Shown: positions 1-63,893, numbered from the whole stretch's first letter. The stretch: 63,893 nt of DNA, filler included, from Salisapilia sapeloensis CBS 127946 (GCA_023334545.1; 4 parts of 4 records of this genome joined end to end with filler, not necessarily neighbours in it), one strand, 5' to 3'. A program made the numbers and translations. The notes: generated by a model from the sequence alone, not told the origin.

Positions 1-567
1 CATTATAGCCGGGATCGTCGTTGCGTTCGTGCCGTAGCCCATGTTGTAGACCACTGCAGCAGGCTTGCCGATAAACTCAGCAATCGACTCTTCCAATTCC
101 TCATGCACAGGCGTGGTGCCAAAGTCCATTGGAGAGCTGTTTGCCGAAAGTCCATACTCGTCCAAGCTCTTAAAGACCGGAGCACTGCATGTGTTCATCC
201 AGTCATCTGCAAAGCCGAGGTAGTTGTACGATCCCAGGTTAAGGCACTGTTGCGGCGGTTCATCCGATTGCACAAACGTCTTGTTACCATCCGGCGAGTA
301 GCGTCGAATTAAGTCGAGGTGTGCACCAGGCGACCCTGCCACAGGTCGATTGAACACATCCACGACGCGATGGTAGAGACGTTGGGTGTAGAATATTTCT
401 TTCGGCACGAGAATCTTGGCAAAGCCAGAGCGTGCTTCTTCCGACTTGTACCGCGAGATACCCGTAAGTCTGGCACCAAAGTCTCGTAATTGGCCAAAGA
501 ACAGTAGCACGGCATATTGCACGAGGCACATGATGGCAACGATCAAGGGCGCATTCTCCGTTGCCAT
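1..567 (-). CDS. LCB2: Serine palmitoyltransferase subunit 2 (LCB2/SPTLC2), N-terminal part; runs off the window start
   Basis: Not in the ORF track (no stop in window). Hand translation from ATG 567: MATENAPLIVAIMCLVQYAVLLFFGQLRDF...FYTQRLYHRVVDVFNRPVAGSPGA...CLNLGSYNYLGFA...HEELEESIAEFIGKPAAVVYNMGYGTNATTIPAIM. LNLGSYNYLGFA and MGYxTN are LCB2 motifs. Confidence 0.9.
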   Translation of the reverse strand, partial: MATENAPLIVAIMCLVQYAVLLFFGQLRDFGARLTGISRYKSEEARSGFAKILVPKEIFYTQRLYHRVVDVFNRPVAGSPGAHLDLIRRYSPDGNKTFVQSDEPPQQCLNLGSYNYLGFADDWMNTCSAPVFKSLDEYGLSANSSPMDFGTTPVHEELEESIAEFIGKPAAVVYNMGYGTNATTIPAIM

Positions 568-1061
568 GGTGATGAGTCCGTCTTTTCGTCAATTGATAAA
601 ATGAAGTCTTTTTCTGTGAGTGTATGGGACGTTTGCTTCGGTTCTGGCCGCCACAACTAATCGCAGACCTAGACGCACACTTGAGACGAAGCGGCTTCAT
701 GATTACGCTACCGGTCGATGGGTGGTACAGAGGTGGTACATATCGGAGTGTCCTAGTATACAGTCCTTCTTTCTCGCAAAAATAGTTTGATTGCTGCGAG
801 ATATGTCTTCCCGATGATATCGCGTTTCGATGGTTTATAGCTATTTGCTTCGTGCACACGTGTAGTTGACTTTGGTATAGCTTTATATCTGATCTAGAAT
901 GGCAATTGTTGCTTTTAACGATAGACGAATGGACTTGGAGATAAGATGCGAAGATCGAGGATAGAGAAGAGTATGCAACAAGCAAGAGCAAGAGCAATCT
1001 AGACATGTGTTGTCGGCTTGATATCAAGTTGCTTTTCGTCAAGTTGCTACTTCGTGATCCA

Positions 1062-2054
1062 TTAACTATATTCCGAGGTCATAAACGCAGCGCCCATTGC
1101 GGCGGACGTGATGCGCAACGTCGTCGTGACGGTGCCCCTTGCTGCCATCAGCGCAGGCATACTCATCGCCTTGGCCAAGCGCACATAGGGCGTGAGGAAA
1201 CGCTCTAGGGTTTGGCCTAGTGGCGTATGGCGCGCAAAGGTCAGCGGCCGCTCAATGCACTTCATATACACCTTGTCGATTAAGTTGCCACGATGGGACA
1301 CGTACACGTTGTTGCGGTGCAATCGGACGCTCGCGTCATACCCGGACTTGGTGGTGTAGCCACATAAGACGTAGCTGCCACTCACTTTCTTCACGACAAA
1401 CTCGAGTTGATCTATGGGTTTTAAGAGCGCTGATGGATATGGGCCGAATCCTTCCATCCGGACAAAGTCACCAATCTGAGGCTCCATACCGTTCGGATCG
1501 TACTGTAGGATGATGCGGACTTCACCTAGCATATTCATCTGACCCTTTTTCTTTCCTTTCGATCCATCCACATTCACGCTGTCCACGCCACTATTGATCG
1601 TTACCCATTGATCTAACACTTCTTCACGACCTTCGAGTAAACCTGTAAAGTCCAAAGCGGCTGTGCCGATGAGAGACCCGGTGGTCATACCCACGGACTC
1701 GGTCGCACGACCTTTAATTAACGAATCCTCATTCATGACGTCGATTTGCAATTCCATGCGCACATTCGAATGCTCTGTCAACGGATTCCGTTGCAAGTCG
1801 AGCTTTGGTACCCTCATGGTAAAGTTCTCTCGACGCCACGATGGGTTGCCTGAGTTTTGAATCGTTCGACTACGTGCTTGGGAACGGCCGAGACGAAAAA
1901 TCACATACGGATTACAAGTTCGCAGCCAGAACATGGAAGCTGCGGCCTGCAAATTACGCGCTTCCACAAGACGGATGGACAATGCGCCCGCAACACCATG
2001 TTGGTGCCCCAAATGCTTCTGATGAAGCTCGGTAGTAGCTTCCGGGAGCGCCAT
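1062..2054 (-). CDS. C2-domain protein
   Basis: 330-aa ORF. LSIRLVEARNL...CNPYVIFRLG...SRTIQNSGNPSW..ENF...LQIDVMNED...LIGTAALDF...DQWVTI...GEVRIILQY is a C2 beta-sandwich pattern. Confidence 0.75.
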   Translation of the reverse strand: MALPEATTELHQKHLGHQHGVAGALSIRLVEARNLQAAASMFWLRTCNPYVIFRLGRSQARSRTIQNSGNPSWRRENFTMRVPKLDLQRNPLTEHSNVRMELQIDVMNEDSLIKGRATESVGMTTGSLIGTAALDFTGLLEGREEVLDQWVTINSGVDSVNVDGSKGKKKGQMNMLGEVRIILQYDPNGMEPQIGDFVRMEGFGPYPSALLKPIDQLEFVVKKVSGSYVLCGYTTKSGYDASVRLHRNNVYVSHRGNLIDKVYMKCIERPLTFARHTPLGQTLERFLTPYVRLAKAMSMPALMAARGTVTTTLRITSAAMGAAFMTSEYS

Positions 2055-2349
2055 TAAAGCGACGTATGCAGCTCTCTTCCGATTTTCACGTGTACTCAGA
2101 TGTCAGTCTGTTCATATACAAAAGTCAACAGTGCTCCTCTCATATCATTTAACTTGTAAAACGTACCATCGACCTTGTATATATGTTTTTTAAATTCGTG
2201 TACATTCTTTTTTTCCAATCAAACTTGCGCATTATCAGATGATCAACATTCGTATTGGTCTATATCTCTTCGTTTCGTGTGCGAATTAGCAAACTCTGCA
2301 CACCATTCGAATCACAGCTCTTCGCGTCGAGCATTATCTACTTGACAAC

Positions 2350-3876
2350 ATGGTGAAGAATACGAAGGGAGGTATCAATAAGAAGAAGGCGTCTGCGGAC
2401 AATCCGCACCGGGAGGTGCCGAAGCGGCAGCGTGCTGCCAATATGCGTGATAAATCCACCATCCAGCGGCTGAACATGTACCGGAATAGCGGTCCGATTC
2501 GGAACAAGGCTGGCAAAATCGTTGGAGGCAGTCTCATGCGTAAAGATCAGTCTGGCGGGCAAGAGATCACTAGTGCCAATGGACGTGTCCAGCCCGACCG
2601 TCGCTGGTTCGGTAATACGCGTGTCGTCGGTCAAAAGGAGTTGGATAAATTCCGTTCCGAAATGTCGCTCCAAGCATCCGACCCGTACTCTGTCCTCCTT
2701 CGTACGCGTAAATTGCCCATGGGTCTCCTCCAGGATGAACAGGCTGAAAAAGTGACTCGAATGAAACTATTGGAAACCGAGAGCTACTCGGACGTTTTTG
2801 ACGGCAAACGAGCTCGGAAGCGTGCTAAGGTCGGTGCATCCGACTACGCATCTCTCGTCTCGAAAGCTCAGGAAAGTGCCGAGCAATATGAAGCTAAAGG
2901 CAGTGACTCGAACATCAAGGAGGAAGTCGACTTTAAAGACAGTGTCTCGCACGATGTCTTTAGCAAAGGTCAGTCGAAACGTATTTGGGGAGAACTTTAC
3001 AAGGTTTTGGATTGTTCCGACGTGGTGATCCAAGTCTTGGATGCTCGAAACGTCCCTGGCACACGTTGTGAGCATGTGGAAAAGTATTTGAAGAAGCATG
3101 CTGCGCACAAACACTTGATCTTTGTCATTAACAAATGTGATCTCGTGCCGAACTGGGTCGTGAAGAAGTGGATGCAGAGGCTCAGTGAGACGACACCGAC
3201 GCTTGCTTTTCACGCAAGTATGTCCAGTCCGTTCGGTAAAGGTGCCTTAATCAACCTCCTGCGTCAATTTGCCAAGCTCCATCAAGATAAGAAACAGATC
3301 TCGGTCGGCATGATCGGATACCCGAACGTCGGTAAAAGTAGTGTCATCAACGCGTTGCGTAAGAAGCGCGTGTGTAAGGTGGCTCCGATTCCAGGCGAGA
3401 CCAAGGTCTGGCAGTACATTACGCTCATGCGTCGTATCTTCCTCATCGATTGTCCTGGTATTGTGTACGACTCTGGAGATGATGAGACGGAAACGGTGTT
3501 GAAAGGTGTCGTGCGAGCCGAGAGGCTGCCGCAGCCAACGGACTTTATCTCTGCAATTCTCGAACGCACTCGTAAGGACTTGATCACTCGTGTCTACGCC
3601 ATTGAAGAGTGGAAGGACGAGTGGGATTTCCTGGAACAACTCGCAAAGAAGAGCGGAAAGCTGTTACCCAAGGGTGAACCGGACTACAATAACGTTGCCG
3701 TGCAAGTGCTGAACGACTTCCAACGCGGAAAGATCCCATGGTTCGTTGCGCCACCGATGAAAGAAGGTGAAGAGATGACGGATGAGAAACCGATTAACGA
3801 AATCGAAGTTGAGGAAGAAGAGGTAGAGGTGGACGAGGAAGATGCTAGTGTAGAAGAAGAAGAGAAAGAAGAGTAA
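2350..3876 (+). CDS. NOG2: Nucleolar GTP-binding protein 2 (NOG2/GNL2)
   Basis: [42 protein letters not shown] (G4), GYPNVGKSS (G1) and DCPG (G3) in circularly permuted order; acidic tail. Confidence 0.95.
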
Positions 3877-3890
3877 TCGATTTTTTGTGT

Positions 3891-6800
3891 TTATTCGACC
3901 TTGATCGGACCGAGTACTGCCTTGAGTTCATCCGATACATCCACGCCTTCCGTCGTAATGTACTCTTGTAGTAGCTCGGACAGTTCCTTTTCTTCCGCCA
4001 GAACGTTTTCCAATTGGACTTTGGGTAGCCGTAAAAGCATCGGGAAGGAGGCTGGTTGCACTAATGCTGCGCACTTGACGAATCCAGTCCATAACGCTTC
4101 TTCCATCTCCCACACCTTCCGATCGACTAGCGTATCGAGTAACGTTGCCACATCCTGCTTTAACGTCGAGTACTTTTGGACAGTCACCATGAGCGTCCGT
4201 AGCGCTAGCTTTGGCACTGGGTCTTTTCCGATCAAGACACCGCATACGTGTAATAGGATATCGGATGGGAAGGCATGTCGGTGCGAAACACACTTGTCGA
4301 TAGCTGACACGACAGGTTTCTGGAGCTTCGTGTCCGTTCGGATGTCAATGTCATGGAGAGCGATTAGTAGATCCACAGGCGTCACGAGCTGCGGCGGACG
4401 TGCTTCCAGCAACTGATTCAACGCTTCATCTGCGTCCGGTAGGGTCACCAGCTCCGGTAAAAGCGGATACAAGGCCTTCTTATTCATACCTGGAAGCACC
4501 GGTATCAACAAGGACGCTGCATTCGGAATATCCGAGTGAGCAGTATACAACTGCAGTGCTTGAGCCACGAGTTCATCTGCGTCTCCAGACTCGAGACGCA
4601 AGTTCCGACCGATGGACAGGATTTTAATCACGTGCCTCATAAAGTCTAGTGAAGACGGTGGGAAACCATGGAGATGGTTCAAGAACGCAACGTTCCCTCG
4701 CTGTCCAAAAAGTTTAATCAGCTTGTCAGTTGCTTGGAAAATGGCGCTTTGAGACGTTGCCCCAGCATCGCCATAGGCAGTCACTAAGTGATGGAATAAA
4801 GAAGGCTTTTTCACACACAAGGCAAGGAATAGTTCCAACCGACGCACCACTTCTTCACTCGAATCCAACGCCTTGGACAGATTCATCTTCTCTTGCATCG
4901 TCCCGGCATAAGTATTCAATTCCGCTTCTAAAGCTTCCTCTCGTTCCTTGGCAACTTGTATCTGTTGACCTACGTACGTGGACGTATCTACTGGTGTGTC
5001 ATGAGGTTCATTCTTAATCGACATATCTTGATCCTCCGACTTGGTCTCTTGAATCGAATGCACGAGGTGGATAGCAAACTCTTCGATCGGACCATTCAGC
5101 GCTTCAAAGCCGTACAATTGGTTCGCGACACATCGAACCGGTGCATTCCGAGTAGTAGAGTCTGGATGACAAGTATAGCGCAGGAGGAGTCGTAGCGTCG
5201 CTTTCTCTGCAACCTTCCGATCCCGCGTCAAGTCACGTAAGACCGCAACAGCGAGTGTGACACCTGTCTGTTGGTCGAATAACGACGTTAGCACTTGTAG
5301 CAATTCGACATGCACCACCGGTAGCTTCGCTACGAGCGACGCAAAGAGTTTTCGATCACTTGCTGATGACAGATCGATTACTCGACTAAGTTCATCGAAA
5401 AAGTAGCGGACCATGTGACGATACACTGTATCGTTTGTAGTGGTAGAAGCTTGGGAGCGCAAGTACTCTTGATAAAAGAGATTCGTCGCGAGGTTACTAC
5501 GTTTCCGAACGTCTTCCAATACAAAATTTAATACGTTTTCGTATGATGAAGGGATCTTGGTCGTATGAGACGATAGGAACCATTCACTTGCAGCTAAGCG
5601 ACTGATCACATGTTCACGCAGACTATCATGCCCACTCACGCTCGTACCGTACTCGTTCTGAAGAATACGATCTAAAGCACCCATAGCCATCTCCTTACAC
5701 CATTTCTCTTCCGTCTGTTTTAAATGCACTTGGATTGTATTGTCTTCAGCGACGGAGATCACAGGCTCTGCGATCGTTGCGGCGTTCTTGGATAGCCAGT
5801 CGGCGACTTCATCGATAGACGTACTGTCAAAGACAGGGACGAGAGATGGCTTTACCTGTTGCGCGAGGCGAGGATCCTTTCGACGACGAGGATCCTGCAT
5901 CCGCTTTGCACTCGTTTCAATCGCATAGGCAGAGGATGGAGTAGCTAGTTTCGATAGCAATGATGTCATACGAGACTTTAGCTCACTAGGTGGTAGCTCG
6001 AGATTCGTGTTGGATGGAGCAGACGGCATGTCGGAAGAGAAGCTTTCCAAGACAAGATCGACAACAGATGCGGAGGGTAGATTGACGAGGTTGTCGTGTG
6101 TGAGGCTGCCGGAGGTAGCGCTACTGTCTTGTGGAGCGTACTTACGACGACGTTTCCACGGTTGCGTATTTTCCTCTTCGTTCTCGACACTACGCGTACG
6201 GATACGAGCTCGACGCAAAGCCGTTTCGGATGGCGCAGACACATACTTTCGCCGTGGCTCTTTACTTTTTGAAACAGCTCTTGAAGCTCGCTCAGATGCT
6301 CCTAAAGCAAAGAGAACGTCTGTCATTTCGTCTGCAAAGTTCTGAGCGGGTGGAAGAGCGAGGAGTTTAATGAGATTCGCCTTGAGTGTCGCTTGGACGA
6401 CACCATCCGAAAAGCCTGGAAAAGCTTCAGACGTACAATGTAACAGGATGGGAAGTAACTGGTCCAAGAGCTGAGGACGTAACGCAGATAACAAGGATAA
6501 CGAATTGATCGCAACACAATGCTCATGGCGATCTAACTGGTACAAACCTGACATGCCGTCGTTTTGGATGCGAGACATCAAGCAAGATGTAATAGAAGCA
6601 CCTTTTCCCTCCAATTCACTCTTTTTCAAGATCGGATGGTTGGCAGGAACGCGGTCAATCGTCCATTCATCCGGCTTGACATTCGATCGAGCTTCATCTC
6701 GATACACTGTCGCATCTGCTGCACTCATACAGATCAGACACAGGCTCTCCAATAGCTTCCATGCTCGTAGCCACACTTTATCACTGCGACCTGTGCCATT

Positions 6801-7286
6801 AGACAGTCGTAGCTCGAGAGGTCCCTTCTCTACAGCAGTCATAACGCCATCTATCATACCCATATACGCTTTCCACAACGCAGATAAATCATCTGACTCT
6901 GCTTTAGCGTCACATAGCGTCTGGAAGCATGCGGAGAGGTGCTGCGCAACAGATCGTAACGCTGTTAATAGATGCTGTTCACTAGCAGAACGATCGCCTA
7001 GCAACGACGTCGCTACATGCAATAGTTCCGTCTGGTAGGTAGGTGCATAGGCAGCTCCTGCATCCAGTAAAGAAAGCAATGTCGACGTAACGTCGTCGCC
7101 TCGGTCGCTGTCCTTCAGCGGTCGTAGAAATGGTAGCGCCACTTGCAACAAGAGCTTCTCGGACGAAGTGTCTTTATGCATCACAATGTCATACACATTT
7201 TTCAATGCATCTACGACGTCTTTCGATGAGGAGAGCGTCGGTATCGCTTCCAAGGACGTCCGTAGCTGGTGCTCCAGATCACTCAT
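3891..7286 (-). CDS. SYMPK: Symplekin/Pta1 (3'-end processing scaffold)
   Basis: Single ~1131-aa ORF (first ATG 7286). N-domain IDRVPANHPIL, central DPRRRKDPRL, C-terminal PKLALRT...LVDRKVWE...LWTGFVKCA...SFPMLLRLP. Confidence 0.85.
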   Translation of the reverse strand: MSDLEHQLRTSLEAIPTLSSSKDVVDALKNVYDIVMHKDTSSEKLLLQVALPFLRPLKDSDRGDDVTSTLLSLLDAGAAYAPTYQTELLHVATSLLGDRSASEQHLLTALRSVAQHLSACFQTLCDAKAESDDLSALWKAYMGMIDGVMTAVEKGPLELRLSNGTGRSDKVWLRAWKLLESLCLICMSAADATVYRDEARSNVKPDEWTIDRVPANHPILKKSELEGKGASITSCLMSRIQNDGMSGLYQLDRHEHCVAINSLSLLSALRPQLLDQLLPILLHCTSEAFPGFSDGVVQATLKANLIKLLALPPAQNFADEMTDVLFALGASERASRAVSKSKEPRRKYVSAPSETALRRARIRTRSVENEEENTQPWKRRRKYAPQDSSATSGSLTHDNLVNLPSASVVDLVLESFSSDMPSAPSNTNLELPPSELKSRMTSLLSKLATPSSAYAIETSAKRMQDPRRRKDPRLAQQVKPSLVPVFDSTSIDEVADWLSKNAATIAEPVISVAEDNTIQVHLKQTEEKWCKEMAMGALDRILQNEYGTSVSGHDSLREHVISRLAASEWFLSSHTTKIPSSYENVLNFVLEDVRKRSNLATNLFYQEYLRSQASTTTNDTVYRHMVRYFFDELSRVIDLSSASDRKLFASLVAKLPVVHVELLQVLTSLFDQQTGVTLAVAVLRDLTRDRKVAEKATLRLLLRYTCHPDSTTRNAPVRCVANQLYGFEALNGPIEEFAIHLVHSIQETKSEDQDMSIKNEPHDTPVDTSTYVGQQIQVAKEREEALEAELNTYAGTMQEKMNLSKALDSSEEVVRRLELFLALCVKKPSLFHHLVTAYGDAGATSQSAIFQATDKLIKLFGQRGNVAFLNHLHGFPPSSLDFMRHVIKILSIGRNLRLESGDADELVAQALQLYTAHSDIPNAASLLIPVLPGMNKKALYPLLPELVTLPDADEALNQLLEARPPQLVTPVDLLIALHDIDIRTDTKLQKPVVSAIDKCVSHRHAFPSDILLHVCGVLIGKDPVPKLALRTLMVTVQKYSTLKQDVATLLDTLVDRKVWEMEEALWTGFVKCAALVQPASFPMLLRLPKVQLENVLAEEKELSELLQEYITTEGVDVSDELKAVLGPIKVE

Positions 7287-7419
7287 CACTTCTTGTATGA
7301 GTTTGTGGTTTACAGCGTAGAATTAGCCTTCCAATGATAAAGTGTGTTTGAAATTAGTCGAGTTGAAGAAAAATGGCCCTTTTAGACACAATTCCTCAGT
7401 ACAGTGGATTCCAAGGAAG

Positions 7420-8376
7420 ATGAATCGGATTTTCGGAAAAAAGAAACCGGAGGCACCACAAGCGAATATTGGAGATATATCATCTAAAGTGGATGGACGT
7501 GTTGCTGACTTAGATGCAAAGGTATTGGTTTTTAAAGCGAATTGGAAGAGATAGGAGATCATTCATGGGTGCATTCGGATAGATTACGAAGCTTAATGAA
7601 GAATTACGCAAGTATAAAGAGCAGGTACTTTGATCTAGAGCTTGTAATAATATACTTACAACTAAAGTACAAGTGTGTGGTGGTAGATGGCCAAGGCGAG
7701 GGGACCAGCTCTAAATGCCTTGAAACAACGAGCCATGCAAACGCTTAAACGGAAGAAGATGTACGAGCAGCAGCGTGACAACTTGACTGCCCAATCCTTT
7801 AATATTGAGCAGGTACCAGCACTCAATCATTCCGTTGTATTAATGCACTCAATTAAGGTGTAGGCTTCATTTGCTATCGAAACGACGAAAGACTCGTTGG
7901 ACACTGTGTCAGCCATGAAGTCCGCTGCCACTCAGCTCAAGACAGAGTCTCAAAAGATCAATATGGATGATCTAGAGGTATATAGTTGTTTGATGTGCTA
8001 TAAGAAAACCTATGCACTAAGTGGCTTGTAGGATGTGCAAGACGATTTGGCAGAGATGATGGAAGACATGAACGAGATACAAGATATGATGGGTCGCTCC
8101 TATGGGTATAATAGTATAGCATACTCTCTCCTGGCGCACGACACTTACTTAGGGCTACTGTGTAGTATTGGTGACGAAATTGATGAGAGTGAGTTGGAAG
8201 CAGAGCTTGCTGACTTGGAAGATGAATGGGCTGAACTGGACAACGAAGAGGCGACGGCCGAACAATCTCCAGCATACCTTACACAAGACCCTTCGCTCCC
8301 ATCTGCTCCGTCGAACGTCCCAGAGAGACAGAGCAATCGCACAGCCGATCAGTTCGGTCTTCCTCTCATCAACTAG
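7420..8376 (+). CDS. CHMP5: ESCRT-III CHMP5/Vps60 (Snf7 family), 6 exons
   Basis: Spliced through GT-AG introns: MNRIFGKKK...DAK|[14 protein letters not shown]|MAKARGP...[21 protein letters not shown]...QSFNIEQ|[10 protein letters not shown]...|[12 protein letters not shown]...GRSYG|[14 protein letters not shown]. Confidence 0.9.
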
Positions 8377-9620
8377 TTTAGATGATACTCAGATCATCGT
8401 ACTAGATCCTATGTCTGAATATACCGGCGGGACTGACTGTGTATACTTTCAGCACGTATTACGCATGTCTGTCGAGCCTTCTTTTATCCTACACGCGTCA
8501 TCTGCACTTAGTATTTGCCATGTTGATATTTGCTTCCTCGTGGCAATTGTGAGTGATAAAAGACAAATCTATATTGTACTTGAAAGATAGAAACACTTGG
8601 AGATTGCCATCTATCTCGGTCGAGCTTCTGCTGTGAGGGTTAAAGAACTTTACTTGCATAGGATGGTATTAGAACTCTTGCTGAAACAATGTTTGGGTTG
8701 TGTACTTCTCATGGTAACCAACTCAAGTATCGTATTTATATGTTTGGTAACGCTGTAACAGTGATGACTGCGGCAATACCGTCAGTAGACTTGTTTTTCT
8801 GACAAGTCTTTCGGAAGTGGAGTAAGACAATAGTGGTCATTGAACTTACCATCGTGACTGATAGAAACAATCCATTTATCTCGGCTTGTTAAACAGAGCC
8901 ATGAAGGTATATTTCGTGGCGTCCTTTAATTGGCACGACTTACTACAGGCATATGAGAAATATGGGAAAGTTTGACAGAATTCACGAAACAGCACAAGCA
9001 AATGAACGTTTATACTACCTTTAGTTGTAGGATGTTGAACGGATAAAGATCAACTTCGAGTTACAGCATCCCCAGTTGAGCTCGATACATCGCTATCCAT
9101 GCTGCTCCAAACGTGAGACTTTGAAAGTAGTGGTAGGCTTATAACCAAGATTATCAAACAGTTTGAGTGTATTCAATCGACCTGTAGGTAGGTTCTATCA
9201 ACAGAGCGGACAGATGCGTTCAGCATTTAACAGGTGCACTACGAATGAATTCACCTTTTCCAGCAACATTAGAAAGTAATAACCAACTTCTAATTGCGAT
9301 TCATGATAGAAACAAGCGTCACTACTTTAAGATAGAGACATTACACTTCTGTTTCACATCAAGGAGATCTCATAGCTAAGCAAGTCGTACTATCCTCCAC
9401 GTCCGAATAACCTTCATTCACCAAAATTTTCAAACTATGAATTCTCTCTTTTTCTATCCTACTTGCAAATCTGCATCCAATCGATCTGTGTATTCCTATA
9501 CCAAATCGCGTTCTACCTGGAATTGCAAATCTCCACCAACCCACTACAGCCAATGAAACACGCACAAACTTCAGCTCGAGCCTTAGCACCACTTCATTAG
9601 TGGTTTGTATCTCGAGTACG

Positions 9621-11501
9621 ATGGCACCCAAGTCGAAGAGCGAACGCAAGGCAAAGAGAGAGAATCGCAAGGCTGCTGCGAACGAAAAGAAGAAAGAAGA
9701 TGCAAACAAAGCCTTTGAAAACCTTTCGCTAGCAGACCAATTGGCGGAAGAAGGTATCATCGCCACGTGCTCGCACAATGTTCGCGACGTCGACAAGAAC
9801 TTTAAAGACATTAACGTCTCGAACATGAGCGTCACGTACTTTGGTAAAGTCCTAATTGAAGACAGCGACATTTCGCTCAATTACGGCAACCGATATGGTC
9901 TTATCGGTCGCAATGGGTCCGGTAAATCGACATTTATGAACGTCCTCGGTGCCCGAGGTGTGCCGATTCCGGACAACATTGACATCTACCACCTTCGTCA
10001 CGAAATCGAAGCCAGTGACATGACGGCATTGGAAGCCGTCTTGACGGTCGATGAAGAGCGTAACAAGCTCCAGAAGGAGGCAGATGAGCTTTCTGAAAAG
10101 TTAGCGGACGATACCTTGTCGGACGAAGAGAGCGAGTCGATCTCTGACCGATTGACGGACTTGTTCGACCGACTGGAAGAGTTGGACGCTGACACGGCTG
10201 AAGCTCGTGCTCGTTCGATCCTCCGTGGTCTAACGTTTTCGAACGAAATGATGTCGAAGAAGACGCGAGACTTTTCCGGTGGATGGCGTATGCGTATCTC
10301 TCTCGCTCGTGCCTTGTTCATCCAACCGACGCTCTTGCTATTGGATGAACCGACGAATCACTTGGATATGGAAGCCGTTGTGTGGCTTGAAGACTACTTG
10401 TCCAAGTGGAAGAAAATTCTGCTCATGATTTCACACTCGCAAGAGTTTATGAACTCTGTTTGTACGAACATTATTGACCTTCGTAACAAACGATTGGAGT
10501 ACTACTCTGGTAACTACGACGTGTACGTCAAGACGCGTGAAGAGAAGGAAGAGAATCAGATGAAGCGATACAATTGGGAGCAGGATCAGATCAAACACAT
10601 GAAAGAGTACATTGCTCGCTTCGGTCACGGTAACGCTAAGTTGGCGCGTCAAGCTCAGAGTAAAGAGAAGACGCTTGCCAAGATGGTTCGTGACGGACTC
10701 ACGGAGAAGGTCGTCAAGGATCAGACAGCCGACTTTAAGTTCCCGAACCCAGAGAAACTGCCTCCTCCGGTCCTCATGTTCCAGAACGTGTCCTTCGGAT
10801 ACCCCAACTCGCCTCTCCTCTACTCGGACGTTGAAATGGGATTGGATCTCGACTCTCGAGTCGCTCTCGTCGGTGCCAACGGTGCAGGCAAAACGACGCT
10901 TCTCAAGCTGATCACAGGCGACCTCATTCCTGTGTCTGGTAACGTCCGTCCCCACAGCAAGCTGCGTGTGGCTCGATTCAACCAGCACTTTGTGGACGTC
11001 CTAGACTTGGAACAGACGCCACTAGAGTACTTCCGCACTATCACTGGCAAGAGCATTGAAGAAGTGCGCTCTTATCTCGGTCGATACGGTGTCTCTGGTG
11101 AAGTCCAGACGCAGGTGATGGGTCAATTATCTGACGGACAGAAGAGTCGAGTCGTGTTTGCGTACATGGCGACGCAGAACGCACACATGTTGCTACTGGA
11201 TGAGCCGACGAATCACTTGGATATGGAAAGTATTGACGCATTGGCGCGGGCGATTAATGAGTTTGAAGGTGGCATGCTCCTAGTTAGTCACGACATGCGT
11301 TTGATTTCACAAGTGGCGAAAGAAATTTGGCTCGTTGAAGACCGAAAGATTCGTGTGTACGAAGGAGAGATCTCGGACTTTAAGATGCGTGTCCGTAAGC
11401 AGCTCAAGTTGGACAACAATGATGCGAACGGCGTGTCTTCTGCCACGAATGGTGCGTCCATGAGCCGAGCGGCGAAGGAGGCTGCGCAGGCGAATGCTTA
11501 A
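9621..11501 (+). CDS. ABCF2: ABC-F family ATPase (ABCF2/Arb1-like)
   Basis: Two ABC cassettes with no TM segments: GRNGSGKST/FSGGWRMR/LLLDEPTNHLD and GANGAGKTT/LSDGQKSR/LLLDEPTNHLD. Confidence 0.92.
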   Translation: MAPKSKSERKAKRENRKAAANEKKKEDANKAFENLSLADQLAEEGIIATCSHNVRDVDKNFKDINVSNMSVTYFGKVLIEDSDISLNYGNRYGLIGRNGSGKSTFMNVLGARGVPIPDNIDIYHLRHEIEASDMTALEAVLTVDEERNKLQKEADELSEKLADDTLSDEESESISDRLTDLFDRLEELDADTAEARARSILRGLTFSNEMMSKKTRDFSGGWRMRISLARALFIQPTLLLLDEPTNHLDMEAVVWLEDYLSKWKKILLMISHSQEFMNSVCTNIIDLRNKRLEYYSGNYDVYVKTREEKEENQMKRYNWEQDQIKHMKEYIARFGHGNAKLARQAQSKEKTLAKMVRDGLTEKVVKDQTADFKFPNPEKLPPPVLMFQNVSFGYPNSPLLYSDVEMGLDLDSRVALVGANGAGKTTLLKLITGDLIPVSGNVRPHSKLRVARFNQHFVDVLDLEQTPLEYFRTITGKSIEEVRSYLGRYGVSGEVQTQVMGQLSDGQKSRVVFAYMATQNAHMLLLDEPTNHLDMESIDALARAINEFEGGMLLVSHDMRLISQVAKEIWLVEDRKIRVYEGEISDFKMRVRKQLKLDNNDANGVSSATNGASMSRAAKEAAQANA

Positions 11502-11642
11502 TCCTCTTTCTTTTGTTTTCTATTTTGCCTTCCGATAGATGAGTTCCTGTAGGGCTTGTAGATGGATCCTCATAGCTCGTCTATAGATTAAAGGGCAGAA
11601 AAATAAAGATACTTTGATACGACAGAAAGGAGACGTTTCGAT

Positions 11643-12166
11643 ATGAAGAGGTGGATACTGCTGCTGCTGATGTTGTCCCGAGTCTCGACGGCAGTCGATC
11701 TGGACAGACTGGAAGTCGAGTGGGAACAAGGAGATGAAGTAGAGGAACTACGACCGGAAGGACAGGAGCAATATGAACTCTTATCTCGAAAGTAGTACTC
11801 GAGTCGTGTGTACTTTAGTGTATGTTTTAATGATGTGAGGCAGGAGTCCAGAAGAAGCCAAGACGCTTGGTCCTCAAATGTTCTTCGTTACGCTCAAAGG
11901 AGACCGATCTCCAGACGAGTTAGAGGGAATCGCTGCCAATTGGAAACGAGTACATATCCAATCTTCTGTCCTTGTATAATATATATAAAGCGTGTATCTA
12001 GATGCTATCGAATGGAGGTGTGCATGCGAATGTCTTTGACTTGAAACAGTCTCGCTTGCTCGTCGGCATTCAAAAAGGGATCTTTGCATCCGACGTCCGC
12101 AAGTTTCTACATACTCAACGTGACATTGACATGTACGAATGGAACGGTCACGTGTACGAAATTTGA
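11643..12166 (+). CDS. MESD: MESD-like ER chaperone, 3 exons, 139 aa (missed by the ORF track)
   Basis: Exons 11643-11791, 11844-11949, 12002-12166; two 52-nt GT-AG introns give one open frame: MKRWILLLLMLSRVSTA VDLDRLEVEWEQGDEVEEL...KTLGPQMFFVTLKGDRSPDELEGIAANWKRMLSNGGVHANVFDLKQSRLLVGIQKGIFASDVRKFLHTQRDIDMYEWNGHVYEI*. Signal peptide plus by-eye match to MESD (RLLEQWE, LMMFVTV, EIKDFL..Q, EGQVY). Confidence 0.72.
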
Positions 12167-12192
12167 ACGTGTTCAAATTTGAACGTGTTCAA
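12161..12192. repeat. Perfect 16-bp tandem duplication (ATTTGAACGTGTTCAA x2); each unit is a TTGAAC-gt-GTTCAA palindrome
   Basis: Read directly: units 12161-12176 and 12177-12192. Confidence 0.9.
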
Positions 12193-12221
12193 GGATCTTA
12201 AGAAAAAGAATAAACGTCTTC

Positions 12222-15200
12222 CTAACGCTCTGCTTCCAACGTCGCAAGCATACTTTCCAATGACTTGGTGTTCTTCACTTTCGTGTACAAACTCTGGAAT
12301 TTCGGATGCATCTTGGCTTCTTCCACTTGTCCAATCGCTTCCACGGCACGTAATCCACTCCGGATCAAATCCTTCGCACGCTCCACTTCCGTTCCGACTT
12401 GATCGTCCTTCACCTTCTTCATTACCGTCTTGTCCAACGGATCCACGACCGCGTCCAATGTACCAACGACAGCACCAGGCTTGAGCTGACATAACTTCAC
12501 CAGCACTTGATGACATAGCATCTGAACATCATCCTGGTCCTTTAGCCCCGCTTCGATCGTCGGCAAGTACACTTGCACATCAAAGTGGGACGGTTGAGCT
12601 TCCAGCAGCGTATCGACACATGCATAAGCTGCTTTTCGAAGCGGTAGACCGTCATCGACTTTGTGTTTAAACGGACCTAAGTCGACAGTTCGGACCATCT
12701 TCACTTCCGAAGCGCGTACGACGGATGGGATGATAACGTCCACAAGGTGCGGAAGTAGTTGTGCCGACTGATGATGCGCAGCAGTGTTCAGTGCCAATAG
12801 AGCCGCACGACGGACGTTCAAATCGTCATCATCTAACGTCTTAAGGAATGGTTCGATCGATGCAAATAGCAGAGACATAGAGCTTTTCCGAGCAGACGCA
12901 CTCGTCAGCGCATACTTGAGCGTCGTCGCCGTCGTCCATCTCGATGCAGCACTATCGGCAGCACACAAGGTACTCACGACAGGAAGCAAGTGGGCTTCAT
13001 CTGCAACAAGAAGCTTCCCGAGACATTCGGCAACGATTGTACGCACACCTTCCGCCTCTGCATCGCTCAGTTTCTCAAGAACAGACACAACACGCGAGAG
13101 CTGTGCGTCAAACTCCGGTTGGGACACAGATGCATGTTCGCTAATGACTTCACGTAGAGCTGCCAAGAGCAAGTAGGCATCTTGTCCTTGCTCAAGGTTC
13201 TCGAGAATCGTGTCGAGGAACGCACCCATATTCCCGACGCAAACACCACCGAGTGCATGTGCAGCGGCAGACTTGACATCTTCACTGGGCGAAGCAAAGC
13301 ATTGGACAAGCGCGTCTTTCACTTGTGCATGTTGTGGCACATCCAGCACCCGTCCGTACTCACCGACAGCAAAGAGCGACAGCATCCGATGCTTCTCGGG
13401 CACTTGATCACTCGCAACGTCCGTCATGAACTTGTTGAAAGCTGCCTGCTTCTGCTCATCACCCGCAGCTTTGCATACAGCCGCAACGCAACGAGCAGCA
13501 TTGGCCATCGCATCTCGATTGCATGCATCTGCATTCTCCAGCAGCAGATTTACGAGCGTATCAAAGTCAGCACCAGAGACGTTCATCAACGTCAGCTGAC
13601 TAAGCAATTGCTGGAGAGCTGTGAGAGTCATGCCTTTGACCATCGGACTACGTGCGAGTCCGACTGTCTTCTTGACAAGATACTCCCGCACCTCAGCCTC
13701 CTGTACAATCTTCGCATTCGATATCAAGACTTTCAACGCAAGTTCTAATGCTAGACGACACAATTGCAAATCACTTTCTACGAGCAGAGCTCCGCTTTCG
13801 GAGAGCACTGGCTTGAGCAGATGGAGATCTACGTTCTGAGACTGGTACTGGATTAAGTCCTGTAACGTCTCTAATACGACTTGCTTTAGTGTACGTGACT
13901 GTTGACGCAAGAGATCTGAGAGAGCTGGTAAGGCATCAGCGAGGACGGATGACAGGTCTGGACGTAGAGGAGACCGCGCGATCTCTGCTAATGCCTTCAT
14001 GGCTGCAACACGTGTGACGTCGTTACGCATGCGTTCGAGCAGTACGGGGTACACTTGCGTCGGCGCAGAGTCGAGCTGGTCGCCTAGTTGCGCTAGAATC
14101 TGTCCCATGCTACTCAACGCGCCGTCTTTCACATCCGAGTCCATGTCCTTGGCTTGGAATGTCGGCCAGACAGCATCGAATAGGAGCTGACTCTTAGATG
14201 CGTCCATGACAAAGTCATTTTCACGTCGAATGTCACGTGCAATGGCTTCAATCAATGCCAAGGCTTTTGCGACAGTCCGGTACCAATCTCCTTTAGCTGC
14301 ACGAACGGCTACATCAGCAATTTGATCCATACTAGCACGGAAACACTCGCGTTCATGCGTGTCAAGTAGGAGACGTAAGAAGGTTAATGCATCTAGTTTC
14401 AAATCCGAATGCTTGTCGTCTGCAGCATGCAAGACGTTTGGTAAGATCAAAGTAATGTAGTTCGCTAGTTGATCTCTTTCCACTTGGACTAACTCACTCA
14501 AGAGTTTCAAGACGGCACAACGAGATGCGATGGATGCTTTCGTACCAAATTGCTTATTCGCAGATGTAACGATCGCATGCGTACGTTCTCTCAATAAGAC
14601 AAAAGCAGGTGTACCGTTCATCTGCTCTTGTCCGACGGAATGGGACGGACGAGCTTGATGCGTTGCACGTAAAAGCTCCGTGAAGACAGAGAAGACGTCG
14701 ACACGTACATTTTCTTCTCTCTCCTTGAAACGAGAGATGAGCAGCTGACTGCAGTTAGCGTACAAGTATTCCAATAGTTCGCCACGAGTAGTAATAAGTG
14801 CCGACAAGACGCGAAGACTAGCACGACGAACCTTCCATGAAGTGTCATCGTCGTCACTGTAGTCTCCATCATCTTCATCATCACTAAACTCTTCCTCCTC
14901 ATCTTCTTCCATCGGTTCATCCTCCTCCTCAGACTCTTCATAGCTATAATTCGGATCGTACGTAACGAATACATTCGCAAGTTGAAGTACTTGTTCCACA
15001 TGCACCGTCATTTCCGACGGACAACGTAGTACGAAGGATTCTAACGCGTGGAAACAATTCTCTCGTAAGTCATTCGACGTTTCGTTCTGCATACTTTCAT
15101 CTTCTGGATTGCCACAGAAACGAATTAACAAGGGAAGAATGGCATCCAAGTGACCTCCAAGACGATGACCTGCCGTACGTGACAAGGTACCGATCGTCTG

Positions 15201-16120
15201 GATTAACGTACGTGCATCATTCGGATCCGATGCATTCTGGATGCTCGTCAAAAGGTTTGTCACGAGCTTTGTCAGCAACGCATCAGATGCCATGACACCG
15301 AGGGAGCCGAGGCAAGCAGTCGCTCTCTTACGCACTAGAGCAGAGGAATCTTCTAGTTGAGGCAAGAGGAGAGACATAATGTCTTCATGGACAGTCGGGA
15401 TCCCTAATCCGAAGCGGCGTAAGAGATCTGTGAGAATATCCAATGTCTCGGCCTTGACCGGCGTCGGCTGGTTTTGTTCAAGACCAGCAAGTAGTTTCGG
15501 ACATAGGCGAGGAGCGATGGATGCACCGGATGCCTGTGAAACGTCCGACAAGGTCGTCTTGAGCCCAATGGCGTAAATGTCACGTAGCTCCGTCTTGCCG
15601 TTCAGCAGTAGATCGGACAGACGAGTGCAGATGTCATCCACCTGCGTTTCTTGCACCTTTCCAACCAGAATACCGAGGCTATGTTGATTCATATATATAT
15701 AAGCTACATCGGATAGGAGTAGAATAAAAGGTAGAAATACCATTTGACAGCAATAGACTGGACGTCATTGGACTTGTCATCGAGTTGCTTGAGCACAGCG
15801 GCACATACTCTATTGTATGGCAAGCAAGAGGTAAGAGAAATGATACGATCTACCGATAAAAGCTATATTATCCTAGCATACTTGGATTCGAGAGACGGAG
15901 ACAGCTCAACACCCTTGTTCAGCTCTCCACATAGATCGGATGTCGCCATATAACGCTCATCTTTATCAAAATCCGTCGTCTAGATTCAATGACAGAAACG
16001 AAAGATTGAGTATGCTGCAGTAAACTAAAAGCATCTAGCTTAGTGGAAGTAGGACAAGAATGGACGCACCTTGTCCAAGAGTCGAGATATCTTGTCTTCC
16101 GAACTACGCATCGACGCCAT
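12222..16120 (-). CDS. CAND1: Cullin-associated NEDD8-dissociated protein 1 (CAND1/TIP120), 4 exons
   Basis: Three short 5' exons rebuilt from ATG 16120 (MASMRSSEDKISRLLDK|TTDFDKDERYMATSDL...|VCAAVLKQLDDKSNDVQSIAVKC) splice into the long HEAT-repeat exon. Motifs YDPNY, DDDTSWKVRRA, FKEREENVRVD, VDLGPFKHKVDDGLPLRKAAY. Confidence 0.95.
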
Positions 16121-16853
16121 TCTCTTCCTACTCGCCTGTTCCTTAGATCCTGCAGTTGCGATTGATTGGGAGAATGTCCGAAACTTTCCACATAATGCCC
16201 TAAAGAATGATATCTACTTGTTTCTCCGTTGATGAGGTACCTGAATACGTTCTGAAAAGTCGTTGATGGACTAATGTTTTGTCTAATGTCTACTGTGTCG
16301 GTGTGGATGAAATAGGAATGAGCTGATATTCTAGTGAGGTCGATTTTCAATTGTTTTACTTTAATCTTGAGGATGCTTTTGATGCACGTTTGGGATATTC
16401 AGTCGTACGCTGTTGTTATCTTTAATAGGAGTGGAGAATATAGAAGAGCTTTTGTAGGATTATTACTTCATGTCAACTTTATAATAAACAAGTTTGATGT
16501 TACTCTTAAATAGTCGAAAAGATAAATAAATATAAATTCCCATTGTTAAAGTTCTTACGAAGGTCCTATCGTTTCCAATGTTGTATGTTTAGGCTAAATA
16601 GTAAGAGAGGAAGAAAAGTTTGGTCGAAGAAAAAGGGAAAGTATGTACAAAGAAATACGACTACCTCGAGTACTGTGGTCACGACTAGACATACTTTAAA
16701 AAGAATGACTGCTACGAGATGTGCGTAGATCCCAAGTGGTGGTCGAAAAACTAATTAATCAAATCGAACATGTGGAAGTCACAGAAACAGCACAAGTATT
16801 TCTTATAAAGAACTACTCTTCTCATACATATTTCTATAGTAATGCGGATTTTG

Positions 16854-17177
16854 CTATGGATAGTCGGAGTAGTCAAATTGGAACGTTGGATCCACGCCTA
16901 AATAAAGTGCAAGTCAATCTGTTCCACCTACCAATATACAATTATAGATGTCGTGCACTTACCAAAGTGGGGGTACGGAATCTGCGCCACAAATACGAGA
17001 AATAAAATGGTTCTAGCAACAATGGCTGTGCTCTGTGCTTGAAAGCTAAAGCCAAGCAACTTCATCGGACTAAATCCAAACTTCCATCGAATATAGGACA
17101 CGAAAGTGATAAACGAAAGAAGTTCCAGACTGCCATACAAAGCAATACTTTTCATAGAGCTGGCAAGAGTTTCTTCA
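16854..17177 (-). CDS. C-terminal fragment of an oomycete-type multipass membrane protein, truncated by the gap
   Basis: ...EETLASSMKSIALYGSLELLSFITFVSYIRWKFGFSPMKLLGFSFQAQ...ILFLVFVAQIPYPHFG|VDPTFQFDYSDYP*. Resembles the C-terminus of the common oomycete TM family (LELLS...F.....L.F...Q...HFGxDF.F.F); the final splice is inferred. Confidence 0.55.
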
Positions 17178-17277
17178 NNNNNNNNNNNNNNNNNNNNNNN
17201 NNNNNNNNNNNNNNNNNNNNNTTAATTAATTAANNNNNNNNNNNNNNNNNNNNNNNNNNNNNNNNNNNNNNNNNNNN
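17178..17277. other. Artificial assembly spacer (44N + TTAATTAATTAA + 44N)
   Basis: Exactly 100 nt with a six-frame-stop linker; identical to the other two gaps. Confidence 0.98.
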
Positions 17278-18576
17278 CTCCCATACACGCCACACCAGGT
17301 CGCGGAGCGGGATAGCTGCTCCCACGGCAGTTTCGAAACCCTTCTGACCAGAAATACGAGAGCAGCAGAAACAAAACCTATACTTTTCTCCATAGAGCTT
17401 TTATTTGTAGTTGAGTGTTGTGTATGATCTAGCTACTTTTGAAAGCTTTTTTGTGCGTCACATCAGACGTAAAGGACAGTCAGCTCTGTTTGGCTAACGA
17501 GCATAATAATCGAAGCTTGGTGGTCCAGGTTACCATCCATGCAGTTGAGTCTGTGCGAGCGTATACACTGCCTAAGCTCTTCACTGCTTTCTATTATCAA
17601 CCGTGCCATCCCGTTATCCCTATTTTTATACTTTTGCAAGCTCTTTGATCTCGGCCCCATACTCACCATCGCTCGGTCCAATCTCATGATCAGAGCCTTC
17701 GCTACTCTAAATAGTGGCGGCATCTTCGGTGCTCAACACATTGGCGTGTGCAAAGCTAAGAAGCACAGTATTGGCAAACGATCCGAACTGATCTACATAT
17801 CACTGTTAAGCACATTGTACTGCGTGCATTCGGCTGAGTGCTGATATGTACATCCGTCACCAATGGAACTTCAAATCTGGCAGCTTACCAAACTTTATAA
17901 CAATGGAAACTGCGTATCACGTAGCGATTCAGAAAATGAAGATATCGGTGTCTCGAAGCTACAAAACGCTGACAGCCTGAGCCAAAGAGATATTAGTCCC
18001 TGAGTCGATGACAACGCAGACAAGAATTGCAGTGTTATAGACCAAGAAGAGTCCGCTTGAAATTAATTGATGCCGGTATCACCGACTTATCTCGTACCTT
18101 CTGCACTCGACTTAATCTATCGGTTGGCTGGTTCCCTTAACTATACACCTCATTGTGTTAAGTCGCAGTCGATGCATTAAGTATTTGCATGACAATCTCT
18201 ATTTAGACAACAGGATTGGGCATAACCTCCATCCTTCTGTTCCCATTCGCTCCACATTGATACTCGTAAGTGCTGGTGTGCTTCAAGACGAGAAGATATT
18301 CGATGGACGGGTTGGTCTGTCATATATGCTGAGCCTCACGAAGCTGTTGGACCCATTCAGTCAATGTCATGCTAGTTACTCGATGACAACAAAGCTTCGA
18401 GAATATGTGCAAGACTTAAGGTTCATGAATGGAGGACATTATAGTTTCGATATGAAGCCACAGTTGTAATATTGAGTTTACTAGTAGAAATCAATGTACC
18501 ATTTCTTCCAACGGCACATCCGTACAGACAAATGTCAATCGGTATCCTTGATCATACCGATTTCGCGATACGCTCC

Positions 18577-19824
18577 TTAAGCTTGATCCGTCATTTTCTC
18601 ATATGCAGTGTCCTTGAGTGTCGCACCCTCGGTTACGTCGACAGTGCTGTCGTCAAGCGTCGGAAGGGAAGGATGAGAGCTCTGTCGTCCAAGCATCGAG
18701 TACGATTGGGACACACTGGCAGGAGTGCCATGCTCCAATCCGGCATACACGAGCAAAGCATCCTGCTCTCTCGACACCACGTGTTCATCGTAATCTCTCG
18801 TCTGGTAATCGACATGCACGAACGCACGCTCGACATCTTCCAATTGCTCAACTTTGAATTGCAATTGCAACGCAATGTCATGTGCTTTCTTCACCGTCAT
18901 CTCTCCCGGGACGACTACTTCGAGTTCCACGAGGTATTTGGATCCAAAGTGATACGCTCTTAGAATGTCCAGCGATAGAGCATGGTGATGGCTGTTACAC
19001 AAGTCTCGAACATCATTCATAAAGTCTTCACTTGCACGCACACCGACAAGCTGATTGACTTGTTCTTTGCCCATTTTACCCCATGAAAACATGATGAAGA
19101 GGAAGATGAGGACAGCACCCAAGGGATCCACGAACCATGCATCTGGTTCAAAAGATGCGACGATATAAGCGACGTAGGCAATGATGTTACTCATCACGTC
19201 ATTCCGGTTGTCCTGCTGGATGGCATCGACAGCACCGGACCATGTGAAGGTGAGCACCCAACGCGTGTAGAAGATCAATCCGATCTTCATACCAACTGCG
19301 GTGAGACCGATGACGAGGGCGACGGTGGAAATGGTCGGAGCTTCCGCTTCGCCATGCAAGAATCCGTCGACGAGCTCGGAGATACCTTCTTGGACGAAGT
19401 ACCCGGCGACGATGACCATGACGCTCGAGGCGATAATGATCGCTACGGGTTCGAAGCGAGAGGTACCGGCAGGGTACTTGGCATAGTCACGACGAGCCTT
19501 TTCGCTGTCGCCTCGACTGCGTGTTCCAGCGTACCAGAGTAGGAACTGGACACCGAGGTCGATCATGTTTTCCACGACTGCCGAGAGCAAGGCGAGGGAG
19601 CCACTTGCAACCACAACACCAGTCATGGAAGCCACGATGAGAATGTTGGTGCATAGAGAAGCTTGTAGGACGAGGGAGACATGATCGAGTGGACGCTCCC
19701 CACGTAAAGTCTCTTTAAACACTTGCCAGCGAGAGGCTAGCGGCAGGGCTGGAGCATCCCCATCCGCATTCGAGGTGGCGCTACTGCGAGAGATACTTTG
19801 ACGTGTACTTAGTCGAAGGCTCAT
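18577..19824 (-). CDS. Cation diffusion facilitator (metal tolerance protein, Mn-CDF/MTP-like)
   Basis: SGSLALLSAVVENMIDL, YPAGTSRFEP, DAIQQDNRNDVMSN, VDPLGAVLI; C-terminal dimerisation domain RAYHFGSKYLVELEV...HDIALQLQFKVEQLEDVERAFVHVDY. Confidence 0.88.
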   Translation of the reverse strand: MSLRLSTRQSISRSSATSNADGDAPALPLASRWQVFKETLRGERPLDHVSLVLQASLCTNILIVASMTGVVVASGSLALLSAVVENMIDLGVQFLLWYAGTRSRGDSEKARRDYAKYPAGTSRFEPVAIIIASSVMVIVAGYFVQEGISELVDGFLHGEAEAPTISTVALVIGLTAVGMKIGLIFYTRWVLTFTWSGAVDAIQQDNRNDVMSNIIAYVAYIVASFEPDAWFVDPLGAVLIFLFIMFSWGKMGKEQVNQLVGVRASEDFMNDVRDLCNSHHHALSLDILRAYHFGSKYLVELEVVVPGEMTVKKAHDIALQLQFKVEQLEDVERAFVHVDYQTRDYDEHVVSREQDALLVYAGLEHGTPASVSQSYSMLGRQSSHPSLPTLDDSTVDVTEGATLKDTAYEKMTDQA

Positions 19825-20011
19825 GGGAGAAAAAGAAGAAGAATATCGATGGTTCTTGGCCCGTAGTCAATCGACGTATGGTGGTGCAGCTATGCTCTGC
19901 TCGAACAATTGACAACCATCTAGTGATTAAAACTTACAAATAATAGTCAAATGTTCGGAATTAGTTAAAAACATTTCAAACATCATCGCATCACCCGACT
20001 TTCTATTCGAA

Positions 20012-20680
20012 ATGGACTTCTTTGACGAAAAAGTAAAGCAGCCTGTGGTGAAGCTACTCAAGTCTGGAGGTAGAGATTGCTGGTGGGATGTGAAGTAATG
20101 TCGTATTGATGACCTTTTGCTGCAGCATCGCCGAGTAGCTTGGCATTGGCCATGGCGTTTGGTGTGTCTGGAGGCATTTTTCCGATCCCAGGACTGACGA
20201 CTGTGCCAGTGACCATGGCCATCTTCCTCTTTGGGCTCAATCCAGTGGCTGCCATGCTCACGAATTACCTGTGCACGCCTTTGAACATTGCATCGATTCC
20301 TGTCTTCATGTACGTAGCCTTGTATCAATGGAAGATCCTATCGATCTAATCGAAATATTGCTATAAATAGCCACTATGGCGAGCTGGCATTTGGTGGATC
20401 CGATGGAGGCGGCAGTGATTTCTCCGTCTCGAAATTCACAGAGGTATTAGCATGACCACTTCCTCTATTATCAACGTAATGATAATCATATCTTGCTCAG
20501 GACTTGCAAAACGACACAGTCAATACGCTGCTTGAATTCCGCTTCCTCCTCTTGCATGCAATCTATGTCTGGATCGCCATCTTCCCTGTCGTAACGATCG
20601 TACTATACGCCATCTTGACACCCATCCTCCGCCGAGCCATGCCGAAAGACACCTCGTCCAAGACACAAAAGCAGCAATAA
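20012..20680 (+). CDS. Small membrane protein, DUF2062-like, 4 exons
   Basis: Spliced MDFFDEKVKQPVVKLLKSG|ASPSSLALAMAFGVSGGIFPIPGLTT...NPVAAMLTNYLCTPLNIASIPVFM|...|...LLHAIYVWIAIFP...LYAILTPILRR. Confidence 0.65.
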
Positions 20681-20824
20681 TTTCTTTGAACACGTCATGC
20701 TTTCGCCCTGGCCTGTCGCGTGTACGAAATGTACCTACTAGTGATTGGTTTCATCTGGTAGAGAAATATAGATGATTGGATACGTACGTGCAACAATCGT
20801 CCAAGTGCCTCGAGGAGCTCGAAG

Positions 20825-22714
20825 ATGATGTCGTTAATTGCAGATCCGAAATTGGACTCGTGGGACGCGGACACTGTAGATAGCACTTCAGCAGGCGAAG
20901 ACGATCTAGACGCCATGGATGGCCAAGCAATGATATTACCGAGATCTCGGTCCAGTCTCTCGAACAAAGGGGAGGAACTACCACTCCAGCCGACGTCACG
21001 ACGCAAGGATGGCTCGACACCCGTCTACCTTTACCTCCTCACTGTTTGCTCTGCACTAGGCGGATTTCTCTTCGGATACGATACTGTACCTATCTATCTT
21101 GTGTGCATACGGAAAAATATGATGACGAACGAATAAACGTAGGGAGTCATTTCGGGAGCGCTCGTTCTGTTGCGAAGTCCAGACTCGTTCAACCTGTCTG
21201 CAGTCCAAAGCGAAACGGTCGTATCTGCGGCAGTGTTCGGTGCCATCATTGGTGCGATCGCTAGTAGCTATGGAAACCACTTGTTGGGCAGACGTCCCGT
21301 CATTTTACTTTCCTCCTTCCTCTTCACACTTGGATCAATCCTCATGGGATTCGCTGCCAACTTTACTGCCCTGCTGTTTGGTAGGCTGATCGTTGGGTTT
21401 GCCATCGGTGCATCGTCCATGACTGGTACGCAAAATCATCCGATATCATCTACATATATGCTAACACAAGTGCTAGTTCCTTTATACATCGCCGAAGTCT
21501 CGCCTCCCGATATCCGGGGTACTCTTGTATCCGTAAACACTCTATTCCTAACCGGAGGTCAATTCTTTGCATCTCTCTTGGATGCTTTTCTAAGTGAAGT
21601 CCATGATGGATGGAGGTTCATGCTAGGAGCAGCAGCCATACCAGCTCTATTGCAGTTCCTAGGTTTCTTAGTTCTACCTGAAAGCCCCCGCTACCTCGTC
21701 AGCAAGTCTCACACGAGAGCTGCTCAAGATGCTTTGGCTCAAATTCGAGGCACAAGTGATATCGAGTCCGAGTTTCGACACATGGAGTCCGAAGTGCTGG
21801 AGCACAAACGAGAGTCTCGTGGTAGTATCCTAGAGGGATTGAAGGAACCTAGTGTACGTCGAGCCCTCATGCTCGGCTGCTCTCTTCAAGCTTTGCAGCA
21901 GGCTTGTGGCATCAATACTGTCATGTACTATGGCGCAACGATCGTCCAGCTAGCAGGCTTTGCCGATGCGTCTACAGCGATATGGCTATCCACACTAGTC
22001 GCCTTTAGCAACTTCATTTTCACCTTTGTAGGCATCTATCTTGTTGATCGACTTGGCCGACGCAGTCTCACATTGTGGAGTCTTGCAGGCGTTGTCATCA
22101 TGCTCACGTCTCTCGGTGCTTCTTTCTACATTGCAGACCACACGTCAGACGCTGTAACTAGCGTCGGCGATTGCAGTCGTATTTCGTCATGTTTCTCTTG
22201 TGCTGCTAGTGACCAATGTGGGCTATGCGCTCAGCCTTTGGATAGTGGTAGCGACAACTTCGTGTGTGCACCAGCTAGTGGTAGCAGTATGGATGGTACC
22301 TTTGGCGTCTGCAGCTCGAACGATTGGCATTTCCATGACTGTCCAACAGACAGCAAAGTCCCAGGCGTCTTCATTCTCATTGCGTTGTTCGTCTACTTGG
22401 CTGTCTTTGCCAGTGGCATGGGATGCATGCCCTGGACAGTCAACGCCGAGATCTACCCTCTCCACGCACGTAACTTTGCACTGAGCGCTGCAACGTCCGT
22501 GAACTGGATCACTAACCTTGTCGTCTCGTTCACTTTTCTCTCGGTCGTGCAAGAACTGTCACCGTCAGGTGCCTTTTGGCTGTATGCAGTCATCGCTCTT
22601 GCCGGATTCGTCTATTTGTTTGGAGCAATGCCAGAGACGAAAGGTTTGGAATTAGAGGAGATACAAGCACTTTTTGAACCGAAACAAAAGTATGTAGCCG
22701 TACGCCAGACATGA
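20825..22714 (+). CDS. MFS sugar porter, myo-inositol transporter (HMIT/INT-like), 3 exons
   Basis: LGGFLFGYDT|GVISGA, GRRPVI, VPLYIAEVSPPDIRG, PESPRYL, LQQACGINTVMYY, VDRLGRR, PETKGLELEEI. Cys-rich loop CSRISSCFSC...QCGLC is typical of inositol transporters. Introns 21086-21142 and 21426-21476. Confidence 0.88.
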
Positions 22715-22740
22715 TGTAAATGGGAAATAGAGAACGACTT

Positions 22741-23751
22741 TTACTTCTTTCGTTTCTTTTCTAAACGTGCCCTCGCAGCAGCAAATGCCTCTTCACTCGG
22801 CTCTTCTTCTACCCTTTTTTTCTTTCGCTTCTGACTTGGTTTGGTATACTTTGCTTCCAAATCCGATAAGACGTTCTTGTAGCCGCGGTTACTGCTGATA
22901 GATATACATGAGGAGACGATATGAATTTGATAACAGCATGACGTCTACCTAGACGTAGTCAAAGCAAGATCACTTCTGCCCAAAATAGCCTTCTTGAGCT
23001 CTTCCACTTCACGTGCTTCTTTTTCCTCCTTTGCCCTCTTACGCTTTTCCTGAGCCTTTGTCATCTTCTTTGGCTTCTTTTTCAAATACTTAGTCCATTC
23101 TGGTATTTCCTCCACCTACATTTAATCGTTACATCTTTGTTCAACAGTCTATCCTACAACTGAACGTACTTCTTCATTCTTAATAGCTTCCTGGATAATG
23201 TCTTTAAAGCGAGTTTCATCGGCGTCAGTGCACAGCATGACGCTGTTTAGGATGTCCTCCATCTTCCCATCGACCGTCTCATACGCTCGTAAGATATCCA
23301 ACCGTTCTTCCTCAGAATACCGGTACTCTTGCTCGAACTTGTCAATATCTTCCTGTGTCACCTTTGGGAACAACGTATCAAAGTAATTTTTCCACGTCTC
23401 GTAACTTGGTGTCTCGCCCGTCTCGGCATCTGAGTTCAGGATGCCACCCGTTTCATCATAGTATTTACGAGACTCAGCATTGCTGAGAAGAGAGTGGATA
23501 GCACTCAATGCCTGGAACTTTGTCGTTGCGGCTGCTTTTGCATCGTCACCTCCACGCTGTTTATCAGGATGCTATTCTAATCACATGAGCATGTCGGAAA
23601 AATGGGATAAAGAGGAAGGCAGTACATAACGCAAGGCTAGCTTCTTGTACGCACGAGTAATCTGCTTCTCATCAGCAGTTGCGGATACACCAATTACTTC
23701 ATACAAGTTGCATCCTTGACCAAAGACCGACGCAATAAGCTCGACACTCAT
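22741..23751 (-). CDS. DNAJC9: DnaJ/Hsp40 protein, DNAJC9-like, multi-exon
   Basis: MSVELIASVFGQGCNLYEVIGV...ITRAYKKLALRY|HPDK...ATTKFQALSAIHSLLSNAESRKYYDETG...W..YF..LF.KVT..DI..FE..YR.SEEE..DI. Confidence 0.8.
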
Positions 23752-23912
23752 CTTGTCGGTTTTTGCATCAATTTGTGTCCAAATGGTCGTTCTACCATCT
23801 TGTCCATCTACTTACTTTATATTTGTATACCGACGGTGGTTTTACCAACTTGAATGACGTTGACAAGACATCCGATGACATTTTCAGACACTTATTTTCT
23901 ACCTCCTGTACG

Positions 23913-25442
23913 ATGCAACTGACTTTTGAAAATGGAGATCAAGCTCCTGTGGCTATCATTACAGGTGCTGCGAGAGGGTTGGGTCGTGCTTGGTCCATCG
24001 CTCTTGCTTCCAGAGGCGTGCGAGTGGTGGTGAATGACAATGACAAGGATCAGACGCTCCTCCAGTCTCTCGTACGCGAGATCGAAGGGAAGGGAGGTAG
24101 TGCCGTCGCCGACTTCCACAGCGTTGAGGATGGAGAGAAGACTGTTGAGGCTGCGTATAAACAGTTTCGTCGCATCGATATCCTTATTAATGTAGAGTCT
24201 ATGCAGGATACATGTACAGCGTGCTCTTCTGACCTTTCGAGGTACAATGGTATAGAATGCAACGGTCATCCGGGACGGATCCTTCCGAAAGATGACAAAG
24301 GAATCATGGTAGTCTCTTGTTATATCGACGTACAATCTATCCGGTATGAGCGAAACGATAGGGACCAAGTCTATCGATCCAGTCTCTATGGAGCTTTTGT
24401 CATTTCTCGAGCGGTGTGGCCGATCATGCGAGAGCAAAAGTACGGACGCATCCTCAACTGCGTCTCCGGTGCCGGGCTCTATGGAAACTTTGGACAAGTC
24501 AATTACGCAGCGGCGAAAATGGGTCTCGTCGGCTTCACGACTGCACTGAACCGTGAAGGTACCTCGACTACATCTGATTCTGTCGCAAGATAGTCATCTA
24601 GTTGGTAGGGATCAAGTACAACATCCATGTAAACGCCATCTCTCCCGTTGCCGGCACTCGACTGACCGAGTCGGTGATGCCCACCGACGTGTGCCAAGCG
24701 CTGAAACCAGAGCTGACGTCCCCCATCGTCGTCTACCTTTGCCATCCGTCTTGTCCAGCCAACGGCGAGCTCTTTGAAGTAGTCTTCTCCTTGCATTCAT
24801 ACAGTAGGAAGATCGTGACGTATGGAGATAGATGGGTGGAGGATGGGTTGGGAAGCTACGAGTGCAGCGAACGCAAGGCGTCCGGTTCCCATCGAACTTC
24901 ACACCGGAAGTTGTGGCAGAGCACTGGCAAGACATTGTCGACTTTGGTCGCGTTACGCATCCGACGACGACGCAAGAATCTTTTGAACCGATCATGCGCA
25001 ACATAGCATCACCTCCATCCGTCGTCTCGACCTCCTCCTCGAGGCAGTGCGACGCAGTGTTCACCAAGCTGAGGCAGACGCTGCAGACGGAGCGAAAGCA
25101 GTGGGCTCGACAGATCAATGGCGTGATGGAGTGGCATGTGAGCAAAGAAGTGTGGACCATTGCTCTCCTGAAAGGCCAGGCGACTGTCGTGAAAGGCAAG
25201 GACGATCGGTACCCACCCGAGCTTCGTATCTACATTGATGAGCAAGATTTCTTGGATCTTGCGTCTGGCAAGATTCGACTGCAACAGGTACGTTCGATCG
25301 AATGAGATGCTCGATAGGACCTAACGTTCTTTTGCTCTAGGCCATGTGGGCGAAGAAGTTGCGTTTGGAAGGCAACTTGAAACTTGCGATGAAGCTCCAG
25401 CCGTTTGCTGATCTGCTGCAGAGCCCTCGCGCCAGATTGTAG
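23913..25442 (+). CDS. Peroxisomal D-3-hydroxyacyl-CoA dehydrogenase (SDR) fused to SCP2; MFE-2/HSD17B4-like without the hydratase domain; multi-exon
   Basis: TGAARGLG, VVVNDN, LYGNFGQVNYAAAKMG, NAISPVAGTRLTE, GGGWVGKLR; SCP2 domain WTIALLKG...IDEQDFLDLASG...LEGNLKLAMKL; ends in ARL* (PTS1). Confidence 0.85.
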
Positions 25443-27021
25443 TTGCAGAGACGTCAGTTGGGAAACATGAAACACGCAATCGGAAGATACTTTTACGTCT
25501 TTCTGCTACTGCTTTCGATCTCTTTCGTAGACTTGTGCTTTCGTGCTATATGATGAGTTACGAGGCAAGCGGGTCATCTGATCAATTGTAGATGTGGCTC
25601 CGATGACGCTAGTCGATGGCTGCTGATGCGTCCAGAGGGCTGACTCCGAGGCTGGTTGTCCCCACGATAGAAACGTCAGTGAACGGAAGGTTCGAAACAG
25701 ATCTGTTTAGACTTCACTTCGAATGTATAGACCAAGGCGGCGGTGAAGATCGATGGGAAGTGGAATGCATATCAGCGAAGAAATGAACTATCCGCACTTT
25801 GTTAACATGTATTAATAGAGAGTGTGGTAGCAACATGGATAGATTGACAATGGCACGTGAACGAGTATCGAGGGAAGACGATACAGAGGTCGAGGATGAC
25901 ACACATACACGATAGCACTACAGAAGAGTTTACATACAAATAGAGTCGACCAGAAATGATTTTTGAAGTAGCACAACCCCTATCATTCCCGTCAAGAGCT
26001 GCTCGCATCTCTGTAATTTGCTTCCTCGTCTTCAATGGTGACAGAGACGATGGGGCATAGTAGACGCCTGTGAAAAGCCTCCAGCAGGAGGTCAGACAGA
26101 AATTTAGCTGGCCAGGCCATACCAATGCTCGTTCGGTTGCCAACGTGAACGCATCCAGATGTCTACAGCTGATAGGATTCACTCGGTGCATCATGGCGTC
26201 TCAGCCTTTCTACAAACTCCACCACTATGGAGCTCCTGCATATCCATCGGGTTCTGAAACCCTTGATGGATACGTGATGTCACTAAGATGGTGAATAAGA
26301 TGTGATATTACGACAGGTCTCAGCGCAGCAGCGAATTAACGACCCTATGCAGATGTATGTACTTGACAAACACCGTGACAGATGGCCTCTGGACCGAACT
26401 TATTCAGTTCATTCTGCCCCTGCGCTACCATCCTCCGGATTTTCACACGCCAACTTACCATTCGTAACCAACCGAATAGCTTCCCGACTCATTCTGACTG
26501 TACACAAAGCCAGCTAACTCTTCGTACGACGAAGGTTGTGTGAACAGGTAATACTCGCCAAGGTGATTACTAGCGTGCAATAAGTCTACACATCATCAAA
26601 AGGTGCTGCCTGTGCAAGACCTGGACGACCACATGTGCGCTCCCAGTCGGCTTGCTGCTATCGCGCTTTGAAATACGCACGTAAGCTCTTACTCACTTCT
26701 AAATTGGCCGTTTCGGAGACACATCAACTTTTTCGACATCGATCATCGACTTTGCCGGATACACAAATACTTCTCGCCATTCCCTTGTAGCCGTTACAGG
26801 TGTTGCTTTCGCCACTGACCACCTGACGTAAAATTCTCTGGTGAACCATACCCATTACATTTGATTTCATGCTGGGCAATCGGCTCCCACCAAAATCCTA
26901 CCCAATATCGTCTTCGACTACCCCTGTCAAGCTACCACCACAGCAAAGTCTAGACGAACCATCGAAAACGCTTCAACAAGCTTTTCCGTCTACCATACGT
27001 CTGTGTGAACCTCAACGTGTC

Positions 27022-28371
27022 ATGGCGGACGAAATGGAAGGGTCACAAGGGACTTCGAGTTTACCAAAGTTTACCGAGTTACTGCGTCACCAGCGTCAGA
27101 ACGCAACTTCCTACTATATGGAAATACCTGCGTCAGCTCAATATGCACAATCGATCCCACCGTTGTCACAAGTACAACCAGAGGCGGAGCGATCACGCCC
27201 GTACCCAATGGATTGGCAAAGTGAACCTCAGCAACCTTCCTTCGCCTCTGACACTCCGATGGAAACGACTTCACCTTCTGCAATGGCTCGTTTAACAAAG
27301 CGAAAAGCAGATCGAGGTTCAACCTATGCAACTGACTCTCCCCATGACTCGACCGGGAGCAATCGTCAGCGAGCATCGAGGTACTTGAGCGACGACGATC
27401 GAGTGGACATCATCACTCGAATCAATGATGGAGAGAAACAAGTGAAGCTTGCGAAGGAGTACAACGTCAGCCGAGCTGCGATCTGCAACTTGTACAAGAT
27501 CCGAGATGCCGTCATGGCCAGGACAAGGAACGTGCAGACGAAAAAGCAGCGATTTGAGACACCATCAGCGAATGTATCGTCAATGAACGATTCAGACAGG
27601 TCCGCGGAGAATATCCACACGAACGATACTAGCGGCATGCAGACTGCTTTCTATACGAATACTACTGAAACTACCCCTCAAGCATACTCTGGAAGCCAGT
27701 CCTCACCCCCGATGGTCATGGAAATTTCGAAAGAGATCAAGGCACTACGAAACCTTCTTCCTGTTCTACGTGATGCCTGTACTCCCGTCGATACATACCA
27801 TCGGACAGCCGATCGAGTCGTTCGAATCCTACTTGAGAGCGTAATTGCTACCCTACCGTCTCGAGAACTGGAGCTAAAGACACCAGCAGGCGACGATCTA
27901 AGATGCGAGACTTCCTTTGCTGACCAAATGATCTGTGCTTTGACGATGGAGGAAGCCAATGCCAGTATTATACTTCCTCTCTTTGCTTCTCTACTACCTT
28001 CTGCACCCACAGGATCGATCATTCTTGCTCCACACCATCAAGGAGGTACGAACATCCACGCACAACATCCACCTCTATTACCATCCCAAGCAGTCTTTTT
28101 GCTCGACTCGAGCTGTGCAACAGGCAGAAGAGCATGTGCTGCACTCGACTACCTCGTACACGGGTGTTCTGTGGCAGCTAGTCGCATTTATTACATCACC
28201 ATCATTTCGAGCGAACAAGGACTTCAGCGCGTTTATCAAGCCCATCCAGACGTGAACTTGGTAACGGTGCAAATGGATGCTCGAGTCGATGAGCAGAACC
28301 AAATCCGACCAGGAATTGGCTACTTTGCTGAGCGGTATTTTGGACTAGGGTCGGGCGCAAGGCTAGTCTAG
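27022..28371 (+). CDS. HTH (CENP-B N-terminal/Psq-type) + degenerate UPRTase-like fusion protein, copy 1
   Basis: HTH RYLSDDDRVDIITRINDGEKQVKLAKEYNVSRAAICNLYK. PRT fold LRD...ADRVVRILLE...TPAG...VFLLDSSCATG...HPDVNLVT...IRPGIGYFAERYFG aligns with yeast Fur1-type UPRTase. Confidence 0.8.
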   Translation: MADEMEGSQGTSSLPKFTELLRHQRQNATSYYMEIPASAQYAQSIPPLSQVQPEAERSRPYPMDWQSEPQQPSFASDTPMETTSPSAMARLTKRKADRGSTYATDSPHDSTGSNRQRASRYLSDDDRVDIITRINDGEKQVKLAKEYNVSRAAICNLYKIRDAVMARTRNVQTKKQRFETPSANVSSMNDSDRSAENIHTNDTSGMQTAFYTNTTETTPQAYSGSQSSPPMVMEISKEIKALRNLLPVLRDACTPVDTYHRTADRVVRILLESVIATLPSRELELKTPAGDDLRCETSFADQMICALTMEEANASIILPLFASLLPSAPTGSIILAPHHQGGTNIHAQHPPLLPSQAVFLLDSSCATGRRACAALDYLVHGCSVAASRIYYITIISSEQGLQRVYQAHPDVNLVTVQMDARVDEQNQIRPGIGYFAERYFGLGSGARLV

Positions 28372-30498
28372 TCATAGAGTGGTAGACGTTTGAGTATATA
28401 CATAAAAGTCAAACTTGTCGACGTGAAATCGTGTTTTACATCGACAAATGTAAGCTTTGGTCATTGCTTTCGTAGAACTCATATGGTCTCTAGTTCTTAG
28501 CAAGTATTATTAATTGCCTCGATGGTCATGAAGCAGTTGAAGAGAGTTGGGTGAAGAGTAAAGAGATACCTAATGGACAGCAGAGCTTTTAAAATGCAGA
28601 AGCGACAGAATAGTACCTTTTACGAATCATATTAGATGCTTTTCAATACTGTTGATACGGACGGTCATGGCATTCGCATGAAATGTGCTATGGAAGGTTT
28701 CCAATTGTGTTGCGTAGGTTACTGAGCCATTGCCAATTGTGTATCAATGACATCGGATGCTATAAACCAATAGCTAGTTGTGATAGAGATATCAACATGG
28801 GAATATCCATGGCAATGTACTAAGAAACATAATCATTTCGCATATCAGAAGCATGAAGGAAATTAGAATCGAGATGCTATTCTCCTAGACAGTGTCGTGG
28901 CGAGATGGATAGTTCGTACGATCTACAGCTCTTTTCGTTCTTTTATGATCGCAGAATCCTTAAAGAGGAAATAGTCAAGGAATCAACTATATAGGTCGTA
29001 ATTCTGCTCTAGACCTCAAACTCAATACTGCTAGCAACTTTTTATCGCTTGAAAGTAGAGCTGATACTAGTACTCATCTATTTCTTGGTTTATTTTCTAC
29101 ATTGATTCAATCTAGATTATCATCATCACTGGAAGCAGACATAGAAGTTTGGAGTTGTCCAGGGGCAATATAATTCTCGCCTTTGTCGCAAAGGAAAGAG
29201 AGCTTATGCAGCACTTCTTTACAACGATTAATACTCAGTAGCCAGGTCTGAAGCTCGGCGGTCGTACTGGTAGCAAGGCAAAATTGAGTATATCACATAG
29301 CGTTGAAGAGATAGATATGCTTCTACTATAATGAAGATGCCAAAGTAGAAGAAATATCATATTCGTAGGATAAAAATCGCTTGTAAGGTCGATAGATCGA
29401 CGTCAAGCGTATTGCGAAGAATGCGAGCAGCAACATCGTTGATATATACATTCATGGCAATCACGCTAGCACAAAAGGCATATCTGACAGTGATGTTTAT
29501 AGCAGCAAATACCCAAACATTTAATGCATGGAGTTCAACGTGTTGGATTAAGACTATAAATGGAAACCTCTCATCAATGCCGTAAAATGGTCGGATTTTT
29601 AGCACCTACAGCGCTAATGACTATCCATATATCCACATCGAAGCCCCTTATTAACTTCACATGGCATGGAAAGATAGCAGTAGAGACCTTAGGCACTGTT
29701 CGGGCAACGCATTCTTCATCTCTTGAAGCCATGAAACCGGGAAGCTGAGAGATTTCCTAGCGGAAAAGATACTCATGCAAACATGCGAACACGATACTTG
29801 AGCAGAGAGCCGATCTAAGGCATATGGATGCAATCAGCTCCTCGGTGCTCTTGGGACGCTCCTCCTCGATTTGGGACTACCGTAGGATGAGCGGTTATCT
29901 TTAGGAATTGAAAGATCGCTGTGTTTCATTGTGAAAGACATGGTTCTTCAACGCCAAGTGTTCTTATAGAGTACGCATGAAAGTCCATGCAAGACGATGC
30001 CAAAGCTGCGCGACATCGCCTACAGGATCGACAAGAACGAGGGTCTAGATCATACTAAAGTTGATTGGAATGCGTCGACGATATTATAGAACTAGACCTA
30101 GCATCCTGTCGAACAAGTTTATATGATCGAAGGCGTACAATGCTACTCCTGAAAGTACATGCTCATAAAAGCCTTCAAATGCATAAGTACCGTATCATAG
30201 ATGTATCAACTCCTTCCTACTCCTTATCCTTCACAGTCTGGAAACTTCACACATTTTGTCATTATAATGGCTAACATGTCAACCACAACAGCTACTTGAG
30301 TACCCTCTCCACTCCATTCTACTCCACTCCACTCCTTCCTTCTCATAGACATCAATTCCCGGCCTTCAAGCTAGAAACACACCCACATTCCCTGCCGTAC
30401 CCATGTCGTAAGCTACCGAAATAAATACCAACCAAAAGATAAATTACGTTAATAAATTACGCCATACGAGCCAATCCTTCCACTAGCACCAAGTCACG

Positions 30499-31925
30499 AT
30501 GGCGGACGAGACCCCGATGACAACGGCTGAGCCGAATGCCAAGTATGACCTGACCAACACGTTGGCTCCATTCATGGACCTCCACTTCATGTTCCCACTC
30601 ATCGACTTCCTCTCGAGCAATGAATTGTATGACGAAGCACAGCTGATGGCTGCCAAGCTCTCGCTCCTCAAGCCGACCAACATGGCCGATTTTGCGGTCG
30701 AGATCTACCAGACGCTGCATAACACGACTGAAGCTCCTGCAGAGTTCGAGCAACGTCGTGGCGCGATTCTCGATGCACTCAGCCATGCCAAGAACGAGTG
30801 CCGACCGATGCTCGAGCTCATTGAGAACGAAGAGAAGATTGTCCAATTGCAGAACGATAACCAGCTCAATGGCCAGTACCTTGAGCAGCACGAAGGGGTA
30901 CATACGTCTCTATCGATTCTTACAACTAGTAGTCGCTTACATGTACATACTAGATTACACCGGCAGTTCTCGACGGACTGTACAAGTACGCCAAGCTCCA
31001 GTACGAGTGTGGCAACTACGAAGACTGCCTTACGTACCTCACGTACTATGGCGTGCTCATCCCGAACTCGTCGCAGCAATACTTGAACGCCTTGTGGGGA
31101 AAACTCGCGGCCGAGATCCTCATCTTCCGATGGGAAGACGCGTCCGCCGACATCTCGCGTATCAACGACGTCATTGACAACAACGTACATGCTCCTGCTT
31201 TTCCATGATAAAGATCGAAACTAATCTTAGACGTATAGAACATGATGACACCAGTGGAGCAGCTCCAGCAACGCACGTGGCTCTTGCACTGGTCGCTCTT
31301 CGTCTTCGCCTGGCACGAAGAAGGCCGAGACGCGGTCGTCGACTTTATGCTTCAGCCGCGTTGCGTCGAAGCCATCCAGAGCAACGCGCCGTGGCTACTT
31401 CGTTACCTGTGCGCCGGCGTCATCCTTCACAAGCGTCGTCGCGCGCTTACGAAAGACTTGCTCCGCATCCTCCGAGCGGACAAGGACAGCTATCAGGACC
31501 CTGTGCTAGACTTTGTTGATTGCCTCTTCGTTTCGTTTGACTTTGAGACTGCTCGTGAGAAGCTGCGCGAGTGTGAAGTCGTGCTCGTGAGTGACTTTTT
31601 CCTGTACGAGAAGAACATGGGGGAGTTTATGGAAGCTGCGCGACTTGCGATCTTTGAGCTCTACTGCCGCGTCCACACGACGGTCGACATGAAGCAGCTC
31701 GCCGACAAGCTTGCGATGCAGAACGAGCAGGCGACAGAACAGTGGGTCGTGAACATGATTCGACAGACCAAGCTGGACGCCAAGATTGACTCGCAAGAAG
31801 GACGTATCGTCATGGGCGCGCCGCACAACTCTGTCCATAGTGAAGTGATCGACAAGACGAGGGACTTGGCCGCCCGGACGTACAGTATGATGACGCAGCT
31901 CGACCGTTTGGGTAAACGCAAGTAA
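30499..31925 (+). CDS. EIF3E: Translation initiation factor 3 subunit E (eIF3e/INT6), 3 exons
   Basis: KYDLTNTLAPFMDLHFMFPLIDFL, KLSLLKPTNMADF, LQQRTWLLHWSLFVF, YQDPVLDF...SFDFETAREKL, PCI tail WVVNMIRQTKLDAKIDSQEG. Confidence 0.95.
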
Positions 31926-33518
31926 GTAGAGACCTAGTCAAGAAGCGAGCATGAATAAAACGAGGACATGGTCCATTTTGTTTGGTCAGCGTTGGGGTCG
32001 CGTCTTTTGTAGCAGGGTGGGAGAGTGGACACGTGACTTTGTTCGTGTGTTCTTTACAAGAAGTGTATCTTGCTGTTGATAGACGTAAAGAGCAGTAGCG
32101 TCTCGTTTAAAGTCTTCGATGTCAGAGTGATTGGTTTCCATGACAAACGTGCCGATTGCCGTGATGTGCTATCTGCAACAACCGTGGAGGTGAACATCGA
32201 AAGCTACTATGAAAGATCGACCAATGGGAATAGCTGCGTATGACTTAAATACACAGATTTTGCCTCTATAAACAGCTTGATATCCATGAGATGGATGATT
32301 CTTATCACGTAGAAACATAGACGCAGTACACGTTTAAAAAAAGTCATGTAATTTCTTGAAAAATCAGGATGCATCAGACTCGATTGATACAACATCGACA
32401 TACTCGATGGAATCTTTGCGGTTTATAAAGGGCACAAAGGATATGAGGAGAGAGTATGTCGACTAAATCGATAAAGAGTGTGGTCGTGGATGCAAGCGAT
32501 AAGGTTGAGCAACGGAGCTCTAAGTACTGACAAAATTGCATTTGCAACATACAACGAGCTATTGTAACTGCACTTACTGCTTTCGTAGGCTGATTCTCTA
32601 CGTGTGCATGCTATTCGCACTCGTGGTGATTAGATTTGCTCTAGTCATTCGAAAGAGAGTATTTATTTCACTTTTCGTTTCCTAATTCTTTCCCTCGTCC
32701 ATGTGTTTGTCTTACTATCGTGCAATCCAGCAGCATTTTAAGGGCAGATAGACGACCAGTAGCCCATCACCTCAAAGTTTCCAGATTTCTTCGTTTCTTT
32801 ACACCCACACGGGCTACAGATCGAATATTCTAGGACAAAGTTTCTGCAACTTGCTCTATGAAACATGACGGCGAAAGTGATCAGTCGAAACGTTCGGTAG
32901 TGTCGCGGATACCCTCCTTTTCACCTTTGGAGATATGCTAGCTTGGCTTATCAACAAGAAACCTGTACATGATAGAAATGACTAGCTCGATTGCCTCGCA
33001 TAGAAATGCTCCCATCAGCTCACTCGTATCACGCCATCCCGTTTTTGTTCGAAATGTCTCGAAAAGTATGTCCTGTTTAGAGGCAGAATAGTAAGACAGT
33101 ACATAATGATTTCGTGCTGTCAATCGAACAGCATGGCTTCCTGCTCTCGCACTTCCTTTTTTTAAATGAAAATAAAACCACTACTTCCAATCACTTGATG
33201 CTCTTTATAACCTCCGCTATCAACTAAATATCCTCTTTATTCAGCTCGACGCGTTGCTAATCTGACATATAGAAACAACTAGGAAACGAAAAGAACTTGG
33301 GTGTATAGAACACGCATCGTGTCGAACGACGGATCACAGGCACGACCAACCACCTGTACAAACCCAGGAGAACACAAAAGCGAACTGTTTCAAATCTCGC
33401 CATCGCACTGCCTTTTTCCTCGGCCTCGATCCACTCGCCTGCCATCGGCTTCGACCTACCTTCATACAAGCATCCAAAGCCTTCCAACGAAGCTACTCGA
33501 TTATTACTTTGCCATTTG

Positions 33519-34670
33519 ATGGGTACTACAAAAGTAGATACGAGCGCCGTGCACGACACGGCAACTGCAAGTCGCCGTGGACCTACCACTCGGTCCTCCC
33601 AGCAACTTCGTGCGGCCCGGTCCGCCGCGAGGAATGTCATTGTGGACTTGAACGCAGAAGACTGCTCGGTTCACTCGTCCAACCTCACACCACCTCCGAG
33701 CGAGGCATCTGCTCCTGCAACCATTGCCGACGACAACAGCAATCAGCGTTCGTCGAGATACCTTCGGGAGTCTGATCGGCGAAACATCATCTTGCGCATC
33801 CAGAATGGAGAGCGTCAGTCTGCACTCGCGAAGGAGTATGGCGTGACGCGTGCTGCGATCTGTCACATCAATAAGAAGCGTGTTGAAATCCTTTCGCGGT
33901 CCCATCGTGATGACGTATATGCAAATGCTCGGCACCCAAAGAGACGAATCTACATTACGCCAGAAGAGATGAAAGACCAACACATCTACCCAGTCGTGTC
34001 GGAAGTCAAATCTCCTGCGCTGAATTTGCTGCTGACGAAATTACGATCCAAGCACACATCCAGTGCCGAGTACCGACTTACCACCAACCGCCTCTTTCGT
34101 ATGCTATTGGAACAAGCGCTCGTGCTCGCACCCACAGATGCCGTGAATGTGTTGACACCAGCCGGGTGTGCGTGGAAAGGACTACAACCGCGGCATGCCA
34201 CTGTCGGCGTCGGGATCAATGAAGCTGGACTGCTGCTACTGGACGTCTTCCGAGCGGTCCAACCAGAGAGTACCGCTGGATCCATCACTATCAAGGAAAA
34301 GTCTGATCAGAATGGCATGCCAGCATCATTCGTTAAATGTGCCTGTGTCCCGCATAACCTCCAGCTTACCAGCATCTTCCTACTGGAAGCCACAACCGCC
34401 AACTCAGACAGCATCTGCACGACCATCCAGACGTTGCTGGACTTTGGTGCCACAGAGACGTCCATCTTCTTTGTGTGCCTCGTATCCAGCCACGCCAGTA
34501 TTTCGGCCATTTGCAACCGGTATCCTGCGGTGCGCATCGTCACGGCTTCCATCGACTCGGACTCGAGCGAGACTAAAGAGATTTCGCCTGGTATTGGCAT
34601 CTTCCTCGAGCGGTACTTGAACATGACGACAATGCATCAAAGTGACTTCGGACCGGCAGTCTGCATATAA
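33519..34670 (+). CDS. HTH (CENP-B N-terminal/Psq-type) + degenerate UPRTase-like fusion protein, copy 2
   Basis: HTH RYLRESDRRNIILRIQNGERQSALAKEYGVTRAAICHINK. PRT fold LLTKLR...RLFRMLLEQAL...TPAG...IFLLEATTANSDS...YPAVRIVTASID...ISPGIGIFLERY. Confidence 0.8.
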   Translation: MGTTKVDTSAVHDTATASRRGPTTRSSQQLRAARSAARNVIVDLNAEDCSVHSSNLTPPPSEASAPATIADDNSNQRSSRYLRESDRRNIILRIQNGERQSALAKEYGVTRAAICHINKKRVEILSRSHRDDVYANARHPKRRIYITPEEMKDQHIYPVVSEVKSPALNLLLTKLRSKHTSSAEYRLTTNRLFRMLLEQALVLAPTDAVNVLTPAGCAWKGLQPRHATVGVGINEAGLLLLDVFRAVQPESTAGSITIKEKSDQNGMPASFVKCACVPHNLQLTSIFLLEATTANSDSICTTIQTLLDFGATETSIFFVCLVSSHASISAICNRYPAVRIVTASIDSDSSETKEISPGIGIFLERYLNMTTMHQSDFGPAVCI

Positions 34671-36473
34671 GCGACAGAAGTAGCCATCGGGACCTTTGAT
34701 TTGCTTCATGAGATACGAGAGTAGGACGAGAAACTATAGTGGGTATTGCTTATGTGGTCGTAAATGAATATAAACAGACTTCTTGTGCATGTCACTTGTT
34801 AATCAAAAATGATGCTGCAGGATAGATAGAGTGTTGTCATGACGTCGTGAGTGGTCATGTAGGCGGGACGAGGATACGTATGAGCATGAATCTATGCTCG
34901 TAGAGTTTCTCGTACAGATACTATATAGCCATGCGGGGCATACTGGCGTGTGCATACCTTTCATAGCAATGCAAATGCTCACAAGGAGTACTGTCTAGTG
35001 ATTAGATTTAACGTTCCTCGTGCCAATGCGTGTAGGAGGTTCATGTATCAGCTCAATTAAGCGCTGCAATCCAGCTCGTCCATGTAGATAGACTACCCCA
35101 TCATGATACAAGTAATCTGCAAAGTTGCATCGTAGGAAAGATAGTGGCCTAAAAATATTAAAATGCTTGTACATTGTGTAAGCACTTTGTATCGACGCTG
35201 ATGTAGGACGTCAGTGGAGATACTACACGACGTCGAAACTTTACGCGGCTGGTGCATTCGCCGAAGATAACTCGTGAAGTTGGAGAAGTAGGTAATGAGG
35301 TCTGAATGAGCAATCTTTGCTGTACAAGAAGCAGGCTCAAGTCGTTTAGTGATGGATGGATATGATTTTCACCTCGACAACCTATCGTTGCTACGCCATT
35401 CTAGTGGGAATGACTGTTGCACATGATATTGTATATGTTGCCTGGTGTAATTCTCCCACGATATGCTTGCATTGGCATTCATGCTACGTGCTGTGGAAGG
35501 TTGGGAATGAGGTTTCGATAAATAGCAACAACATTTAGCTTTACTCATCTATAAATAGTAGTGAATTGATATGAAGCCACTGCAATCGTCTTTCGCCACC
35601 ACTGCTCTTCCTTTTGTCTTTGCTGAACCTCTGGAGGCGATGTACATTTGCAAGCTATAAGCTAGACTGCAAATTAATCTACAAGGACCTGGTTTCTAGT
35701 AACGCATGGGAGTGATAGTCTTCGAAATCTCATCCTTTATGCAAGCCTTGAAGCCCGCGTCAAGAACCTCTACCTTCCAGAAGGGTCGGGTTCAGCTAAT
35801 GTACGCCGATAGAATTTTTCGCTTCAATTTCGAGCAGATCAGGCAGGAGGTAGCCATAGAATTTACTTGATGCCATCTGCAGAAGATCATGATGCAAAAA
35901 ATCCTGGTGTTCATTTCGGTGCACAGTATGATAGATGCTAACAAGAATTCTTTTGTGCAGGACAGATAATGCTTCGGTTTCCTAGCTTTATAAGGCACCA
36001 AGTCGGAAGTTTATCCGTGTACCTCATTCTAAGGTTGCCCCAGTAGCTCGAACGAAAACATCTTTCGTCCACTAGCGCAACATGCATTCCATTCAAACTA
36101 AATCGTAAAATTGAACCTACAGGATGGGAAAACACCGCAGACAACACTTTATCATCGACCATCTCGATAGATGCAAACGCAAGGCGATATGTTGACAAGG
36201 CATTAACCAACTCTACTTTCATCTCCATAACCGTGTTTAAATCAATTCGACATTGTTTCTTTTTGCATAAATCCTTCTACTCGAGCACTCGTTTTATGGG
36301 TACCGTTTATCTTCAAAGAATTCCTTTACGCATACCCAAGTCTCTCTCACGAGCAATTGATGCGTGAGACAAAGACACCAGGCTATGCTTTTAGTAAGTG
36401 CAAAATTCAGCCAGCAAATTCATGTAGTGTGCACGTCACTATCACTCTTTCCCACACCACACAAGCCAAAAGG

Positions 36474-37169
36474 ATGCCGTTGTTATCAAGAAAGAAATGC
36501 CATACTCGACAAACACCGTGCTTTGCCATGGTCTGCGTGAACAATGTCAACCGCAGTATGGCAGCACACGCGCTACTCCAAGATCATGGCCTTTGTGTTC
36601 GGTCCTTTGGATGCAATCATCGAGTCTGCTACCCATGTCGACCTGGCGCGAGACCACTCTCATTTCCATTCTCGTCCAGCTATTCGTTCATGGCAAAACA
36701 GTTGCATAAGAGTGATGAAGAAACATTTAAGCGATGTGGTGTTTTTGAAATGCTCGAACGCAATGCTGCCGTGAAAGACCGTCCAGAGCGATGGCAGGAT
36801 CAGCGATATCGAGAATTAAAAGAGCTGGATGTTGCCATCTGCTTTGATAAAAATGCTTATATCGCTGTTCTCCAAGGTATGTCGATCTGTTGGATGACTT
36901 TGCGATCATTTATAAACCATTTAGTAGACTTGCAATGGAAGAGGAAGCTGAGGTTGCACGCCAAGAAGCATCCACTACAGGTACTGTGTATGGACACGGA
37001 CGATACTGCTATTGGCGCTGATGACGCTAGTAAATTGGCTCTGGAATTGTGCCAAGAGCTACATGCGCATGGAGTCTCTGGTTTAGCGAATCCAAAAGCC
37101 AAAGACTTGATGACCGCTTTCAAGGCACACCAAGGGATCAATTTAGACTGCGCTGTTATATACGTTTAA
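36474..37169 (+). CDS. SSU72: Divergent Ssu72-like RNA Pol II CTD phosphatase, 2 exons
   Basis: VCVNNVNRSMAAH (CX5R), VRSFG, MLERNAAVKDRPERWQ, LDVAICFD, CMDTDD...LALELCQ. 51-nt intron 36877-36927. Confidence 0.8.
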   Translation: MPLLSRKKCHTRQTPCFAMVCVNNVNRSMAAHALLQDHGLCVRSFGCNHRVCYPCRPGARPLSFPFSSSYSFMAKQLHKSDEETFKRCGVFEMLERNAAVKDRPERWQDQRYRELKELDVAICFDKNAYIAVLQGMSICWMTLRSFINHLVDLQWKRKLRLHAKKHPLQVLCMDTDDTAIGADDASKLALELCQELHAHGVSGLANPKAKDLMTAFKAHQGINLDCAVIYV

Positions 37170-39275
37170 GAAAGATTGCAAGTGTGAGTTGATGCTACAG
37201 TTGGGCGAAGAATACATGTATGACCTCTGGGCGATCATATCTACTCTACATGCAAAAATATCTCTTGTGCTTGAGGCTGTGAGCAGAATGAATACACAAA
37301 TATTTTCTTTATGTCGAACATTGCACTTGCACCTTGCACCTCTTGCATGCAACCAAACTCTGGGAGGAGCAGACGATCATGCTGATGTAGCATTTTCTTA
37401 ATATACAAACTTTCCCACCAAAGTATACATTAGTATGATAGCATTGATTGAGTAGAGCTAGGACTATGCTGAATTTCATACCGAATGCATGCTTCAAAGT
37501 AGCCTTATTTCAAGCACTTAAACTAGTTTGTATTGGATTTACTCGGCAAGAGGTAGGAGTGAAGGTGATACGTAAGGGTTATCATATGCATCCTTGCCTA
37601 CTTCAGACTTCCTCGCTTTGTTGAAGTTTCATTGAAGCAACAGTGCCGCTCGAAGATCTATTCAAGCATCGAAATGGAGTTGACGATGAAACTATGAGCG
37701 TGTCGATCTTATCTGTCACACATTCCGTACACGATATTCAGTGTGCAAATGGCGAGACCCAGTATTCTGTTTGCATTTCCAAGCCCAAATCTGAACGATA
37801 TGAAACAGGATAACGCTCACTATTGTGATGTTGCTAGTACCTTAATATTGCTCTGAAGATCAAGCTAGCGCAAAAATTTGTAATCGGCATAACTTTTTTT
37901 CAAATTTTAACACTTGCTTATGTATCTACGTGCTACTAGTATCAATATATATAGCTCGTCACTGTATGCTTTATTGCTGCAGTGTGTAATAATTAAAGAG
38001 TGTACGCTTTTGCTGGTATACAGCCTGATTCTTACACTAAAGATACGCTCGCGACAAATCAAAATGCGTCACATTTGCGGAAAGCTGGGTTTATTCCATG
38101 AAGGATAAGATTGCCGATCATCTACGCAACTTCAAATGGCATTAGAGCAACAGGTCGGAACAAGATCCGAATCGATGGAACACGTGGGGAACAGTATGAA
38201 GATAACTACATGCCCAAACTTAGTGGAAACTTGGGCTATAGCCGATGGCTCGGACATCATGTGGGTTTCCACAGTCTTTCTAGATGATCCTATCGTCTCC
38301 TACTAGGAGCTGGGTACTATTTTGAGCTATTACAATTATTCCCCCACAACCCATTCCTATCGTAAAGTAGAACTGGACATCACTTGTTGAATGAAAACAG
38401 ACATATTCCTTTAGTGATTGCTGATACTTGATATCCCTCTGATGTGCATCACGACAGTGCGGATAGATCGATATAACAAAGAACAGATTTCTGAACAAGA
38501 TCCTTTCCAAGCAAGCACTATCAACAATACATTCGAGGCATCCTCTTTTTAGCTCAAGATCAAAGACAAGGCCAACAAGGTCGATGCAAAGCTGCCTAGC
38601 AGTGCGATTCAAGGTGCAGTATTCGACTGAAATCTAGGGTAGTATGAAAGGATTACAAAACAGTGCTAGAACCAAGCCAGAGGTACTGACTAACTTGCAG
38701 CATTCTCAGACTCGGTCTCTATTCGTTATCTACCACCCACTCGGAAACAAACCAACAACGTATCTGATGTAGATCGTTTCTGCGCTTGAAGTGAAGATTT
38801 CCTAACAAGACACAACCAATACGAAGCGAATCAGATCAATTCATTTACATGCACAATGCTTCGCTACCTTGCCTTACAAGTAGCATATCGCCGCGTACGC
38901 TGTGTCATGAAAGTATGTTCGTATATCGCACTTCAGCATTTAAATCTAATGCTATGGTGTAACGATAAGCAGCAGTGATTCAGCGTTTCGCAGCCTCTCT
39001 CAAATCTTTGAACTCAACTCTACGATCGAAGTCGTTCGATTGCACGCTTACGATCTTAATTGGCACATCAACTGCGGGATCCAGAGCAGTCGCATGCACG
39101 TCCTTGGTATCCGCTATCTACTTGTATCAAAAGATACCAACTATATACCTGCTTCATATTATTCTCTACATCTACTAGGATCTATCCTAGCTTTTCACCT
39201 TCGCAAAGATATCCATTATTGAGTACGTACAAGTGTAAAACAGATTGCATTTCAGGGCAAAAGAAGAAAAGAAAG

Positions 39276-40394
39276 CTAAATATATGGTGTGGTGGCCGTC
39301 TCTCGATTCGACTGGGACGTATTCGATCCGAATGAGACTGCTGGAGCTTCATACGTAAAGCCAGTGAACATACTTTTCGGCATCCCACTCGCACTACTTC
39401 CAATGCTTTTGCTTGCAGGTGTCCCGTTCACTGGCATTTCCGTAAACTCTTTTTCAAAATTCGACGTATCTCCATTTTCTTTCGACTGCGGATCCGACGG
39501 TTTGAATGGTGGTTCAGACCACAAGAGACCGTCCCAGTCTACGTGACGAAAGAACGGATGCTTCTTCACGTCTGCCGCTCCGTGGGTACTACCCAGTCGT
39601 TGGACAGGATCTCGATGCAACAGTCCAGTGATGAGCGACGCAGCTTCGGAGCTGAGGTAGGACGGAATCTCCAACGGAGCTTCCCGAATCTTCACAAAGA
39701 GCTCCTGTCGATTGCGAGTGTACCATGGAGGGAGTCCAGTAAGCATCTCGTACAAAACCATGCCCATGCCCCACCAGTCGACGCTCGTGCCGTAGTTCTT
39801 TCTAGCTAAAATCTCTGGTGCCAAGTACTCTGGCGTCCCACATAGAGATGTCGCGCCACTGTCGACCTCTGTCACTTCGTCCTTGGCCAGTCCAAAGTCT
39901 GCTAGCTTGACATGCCCCAATTCGTCGAGTAAAATGTTTTCCGGCTTCAAGTCTCGATAGACGACGCCAAGCGAGTGCAAGTGTTCGAGCGCTAACACGA
40001 GTTCCGCAGCGTAGAAGCGTGTGAGCGGTTCATCAAATTTGCCTAGTCGCGAGAGGTGAAAGAAGAGTTCACCGCCGGGACAATAGTCCAGGACAAAGTA
40101 TAGTTTCTTTGGTGTCTGGAAAGCGTAGTGGAGTCCGACGATGAACGGGTGACTTGCGACGCCAAGCACTCGGCGCTCTGTCTTGGTGTGTTCCACCTGC
40201 TTTCGCTTGAGCAGTTGGGACTTTGTGAGTATTTTCATGGCAAAGATCTTGGAGTTTGTTTTCTTCCGCACGAGTGTGACCTTCCCGAAGGACCCTTTTC
40301 CGATCACTCGAATGAGCGCAAAGTCTTCAAGCGAGACTTTGTCATCCAGAGTGGATTGGTCGACCATATTAGCCAGCTCATCGGTGTCCGGCAT
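39276..40394 (-). CDS. AGC-family Ser/Thr kinase (Akt/SGK/S6K-like) without a PH domain
   Basis: GKGSFGKV, AMKIL, YRDLKPEN, DFG, LCGTPEYLAPE; C-terminal NFEKEFT turn motif and FTGFTY hydrophobic motif. Confidence 0.92.
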   Translation of the reverse strand: MPDTDELANMVDQSTLDDKVSLEDFALIRVIGKGSFGKVTLVRKKTNSKIFAMKILTKSQLLKRKQVEHTKTERRVLGVASHPFIVGLHYAFQTPKKLYFVLDYCPGGELFFHLSRLGKFDEPLTRFYAAELVLALEHLHSLGVVYRDLKPENILLDELGHVKLADFGLAKDEVTEVDSGATSLCGTPEYLAPEILARKNYGTSVDWWGMGMVLYEMLTGLPPWYTRNRQELFVKIREAPLEIPSYLSSEAASLITGLLHRDPVQRLGSTHGAADVKKHPFFRHVDWDGLLWSEPPFKPSDPQSKENGDTSNFEKEFTEMPVNGTPASKSIGSSASGMPKSMFTGFTYEAPAVSFGSNTSQSNRETATTPYI

Positions 40395-41368
40395 GATGAC
40401 AAGATTTCGGACGTGAACGCAGCACGAGTTGATTGGAACTGAAGCTTGATGGCCGTCCTCGCCTGCTTATTGTTATCTGTCGAGAAACAGGACTTGATAG
40501 GCATTTGCAACGCTACGAGAGCGACAGGGATTGGAGTAAAATGTGACAATGAACAACAGGATTGGTGGAAAAGTCGCATCGGTTGTGAAGTTGTGCCTGT
40601 GCACATTTGCAAGGGTAGCGGAGAAAGCACATGAAGAGATACCAATGCACTGGTAGCAGCGTTTGACATTTGTACGTGCATGGTTTGGCTATGTGAGATG
40701 AGGTTGAACTTGCTACACTGGACTGGAATGCATTCGAGATATCCAGTGAGATATCCACTCGAATTGACAGTCTCTGCACTGATGGTTGACAGTGAATCTG
40801 TGATGGCAGAGGGGAGTGGATAGTAGCATGAGTACTAGACGTAAAAGTTGGAAGCATTGCGTTTTTCAAATCTCAATGCATAAAGGGTTTCATGTGGCTT
40901 AATTCAATGCTTCATTGACAGGTGTCGACTGACAAAGTTGCTTCGCAGAGAATGTAGTCAGCAGCATCTTCGACAAGTAGGTTGACGAAAATGTATTCCT
41001 ACTAATCTTTGTCTGCAAAGCTACTATTCACACTAGGTCGACCCCAGCACAAGTAACAGCCCATTCTAGTCTAGATAAAGGCAGGAGCTACACAGCCTCA
41101 ACTCTTGTTAAACCTATAAATCTCGTATCCATACCGTCTGAGTCATAGATCTAAGCAGCTTTAATAAACGGTAGAAGAAAGCACACAAATACTACGCTGC
41201 ACCCATCTACTACCTTATCCAGCTTATTACTATTCACCTCGTAAACTATTCGTATCGCCCACATCGGTCTGGCATTCCTTGAACTACTTAGCCGAACCTC
41301 CTTCCTACCTATACTCACGCTACACTCGAGCTACAGCAGGGCATTTTATAAAACACACGACAAAAAAA

Positions 41369-42928
41369 ATGACGACCGCTTCCTGGGCCTCCGCGACCTG
41401 GCACCCGCCAGCTAATAAGTACGCCCAAGACCCTCTTCACGAAGTGTCTTCATCAATATCATGGGACGACCGTCGCCAGCTCGCGAACGATATCGCACTT
41501 TTATCTCCCACGGACCTCCCACGTCTCCTTCGCCTGATACAATCGTCCTCTGCTAAGTCCTCTTTAATCGACTCGCCAGCACTCTCGACTTGCTCCAAAC
41601 TGACAAAAGCAAAGGAGCAAGAGCTGTATGACCTCATGCGCCCAGTGGAACGCCATCCAGGCATGCGCCACATCCGTCTCGCCTGCGGTTTTGACCTCGA
41701 CAAGGCCGATCCGTCTCTCTTACGATCTCTGCGAGACTACGTAGATAACTGTACCATCCCTCACTTTACACCGAAAGAGAATTGTTGTATTTGTGAAGGT
41801 CTGTGGTCTAGTGGAAAAGTAGTTGCATGTGGAAATGATGCTTGCGACGCTCGTGTCCATGAAGAATGTTTTGGTATTGTACTACGAGAAGAAAAGGATG
41901 GACCGTGGTGGTGTCCATCCTGTCTCTTCGGTCGTCCACTCATGTGTTCTGTCTGTATGCAGTTCGGTGGTGCGTTGAAACCACTCTCCAAAGGACGAAA
42001 TGTCGTGCTACAGGACGATCAGCGATGGACACACGTCCTCTGTGCACTTAGCATCCCAGAGCTCTTCATGCGAGACGTTCCGACGATGGAGCCAGTTGAC
42101 GGCTTTGACGACATTGAGAATAGCCGATTCCGATACCTATGTAGTATCTGTCGGAAACGTGGAGGCGCGTCCGTGATTTGTGAGACGGAAGGCTGTAACG
42201 TCGGCATGCATCCACGCTGTGCAGCTGACGCAGGACTGATGATCGGAAAGGAAGACAAGCCGCTAGGTGTCTACTGTGAGAAGCACTTACCTAACTCTCG
42301 TGTCCCTGGCGCCAAGCGCTGGATTAGTGATGAAGACTTGGTGGAAGAGATTCTAAGCGACGCGTCTGGTGAAGACGTGGAAGACTTTACGGATGATGAG
42401 GACGAGAACCAAAAGGATTCATATGCTTTTATCCTCAGGTCCACTCCGTACTTGTACGAGATGGAGAAATGGACACAAGGATCTTTGGAGATAAAGCAAT
42501 CGTATGAGAAATTATCTAGCGATGCACTGCGCGAAGCCAAATTGAACGTCTCGAATCGATGGCAGAGTCAACCACTTGATTTACATGTACCGGTGTTTCC
42601 ACCGGAACGAGAACGACGTGTCGGGTTGCCACCAATGCCGAAGGAAGAGCATTTGGTTGGTGCGATTATCGAGTATTTACCGACGGGAAAGGAAGAGTAC
42701 GTACGTGCCAAGGTCGTTCGATATGACGCAAGTAGGAAGCAGCATCTGATTCAGACGATTGAGAAGCAGCAGCAAGCATGGGCGACTCTGACGACTCAAA
42801 ACACATTCATCTTGCATGTTGGTGATGAACGGAACGAAGCTGATGGGAGTCGAGTTCGAATCTACCGACCTCTATACAAGGGAGAGCGACAGTGGCGTCC
42901 AAAGCCTCGTCTGTTTCATGTAGATTAA
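41369..42928 (+). CDS. Chromatin reader: ET-like domain + PHD-Zn knuckle-ePHD (PZP) + Tudor-like C-terminus
   Basis: ISWDDRRQLANDIALL...FDLDKADPSLLRSLRDYVDNC (ET). CCIC...C...C...HEEC...WWCPSC (PHD). CSVC...GGALKP...WTHVLCA..IPE...CSIC..RGGA...C...C...MHPRCA...YCEKH (ePHD). YVRAKVVRYD...HLI (Tudor-like). Confidence 0.75.
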   Translation: MTTASWASATWHPPANKYAQDPLHEVSSSISWDDRRQLANDIALLSPTDLPRLLRLIQSSSAKSSLIDSPALSTCSKLTKAKEQELYDLMRPVERHPGMRHIRLACGFDLDKADPSLLRSLRDYVDNCTIPHFTPKENCCICEGLWSSGKVVACGNDACDARVHEECFGIVLREEKDGPWWCPSCLFGRPLMCSVCMQFGGALKPLSKGRNVVLQDDQRWTHVLCALSIPELFMRDVPTMEPVDGFDDIENSRFRYLCSICRKRGGASVICETEGCNVGMHPRCAADAGLMIGKEDKPLGVYCEKHLPNSRVPGAKRWISDEDLVEEILSDASGEDVEDFTDDEDENQKDSYAFILRSTPYLYEMEKWTQGSLEIKQSYEKLSSDALREAKLNVSNRWQSQPLDLHVPVFPPERERRVGLPPMPKEEHLVGAIIEYLPTGKEEYVRAKVVRYDASRKQHLIQTIEKQQQAWATLTTQNTFILHVGDERNEADGSRVRIYRPLYKGERQWRPKPRLFHVD

Positions 42929-43178
42929 GATGCATCCTATTACTTTCATCAGTTCTTGAGCTTTTTCTTTTGAAATTCAAGCTACTTTTTGCATTCTTAG
43001 AACAATTGACCGGCGGTATGTAGCAGCGTATCGTCTCTCATGTTGAAGGGTACTAGGTTGGGTTACCATATCCTATGCACCCTGCTAGTTTCATCACAAA
43101 ATACAAGAACACCAATGGACAGAGCAATGTCATGTTGTGGATTTCAGAAAGAAAGGAGTAAAAAAGAAAGTATGGTGA

Positions 43179-44090
43179 TCACTTGTCCATCTTGGCCAAA
43201 CGATACAAGGTGTCCAGTAACTCGTGCAAGTTGTCGTCGTACTTGTACGCTTCAAGTGCCCCCACCACTTTCTCATCGTCGCTCAGAATCAGATCCTTGA
43301 GCTTTTGCTTCTCTTCTTCCGAAATCAAATTGTCTGCAGCAATACGCTGCGTTGCTTTCAATGCGAGCGAGGTCAGATCCAACTGTGTCATTCCTTCGCC
43401 GCCGATTTCACCGTGCTCCACGATTCCTCTTTCCTCCAATTCACCCACACTCGGTCGCTTCCTCAACGTTTTCTCCACTTGATTCGCAGCCATGTTGCGC
43501 TCCAATTGGTGACGAGGTGCCTGGAGACTTGGCGCCAAGTGAGCATCCGTCTCATCCATGACACCCTGCGCATTCAAATCTCCAAGAGACGGTCGTCTCT
43601 CCAACGCATGGTGCACTTTGTCAGCGTTCATCTGTCTTTGCAATCGTTCTTGCGTGCTCTGGAGGGACGCAGCGACCCTCTCTTCCCCATGCGAGATGCC
43701 ATGATCTTTCAAAAACTGCTGATCCGGGCGCCTACCGAGTCGGTGCTGCACCTCGTCTGCGCTGAGACGGCGCTGCAGTCGACGCTGGACACCTTGTAGC
43801 TGAGGTGCGACTCCAGCATTCAGATAGTGGTTCTTTTCAAGTGAATCACGGTCTGGACGCGAGTGAAGACGTCGGTCGAGCCGATCTGCCGTGAGATGCT
43901 TCTCGAGATCTTTGGCGGCTGCAGCGAGGGAGGCACTAAGATTCGAAGCTTTCATCGGGTTGAGAATGTGTTCGTTCCGTTTGTGCATTTCATCTGCATC
44001 GGGGCGTGGGTGCTCTTGGAGTTTTGTCCGAGCTTGGGAAGGGGAGAGCGGAGGATCATTTGGACTAACGTCACGTACTTCTGTCGCCAT
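43179..44090 (-). CDS. RPEL-repeat (G-actin-binding) protein
   Basis: Four repeats at ~44-aa period: RLHSRPDRDSL, RLGRRPDQQFL, ALERRPSLGDL, TLRKRPSVGELEERGIV, plus a degenerate RPDADEM; short helical C-terminal domain. The start could be further upstream. Confidence 0.8.
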   Translation of the reverse strand: MATEVRDVSPNDPPLSPSQARTKLQEHPRPDADEMHKRNEHILNPMKASNLSASLAAAAKDLEKHLTADRLDRRLHSRPDRDSLEKNHYLNAGVAPQLQGVQRRLQRRLSADEVQHRLGRRPDQQFLKDHGISHGEERVAASLQSTQERLQRQMNADKVHHALERRPSLGDLNAQGVMDETDAHLAPSLQAPRHQLERNMAANQVEKTLRKRPSVGELEERGIVEHGEIGGEGMTQLDLTSLALKATQRIAADNLISEEEKQKLKDLILSDDEKVVGALEAYKYDDNLHELLDTLYRLAKMDK

Positions 44091-44277
44091 ATCTTCTTGT
44101 CTTGCTTTTGGAAAGTGAATACAATTGTCAAGTACACGACGATCTTGGGGTTTCATTCTCAACTTCAATAGACATGTCTCTAGTTTCAATAGAAGAGCAG
44201 AGTGGCGGTTCAATTAGACCTTGTATTTTGTACGTATAAAACAGAGAAAATGTATGGAAAAGTGCAGACAAATAAAC

Positions 44278-46250
44278 ATGACAATGAAAAACGGTAGAAA
44301 AAGGAGGCGACGAGTACTGCTTTTGCTAGGCGTCATGCTCATGCAATCGACTACTTATGCAGAGGAAGAAGAGAGTATGAGAGGTAGACTTTATTGAACC
44401 TCTAGATGTATCTAAAAAGTGTCGAGATACATGTCTGATAACTAAAGGCTCTTTGTTGGCTGTAGACACACACGACGTCGAGATTCGCGTGCGAGACTTT
44501 TCATTCGCAAGTACGAACTCTATTGGTTTCATAGCTCGACATATTTTAAGTGGCTCTATAGAAGGTGCTGAAGAAGACCATCGCATAGCGATCGATACAC
44601 AGGATGTCAAAGCGTTTTTAGCTAATGAAGTGTACGCCACGACAGGCAGTCCGGGCATAGAAGAGCAAACGTTTATCCAACCACCTCCTTTAAAGCCTCC
44701 GACCTATAATCAAGGCCCTTTAGGAAGCCACACGGATGACAGTGACTGGTTTCTATCACCAGACGAGCAAGAGATGGCGCTTGCGATCGTTCTATCTGTC
44801 TTTCTACTCGTCTCTGTTGTCCTGGCATTACTATACTTTTGCATGCGCTATTCTCATTCTTCCTACCGATTAAATCGCTTGACAAAGCAGCTACTACAGG
44901 AACATGACGCTAATAAACTATCTTCGTATCTTCGTGAGCTACCCAAGCGGTCCGCTACGACCATACCCATGGAGCTAAAGCAGACAGCAGACCTGCGACT
45001 CAGGCAGCTACGTTTCATGTCTGGCTCTCAATCGTACAGGCAGCAGCTTGCATTTCTTCAATTCGACTCTAAAACGTTACATCTCTCCGGTCTTCCTCAT
45101 GCAAACGAGGACGAAATGACGTTTGTACAAGTGATAGATGAACTTGAATTTTTGAAGACTAAAGGTGAAGCAGTTGGTGCAGACATGCATACGTTGGATG
45201 CAGAGTTGCCGCATGAATGGAAAGAAAAGAGGTATATGCAGATCAGTCTCTGGGTAGATGCCATAGCTGATGAGCTGCAGAAGCTCAAGTCATGCATTTT
45301 AAAAGTCCGTAAGACATCCACGAGGGTCTCGGATGCGTTGCTTCTTAAGATCCAATCGAATGAAGCAGTAGACAGAGATGTCTACCTGCGTCTACTAGAC
45401 TCTCTCCGCCCACCTCTAAACGACACTGGCACTTCGTCACCTATGACAGACAGTGAGTACAGTCAAAAAGACGACCTATCCTCCATGATGAAAGCATTCG
45501 AAAGTCTCGCGCAAGAGCAGCAAGTGCGTGATAAACTACGCTCCATCCTTTCCTCTGCTTCGACAGACGCGACTTCTCAAGCGCTGACGTTAACTACAAG
45601 TGACCATTGGCGAGGTGACTTGGAAGGGCTCGTAGATGAGGCAGAAGAGCTCGGTGCAACTCACTTAGAAGAGGTTGAAAAGGCCCAGTTGATGCTAGAG
45701 GATACTCGTCGACAGCAGGTTTGTGCCGCTGTGAGCGGAGACGCTACGAGCGAGACAGTCGAGTCTTTATCTCAAAAGCTCGTGGCATTAGGAGCAGATC
45801 ACAAGGCCGCTATTTTGAAAGCAGGGGAGATCCTTTCGAATCGATCGAATACGATGATGTTAAACCAGTCGCTTCGGACATTTATGGATGAAATACGACG
45901 CCGAGATGTCGCAAAAGTACGTGAACGACGGAGACGAGATGCTAGTAAGCAGCAGGACAAGAAGCAACGTCTAGCGCAAAAGTTCCGCTTTAAGCAGCAG
46001 GTACAAGCAGAAAAGTTTGCTATGAAACGCAAAGAAGAAGCGGAGCGGATGAAGGCAGAGCAAAAGGATTTCATAACGAAGGAGAAGGAGAAGCATGATC
46101 AACAGGCACGAGCTTCCAGGAAAAAGTTTGTAGAGAACGTCATGAAAGCTGATATGCTTGTCGTCATGCTCGTCATGGCCGTCATCTTCTTCGAATCATT
46201 GCGAGATATACGCTTCTTCCACCTCACATGCTCTCGACAATCGTCCTGGC
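44278..46250 (+). CDS. Uncharacterised signal-peptide / TM / coiled-coil / TM protein, truncated by the gap
   Basis: Exon 1 44278-44383 (MTMKNGRKRRRRVLLLLGVMLMQSTTYA), intron 44384-44447, then a long open exon with TM LAIVLSVFLLVSVVLALLYF, a charged coiled-coil and a second TM MLVVMLVMAVIFF. Confidence 0.65.
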
Positions 46251-46350
46251 NNNNNNNNNNNNNNNNNNNNNNNNNNNNNNNNNNNNNNNNNNNNTTAATT
46301 AATTAANNNNNNNNNNNNNNNNNNNNNNNNNNNNNNNNNNNNNNNNNNNN
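46251..46350. other. Artificial assembly spacer (44N + TTAATTAATTAA + 44N)
   Basis: Same 100-nt structure as the other gaps. Confidence 0.98.
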
Positions 46351-46513
46351 CCGCAGCATTTGGATCGAGTAACTTCGCGTTTTATGCTTGACCAGCGTCA
46401 TTTATGTCTCATTCAATACAAATATGGTGTTTGCGTAAAAGTACGATTTAAATTTCGTAATCTATCGACAACAAGTCGTGACAACCAACAACAGCACAAG
46501 CTTTAGACAAGCG

Positions 46514-48658
46514 ATGATGCTGCGCCGAGCTGCAGTGCGTTGTTCAAGTCGACAATCTGCATTGAAAAGATGCATACCGTCATTTCAATCCATACCTGCG
46601 CATCCTAAGCTCCATGCATCCCAACCATCATGCCAAATTCCAAAGCTAGTGACACCGTCGCACGTCTTCCAGTCACCAGTCTCGTATTTCTCTACCTCCG
46701 TCTCTGAGACTGCTGGCACGAATGACGTCGCATGGCCTGAAGGAGCTGGTACCAAAATGCACAAGATTCTCCGAAGTCTTCCTCGTAGCACAGAGATGCG
46801 CAACCTCATCGTCGAAGCCGGCCTCAATCCGGCTGAATGGTCCATTTTCGCTGCTGGTTTCCGTCGTGCTTTCGTTAAAACACCACAAGAGTTCTTTGAA
46901 GACCAGTCTGAAATTGACGACTTTGCAGACCAAGTCTTAAACCCTTCTTCTCAACCTCGTCAGAGCAAACACTTCATCTTCTACCCTCACCTCCTCCATT
47001 TCGCTAGACAAAACGATTATCTCCAGAACTCGGTTAGTGATGAACAGATGTACACTTTACAAGAGCTTACGGACCTTCGTCTGCCTCACGAACTCTATCC
47101 TCTCGCCACTGCCATGAAACGTAAAGTCATCTACCACGAAGGTCCGACAAACAGTGGAAAGACATACGAAGCATTGCAACAGCTAAAGACTGCAAGTCAT
47201 TCCGAAGACGGAGGCATCTACTGTGGTCCCCTTCGTCTATTAGCACTAGAAATCTATGAACGTCTTAACACTGGTGGCACCTACACTTCTCTCGTCACAG
47301 GACAGGAGAAGCGGATCATACCTGCTGCCACACACATCTCCTGCACAGTTGAAATGGCCAACATCAATCGTCCGTGGGACGTTGCTGTCTTGGATGAAAT
47401 TCAGCTCCTAGGCGACCCACAGCGTGGATGGGCGTGGACTCGCGCTTTCTTCGGACTCCAGGCAAAGGAGCTACATGTCTGCGGCTCGAAAGAAGCCGTG
47501 CCGCTCATTAAAAAGTTCTGTGAAACCACAGGAGATGACTTTGAGCTGCGATCGTATGAACGCCGGTCACCTCTCTCCGTCGCACCCAAGGCACTGCAGT
47601 CGTACAAGCATGTGAAGCCTGGTGACTGTGTCGTTGCGTTCTCCCGTCGTGAGATCTTCCAGATCAAGCGTGAAATCGAGATCAAAACTGGTCTCAAGTG
47701 CTGCATCATCTACGGTCAACTACCCCCTGAGACGCGTAGTCAGCAGGCACGTCTGTTCAATGCAGAGGACAATGAATACAACGTGCTGGTGGCTAGTGAC
47801 GCCGTCGGCATGGGTCTCAACCTCAACATCAAACGCGTCGTCTTCTCAACTGTGAAAAAGTTCTCTGGTCAAGGCGGCATGGCCGACATCCCCGCTCCAT
47901 TGGCAAAGCAGATCGCAGGTCGAGCAGGTCGCTCTGGCGGTCGATATGCCGCAGACGGAGGTACAGCTACGACACTCCATCCGACAGATCTCTCCTTCAT
48001 CAAAGAAAGTGTCGAGGAAGAGCCGACGTCGCTACCTGCAGCCGGTCTCTTCCCATCGTCCGAGCAGATGGAAGAGTTTGCCAAGCAGCTTCCAGGCGTC
48101 ACAGACCTCGGACAGCTACTCGACAAGTACATGCAACTCGCTCGCCTTGATGGTGACTACTTTATGTGCAATCACTTGGACATGAAAGACGCGGCGGCGA
48201 TGCTTTCGGACATTGAGCTCGATCTGTCGGATCGATTTACGTTCTGTATGGCGCCAGTGAACATGCGAAATCCGTTAGCGCGTAAGATTTTCCTCGAGTA
48301 CGCTCGAGCACATGCCAAGGACGAAAGTGTCAAGCTCGATATCTTTTTACCTCGTTTCGCACCACATACTCCAGATGCTCTTCGTGATGTCGAAGTCAAG
48401 GCACAGATCATTGACTTGTACTTGTGGCTATCCATTCGTTTCCCTGATACATTCGTTGAGAATGAACTCGCGATTCAGATGAAAGAACGTGTTTTGGCAC
48501 TTGTCGAACAAGGTCTACTCAATACGACGTACTATAAAGGTCGCAAGAAACGTGTCGTGGCACAGAAACCTCGACGACAGGAGAAACCGAGTGAAAAGAA
48601 AGAACAGAAGGAAGATAAAAGTATCTTCCAACGCATGTGGAATCAACTTTCGCAATAA
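46514..48658 (+). CDS. SUV3: Mitochondrial RNA helicase SUV3
   Basis: R/S-rich presequence; YHEGPTNSGKTYEAL, GPLRLLA, SCTVEM, DEIQ, RGWAWTRA, IIYGQLPPETR, VASDAVGMGLNLNIKR, KQIAGRAGR. Confidence 0.95.
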   Translation: MMLRRAAVRCSSRQSALKRCIPSFQSIPAHPKLHASQPSCQIPKLVTPSHVFQSPVSYFSTSVSETAGTNDVAWPEGAGTKMHKILRSLPRSTEMRNLIVEAGLNPAEWSIFAAGFRRAFVKTPQEFFEDQSEIDDFADQVLNPSSQPRQSKHFIFYPHLLHFARQNDYLQNSVSDEQMYTLQELTDLRLPHELYPLATAMKRKVIYHEGPTNSGKTYEALQQLKTASHSEDGGIYCGPLRLLALEIYERLNTGGTYTSLVTGQEKRIIPAATHISCTVEMANINRPWDVAVLDEIQLLGDPQRGWAWTRAFFGLQAKELHVCGSKEAVPLIKKFCETTGDDFELRSYERRSPLSVAPKALQSYKHVKPGDCVVAFSRREIFQIKREIEIKTGLKCCIIYGQLPPETRSQQARLFNAEDNEYNVLVASDAVGMGLNLNIKRVVFSTVKKFSGQGGMADIPAPLAKQIAGRAGRSGGRYAADGGTATTLHPTDLSFIKESVEEEPTSLPAAGLFPSSEQMEEFAKQLPGVTDLGQLLDKYMQLARLDGDYFMCNHLDMKDAAAMLSDIELDLSDRFTFCMAPVNMRNPLARKIFLEYARAHAKDESVKLDIFLPRFAPHTPDALRDVEVKAQIIDLYLWLSIRFPDTFVENELAIQMKERVLALVEQGLLNTTYYKGRKKRVVAQKPRRQEKPSEKKEQKEDKSIFQRMWNQLSQ

Positions 48659-48679
48659 AAATAAAAAGAGAGACTTTGT

Positions 48680-50614
48680 TCATTCATCTTCACTACTTCC
48701 AGATGAGTCGGCCGAACCTAAGGAAAAGATCGGACGACCGACATGTCGATCAGCAGTGTGACCTCTCGCTGCCACGCGTCCGATACGATCGCCACCACGA
48801 GTTCGCACGCCTGGATGGACGTAGCATCCATGTCGAACACTCTCCTTTTGTAGTTGATCTACGTCGTGGAGAAACACTTCCAACGTCGACTGGCGTGACG
48901 TCTGGTCTGGTCGGCGGGAGGCAACTACGTGGTCAGCGACTTCCTCTCGGAAACTAGACGACAAGAGGTACTTGCAAGAACTAGACGATGGTATCTCTTC
49001 CTCTGTCGAGTATAAAAGTAGAGCCATGACTTGTCGTACACGTGGTGGTAGCTCCACTCGAGCACGTTTAGAGGAAGGTTTTGACGCAGTCAAGTAGCCT
49101 CGGAAACTAGCTCGAGCCACCGATAGAGCTGCGTCCGCGTTCCATGTACTTGTGCTTATGCTGTCTGCATGCTTATCATTCGATCTACCACTTGTCAACG
49201 CATCGACAACCGAAAGAACGTGGAGATCAATCCAGAGATTCGAATATGCAGGTACCATGGCATCCTTTGTCTCTAAAGCTTGTATCACGTCCACTGTCTT
49301 TCGATCTCGTATTATCCGTCGAATATCGGATCGAAACGATAGACTCGATAGATCTTCCTGGCTACTTGTCGTCGGAACATAGGCTTGCATCGCCTGGAAA
49401 GCATGTTCATAGCCGTAGAAATAAAAGTACTCTTGTACCATCTCCTGTAACTTAGCATCATTCTTCCTCTCGTCATCTCGAGATCGGACACACGAAAGAC
49501 TCTTCTGTTGCTCTCGTTCGAGCTTCGTACAAAAGGCATCTAGGTCAAACATCCACTCTTCTTTGTCACCAAAATTTACACGAGCACATTCGCCTTGGTC
49601 ATGCAACGACACAGAAGCTCGTAAATAGTCCATCCAGTCCACTCGGACGTCCGGACTGGTTTCCTGGTCTTGAAAAAAGTCGACAAAGAGCTCCAAGTCA
49701 CGAGATGAGACTAAGCCAGCGACTTCGCCGTTAAGTGTGAAGAAAAAGGTGGCAGTGTCTGGGAGAAAGCCACTGCCGACGATGTCTCCAGGTCCGTATT
49801 TCGGACACTCGAGCAGCTTTTGTCCGTTCGAGACGACGCGACCTGTACGACCAATGTAGGCCAACGCAAGAGGTCCGGCAGAAGAGCCGAGAGGCTCTTG
49901 AAATGTATTTTTATTCTGTACACTACATGCATTGCCATCTCGATTGACACGCTTATCGTCAAAAGGGTCATATGACTGGCTGCTCGTGAGAAGGAAACCC
50001 ACTCGAATGTTATGGGTAAATCGTTTCCGGTCAGGATCCGTGTCGACATCGACGATCCCATCATCCGACGACGTTTGATGCTCCAAGAGTTCGCTTAATT
50101 CTGCTTCTCGAAATTCACTATTGTCGTCTTCTCCGTCAGAATCAATAAGTCGAAATCCGTGGATCGAACCATCAGAGCGAAGATGGTCTCGAACGTGCTG
50201 TCGAGCTCGAATACGCCACGAAGGTTCTCGGCAGGATGCTACGAACTCGTCATTCGTATCTTGTCTGTCGGGATTTATGTGGCGATATGTCGTGGAGCGA
50301 TCATTCTGACTAGATGAAAAGCCGTTGGTGATATGGAGACCATTTTCATCACACTTGGAAGTAGCGAGTACTTTGGTTTCGTAGTAAAAGAATCGCGGTG
50401 GAGAAGTCGATGCGAAAGGAGCTCTTGGAGATAATTTTGACAATGGATGCATCGAACAAAAGCATGCAACGTTCGACGAGTGGTTCGCTCGACCAGTGTA
50501 CTCGATCGTCCGGCCATCTGGATGCAAATGACCTTCGTAGCGATGGAAGCTCGGGTCCATCGTGCCCACGTCGAATACGATTCTACCTGCTGTGGCATGT
50601 ATGACATATTTCAT
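48680..50614 (-). CDS. SPRY-LisH-CTLH protein (RanBP9/10-like, GID/CTLH complex)
   Basis: SPRY FFYYETKV...YGPGDIVGSG...FFFTLNGE; LisH LQEMVQEYFYFYGYEHAF; CTLH FRSDIRRII...VIQAL. Confidence 0.75.
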   Translation of the reverse strand: MKYVIHATAGRIVFDVGTMDPSFHRYEGHLHPDGRTIEYTGRANHSSNVACFCSMHPLSKLSPRAPFASTSPPRFFYYETKVLATSKCDENGLHITNGFSSSQNDRSTTYRHINPDRQDTNDEFVASCREPSWRIRARQHVRDHLRSDGSIHGFRLIDSDGEDDNSEFREAELSELLEHQTSSDDGIVDVDTDPDRKRFTHNIRVGFLLTSSQSYDPFDDKRVNRDGNACSVQNKNTFQEPLGSSAGPLALAYIGRTGRVVSNGQKLLECPKYGPGDIVGSGFLPDTATFFFTLNGEVAGLVSSRDLELFVDFFQDQETSPDVRVDWMDYLRASVSLHDQGECARVNFGDKEEWMFDLDAFCTKLEREQQKSLSCVRSRDDERKNDAKLQEMVQEYFYFYGYEHAFQAMQAYVPTTSSQEDLSSLSFRSDIRRIIRDRKTVDVIQALETKDAMVPAYSNLWIDLHVLSVVDALTSGRSNDKHADSISTSTWNADAALSVARASFRGYLTASKPSSKRARVELPPRVRQVMALLLYSTEEEIPSSSSCKYLLSSSFREEVADHVVASRRPDQTSRQSTLEVFLHDVDQLQKESVRHGCYVHPGVRTRGGDRIGRVAARGHTADRHVGRPIFSLGSADSSGSSEDE

Positions 50615-50693
50615 CCAATCATAGTAATATAAATGTGTTTACTTCCAATCAAAAGAGGGAAGGAGATACGTATTTGATAGCATTATTGCGATT

Positions 50694-51306
50694 ATGACGA
50701 TTCTAGTACTCGTGGCGCTGTTCCTGACGTATGTGACGGCAGATAGTGCTGATAAACGTGCCACTTGCCTCGAACGAGGGTTCGATTCGGATAGTCTAGA
50801 CTGTAAGCTGTGTACGCGTTTCACTGACCAGTTTCTTGCGGATTTATCGGACGACTCGGACCTCGTTTCTAGTCGCAAGGCATTTGTAAGCGAATGTGAA
50901 GACTGCTGCACAGATATTGAAGCCCTCCGCAATGCCGGAATCGATCAAAAGTTTGCAAAAGCTGTACTGGAAGTCTCGCCTCGACGACTTCGACGATACC
51001 CGAAACTCGAGGCTTTCATTAACGAACGAGCTTCGTCCTTTGCTCGTCTAGAAGTTCAGCATGTACTGAATAAGAATCCTCACCTCATCTTCTACGACGA
51101 GCAAGAGGAGGAGCAGGATGATATCAAGTACTATTTCCTTTTCTACTATATACTTCCATGGTTAATAATGGTAATAATTTCTGGATAGTATTGCAAATTG
51201 GGACGAAGATACCGTGACTGAGTACTTGACCGCGAAGTTGTATCCAGAAGACACGGATGCAACTGGCAGTAGTGAAGAAGAAGTGGATAACAAGGAAGAA
51301 TTGTAG
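50694..51306 (+). CDS. SELENOF: Selenoprotein F (Sep15)-like ER protein lacking the CxU redox motif, 2 exons
   Basis: Signal peptide; Cys-rich CLERGF...CKLC...CEDCC; AVLEVSPRRLRRYP aligns with AILEVCGUKLGRFP. Intron 51128-51188, then INIANWDEDTVTEYLTAKL...KEEL*. Confidence 0.8.
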
Positions 51307-51379
51307 ACAGAAATGGATTCGTACTGGTCTTTTACTTGATTCATTAAAGTGTCGTATATAAACACATTCTACCCTAGTA

Positions 51380-52012
51380 TCAAGTCTTTTGATCGTCTAG
51401 TCGCGCCTCATACTCCCGCAGTTGCTTCATAAAACCAGAGTTTGGTCGACACGTTGGACGATCGCGTCGGACAGTAGCGATTGCATCTTGTAATGTCATG
51501 TTATGATGGGCAATAAGGTATGCGATAACAATTGTAGCCGATCGGGAGCGTCCAGCAAAGCAATGCACAAGGACATTGCCACCGTTTTTAACTGCCGTAT
51601 GGATAAAGTGACAAGCCGAATCGAAGGAAGAAGAAATGTCTTCATCAGCGTGATCGGCTACACTTATTCGCAAATACTCAAAGGATTCAGAATAGCTATA
51701 AAGAAAACTTTAGTAAAAGGTACTTGATGGCATATGAAGATAGAGTACACGAATGCAAGCGTATCGGATACACAGACGATATGTGTGATATTGTGATGTT
51801 TGAGACTTGCTAGGTTGTTTGCTGCTCCAAACGTCCCGATGAAGATATTGTCCAGTACACGAATCTATAGTATAAAAGGAATATGTAAGTGCGCGTGGTA
51901 GTCTATAGAATGCAATAGGAATTACAGGCTCAATATCGTCATTAGAAAACCAACTTGCTACTAGTGCCCGACGAGCTTTCCGAAAGGCATTGGTACTCGT
52001 CCCTCCCTCCAT
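51380..52012 (-). CDS. Atypical dual-specificity phosphatase, 3 exons
   Basis: IRVLDNIFIG...SLKHHNITHIVCV, ISVADHADEDI, VLVHCFAGRSRSATIVIAYL, RPNSGFMKQL. Confidence 0.88.
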
Positions 52013-52340
52013 TACTTCCCAAAATAAGCAAGCGCGATGTAGGACTGGCTAAGATGATCGAGAAGAGGTCGTGAGCTTCGTAGGTAGATCGCAATACAAA
52101 TTTTAACACTTGCAATAAGTTGTGTTCTGAGATGATACCAAATGCGTAGGATGACTGGAAGTCTTTCTTGAAGTAGCTGCAGCGCAGTCTTCCTTTATGT
52201 AGATTTTATAAGCACGTGCGGCCTTCATAGACTAAATGGATGTTGTCATAAAGCTAATGTACAATCTCTTTTAAAACGGAAAGTATTGGAAGCTAAATTT
52301 GGCTTTATGGATACTGTTGTAGATACCAACATACAAATTC

Positions 52341-53260
52341 ATGCAAGACCGAGATCCGACGACGTGGCAGTGCCTTCTATGCTCCAAGTGTAATCCAACT
52401 GCCAAAACCGCGTGCTCTTGTTGTGGTCGAGACCGTCAAACGTACTTCCCGAAAGCCATAACTGATGCTTCGACGGTCGCTCCATATCCGATGCACGGCA
52501 ATGCTACCCTCGTCCACGCTTTCCATCCAGATCAAATCACCGCTATGGTAAAAGCTGGGCTAGATTTGGATAAAACTGATGAGGTATTCGTCTATATGTA
52601 TTTCTCAATGTCATGGTAGCTACAATGGTTCTTTGCTGTATAATAGGATGGATGGACAGCAATGCACTGCGCCGCCCATTTAGGTCAACCCAAAGTCGTT
52701 AAAGCACTACTTAATCAAAAGACTAGTTTAATGGAAGCGGAATCTGCTGGTGGATGGAAACCTCTCCATATTGCTGCCGCTAAAGGTCATGTATCTGTCG
52801 TTGAGGAACTCTTATTGGGCGGAGCGGAAGTTGATGTTCGCATGGCAAACGCAGAAGCGCTTACACCACTTCACCTCGCTGCTTTTAATGGCCACAGCCT
52901 TGTTATCGAACTGCTTTTACTTTGCGATGCCGATCCCCTCCAAACTACATGCGGCTCCAAGAGATCCTGTCTCCACTTGGCTGGTAACCTAGCTCTCTAT
53001 TTACAACTCCAACATCTTCCCATTTAACTAAAATGCTTACCATATTCATAGTTATCAATGAGCACGTTGACTGCGTTCGGCTTTTACTCGCCGTAAGAAA
53101 AGAGCTCGCAACTGTATGCGATGCCAATGGCCTATACCCGTATCACAATGCTCAGCTTCTTTCGCCGTTATCCTCCACAAAGAATGAGCTGTTATCTTTG
53201 CTGCATCCGGACCATTGTGGTGGCAAATATGCATCACTACCAGATAGGTTACTAGTCTAA
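52341..53260 (+). CDS. RanBP2-type zinc finger + ankyrin-repeat protein, 3 exons
   Basis: WQCLLCSKCNPTAKTACSCC (W-x-C-x2-C-x3-N-x6-C-x2-C); ankyrin repeats GWTAMHCAA, GWKPLHIAA, ALTPLHLAA, RSCLHLA. Confidence 0.8.
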
Positions 53261-54586
53261 GTAGTCACAAACTCATCCAGTTTCTTGCAGTAAGCAATCT
53301 GCGATTCCGTCATCCCAAGTACGCAGATATTATCGATAGATAGATAAACTAGCCCAATTAGTTGACATAGCTCTCCTGGCAGGGATTTCAGATCTTTGTT
53401 TTCACTTATTTCCAATCTCTCCAGCGTCTTACATCGGCCGATGGAATCCGGTAGCTTAATTAAAATGTTACTGCGAAGATCGAGGCAACGAAGAAGTGGC
53501 AAGTCAAAAATTGAGGAAGGGATAGCAGATAGCTGGTTGTGATGAAGTACGAGCCATTGGAGTGTACTTGCATTCTGTAATTCGTGTGGGATACTTGTCA
53601 GCTTGTTATAGCTAATACGCAGTTCGACGAGGCTCTTACTTCGCCTATCCCATTCCTCCACTGGCAAAGAAGACAACCCATTCTGACTTAAATCCAAGTA
53701 TCTTAGACGATCTTCTCCATTTTTCGAGCCTCCCCAGCTTTTCACTCGGTTATCTGCAAACGTCAAAATCTGTAGCGATGACAGCATTGTCAATATTGAT
53801 GTTGGAAAGTAATCGAGCTTATTATTTGCAACTCCAAAGTTTTTCAATGCCTTTAAGTCTGCAATCGAAGGCGGTAGCTCTATAAGGTTGTTTTTGTCCA
53901 GGAAGAGGGTTTGGAGTTGATTCAACGAACCAATCTGTTCGGGAAGCTCTACGAGAGCGTTGATTGACAAATTGCACACTTGCAAGCTCTCGAGATTACC
54001 AAAAGCCTGTGGAAGAGCTACGAGCCGATTAGTACTCAAGTTTAGTCTTCGGACATTAACAAGACATGGAAATGACTTTGGGAGTTTCTTCAGATGATTG
54101 GAGCTAATGTCCAATGTCTCTAATTTCTGGAGATTGCCAAATTCTCTCGGGAGTCTCTTGAGCTCATTGTTTGCAAGCCATAGGTTTTGTAGCTCAAGCA
54201 AATTGCAAAAGTTGCCAAGTAGTCCTTGGAGCTGATTAAAGCTTAGATCTAACATCTCCAGTCTCTTCAACTCGTGGAAAGAGAGTGGAAGTGTCTGTAG
54301 ATTATTCTCTCGAAGGGAAAGCTTGCTGTCATGATCATGCTTAGTTGCAAATTTTCTATGTAGCTTGTAGATGCACGTACCGTAGTTGCGTGAGACAACC
54401 AAAGCTCGAAGGCAGCGTTGACAAGTGTGTGCTATCTAAAGTAAGCTCTTCAAGATGCAATGCTCGCGCAATGATTGCTGGCGATATGTTTAATACAGGC
54501 ATCTTGCGGATCCGAAGAATGGTTTGATCATCTCGAAGACCTTTCTCGAGTGTCTGTTGCGAACTTGTTGCGACCGAATTGCCCAT
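53257..54586 (-). CDS. Leucine-rich repeat protein with a putative N-myristoylation start (MGNSVATS), 2 exons
   Basis: Many LxxLxLxxNxLxxLP repeats. The 5' exon from ATG 54586 splices (LTQLR|SKLSLRENNL) into the long exon. Confidence 0.85.
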
Positions 54587-54667
54587 GATAGACTTGTTGC
54601 GTTGTTCGTAGATAATGCCAAAGTGGTAACGGATCTAATTTTGATTCACTACACGACCGAAAAGAGT

Positions 54668-55991
54668 ATGGAAAACCAAGCTGAATTAGACTCAGCTAGT
54701 ACTTCTAGTGTCCCAAGCTTTGATGGCGTCGATACAGCAGATTCGTTCAATTCTCCACGACAATTTCGGCATCGAGCAAGAGACCATGACAGCCTTCGTC
54801 GCAGTCTTTGCTCCGATCAAGCCTCCCGAGTCATATTCGAGCTACTTGGTTCACTCATCAACGACAATGATGAAGAGTAAGCTAATCTATGATTACCATG
54901 TTCCGTAGACTATGAGCTCAGTCTTACAATTGATAGAGTGTCCGTAGCAGCTATCACGGAAAAGTTACGAGGCACAACGCAGACACCCGTTCCGACAGTC
55001 GAAACATTCATCCGGTTGTTAGAGCGTAGCAAGGAAACCACGTTACCGATCGACGTAGCACAATCAATATGGACACGTCTAACAAAACGCCGTCGAGCTA
55101 GCTCTGCCATCTCAACCTCGACTATCCGTCATCTCGAAGTATACATTTTCATTCCCTACTCGTACATTGCAAATAGTTCTAAACACGTACATGAAGGGAA
55201 AAAGAAAGCAAACCGAAAGTGATCTTCAATTACTCCAGAATCGAATCTCTCTTCTTGAGGTACAGCCTTTACATTTTCTTTAATCATTTCTTTATTGGTA
55301 ACCGAGAACGTCAATACAGCTAGAAGAAAGTAGAGCTTGGCACAAGATATCCAAGACGAAAGAAAAGGCTCAAGAGATCCTCCACATCCGTCAATCCAAC
55401 TTACAACATAAAGCAGCGATAGACAATATCGAAACCGATCGCCATCGTCATCTCGACGACGAAAAGCAACGACAGCACAGTGCCAGAAAAGAGTCTACCC
55501 TTCGTAAACGTCAGCGAGCTGTCCAAGCTCTCGCTCGAAAGTATCAAGAAGTCGAAGTGATAAAGGAAGAGCGTCGGAAACTCCGTGAAGAACGAGCGCA
55601 GCAACAGCAACAAGCTGTCGCGAAAGCCAAGGAGAGAGCTGAAGCCATCCGCAAACAGGAAGCTGCTTCTCGTTTACGACGAAAGCAACAGTATCAGCAA
55701 GCAAGTGATGCGATTGCCCTGCGTATGATGAAGAAAGCGATTGAAGAGGAACGACAATTACGTGAACAACAGGCAAAGCTTTTCGAGTTAGAACAACGAG
55801 AGAGAAAGATGATCGAGCGTTTAGAAGGCACACAGACACTACAGCAAGAAGCTTTCGCAGTACTCGAACAAGCCATGCTGCCACCTCCAAAGCCTAAAGA
55901 CGCTTCCCTACGATCTAGAGCCCGCCCAGCCACTGCACGTGCACAACTTCGACAAAGTGTTCACTCTGCACGATGCGAAGAGTTCATCTAA
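54668..55991 (+). CDS. Uncharacterised coiled-coil protein, probably 4 exons (one splice uncertain)
   Basis: Introns 54877-54936, 55128-55176 (weak donor, inferred) and 55260-55319 join ...RKQTESDLQLLQNRISLLE|LEESRAWHKISKTKEKAQEI... to a long E/K/R/Q-rich helix. Could instead be two genes (second ATG 55191). Confidence 0.55.
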
Positions 55992-55996
55992 GTAGC

Positions 55997-57353
55997 TTAG
56001 ACGACGACACTGTCACCATCACGGCGTCCTGTCCGTGGCCCCGACCTCGTCCACTCACCTGGTCTATCTGCACCACTAAACAGTGGCATGGGCGGCGGCC
56101 GTGCGTCTGGTCGATCTTGGAAATAGTCCACTCCACCTTGACTCACATGTCCTTTGTTCACATGCATACTCGAAGCAAAGCGTTCTCCTTGCACCATTGC
56201 CTCCAACTCATCCTCCGCCTCGTTCCTCTGACTCCACTCGATCGCTTCTCTCGCCTCTCGCTTCTGCTGCTTCTTTCGCTCATAGCGCAATCGACATCGC
56301 TCTCGCTCCTTTTCCTTCTGCTCTTCCGTCGCATTTGCTCGACGACGTTTACTTCTCGCGGCCTCTCGAGCTTTCTGTTCTTCCGTCGCGTTCCGCCGAC
56401 GCTCTCGACTGCGCACAGCTTCCTGCCGTCGCATACTGACGGATGCCTCCTTCCGACGCGCTCGAGATCGCTCGACATCCTCCTCCTGCTGCTTCTTCCG
56501 CTTACGACGATCGTAGTCTGCTTGCTTCTGGATCGGCGTCTGTGCCTCGCGACGCTTGCGACTGCGTTCTCGCTCGACTCGCTTCGCATCGCCTGGCGCC
56601 TGACCTTTCTTAGACGTCGATGGGTGACTCAAAGACGAGCTAGAGGATACGCTTGACGTAGTCTTTGTAGACGGTGGAGGGGCAGGTAGTTGAGGTGGTA
56701 TAGGAGCTGGAAGCGGTTGATCAGACGATATCGAACGTAGGAACTTGTCGTACGTCCGTGCGTGGGACCGACGAAAGTGGAGGAAGGCTTGACCTCGACC
56801 TAATTCCGTCTGCTCATACACATGTGTCAGGTCTGGTTTGCCTTTGCTACATCTAGGGATTATATTAGTTACTAGTAGATGGAAATGATATGAATACATG
56901 TACAATTTGCAGCTCCAATACTCTTGCTCACAGATCTCACTCCACTTATTATCTTGCATCGCTACCTATAATACACATTGATTAATACACACGTATATGA
57001 ATAGGTAGTAGACAAAACTACCATTCGTTTTTCGGTCGATTTTAATTGCTTAAACCATGCATCAGCGTCTTTGCGTCTTCGAGGTCCAAATCGCATTTGT
57101 TGGTTCTCTTCTTCCGTAAATCCATTAAATCGGTACAAGAGATTCTTGAGATGACAGGATTTAAAGTGCGTCACAAAGTATCTACAAGAAAATGAAAATA
57201 TGAATGATCATCATAGGCACGACAAGACAGAATGCGCTACTTGGGATGGCGAAGAAAGTCAAAGAAATAATTTTCATTGCACTCTTCACAGCGGATGAAG
57301 TTGGCTTTCACAGTCTCAAAGTACTCGCCCATTTGCAAGTGCCGCCATGGCAT
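55997..57353 (-). CDS. Two BED-like zinc fingers + basic helical repeats (putative DNA-binding protein), 4 exons
   Basis: Exons 57353-57241, 57181-57022, 56965-56904, 56852-55997. Finger 1 EYFETVKANFIRCEEC-x17-HFKSCH; finger 2 WSCKLC-x23-HFRRSH. Then a Pro/Ser linker and NATEEQK-anchored 19-aa basic repeats. Confidence 0.65.
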
Positions 57354-58477
57354 ATTGCACCGATCGATCGACCTATGTCTGATACACCAGCACCTGTAAA
57401 TACTCTTCTGTAAGCCTTCTGCGTGCGTTTTATGTGGAAAAAGTAAGAAAAGAAAATATGAAAGTCTTTTTCTTTTATTGTAGACGTTAGATATGGGACG
57501 ATGGGTGTGTCTGGAATGGAGAGCAATGCTTGGGAAATGCTGGGTGGTATTAGTGTCGAATGTTTTGGAGATGTTTAGGTAGCTTTGATACCTTTTGCAT
57601 CCTCGGAATGAAGTAAAAAAAGCAGGGTAGCACTCAAGTGTTACGAGTACAGCTAGCGGATGGATGGGAGTGAACGAGTAATGTCAAGTAAGTGAGATGC
57701 ACTGGTGATTAAATCATGTTTCTAAAATACTTTACAACTTATTTGCCTTGATGGGCTGCATAGAAAGCGTATTATTGCTGTTTTGACTTTTTGCGTTTCC
57801 ATTACAGCAGACTTACCGTCTTTTTCAAGTTGGTGGTGGTAGACTAGACGCTCTATGCACACTTGACTTCAATAAAATTTCCCTATGACGGCAATAAATA
57901 CGAAAGAGCTCTTGTATGCAGTTTTCACTTGATCTTGGTTTAAATCGTGTCGGTCAAAGCAAAATGTAGACTTTTAGTTCACAATATGTTGTTTTCTCTT
58001 GAAGCTACTGAAGAAAGTGAGTGCTATGTCCAGTAATCGTTTGCTTATATGCTATTCTTTCAGTTCAGCGAAAACGGAGCGCTATCATACGCACATCGAA
58101 CGAATCCATCAAAGTCGAGAAGATAGTCGTAAGAAACCATACATAAGACTAACAATAAAAAGAGCTACATTTAGGCTAGACTATGCTAAGATAATGCCAG
58201 AAAGATCATATGAACTTTTGCAGATAGACATCTACGAACGTATCCTTCTCGTCAAAGTCCATGGTAGACTATCCCAAGTAAACTCGTCATTTACACTCAT
58301 TTCAAATAACTTACATTTTAGCATCATATCCCACAGGTAAAAACTCACAGATACGTTATTTAGCCAATGAAACTAATACACTATCAAAGGTCAATATTGA
58401 AATTTACGACAACCTAGACCATCTAACGGAAGAAAAGAGCTTGGGCATCTGATTCGACCTCGTACTCGCCATCTACC

Positions 58478-59514
58478 ATGAATGTCGCGGTACACACCTC
58501 ACTAGTACCCACATCCATCCGATCATCCATATAACACTACCTCCTTCTCCCACTATAGAGTTTCTTTGGCTTCGGCCCGTCCGTCTCGCTCCGTTTTGAG
58601 CTCGAGAACGACCTCACTAGGATTCCTCATCCGCATAAGCCAAGTACAAAAGTACCTCTACTACGTAAAATCGACAGCTCCCACACGACACCAAGCGACG
58701 TAGTCAAAGGACAGCTCATCGTGCACGTTCCCGAAGGCTCTATCGAGCACAACGGCTTATCGATCGAGCTACTCGGTATCATCGAGACACCTCACGACCG
58801 TCCGACATCCGACGAGTTCATGAGTCTCAAGACCCAAGCCATGTCATTCGGGACACTCCAAGGCCAAAAGCGATTCCGGTTCGACTTTTCAGGCGCTGAC
58901 TTACCTCATGAAAGCTACTATGGTCGTAGTGTTACACTAAAGTACCTCCTACGTGCTACGGTCTCTCGATCCTACTACAATAGTATCGTCGAAGAGATGG
59001 AAGTAATCGTATATCGATATGAACCACCGATGGAGGATGGACCAGGTATCCAACTTGAAGTTGGGATCGACGAATGCCTGCACATTGACTTTCATTATCA
59101 CAAATCTCGGTACGAACGTCCTGTATCTGTATCCTCCATCCTCTCATGTACATACCTAGCTATCAACTACATGACGTCGTACGAGGTCAAGTCCAATTCT
59201 CCCTCGTTCGGATTAAAATCAAATACATGGAACTTGCTGTCTTGCGTCGAGAAACAGTTGCTGGACACACAGAAACGGAGACCATAACACAATTCGAGCT
59301 TATGGACGGAGCACCAGTGAAAGGAGAGACAGTGCCGATCCGGATGCACCTCTCATCTCTCCCTTTAACACCGACGCTCCGAGGCGTCCATGACCGCTTT
59401 TCCACCCGCTACTTCTTCAACCTCGTGCTCGTCGATGACGAAGATCGGCGATACTTTAAACAGCATGAGATCGGCATGTGGCGACCACTGGAGCCTAGAA
59501 ATCGCAACGAATGA
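58478..59514 (+). CDS. VPS26: Retromer subunit VPS26 (divergent), 3 exons
   Basis: MNVA|SFFGFG..., EHNGLSIELLG, FDF...LPHESYYG..V.LKYLLR, LEVGIDECLHIDF, LVRIKIKYMEL, QFELMDGAPVKGETVPIR, LTPT...FSTRYFFNLVLVDDEDRRYFKQHEI. Confidence 0.88.
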
Positions 59515-59610
59515 ACTGGATCCTCGTCTGCTAGCGCCACAAGCAGAATTGATTTTTCATTCTTGTTTCTTTCTCTCTTTCTTCCTCCATCTCCTTTCTC
59601 CTCCTATGCA

Positions 59611-60405
59611 TTAGTGACGTGAATCCGAGCGCGAGCGAGAGCGAGAGTGGCGAGGCCGAGGCGATCGAGATCGTCGGGAGCGATTGCCACGGTCTCTCGA
59701 TCTCGATCTCGATCGAGACTTGGATGGAGACCGACGACGTCGGCCTCGACCTCGAGGTCCTTGCGATCCGTTCATGGAGAAACCGCCGTCACCGCGGTCC
59801 TATACAACGATTTGAATATATGCAAGTAACTAGGAATTGAATATGAAAACGAACGCGTCGGATACGGACTGTTTGTCCCTCCACTTCTTCTCCATCTAGT
59901 TTCTCGATCGCGCGTTCCATCTCTTCCGACGTGGCAAACGAGGCAGCGCCACTGCCTCGCCCATCGACATCCGTATGAACGACATCACCACCGGCACGAA
60001 GGAAATCCTTGAGATCCTGCCAGCTCATGCCAGTCGGTAGGTCCTGCAAGATCACACGGTGCTGCGTGCCACGCGGACCACCCGTCCGATCCTCCCGATT
60101 ATGCGAGACTTCGACACGGATTTTGGAGCCGTTAAAGTCCGCGTTATGCATCTCGCGCACGGCATCATCGGCATCTCGTCGATGGTCAAACTCCTACAGT
60201 ACAGATGCACCAAGCCGTGGCTTATGTTAATGTTATGCTGTATCGATTTTCGCTGCTCGAGTGTCCGTACGATAAAGGCAAAGGGTGGCGGTCGAGGTGG
60301 GAATTTTACTTTGACGGATTGAATACGTCCAAAGTCTTGGAACCTTTTTTCCAAGTCCCGTTCACGTACATCTTCCGGTAAGTTTCCAACAAAGACACGT
60401 GCCAT
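59611..60405 (-). CDS. SRSF1: SR splicing factor with two RRMs (SRSF1/SF2-ASF-like), 3 exons
   Basis: RVFVGNLP...PPPFAFI|EFDHRRDADDAVR; RRM2 LPTGMSWQDLKDF; RS tail SRSRSRSR...RSRSRSDSRH*. Confidence 0.88.
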
Positions 60406-60609
60406 GCTTTCGACTGGAGCACAAGTGTCTTAAGAATGAAAAATGAAACGAAGCTTAAAGAGCTCGATACACTGGCGAAGGACAGAAAAGAGGAGAGGGT
60501 AGAAAAAGAACAGCAAGAGGGGAGAAGGAAAGAGAAGAGAGGCGGATGGATGACGACGTTTAACGAAAGAAATGAAGTGCTGACATATCGTACGACATGT
60601 ATCTTTCTC

Positions 60610-61588
60610 TTAGGCTTTTGTAAAACCAGCATGCGTCGAGTTGTACTTGTTTAAAAGATGCTCGCCGCTCGTGGTAGGGGCGTAGTGGACGGTCCCGTCG
60701 GTGACACAAGACGGGAAACACTCGACGCGACACGTAAAGTTCGGTTCAAAGAAAAAGGGGACCGAGTACCGTTCCTTGCCGGTCGTGTTCACCACACGAT
60801 GGCGAGTCGAGCGAAAGTGACCATTCGTCCAGCGTTCACCCATGTCGCCGATGTTCACGATAAAAGCATCGGCGCGAGGAGGGACGTCGACCCACTTGTC
60901 CTGGTAATAAATTTGCAGCCCTGGTGTTGCATCCGTTGACAGCAGCGTCAGTAAGCCGTAGTCCGTATGGGCTCCGGCTCCATAGACCCCAGATGCCACA
61001 TCTGACTGCACGGGCGCATAATGCAGCAACCGCAGTGCTGCCATTGGCCTATCATGATTTATCAGATCCGCTCGGTGAAGATGAAGAGGTAAAAAAGTAC
61101 TTGTCAAACGTGCCGGGGACGTCGAATGCTCCTTTCGCGCCGGCAGCCTCCGCGAATAATTGGGCGACTTGGAAAGATACATCACACATGGTCTTGAAGT
61201 AGGTTTCCATCGACGGCTGGAACGTCGGGAACTGCGCCGCATCTGGGAAGACATTCGGACCGTGCAGTGGTAGTTTCGCTTCGTCACTATCGGCATCGAC
61301 ATGTCGGCAGATATAGTATCCTTCCTTCGTATCCCCCTGTGTTTGGTTTTCCGCATCCAAAGTCTCTTCACTCATCACCGTATACCCTCGCATGTTCTCA
61401 TTCGCCACCACTTTCATCTTCTCGTCCTTCGGTGCGGAGAAGAAGAGCTTCATTTCGTCATACACTTTTGCCAGTAGATCGTCTGAGACACCATGATGGA
61501 TAAGATAGAAGAAACCCACTTCCTTGAGAGCCTTCCGCACTTGCTCACAAGCTTCGGGGCTACGTAAATCGACCTCGGGGATCTCCAT
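60610..61588 (-). CDS. 2-oxoglutarate/Fe(II) dioxygenase (IPNS-like), 2 exons
   Basis: IPEVDL...GFFYLIHHGV, DTKEGYY, LHGPNVFP; intron 61049-61100; LRLLHY, HTDYGLLTLL, VNIGDM, STRHRVV, RYSVPFF. Confidence 0.9.
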
Positions 61589-62633
61589 CGGCCTCTGCCT
61601 CACGATAAATGACTGACACAAACCTCACATAAAGCATGAAAAACCTCATCAAATCATACAAGATGGGAGTGTAATCGTCTATGCATGTTTCGTAGTGATT
61701 ACTTTCGTTCGACCACTGTTATAGTATCTACTCTTGAGACCGACTTATTTAGCATAACTGAGCTATATCGGTGGTAACGTCAAAGCTACGCGAGTAAAGA
61801 TAGTATATTTTGGCAAAATTTATCCGTTGTCGATGTGATCTATCGTAATGCTGTCAGAGTTTTAAAAGCAGCTTTTGATCGGTATCATTCGCGACTTTCT
61901 AGAAACGTAGCAATATAAGCTTGGCACGAATGTTATGAAGGCTTCAAATGTCAATCTTGTTATTAAGCTCCATCCTTATTAACGCCTTCGCGGTGATAAA
62001 GATGCGAATTGCAACAACTTCGACTTCATGTAAGCAGGTGCAATCGACCGCACAAGCGCAAATGGATCTGAACGAAAACAAAGCAGTAGTCGTAACTGAC
62101 ACATCTAGCCTTATACTAGCTTAGTTGAATATATGGCGGCTTCATATCAGGGTTTGAGATTCCAGGCCCATCTCCGCTTTAATCTACATATAACATGGTC
62201 ATAATGGAAGGAACTAAGAAATCAGGGTACTATTTGAGGGTAAATTGTCAGTGCATCTATAAGTCAACCTGGCAGTATAGCCAAAAGTAATCAAGAATGG
62301 AATTATGTCTGCATGAACACACCATGATCTAAATATCATTTAGTTAGCGAACTATGCAGAGTCCACTAAATTTTTAATCTAAGCTGAGTTCTACATAATG
62401 GCCGTGTTCATACAGCGAGTAATTGAGTATCAAGCAAGGAATTTCCGGGTATTATGAAAATAAACATGGATCAATTGTAACAGGAATCAATACCCAAGTC
62501 TTTCGCAGTTTGCCCTACTCGTACGCTTTTATCCACCTTTCCATTCTTATCCACGTATATCGCCCGTTGCTCTATCATGCTTTGGTGTGGAGTAGTGTCG
62601 ATCGTATCGTGGTTGATCTTCTGAAGTCCTTTA

Positions 62634-62733
62634 NNNNNNNNNNNNNNNNNNNNNNNNNNNNNNNNNNNNNNNNNNNNTTAATTAATTAANNNNNNNNNNN
62701 NNNNNNNNNNNNNNNNNNNNNNNNNNNNNNNNN
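62634..62733. other. Artificial assembly spacer (44N + TTAATTAATTAA + 44N)
   Basis: Same 100-nt structure as the other gaps. Confidence 0.98.
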
Positions 62734-63677
62734 GCACACTTGGTGGTTGGGCCGTCGATGGTCAGACCTTGGCATGCAAGGTGGTAGGCTGGGTCGGAGT
62801 CGAGTGCCTTCCGCACATGGAGGGAGGTGGCAGGTAGACGGCGCAGCAGGGCACGGGCGCGGTTGCGCAGCCGTCGTAAGTGCCGGTTGCTGCAGCCAGC
62901 AGCGCCCTGGAGCTGGGCGACGATCGACGGGTGGCCGCACTCCACCACCAGGATCGGGGCGTGGTGTACGATGGCACTGGCAAGGCCTGCACAGAGGGCC
63001 GAGTAGGCCTCGGACGTTGGTGGGGCGAGGCGGGGAGGGAGGGGGAGGGAGATCGTCCAGACCTCGGCGCCAGAGTCGTCCAGCAGCACGGCGCCAGCAC
63101 CCTTGGCACGGGAGCGGCGGAGCCTGGCACCTGCGACCCGGAGTGTCCAGGTGGGTGCAGGGCGGGGCGGGGCAGGGTGCTCGGACTCGGCAGGGGGCGC
63201 GTTGTCGGCCACCATCGGCTCGTCGGCAGGCGCCGGTGGTGTCGCCGGGGAGGGAGGAGGTGATGGCCGGAGGTGTACGGGACGAGGGGGCGCATACAGG
63301 CGTCGGCGCTTGGGGGAGGGCACGTCGACGACGTCCTCGGGCGGTGTCCCCGTTGCGGGCGGCTCCGGAGAAGCGTCGTGGCTGCCGGCGGCCTTGGGGA
63401 AGGCGGGCGGGCAGCAGGCGGCACCATGGCGGGCAGCGGCGAGACGTGAGGGGAACAGTACGTCGCAGGGGCACAGGCAGTAGAAGAAGTCCACGAAGGT
63501 CACGGCCCGATGTGTCCGACGTCGGTGTGTTGCCAGGTCGGACCAGTGCCTCGTAGTCCACGGGCAGACCGTGCATGCGAACTCCGGGGCAGCGTGCCAG
63601 AATGAGGCGACGTGGGGGACGTTGGCAGCGTCAAGCGCGGCGGTTGGTAGTGGGGGAGTGGGTGTGACGGGTGTCAC
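62734..63677 (-). mobile_element. 5' part of an R2/Utopia-like non-LTR retrotransposon ORF (zinc fingers + degenerate RNase H-like domain), truncated by the gap
   Basis: Intronless ~70% GC ORF. C2H2 finger CTVC-x12-HRRRTH; second finger CPC...F.SRLAAARHGAAC; Pro-rich linker; RNase HI-like WTLRVAG...GAGAVLLDDSGAEVW...AYSALCAGL...LVVECGH..IVAQLQG...LRRLR...AYHLA. The RT domain is not visible. Confidence 0.65.
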
Positions 63678-63893
63678 AACGATAGCCCTTTAAACGTAAG
63701 GGAAGCGTTAAACGCGGAGTATGAAACTCTTGTACTAAAAGTACGGAAGTAATGTAAGACACTTGTGCTTTAGAAAGCAAAATAAGAACTGGTTGTATTT
63801 AGCGTTAATCAGACTACTAGACTTTGAGCTTCTATATACCTACTAAATCCTAATACAATCTCCTTAATCTTCATCTTAGTATGGAAAGGTCTA

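What the first reader, a model, noticed from the sequence alone, without database searches (positions are those of the whole stretch)
27022..34670. Linked pair of HTH + pseudo-UPRTase proteins: candidate eukaryotic nucleotide-sensing transcription regulators
Seen: two intronless, same-strand genes on one contig (27022-28371, 33519-34670), each with a CENP-B/Psq-type HTH upstream of a full UPRTase-fold domain. Compared with yeast Fur1-type motifs, catalytic and ligand residues are lost in both. SIVRAG becomes TMEEAN / GINEAG (PRPP Arg lost). LLDPMLATGGS becomes LLDSSCATGRR / LLEATTANSDS. PGLGDFGDRY becomes PGIGYFAERY / PGIGIFLERY (uracil-site Asp lost). Established: PRT folds are reused as ligand sensors in bacterial regulators (Bacillus PurR = HTH + PRT; PyrR = UPRTase-like), and inactive UPRT domains occur in eukaryotes. 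Inference: these are DNA-binding pseudoenzymes coupling nucleotide/PRPP status to transcription, independently derived in oomycetes. Automated pipelines would label them simply 'UPRTase'. I know of no functional description, but cannot exclude one.
Basis: partly seen in the sequence, partly recalled or inferred. Interest (0 to 1): 0.85.

Follow-up and report, generated by a model that had tools for sequence, protein, structure and literature searches.

The report
Oomycete DNA-binding proteins with dead UPRT domain
Two expressed genes of an oomycete each join a small DNA-binding helix-turn-helix to a copy of the uracil-salvage enzyme UPRT that has lost its catalytic residues. They belong to a large oomycete-only family, two of whose members are already known to bind the DNA motif GTTAAC, so they are probably gene regulators with an enzyme-derived control domain.

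Summary
Both ORFs (27022-28371 and 33519-34670, + strand) are uninterrupted. Gene 2 is covered by one unspliced RNA contig in each of four RNA runs, and gene 1 is about 93% covered.

Each protein has:
- a psq/CENP-B_N-type three-helix HTH;
- a full UPRT fold (Pfam 1e-30 and 2e-33; TM 0.84-0.91 to T. gondii and C. albicans UPRT).

The catalytic and PRPP residues are replaced: R112→E/E, R137→P/K, D235→Y/I.

They are ancient paralogues (28% identity) in separate clades of a large family:
- 217 representatives score E≤1e-30;
- every named member is an oomycete.

The HTH is 68-82% identical within clades, against 35-45% for the UPRT-like part.

That paper never mentions the UPRT domain.

Pocket elements are not decaying freely. 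In gene 2's clade the substitutions are themselves conserved (Arg→Glu 11/12, Asp→Asn 8/12). In gene 1's clade the 5'-phosphate loop is the best-conserved element.

Best reading: sequence-specific DNA-binding regulators with a catalytically dead UPRT effector/oligomerisation domain. Ligand sensing is plausible but untested. The gene linkage is not conserved.

The parts
27022..28371 (+). Gene 1 (449 aa from ATG 27022; the frame is open from ATG 26869, giving 500 aa). HTH + UPRT-like protein of clade B ('VSRAAICNLYK' type).
   Evidence: ORF. Pfam. 92-94% of the sampled words of 26700-28600 are held in 4 RNA runs. Clade placement.
27358..27561 (+). Gene 1 psq/CENP-B_N-type HTH segment (aa 113-180; SRYLSDDDRVDIITRINDGEKQVKLAKEYNVSRAAICNLYKIR).
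   Evidence: The HTH is 68% identical to clade members, against 35% for the UPRT-like part.
27739..28344 (+). Gene 1 UPRT-like domain (aa 240-441).
   Evidence: PF14681 at 1.3e-30. T. gondii UPRT at 1.4e-23.
27943..27960 (+). Gene 1 TMEEAN, the equivalent of SIVRAG. The PRPP-binding Arg (T. gondii R112 / M. tuberculosis R77) is replaced by Glu.
   Evidence: Residue role from PMC3570474.
28099..28131 (+). Gene 1 PRPP/5'-phosphate loop LLDSSCATGRR. Asp, Thr and Gly are kept; Pro is lost.
   Evidence: In clade B the counts are D 22/25, C 23/25, T 20/25 and G 25/25, the most conserved element of the domain.
28309..28338 (+). Gene 1 uracil 'hood' PGIGYFAERY. The catalytic Asp (T. gondii D235) is replaced by Tyr.
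   Evidence: Residue roles from PMC10970046 and PMC3570474.
33519..34670 (+). Gene 2 (383 aa). HTH + UPRT-like protein, basal in clade A ('GVTRAAICHINK' type).
   Evidence: ORF. One unspliced RNA contig per run: 33339-34890, 33388-34785, 33374-34779 and 33243-34783. Clade placement.
33735..33938 (+). Gene 2 psq/CENP-B_N-type HTH segment (aa 73-140). AF2 helices at aa 84-95, 100-107, 111-119 and 121-127.
   Evidence: The helix-3 stretch VTRAAICHINK is identical to that of PITG_12841, whose fragment binds GTTAAC.
34008..34616 (+). Gene 2 UPRT-like domain (aa 164-366).
   Evidence: PF14681 at 1.8e-33. AF2 pLDDT about 97. Foldseek TM 0.84-0.91 and rmsd 1.6-2.4 A to T. gondii UPRT and C. albicans Fur1.
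34212..34229 (+). Gene 2 GINEAG, the equivalent of SIVRAG. Arg is replaced by Glu, and Glu stands there in 11 of 12 clade A members.
34380..34412 (+). Gene 2 degenerate PRPP loop LLEATTANSDS (D→E, P→A, T→N, and the following Ala-Gly of T. gondii's loop → Ser-Asp).
34587..34616 (+). Gene 2 hood PGIGIFLERY. The catalytic Asp is replaced by Ile; most clade A members have Asn there (8/12).

Best explanation
Genes 1 and 2 encode sequence-specific DNA-binding proteins of an oomycete-wide multigene family.

An N-terminal disordered region is followed by a psq/CENP-B_N-type three-helix HTH that reads DNA. For gene 2 the site is most likely a (T)GTTAAC(A)-like one. A flexible linker joins the HTH to a complete UPRT fold that can no longer make UMP.

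The dead UPRT fold works as the regulatory half. It holds the protein in the dimer or oligomer typical of UPRTs, so that two HTHs can read a palindromic site. In at least part of the family it still binds a small phosphoribosyl or pyrimidine-type ligand that modulates DNA binding or oligomerisation. This works like Firmicute PurR without being related to it.

Shown:
- the architecture, and for gene 2 its presence on one mRNA;
- the fold;
- loss of the catalytic residues;
- the distribution of the family;
- much stronger constraint on the HTH than on the UPRT-like part;
- DNA binding by the isolated HTH fragments of two P. infestans members (published).

Inferred:
- absence of enzyme activity;
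- oligomerisation through the UPRT fold;
- ligand sensing. I put this at about 0.4 overall. It is more likely for gene 1, whose 5'-phosphate loop is intact, than for gene 2, the most degenerate member of its clade.
For: Architecture and expression.

HTH type: a profile hit to the psq domain 2elh at E = 9e-4; an AF2 model whose best fold hits are 2elh and the CENP-B/DNA complex 1hlv, TMq 0.65-0.67; source names 'HTH psq-type domain-containing protein' for orthologues.

Family size and range:
- 217 representatives at E<=1e-30, and the top 150 are all family members.
- The HTH signature is found 136 times in them.
- About 20 of the 30 representatives looked up carry an organism name, and every one is an oomycete: Phytophthora, Pythium, Globisporangium, Lagenidium, Albugo.
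- 12 ESM Atlas clusters are all Oomycota.

Constraint: HTH 68-82% identity, UPRT-like 35-45%, N-terminus 17-24%.

Experimental DNA binding: the fragments of PITG_12840 and PITG_12841 carry this family's HTH, and their top 8-mers are (T)GTTAAC(A) (PMC11267843). P0058 shows that the PITG_12840 fragment continues into a UPRT-like domain.

Fold: TM 0.84-0.91 to UPRTs, against only 0.55-0.59 to PyrR.

Dead active site: R112→E/E, R137→P/K, P165→S/A, D235→Y/I. Residue roles come from PMC3570474 and PMC10970046.

The pocket is not decaying freely. In clade A, Glu stands at position 112 in 11/12 members, Asn at 235 in 8/12, and PGxGNFxERY is conserved. In clade B the D-x-x-C-x-T-G loop is 80-100% conserved against a domain mean of 50%.
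Against: No assay of activity, ligand binding, oligomeric state or DNA binding exists for these two proteins.

The published PBM fragments lacked the UPRT-like domain and were GST fusions, so the palindromic motif does not prove UPRT-mediated dimerisation.

Gene 2 deviates from its own clade at the pocket (Ile at 235; N-S-D in the phosphate loop), which argues against ligand binding in that protein.

More than half of the family lacks the C-terminal hood altogether (gaps in 91 of 158 at D235), although some of those are fragmentary gene models.

Conservation of the phosphate loop could be structural (a strand-loop-helix core of every type I PRT).

GTTAAC is not enriched in the window: 2 sites against 4.8 expected.
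Confidence: 0.6

Rival explanations
1. The UPRT-like domain is only a structural dimerisation or tetramerisation scaffold. The proteins are ordinary constitutive HTH transcription factors and no small molecule is involved.
For: Only two positions of the UPRT-like part are nearly invariant family-wide, R191 and E198 of gene 2, both in the N-terminal helix. Both PRPP arginines are gone in almost all members, and the hood is missing in many. Gene 2's pocket is the most degenerate of its clade. The isolated HTH fragments bind DNA specifically without the domain.
Against: The replaced pocket residues are conserved within clades (Glu 11/12, Asn 8/12). The 5'-phosphate loop is the best-conserved element of clade B, with Gly in 25/25. 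That is hard to explain for a mere scaffold. Asp→Asn at a general-base position is the classic enzyme-to-binder change.
Confidence: 0.28
2. The proteins act on chromatin rather than as gene-specific regulators, like CENP-B or other domesticated transposase-derived HTH proteins (centromere, repeat or heterochromatin binding). The UPRT fold would be an interaction platform.
For: The HTH is of the CENP-B_N/psq type, which derives from pogo-like transposases in other lineages (established knowledge; fold hit 1hlv). The family is expanded and often tandemly arrayed: four consecutively numbered Albugo candida proteins on one contig (CCI42813-16), consecutively numbered PITG_12840/41, and double-module proteins P0002 and P0009.
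Against: No transposase (DDE) domain is present, and there is no repeat character in the window, which holds only two copies. Both genes are expressed single-copy genes. The P. infestans study reports that the GTTAAC/GTTTAAC motifs are not enriched at centromeres.
Confidence: 0.08
3. They are still enzymes, either UPRTases or phosphoribosyltransferases with another substrate, that merely carry an extra N-terminal domain, as automatic annotation implies.
For: Strong Pfam UPRTase matches and an intact fold. Gene 1 keeps Asp164, Thr169 and Gly170 of the PRPP loop. Animal UPRT homologues with a deviant uracil site may still act in vivo (PMC4536494).
Against: Both genes lack the Arg pair assigned to PRPP binding and catalysis, and the catalytic Asp. 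The catalytically important Pro of the PRPP site is also replaced (the Pro's importance is taken from the title of a paper cited in PMC3570474). The family as a whole never has Arg at position 112. Selection is far stronger on the HTH than on the 'enzyme'.
Confidence: 0.04

Closest known systems
Phytophthora infestans 'CENPB'-class transcription factors PITG_12840 and PITG_12841 (PMC11267843)
   Same: Same family. The HTH signature is near-identical (RYL..DR..I..RI..GEKQ..LA.E.GVTRAAICHI.K.R), and the tested fragments run into the start of the same UPRT-like domain. P0058 shows the full HTH + UPRT-like architecture. Their HTH fragments bind (T)GTTAAC(A).
   Different: They belong to another paralogue clade ('ICHIKK/ICHINK' Phytophthora group). 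That clade keeps the hood Asp (PGFGDF) but loses Asp164. The paper treats them purely as HTH proteins and does not mention the UPRT domain.
Eukaryotic uracil phosphoribosyltransferase (T. gondii UPRT, yeast/Candida Fur1; PF14681)
   Same: The UPRT-like domain has the same fold: TM 0.84-0.91, rmsd 1.6-2.4 A, 25-30% identity. It is closest to the eukaryotic enzymes by sequence.
   Different: The Arg112, Arg137, Pro165 and Asp235 equivalents are replaced, and an N-terminal HTH is added. The domain evolves fast (35-45% identity within clades).
Firmicute PurR (winged-helix + inactive PRT effector domain; PMC8789054)
   Same: Same logic. A DNA-binding domain is fused N-terminally to a type I PRT fold that lacks enzyme activity and serves as the effector and oligomerisation domain.
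   Different: Independent origin. The PRT part is UPRT-type, not purine-PRT-type. The HTH is psq/CENP-B_N, not the PurR winged helix PF09182. The host is eukaryotic. PRPP is an unlikely ligand because the pyrophosphate-binding arginines are lost.
Bacterial PyrR
   Same: A UPRT-related PRT fold re-used as a pyrimidine-responsive regulator.
   Different: PyrR binds RNA with the PRT fold itself, keeps weak UPRTase activity and has no HTH. Structurally it is a distant match only (TM 0.55-0.59).
Animal UPRT homologues (human UPRT, Drosophila krishah; PMC4536494)
   Same: Eukaryotic UPRT-family proteins with an altered uracil site and doubtful catalytic activity.
   Different: The animal proteins keep the PRPP site and the four active-site regions and have no DNA-binding domain.

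Membership tests
UPRTase (PF14681; EC 2.4.2.9) | Sequence match above Pfam's gathering score, and a UPRT fold | tested here: met
   106.8 and 116.2 bits against a cut-off of 27. Foldseek TM 0.84-0.91 to solved UPRTs.
UPRTase (PF14681; EC 2.4.2.9) | PRPP-binding/catalytic arginines (M. tuberculosis R77 and R102 = T. gondii R112 and R137) | tested here: not met
   Gene 1: Glu and Pro. Gene 2: Glu and Lys. Across the family Arg never stands at 112 and stands at 137 in only 7 of 158. Residue roles from PMC3570474.
UPRTase (PF14681; EC 2.4.2.9) | Catalytic/uracil-site Asp of the GD(F/A)GD motif (T. gondii D235, B. caldolyticus D200) | tested here: not met
   Tyr in gene 1 and Ile in gene 2. Residue roles.
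UPRTase (PF14681; EC 2.4.2.9) | PRPP loop D-P-x-x-A-T-[GA]-G-S | tested here: inconclusive
   Gene 1 keeps D, A, T and G but has Ser for Pro and Arg-Arg at the end. Gene 2 keeps only the Ala and the final Ser, and has a conservative Glu for the Asp.
UPRTase (PF14681; EC 2.4.2.9) | UMP formation from uracil + PRPP | not testable with these tools
   Needs an enzyme assay or fur1/upp complementation.
psq / CENP-B_N type HTH (PF04218, PROSITE HTH psq-type) | Profile match above the curated threshold | tested here: not met
   CENP-B_N scores 15.8 and 16.3 bits against a cut-off of 21.2. Orthologues do carry PF04218 or the name 'HTH psq-type' in source annotation.
psq / CENP-B_N type HTH (PF04218, PROSITE HTH psq-type) | Three-helix HTH fold resembling solved psq/CENP-B domains | tested here: met
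   The family profile hits 2elh at E = 9e-4. The AF2 core has pLDDT above 90, and its top fold hits are 2elh and 1hlv (TMq 0.65-0.67, rmsd 1.9 A to 1hlv). The Foldseek E-values are weak (0.07-0.13), as expected for about 55 residues.
psq / CENP-B_N type HTH (PF04218, PROSITE HTH psq-type) | Sequence-specific DNA binding | not testable with these tools
   Published PBM data exist for two paralogues from another species, not for these proteins.
Oomycete HTH + UPRT-like family (contains PITG_12840 and PITG_12841) | Signature HTH block followed by a UPRT-like domain in one polypeptide | tested here: met
   Both genes carry the block and the domain. Each falls inside a family clade.
Firmicute PurR | N-terminal PurR winged-helix domain (PF09182) and a purine-PRT-like effector domain | tested here: not met
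   No PF09182 hit at E<=1. The effector domain is UPRT-type. The resemblance is in logic only.
PyrR | PyrR-type PRT fold that binds RNA | tested here: not met
   PyrR structures match at only TM 0.55-0.59 and 13-15% identity, far below UPRTs.

The most novel reading that the evidence does not exclude
Oomycetes evolved their own class of metabolite-gated transcription factors by fusing a psq-type HTH to a UPRT made catalytically inactive. The dead active site still binds a pyrimidine or phosphoribosyl metabolite (for example UMP or UTP, or a base in the Asn-containing hood). It couples nucleotide status to binding at GTTAAC-type promoter sites through ligand-dependent oligomerisation. This would be a eukaryotic, independently derived counterpart of bacterial PurR, diversified into five or more paralogue clades with different ligand pockets.
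Probability: 0.3. Interest if true: 0.8.

Novelty: new variant of a known kind. Interest (0 to 1): 0.6.

Why it matters
Direct small-molecule control of eukaryotic transcription factors through enzyme-derived domains is rare. Oomycete gene regulation is also poorly understood, although the group includes major crop and animal pathogens.

This family is large, lineage-specific and expressed, and a DNA motif is already known for two members. The missing half of the story is what the dead UPRT domain does, and that can be tested directly with standard biochemistry.

There is also an annotation point. Members are variously filed as 'uracil phosphoribosyltransferase', which overstates pyrimidine-salvage capacity in metabolic reconstructions, or as 'CENPB' TFs, which hides the enzyme-derived domain.

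Tried and rejected
- An exact-sequence look-up of gene 2's product found nothing. The genome's proteins are not in the collection, and the best representative identities are only 38% for gene 1 and 46% for gene 2.
- The word-indexed homologue searches were insensitive for this family, finding 8 and 12 hits. The exhaustive profile search was what revealed its size.
- Conserved linkage of the two genes: rejected. The gene-2 orthologues of Globisporangium splendens and Lagenidium giganteum share neighbours with each other, but have neither a second family member nor an eIF3e gene within 10 kb.
- Recent tandem duplication: rejected. The two genes are 28% identical and sit in different clades.
- GTTAAC or GTTAACA enrichment in the window: none, 2 sites against 4.8 expected.
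- The AFDB cluster search added nothing on taxonomy, because the organism column was blank.
- The T. gondii UPRT structure papers are not held. Residue roles were therefore taken from PMC3570474 and PMC10970046, and the GTP site could not be mapped.
- Literature searches for the architecture found no description of the UPRT-like domain in these proteins. The term sets were UPRT + oomycete + HTH, UPRTase + Phytophthora, the PITG ids, and pseudoenzyme + PRT + DNA-binding.

Full report
**1. The observation**

Both reading frames are present and uninterrupted on the + strand.
- Gene 1 runs 27022-28371 and encodes 449 aa. Its frame is already open from an upstream ATG at 26869, which would give 500 aa.
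- Gene 2 runs 33519-34670 and encodes 383 aa.

Pfam gives strong UPRTase (PF14681) matches: 1.3e-30 over aa 240-441 of gene 1 and 1.8e-33 over aa 164-366 of gene 2. HTH models match only below threshold: CENP-B_N 0.011 and 0.0077, HTH_23 0.004, HTH_7 0.013.

The two proteins are 28% identical over 334 aligned residues, HTH and UPRT part included.

**2. Transcripts**

The four runs that hold the locus behave as RNA.
- The eIF3e-like gene between the two genes (30476-31987) is covered by contigs that skip two GT..AG introns (30897-30952 and 31185-31238).
- Most of the DNA between the genes has zero depth.

Gene 2 is covered in every run by one contig without any joint: 33339-34890, 33388-34785, 33374-34779 and 33243-34783. 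Its depth is 53-82, against 128-385 for eIF3e.

For gene 1 only the index result is available. Between 92% and 94% of the sampled words of 26700-28600 are present in four RNA runs of the same organism. This means it is expressed and essentially continuous, but its 5' end and start codon remain open.

**3. Organism**

An intronless AGC kinase in the window (39276-40394, - strand) compares as follows:

| Organism | Identity |
|---|---|
| Globisporangium | 82-83% |
| Peronosclerospora | 82% |
| Pythium oligandrum | 79% |
| Aphanomyces | 77% |
| Saprolegnia | 67-75% |

The window therefore comes from an oomycete whose proteins are not in the searched collections.

**4. The HTH**

An alignment of nine relatives showed a nearly invariant block, SRYLRExDRRxIIxRIxxGEKQxxLAKEFGVTRAAICHINKxR. 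The rest of the alignment varies.

A 53-sequence profile of this block hits the solved psq/CENP-B_N domain of Drosophila distal antenna (2elh) at E = 9e-4.

An AF2 model of the block has a core pLDDT above 90 and four short helices. Its two best fold matches are 2elh and human CENP-B bound to DNA (1hlv), with TMq 0.65-0.67 and rmsd 1.9 A over 54 columns to 1hlv. The Foldseek E-values are weak (0.07-0.13), as expected for a domain of about 55 residues.

Several orthologues are named 'HTH psq-type domain-containing protein' by UniProt.

**5. The UPRT-like domain**

In the full-length AF2 model of gene 2 (130-sequence alignment, mean pLDDT 81.6):
- residues 1-80 and 130-158 are disordered;
- the HTH (aa 84-127) has pLDDT above 93;
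- residues 160-375 have pLDDT about 97.

Foldseek places the domain on UPRT proper:

| Structure | TM | Other |
|---|---|---|
| T. gondii UPRT (1jlr, 1upu, 1jls) | 0.84-0.88 | rmsd 1.6-2.4 A, 30% identity |
| C. albicans Fur1 (7rh8) | 0.91 | 25% identity |
| PyrR | 0.55-0.59 | 13-15% identity |

Residue roles come from two papers.
- 5-fluorouracil in T. gondii UPRT contacts M166, A168, Y227, Y228, I229, G234, D235 and F236 (PMC10970046).
- In M. tuberculosis UPRT, Arg77 and Arg102 are assigned to PRPP binding, and Arg102 and Asp198 to catalysis. Asp198 is the equivalent of B. caldolyticus Asp200, the proposed catalytic carboxylate (PMC3570474).
- That paper also cites a study whose title names the conserved Pro of the PRPP site as catalytically important.

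By spacing and motif these correspond to T. gondii R112 (SIVRAG), R137 (QRDE), D235 (GDFGD) and P165. The pairwise HMMER alignments then give:

| T. gondii residue | Gene 1 | Gene 2 |
|---|---|---|
| R112 | Glu | Glu |
| R137 | Pro | Lys |
| D164 | Asp | Glu |
| P165 | Ser | Ala |
| T169 | Thr | Asn |
| A170 | Gly | Ser |
| D235 | Tyr | Ile |
| D238 | Glu | Glu |

G234, F236, R239 and Y240 are kept in both. Loss of activity itself is an inference.

**6. The family**

A profile search of 1.84 billion representatives found 217 proteins at E<=1e-30, and all of the best 150 are HTH + UPRT-like proteins. The HTH signature occurs 136 times among them.

Thirty representatives were looked up. About 20 carry an organism name, and every one is an oomycete:
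- several Phytophthora species;
- Pythium oligandrum and [Pythium] brassicae;
- Globisporangium splendens and, from the first search, G. polare;
- Lagenidium giganteum;
- Albugo laibachii and A. candida.

Their names are 'hypothetical', 'HTH psq-type domain-containing', 'Phosphoribosyltransferase domain-containing' or plain 'Uracil phosphoribosyltransferase' (for example P. infestans KAF4029338.1). The ESM Atlas holds 12 related clusters of 50 or more members, all Oomycota.

A FastTree of 151 sequences shows several old paralogue clades.
- Gene 1 lies in the 'VSRAAICNLYK' clade, with Albugo and P. infestans members.
- Gene 2 is basal in the 'GVTRAAICHINK' clade, with Lagenidium, Globisporangium and P. 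oligandrum.

So the two linked genes are ancient paralogues, not a recent tandem pair. The gene-2 orthologues of G. splendens and L. giganteum have no second member or eIF3e gene within 10 kb.

Tandem or fused copies do recur elsewhere:
- double-module proteins P0002 and P0009;
- four consecutively numbered A. candida proteins on one contig;
- the consecutively numbered PITG_12840 and PITG_12841.

**7. Selection**

Identity within clades, by region:

| Region | Identity |
|---|---|
| HTH | 68-82% |
| UPRT-like domain | 35-45% |
| N-terminal region | 17-24% |

Family-wide, Arg never occupies position 112. Arg stands at 137 in 7 of 158 sequences, and the hood is absent or unaligned in 91 of 158.

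Within clades, however, the pocket is not drifting freely.
- In gene 2's clade, position 112 is Glu in 11 of 12 members and position 235 is Asn in 8 of 12. PGxGNFxERY is well conserved.
- In gene 1's clade the 5'-phosphate loop [VI]LLLD-x-x-C-x-T-G is the most conserved part of the domain: D 22/25, C 23/25, T 20/25 and G 25/25, against a mean top-residue frequency of 0.50.

Gene 2 is itself the outlier of its clade, with Ile at 235 and N-S-D in the loop.

**8. Published function**

A protein-binding-microarray study of P. infestans transcription factors (PMC11267843) lists PITG_12840 and PITG_12841 as 'CENPB' family TFs. The tested fragments carry exactly this family's HTH and stop at the first helix of the UPRT-like domain. 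Their top twenty 8-mers centre on (T)GTTAAC(A).

The authors note that the GTTAAC and GTTTAAC motifs are palindromic and not enriched at centromeres.

The words uracil, UPRT and phosphoribosyl do not occur in the main text. P0058 contains the PITG_12840 fragment followed by a UPRT-like domain.

DNA binding is therefore experimentally shown for two family members, but the UPRT-like half has not been described. Gene 2's helix-3 stretch VTRAAICHINK is identical to that of PITG_12841. I therefore infer a similar site for gene 2; gene 1 (VSRAAICNLYK) may differ. In the window GTTAAC occurs twice against 4.8 expected, so nothing can be learned locally.

**9. Mechanism**

Most likely these are sequence-specific DNA-binding regulators in which the dead UPRT fold is the effector and oligomerisation module.

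UPRTs are oligomeric. M. tuberculosis UPRT shows a monomer-tetramer equilibrium, and T. gondii UPRT is stabilised as a tetramer by GTP (PMC3570474). A dimeric fold carrying two flexibly tethered HTHs fits a palindromic site.

The clade-specific conserved substitutions and the conserved phosphate loop suggest retained binding of a ribose-5-phosphate-containing or pyrimidine ligand in part of the family. PRPP itself is unlikely, because the pyrophosphate-binding arginines are replaced, in one clade by a conserved Glu.

The logic parallels Firmicute PurR, whose inactive PRT domain binds PRPP and (p)ppGpp to control DNA binding (PMC8789054). The origin is independent: a different HTH and a different PRT subfamily.

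The rivals are a pure scaffold, a chromatin or CENP-B-like role, and a residual enzyme. They are weighed in their own sections.

**10. Verdict**

The DNA-binding pseudoenzyme part is well supported and, for DNA binding, already shown in relatives. The nucleotide-sensing part is plausible, with probability about 0.3-0.4, and untested. The 'linked pair' has no special significance.

In novelty terms this is a new variant of a known kind, an enzyme-derived effector domain on a transcription factor. It is lineage-specific, and the relevant half is undescribed in the literature I could search.

Noticed in passing
window 30476-31987 (+): eIF3 subunit e-like gene (PCI domain) lying between the two genes. 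It has two short GT..AG introns (30897-30952 and 31185-31238), confirmed by spliced RNA contigs in four runs.
   Followed up: partly
window 29512-29936: A short transcribed segment (contigs of 307-425 nt, depth 5-36) between gene 1 and the eIF3e gene. It has no long ORF on the + strand; an 82-aa ORF at 29357-29605 lies on the - strand. Its nature is unknown.
   Followed up: no
window 32428-32607 and 32870-33163: Low-depth RNA contigs upstream of gene 2, present in some runs only. In run X4 the gene-2 contig starts as early as 33243. This could mean variable 5' ends or separate small transcripts.
   Followed up: no
window 25800-25807: A perfect palindrome TGTTAACA, matching the published motif of PITG_12840/41. 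It lies about 1.07 kb upstream of the first in-frame ATG of gene 1 (26869). It is one of only two GTTAAC sites in the window, fewer than chance expects, so no weight is placed on it.
   Followed up: partly
gene 2 aa 136-142 (window about 33924-33944) and family alignment A3: A short basic motif A[KR]HPK[KR] recurs just after the HTH in many members of several clades (consensus '...PxAKHPK...'; ARHPKRR in gene 2). It could be a nuclear localisation signal or a DNA-contacting arm. It is absent from gene 1.
   Followed up: no
P0002 (Pythium oligandrum, 616 aa), P0009 (760 aa), Albugo candida CCI42813-CCI42816: Elsewhere the family occurs as double-module proteins (HTH-UPRT-HTH-UPRT in one polypeptide). 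It also occurs as four consecutively numbered, near-identical (>=90%) genes on one Albugo contig. This hints at frequent tandem duplication and possibly at paired modules working together.
   Followed up: partly
window 17278-46250: Neighbouring genes by Pfam: cation efflux transporter (18577-19824, -), sugar/MFS transporter (21170-22714, +), short-chain dehydrogenase (23763-24593, +), Ssu72 phosphatase (36357-37169, +), AGC kinase (39276-40394, -) and a PHD/ePHD-finger protein (41279-42928, +). Two long ORFs have no Pfam match: 43179-44213 (-), and 44453 to the edge of the piece (+).
   Followed up: no
runs X7-X9 (organism B): RNA runs of a second organism hold 5-8% of the words of the gene-1 stretch. 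A related species probably shares a short near-identical part.
   Followed up: no
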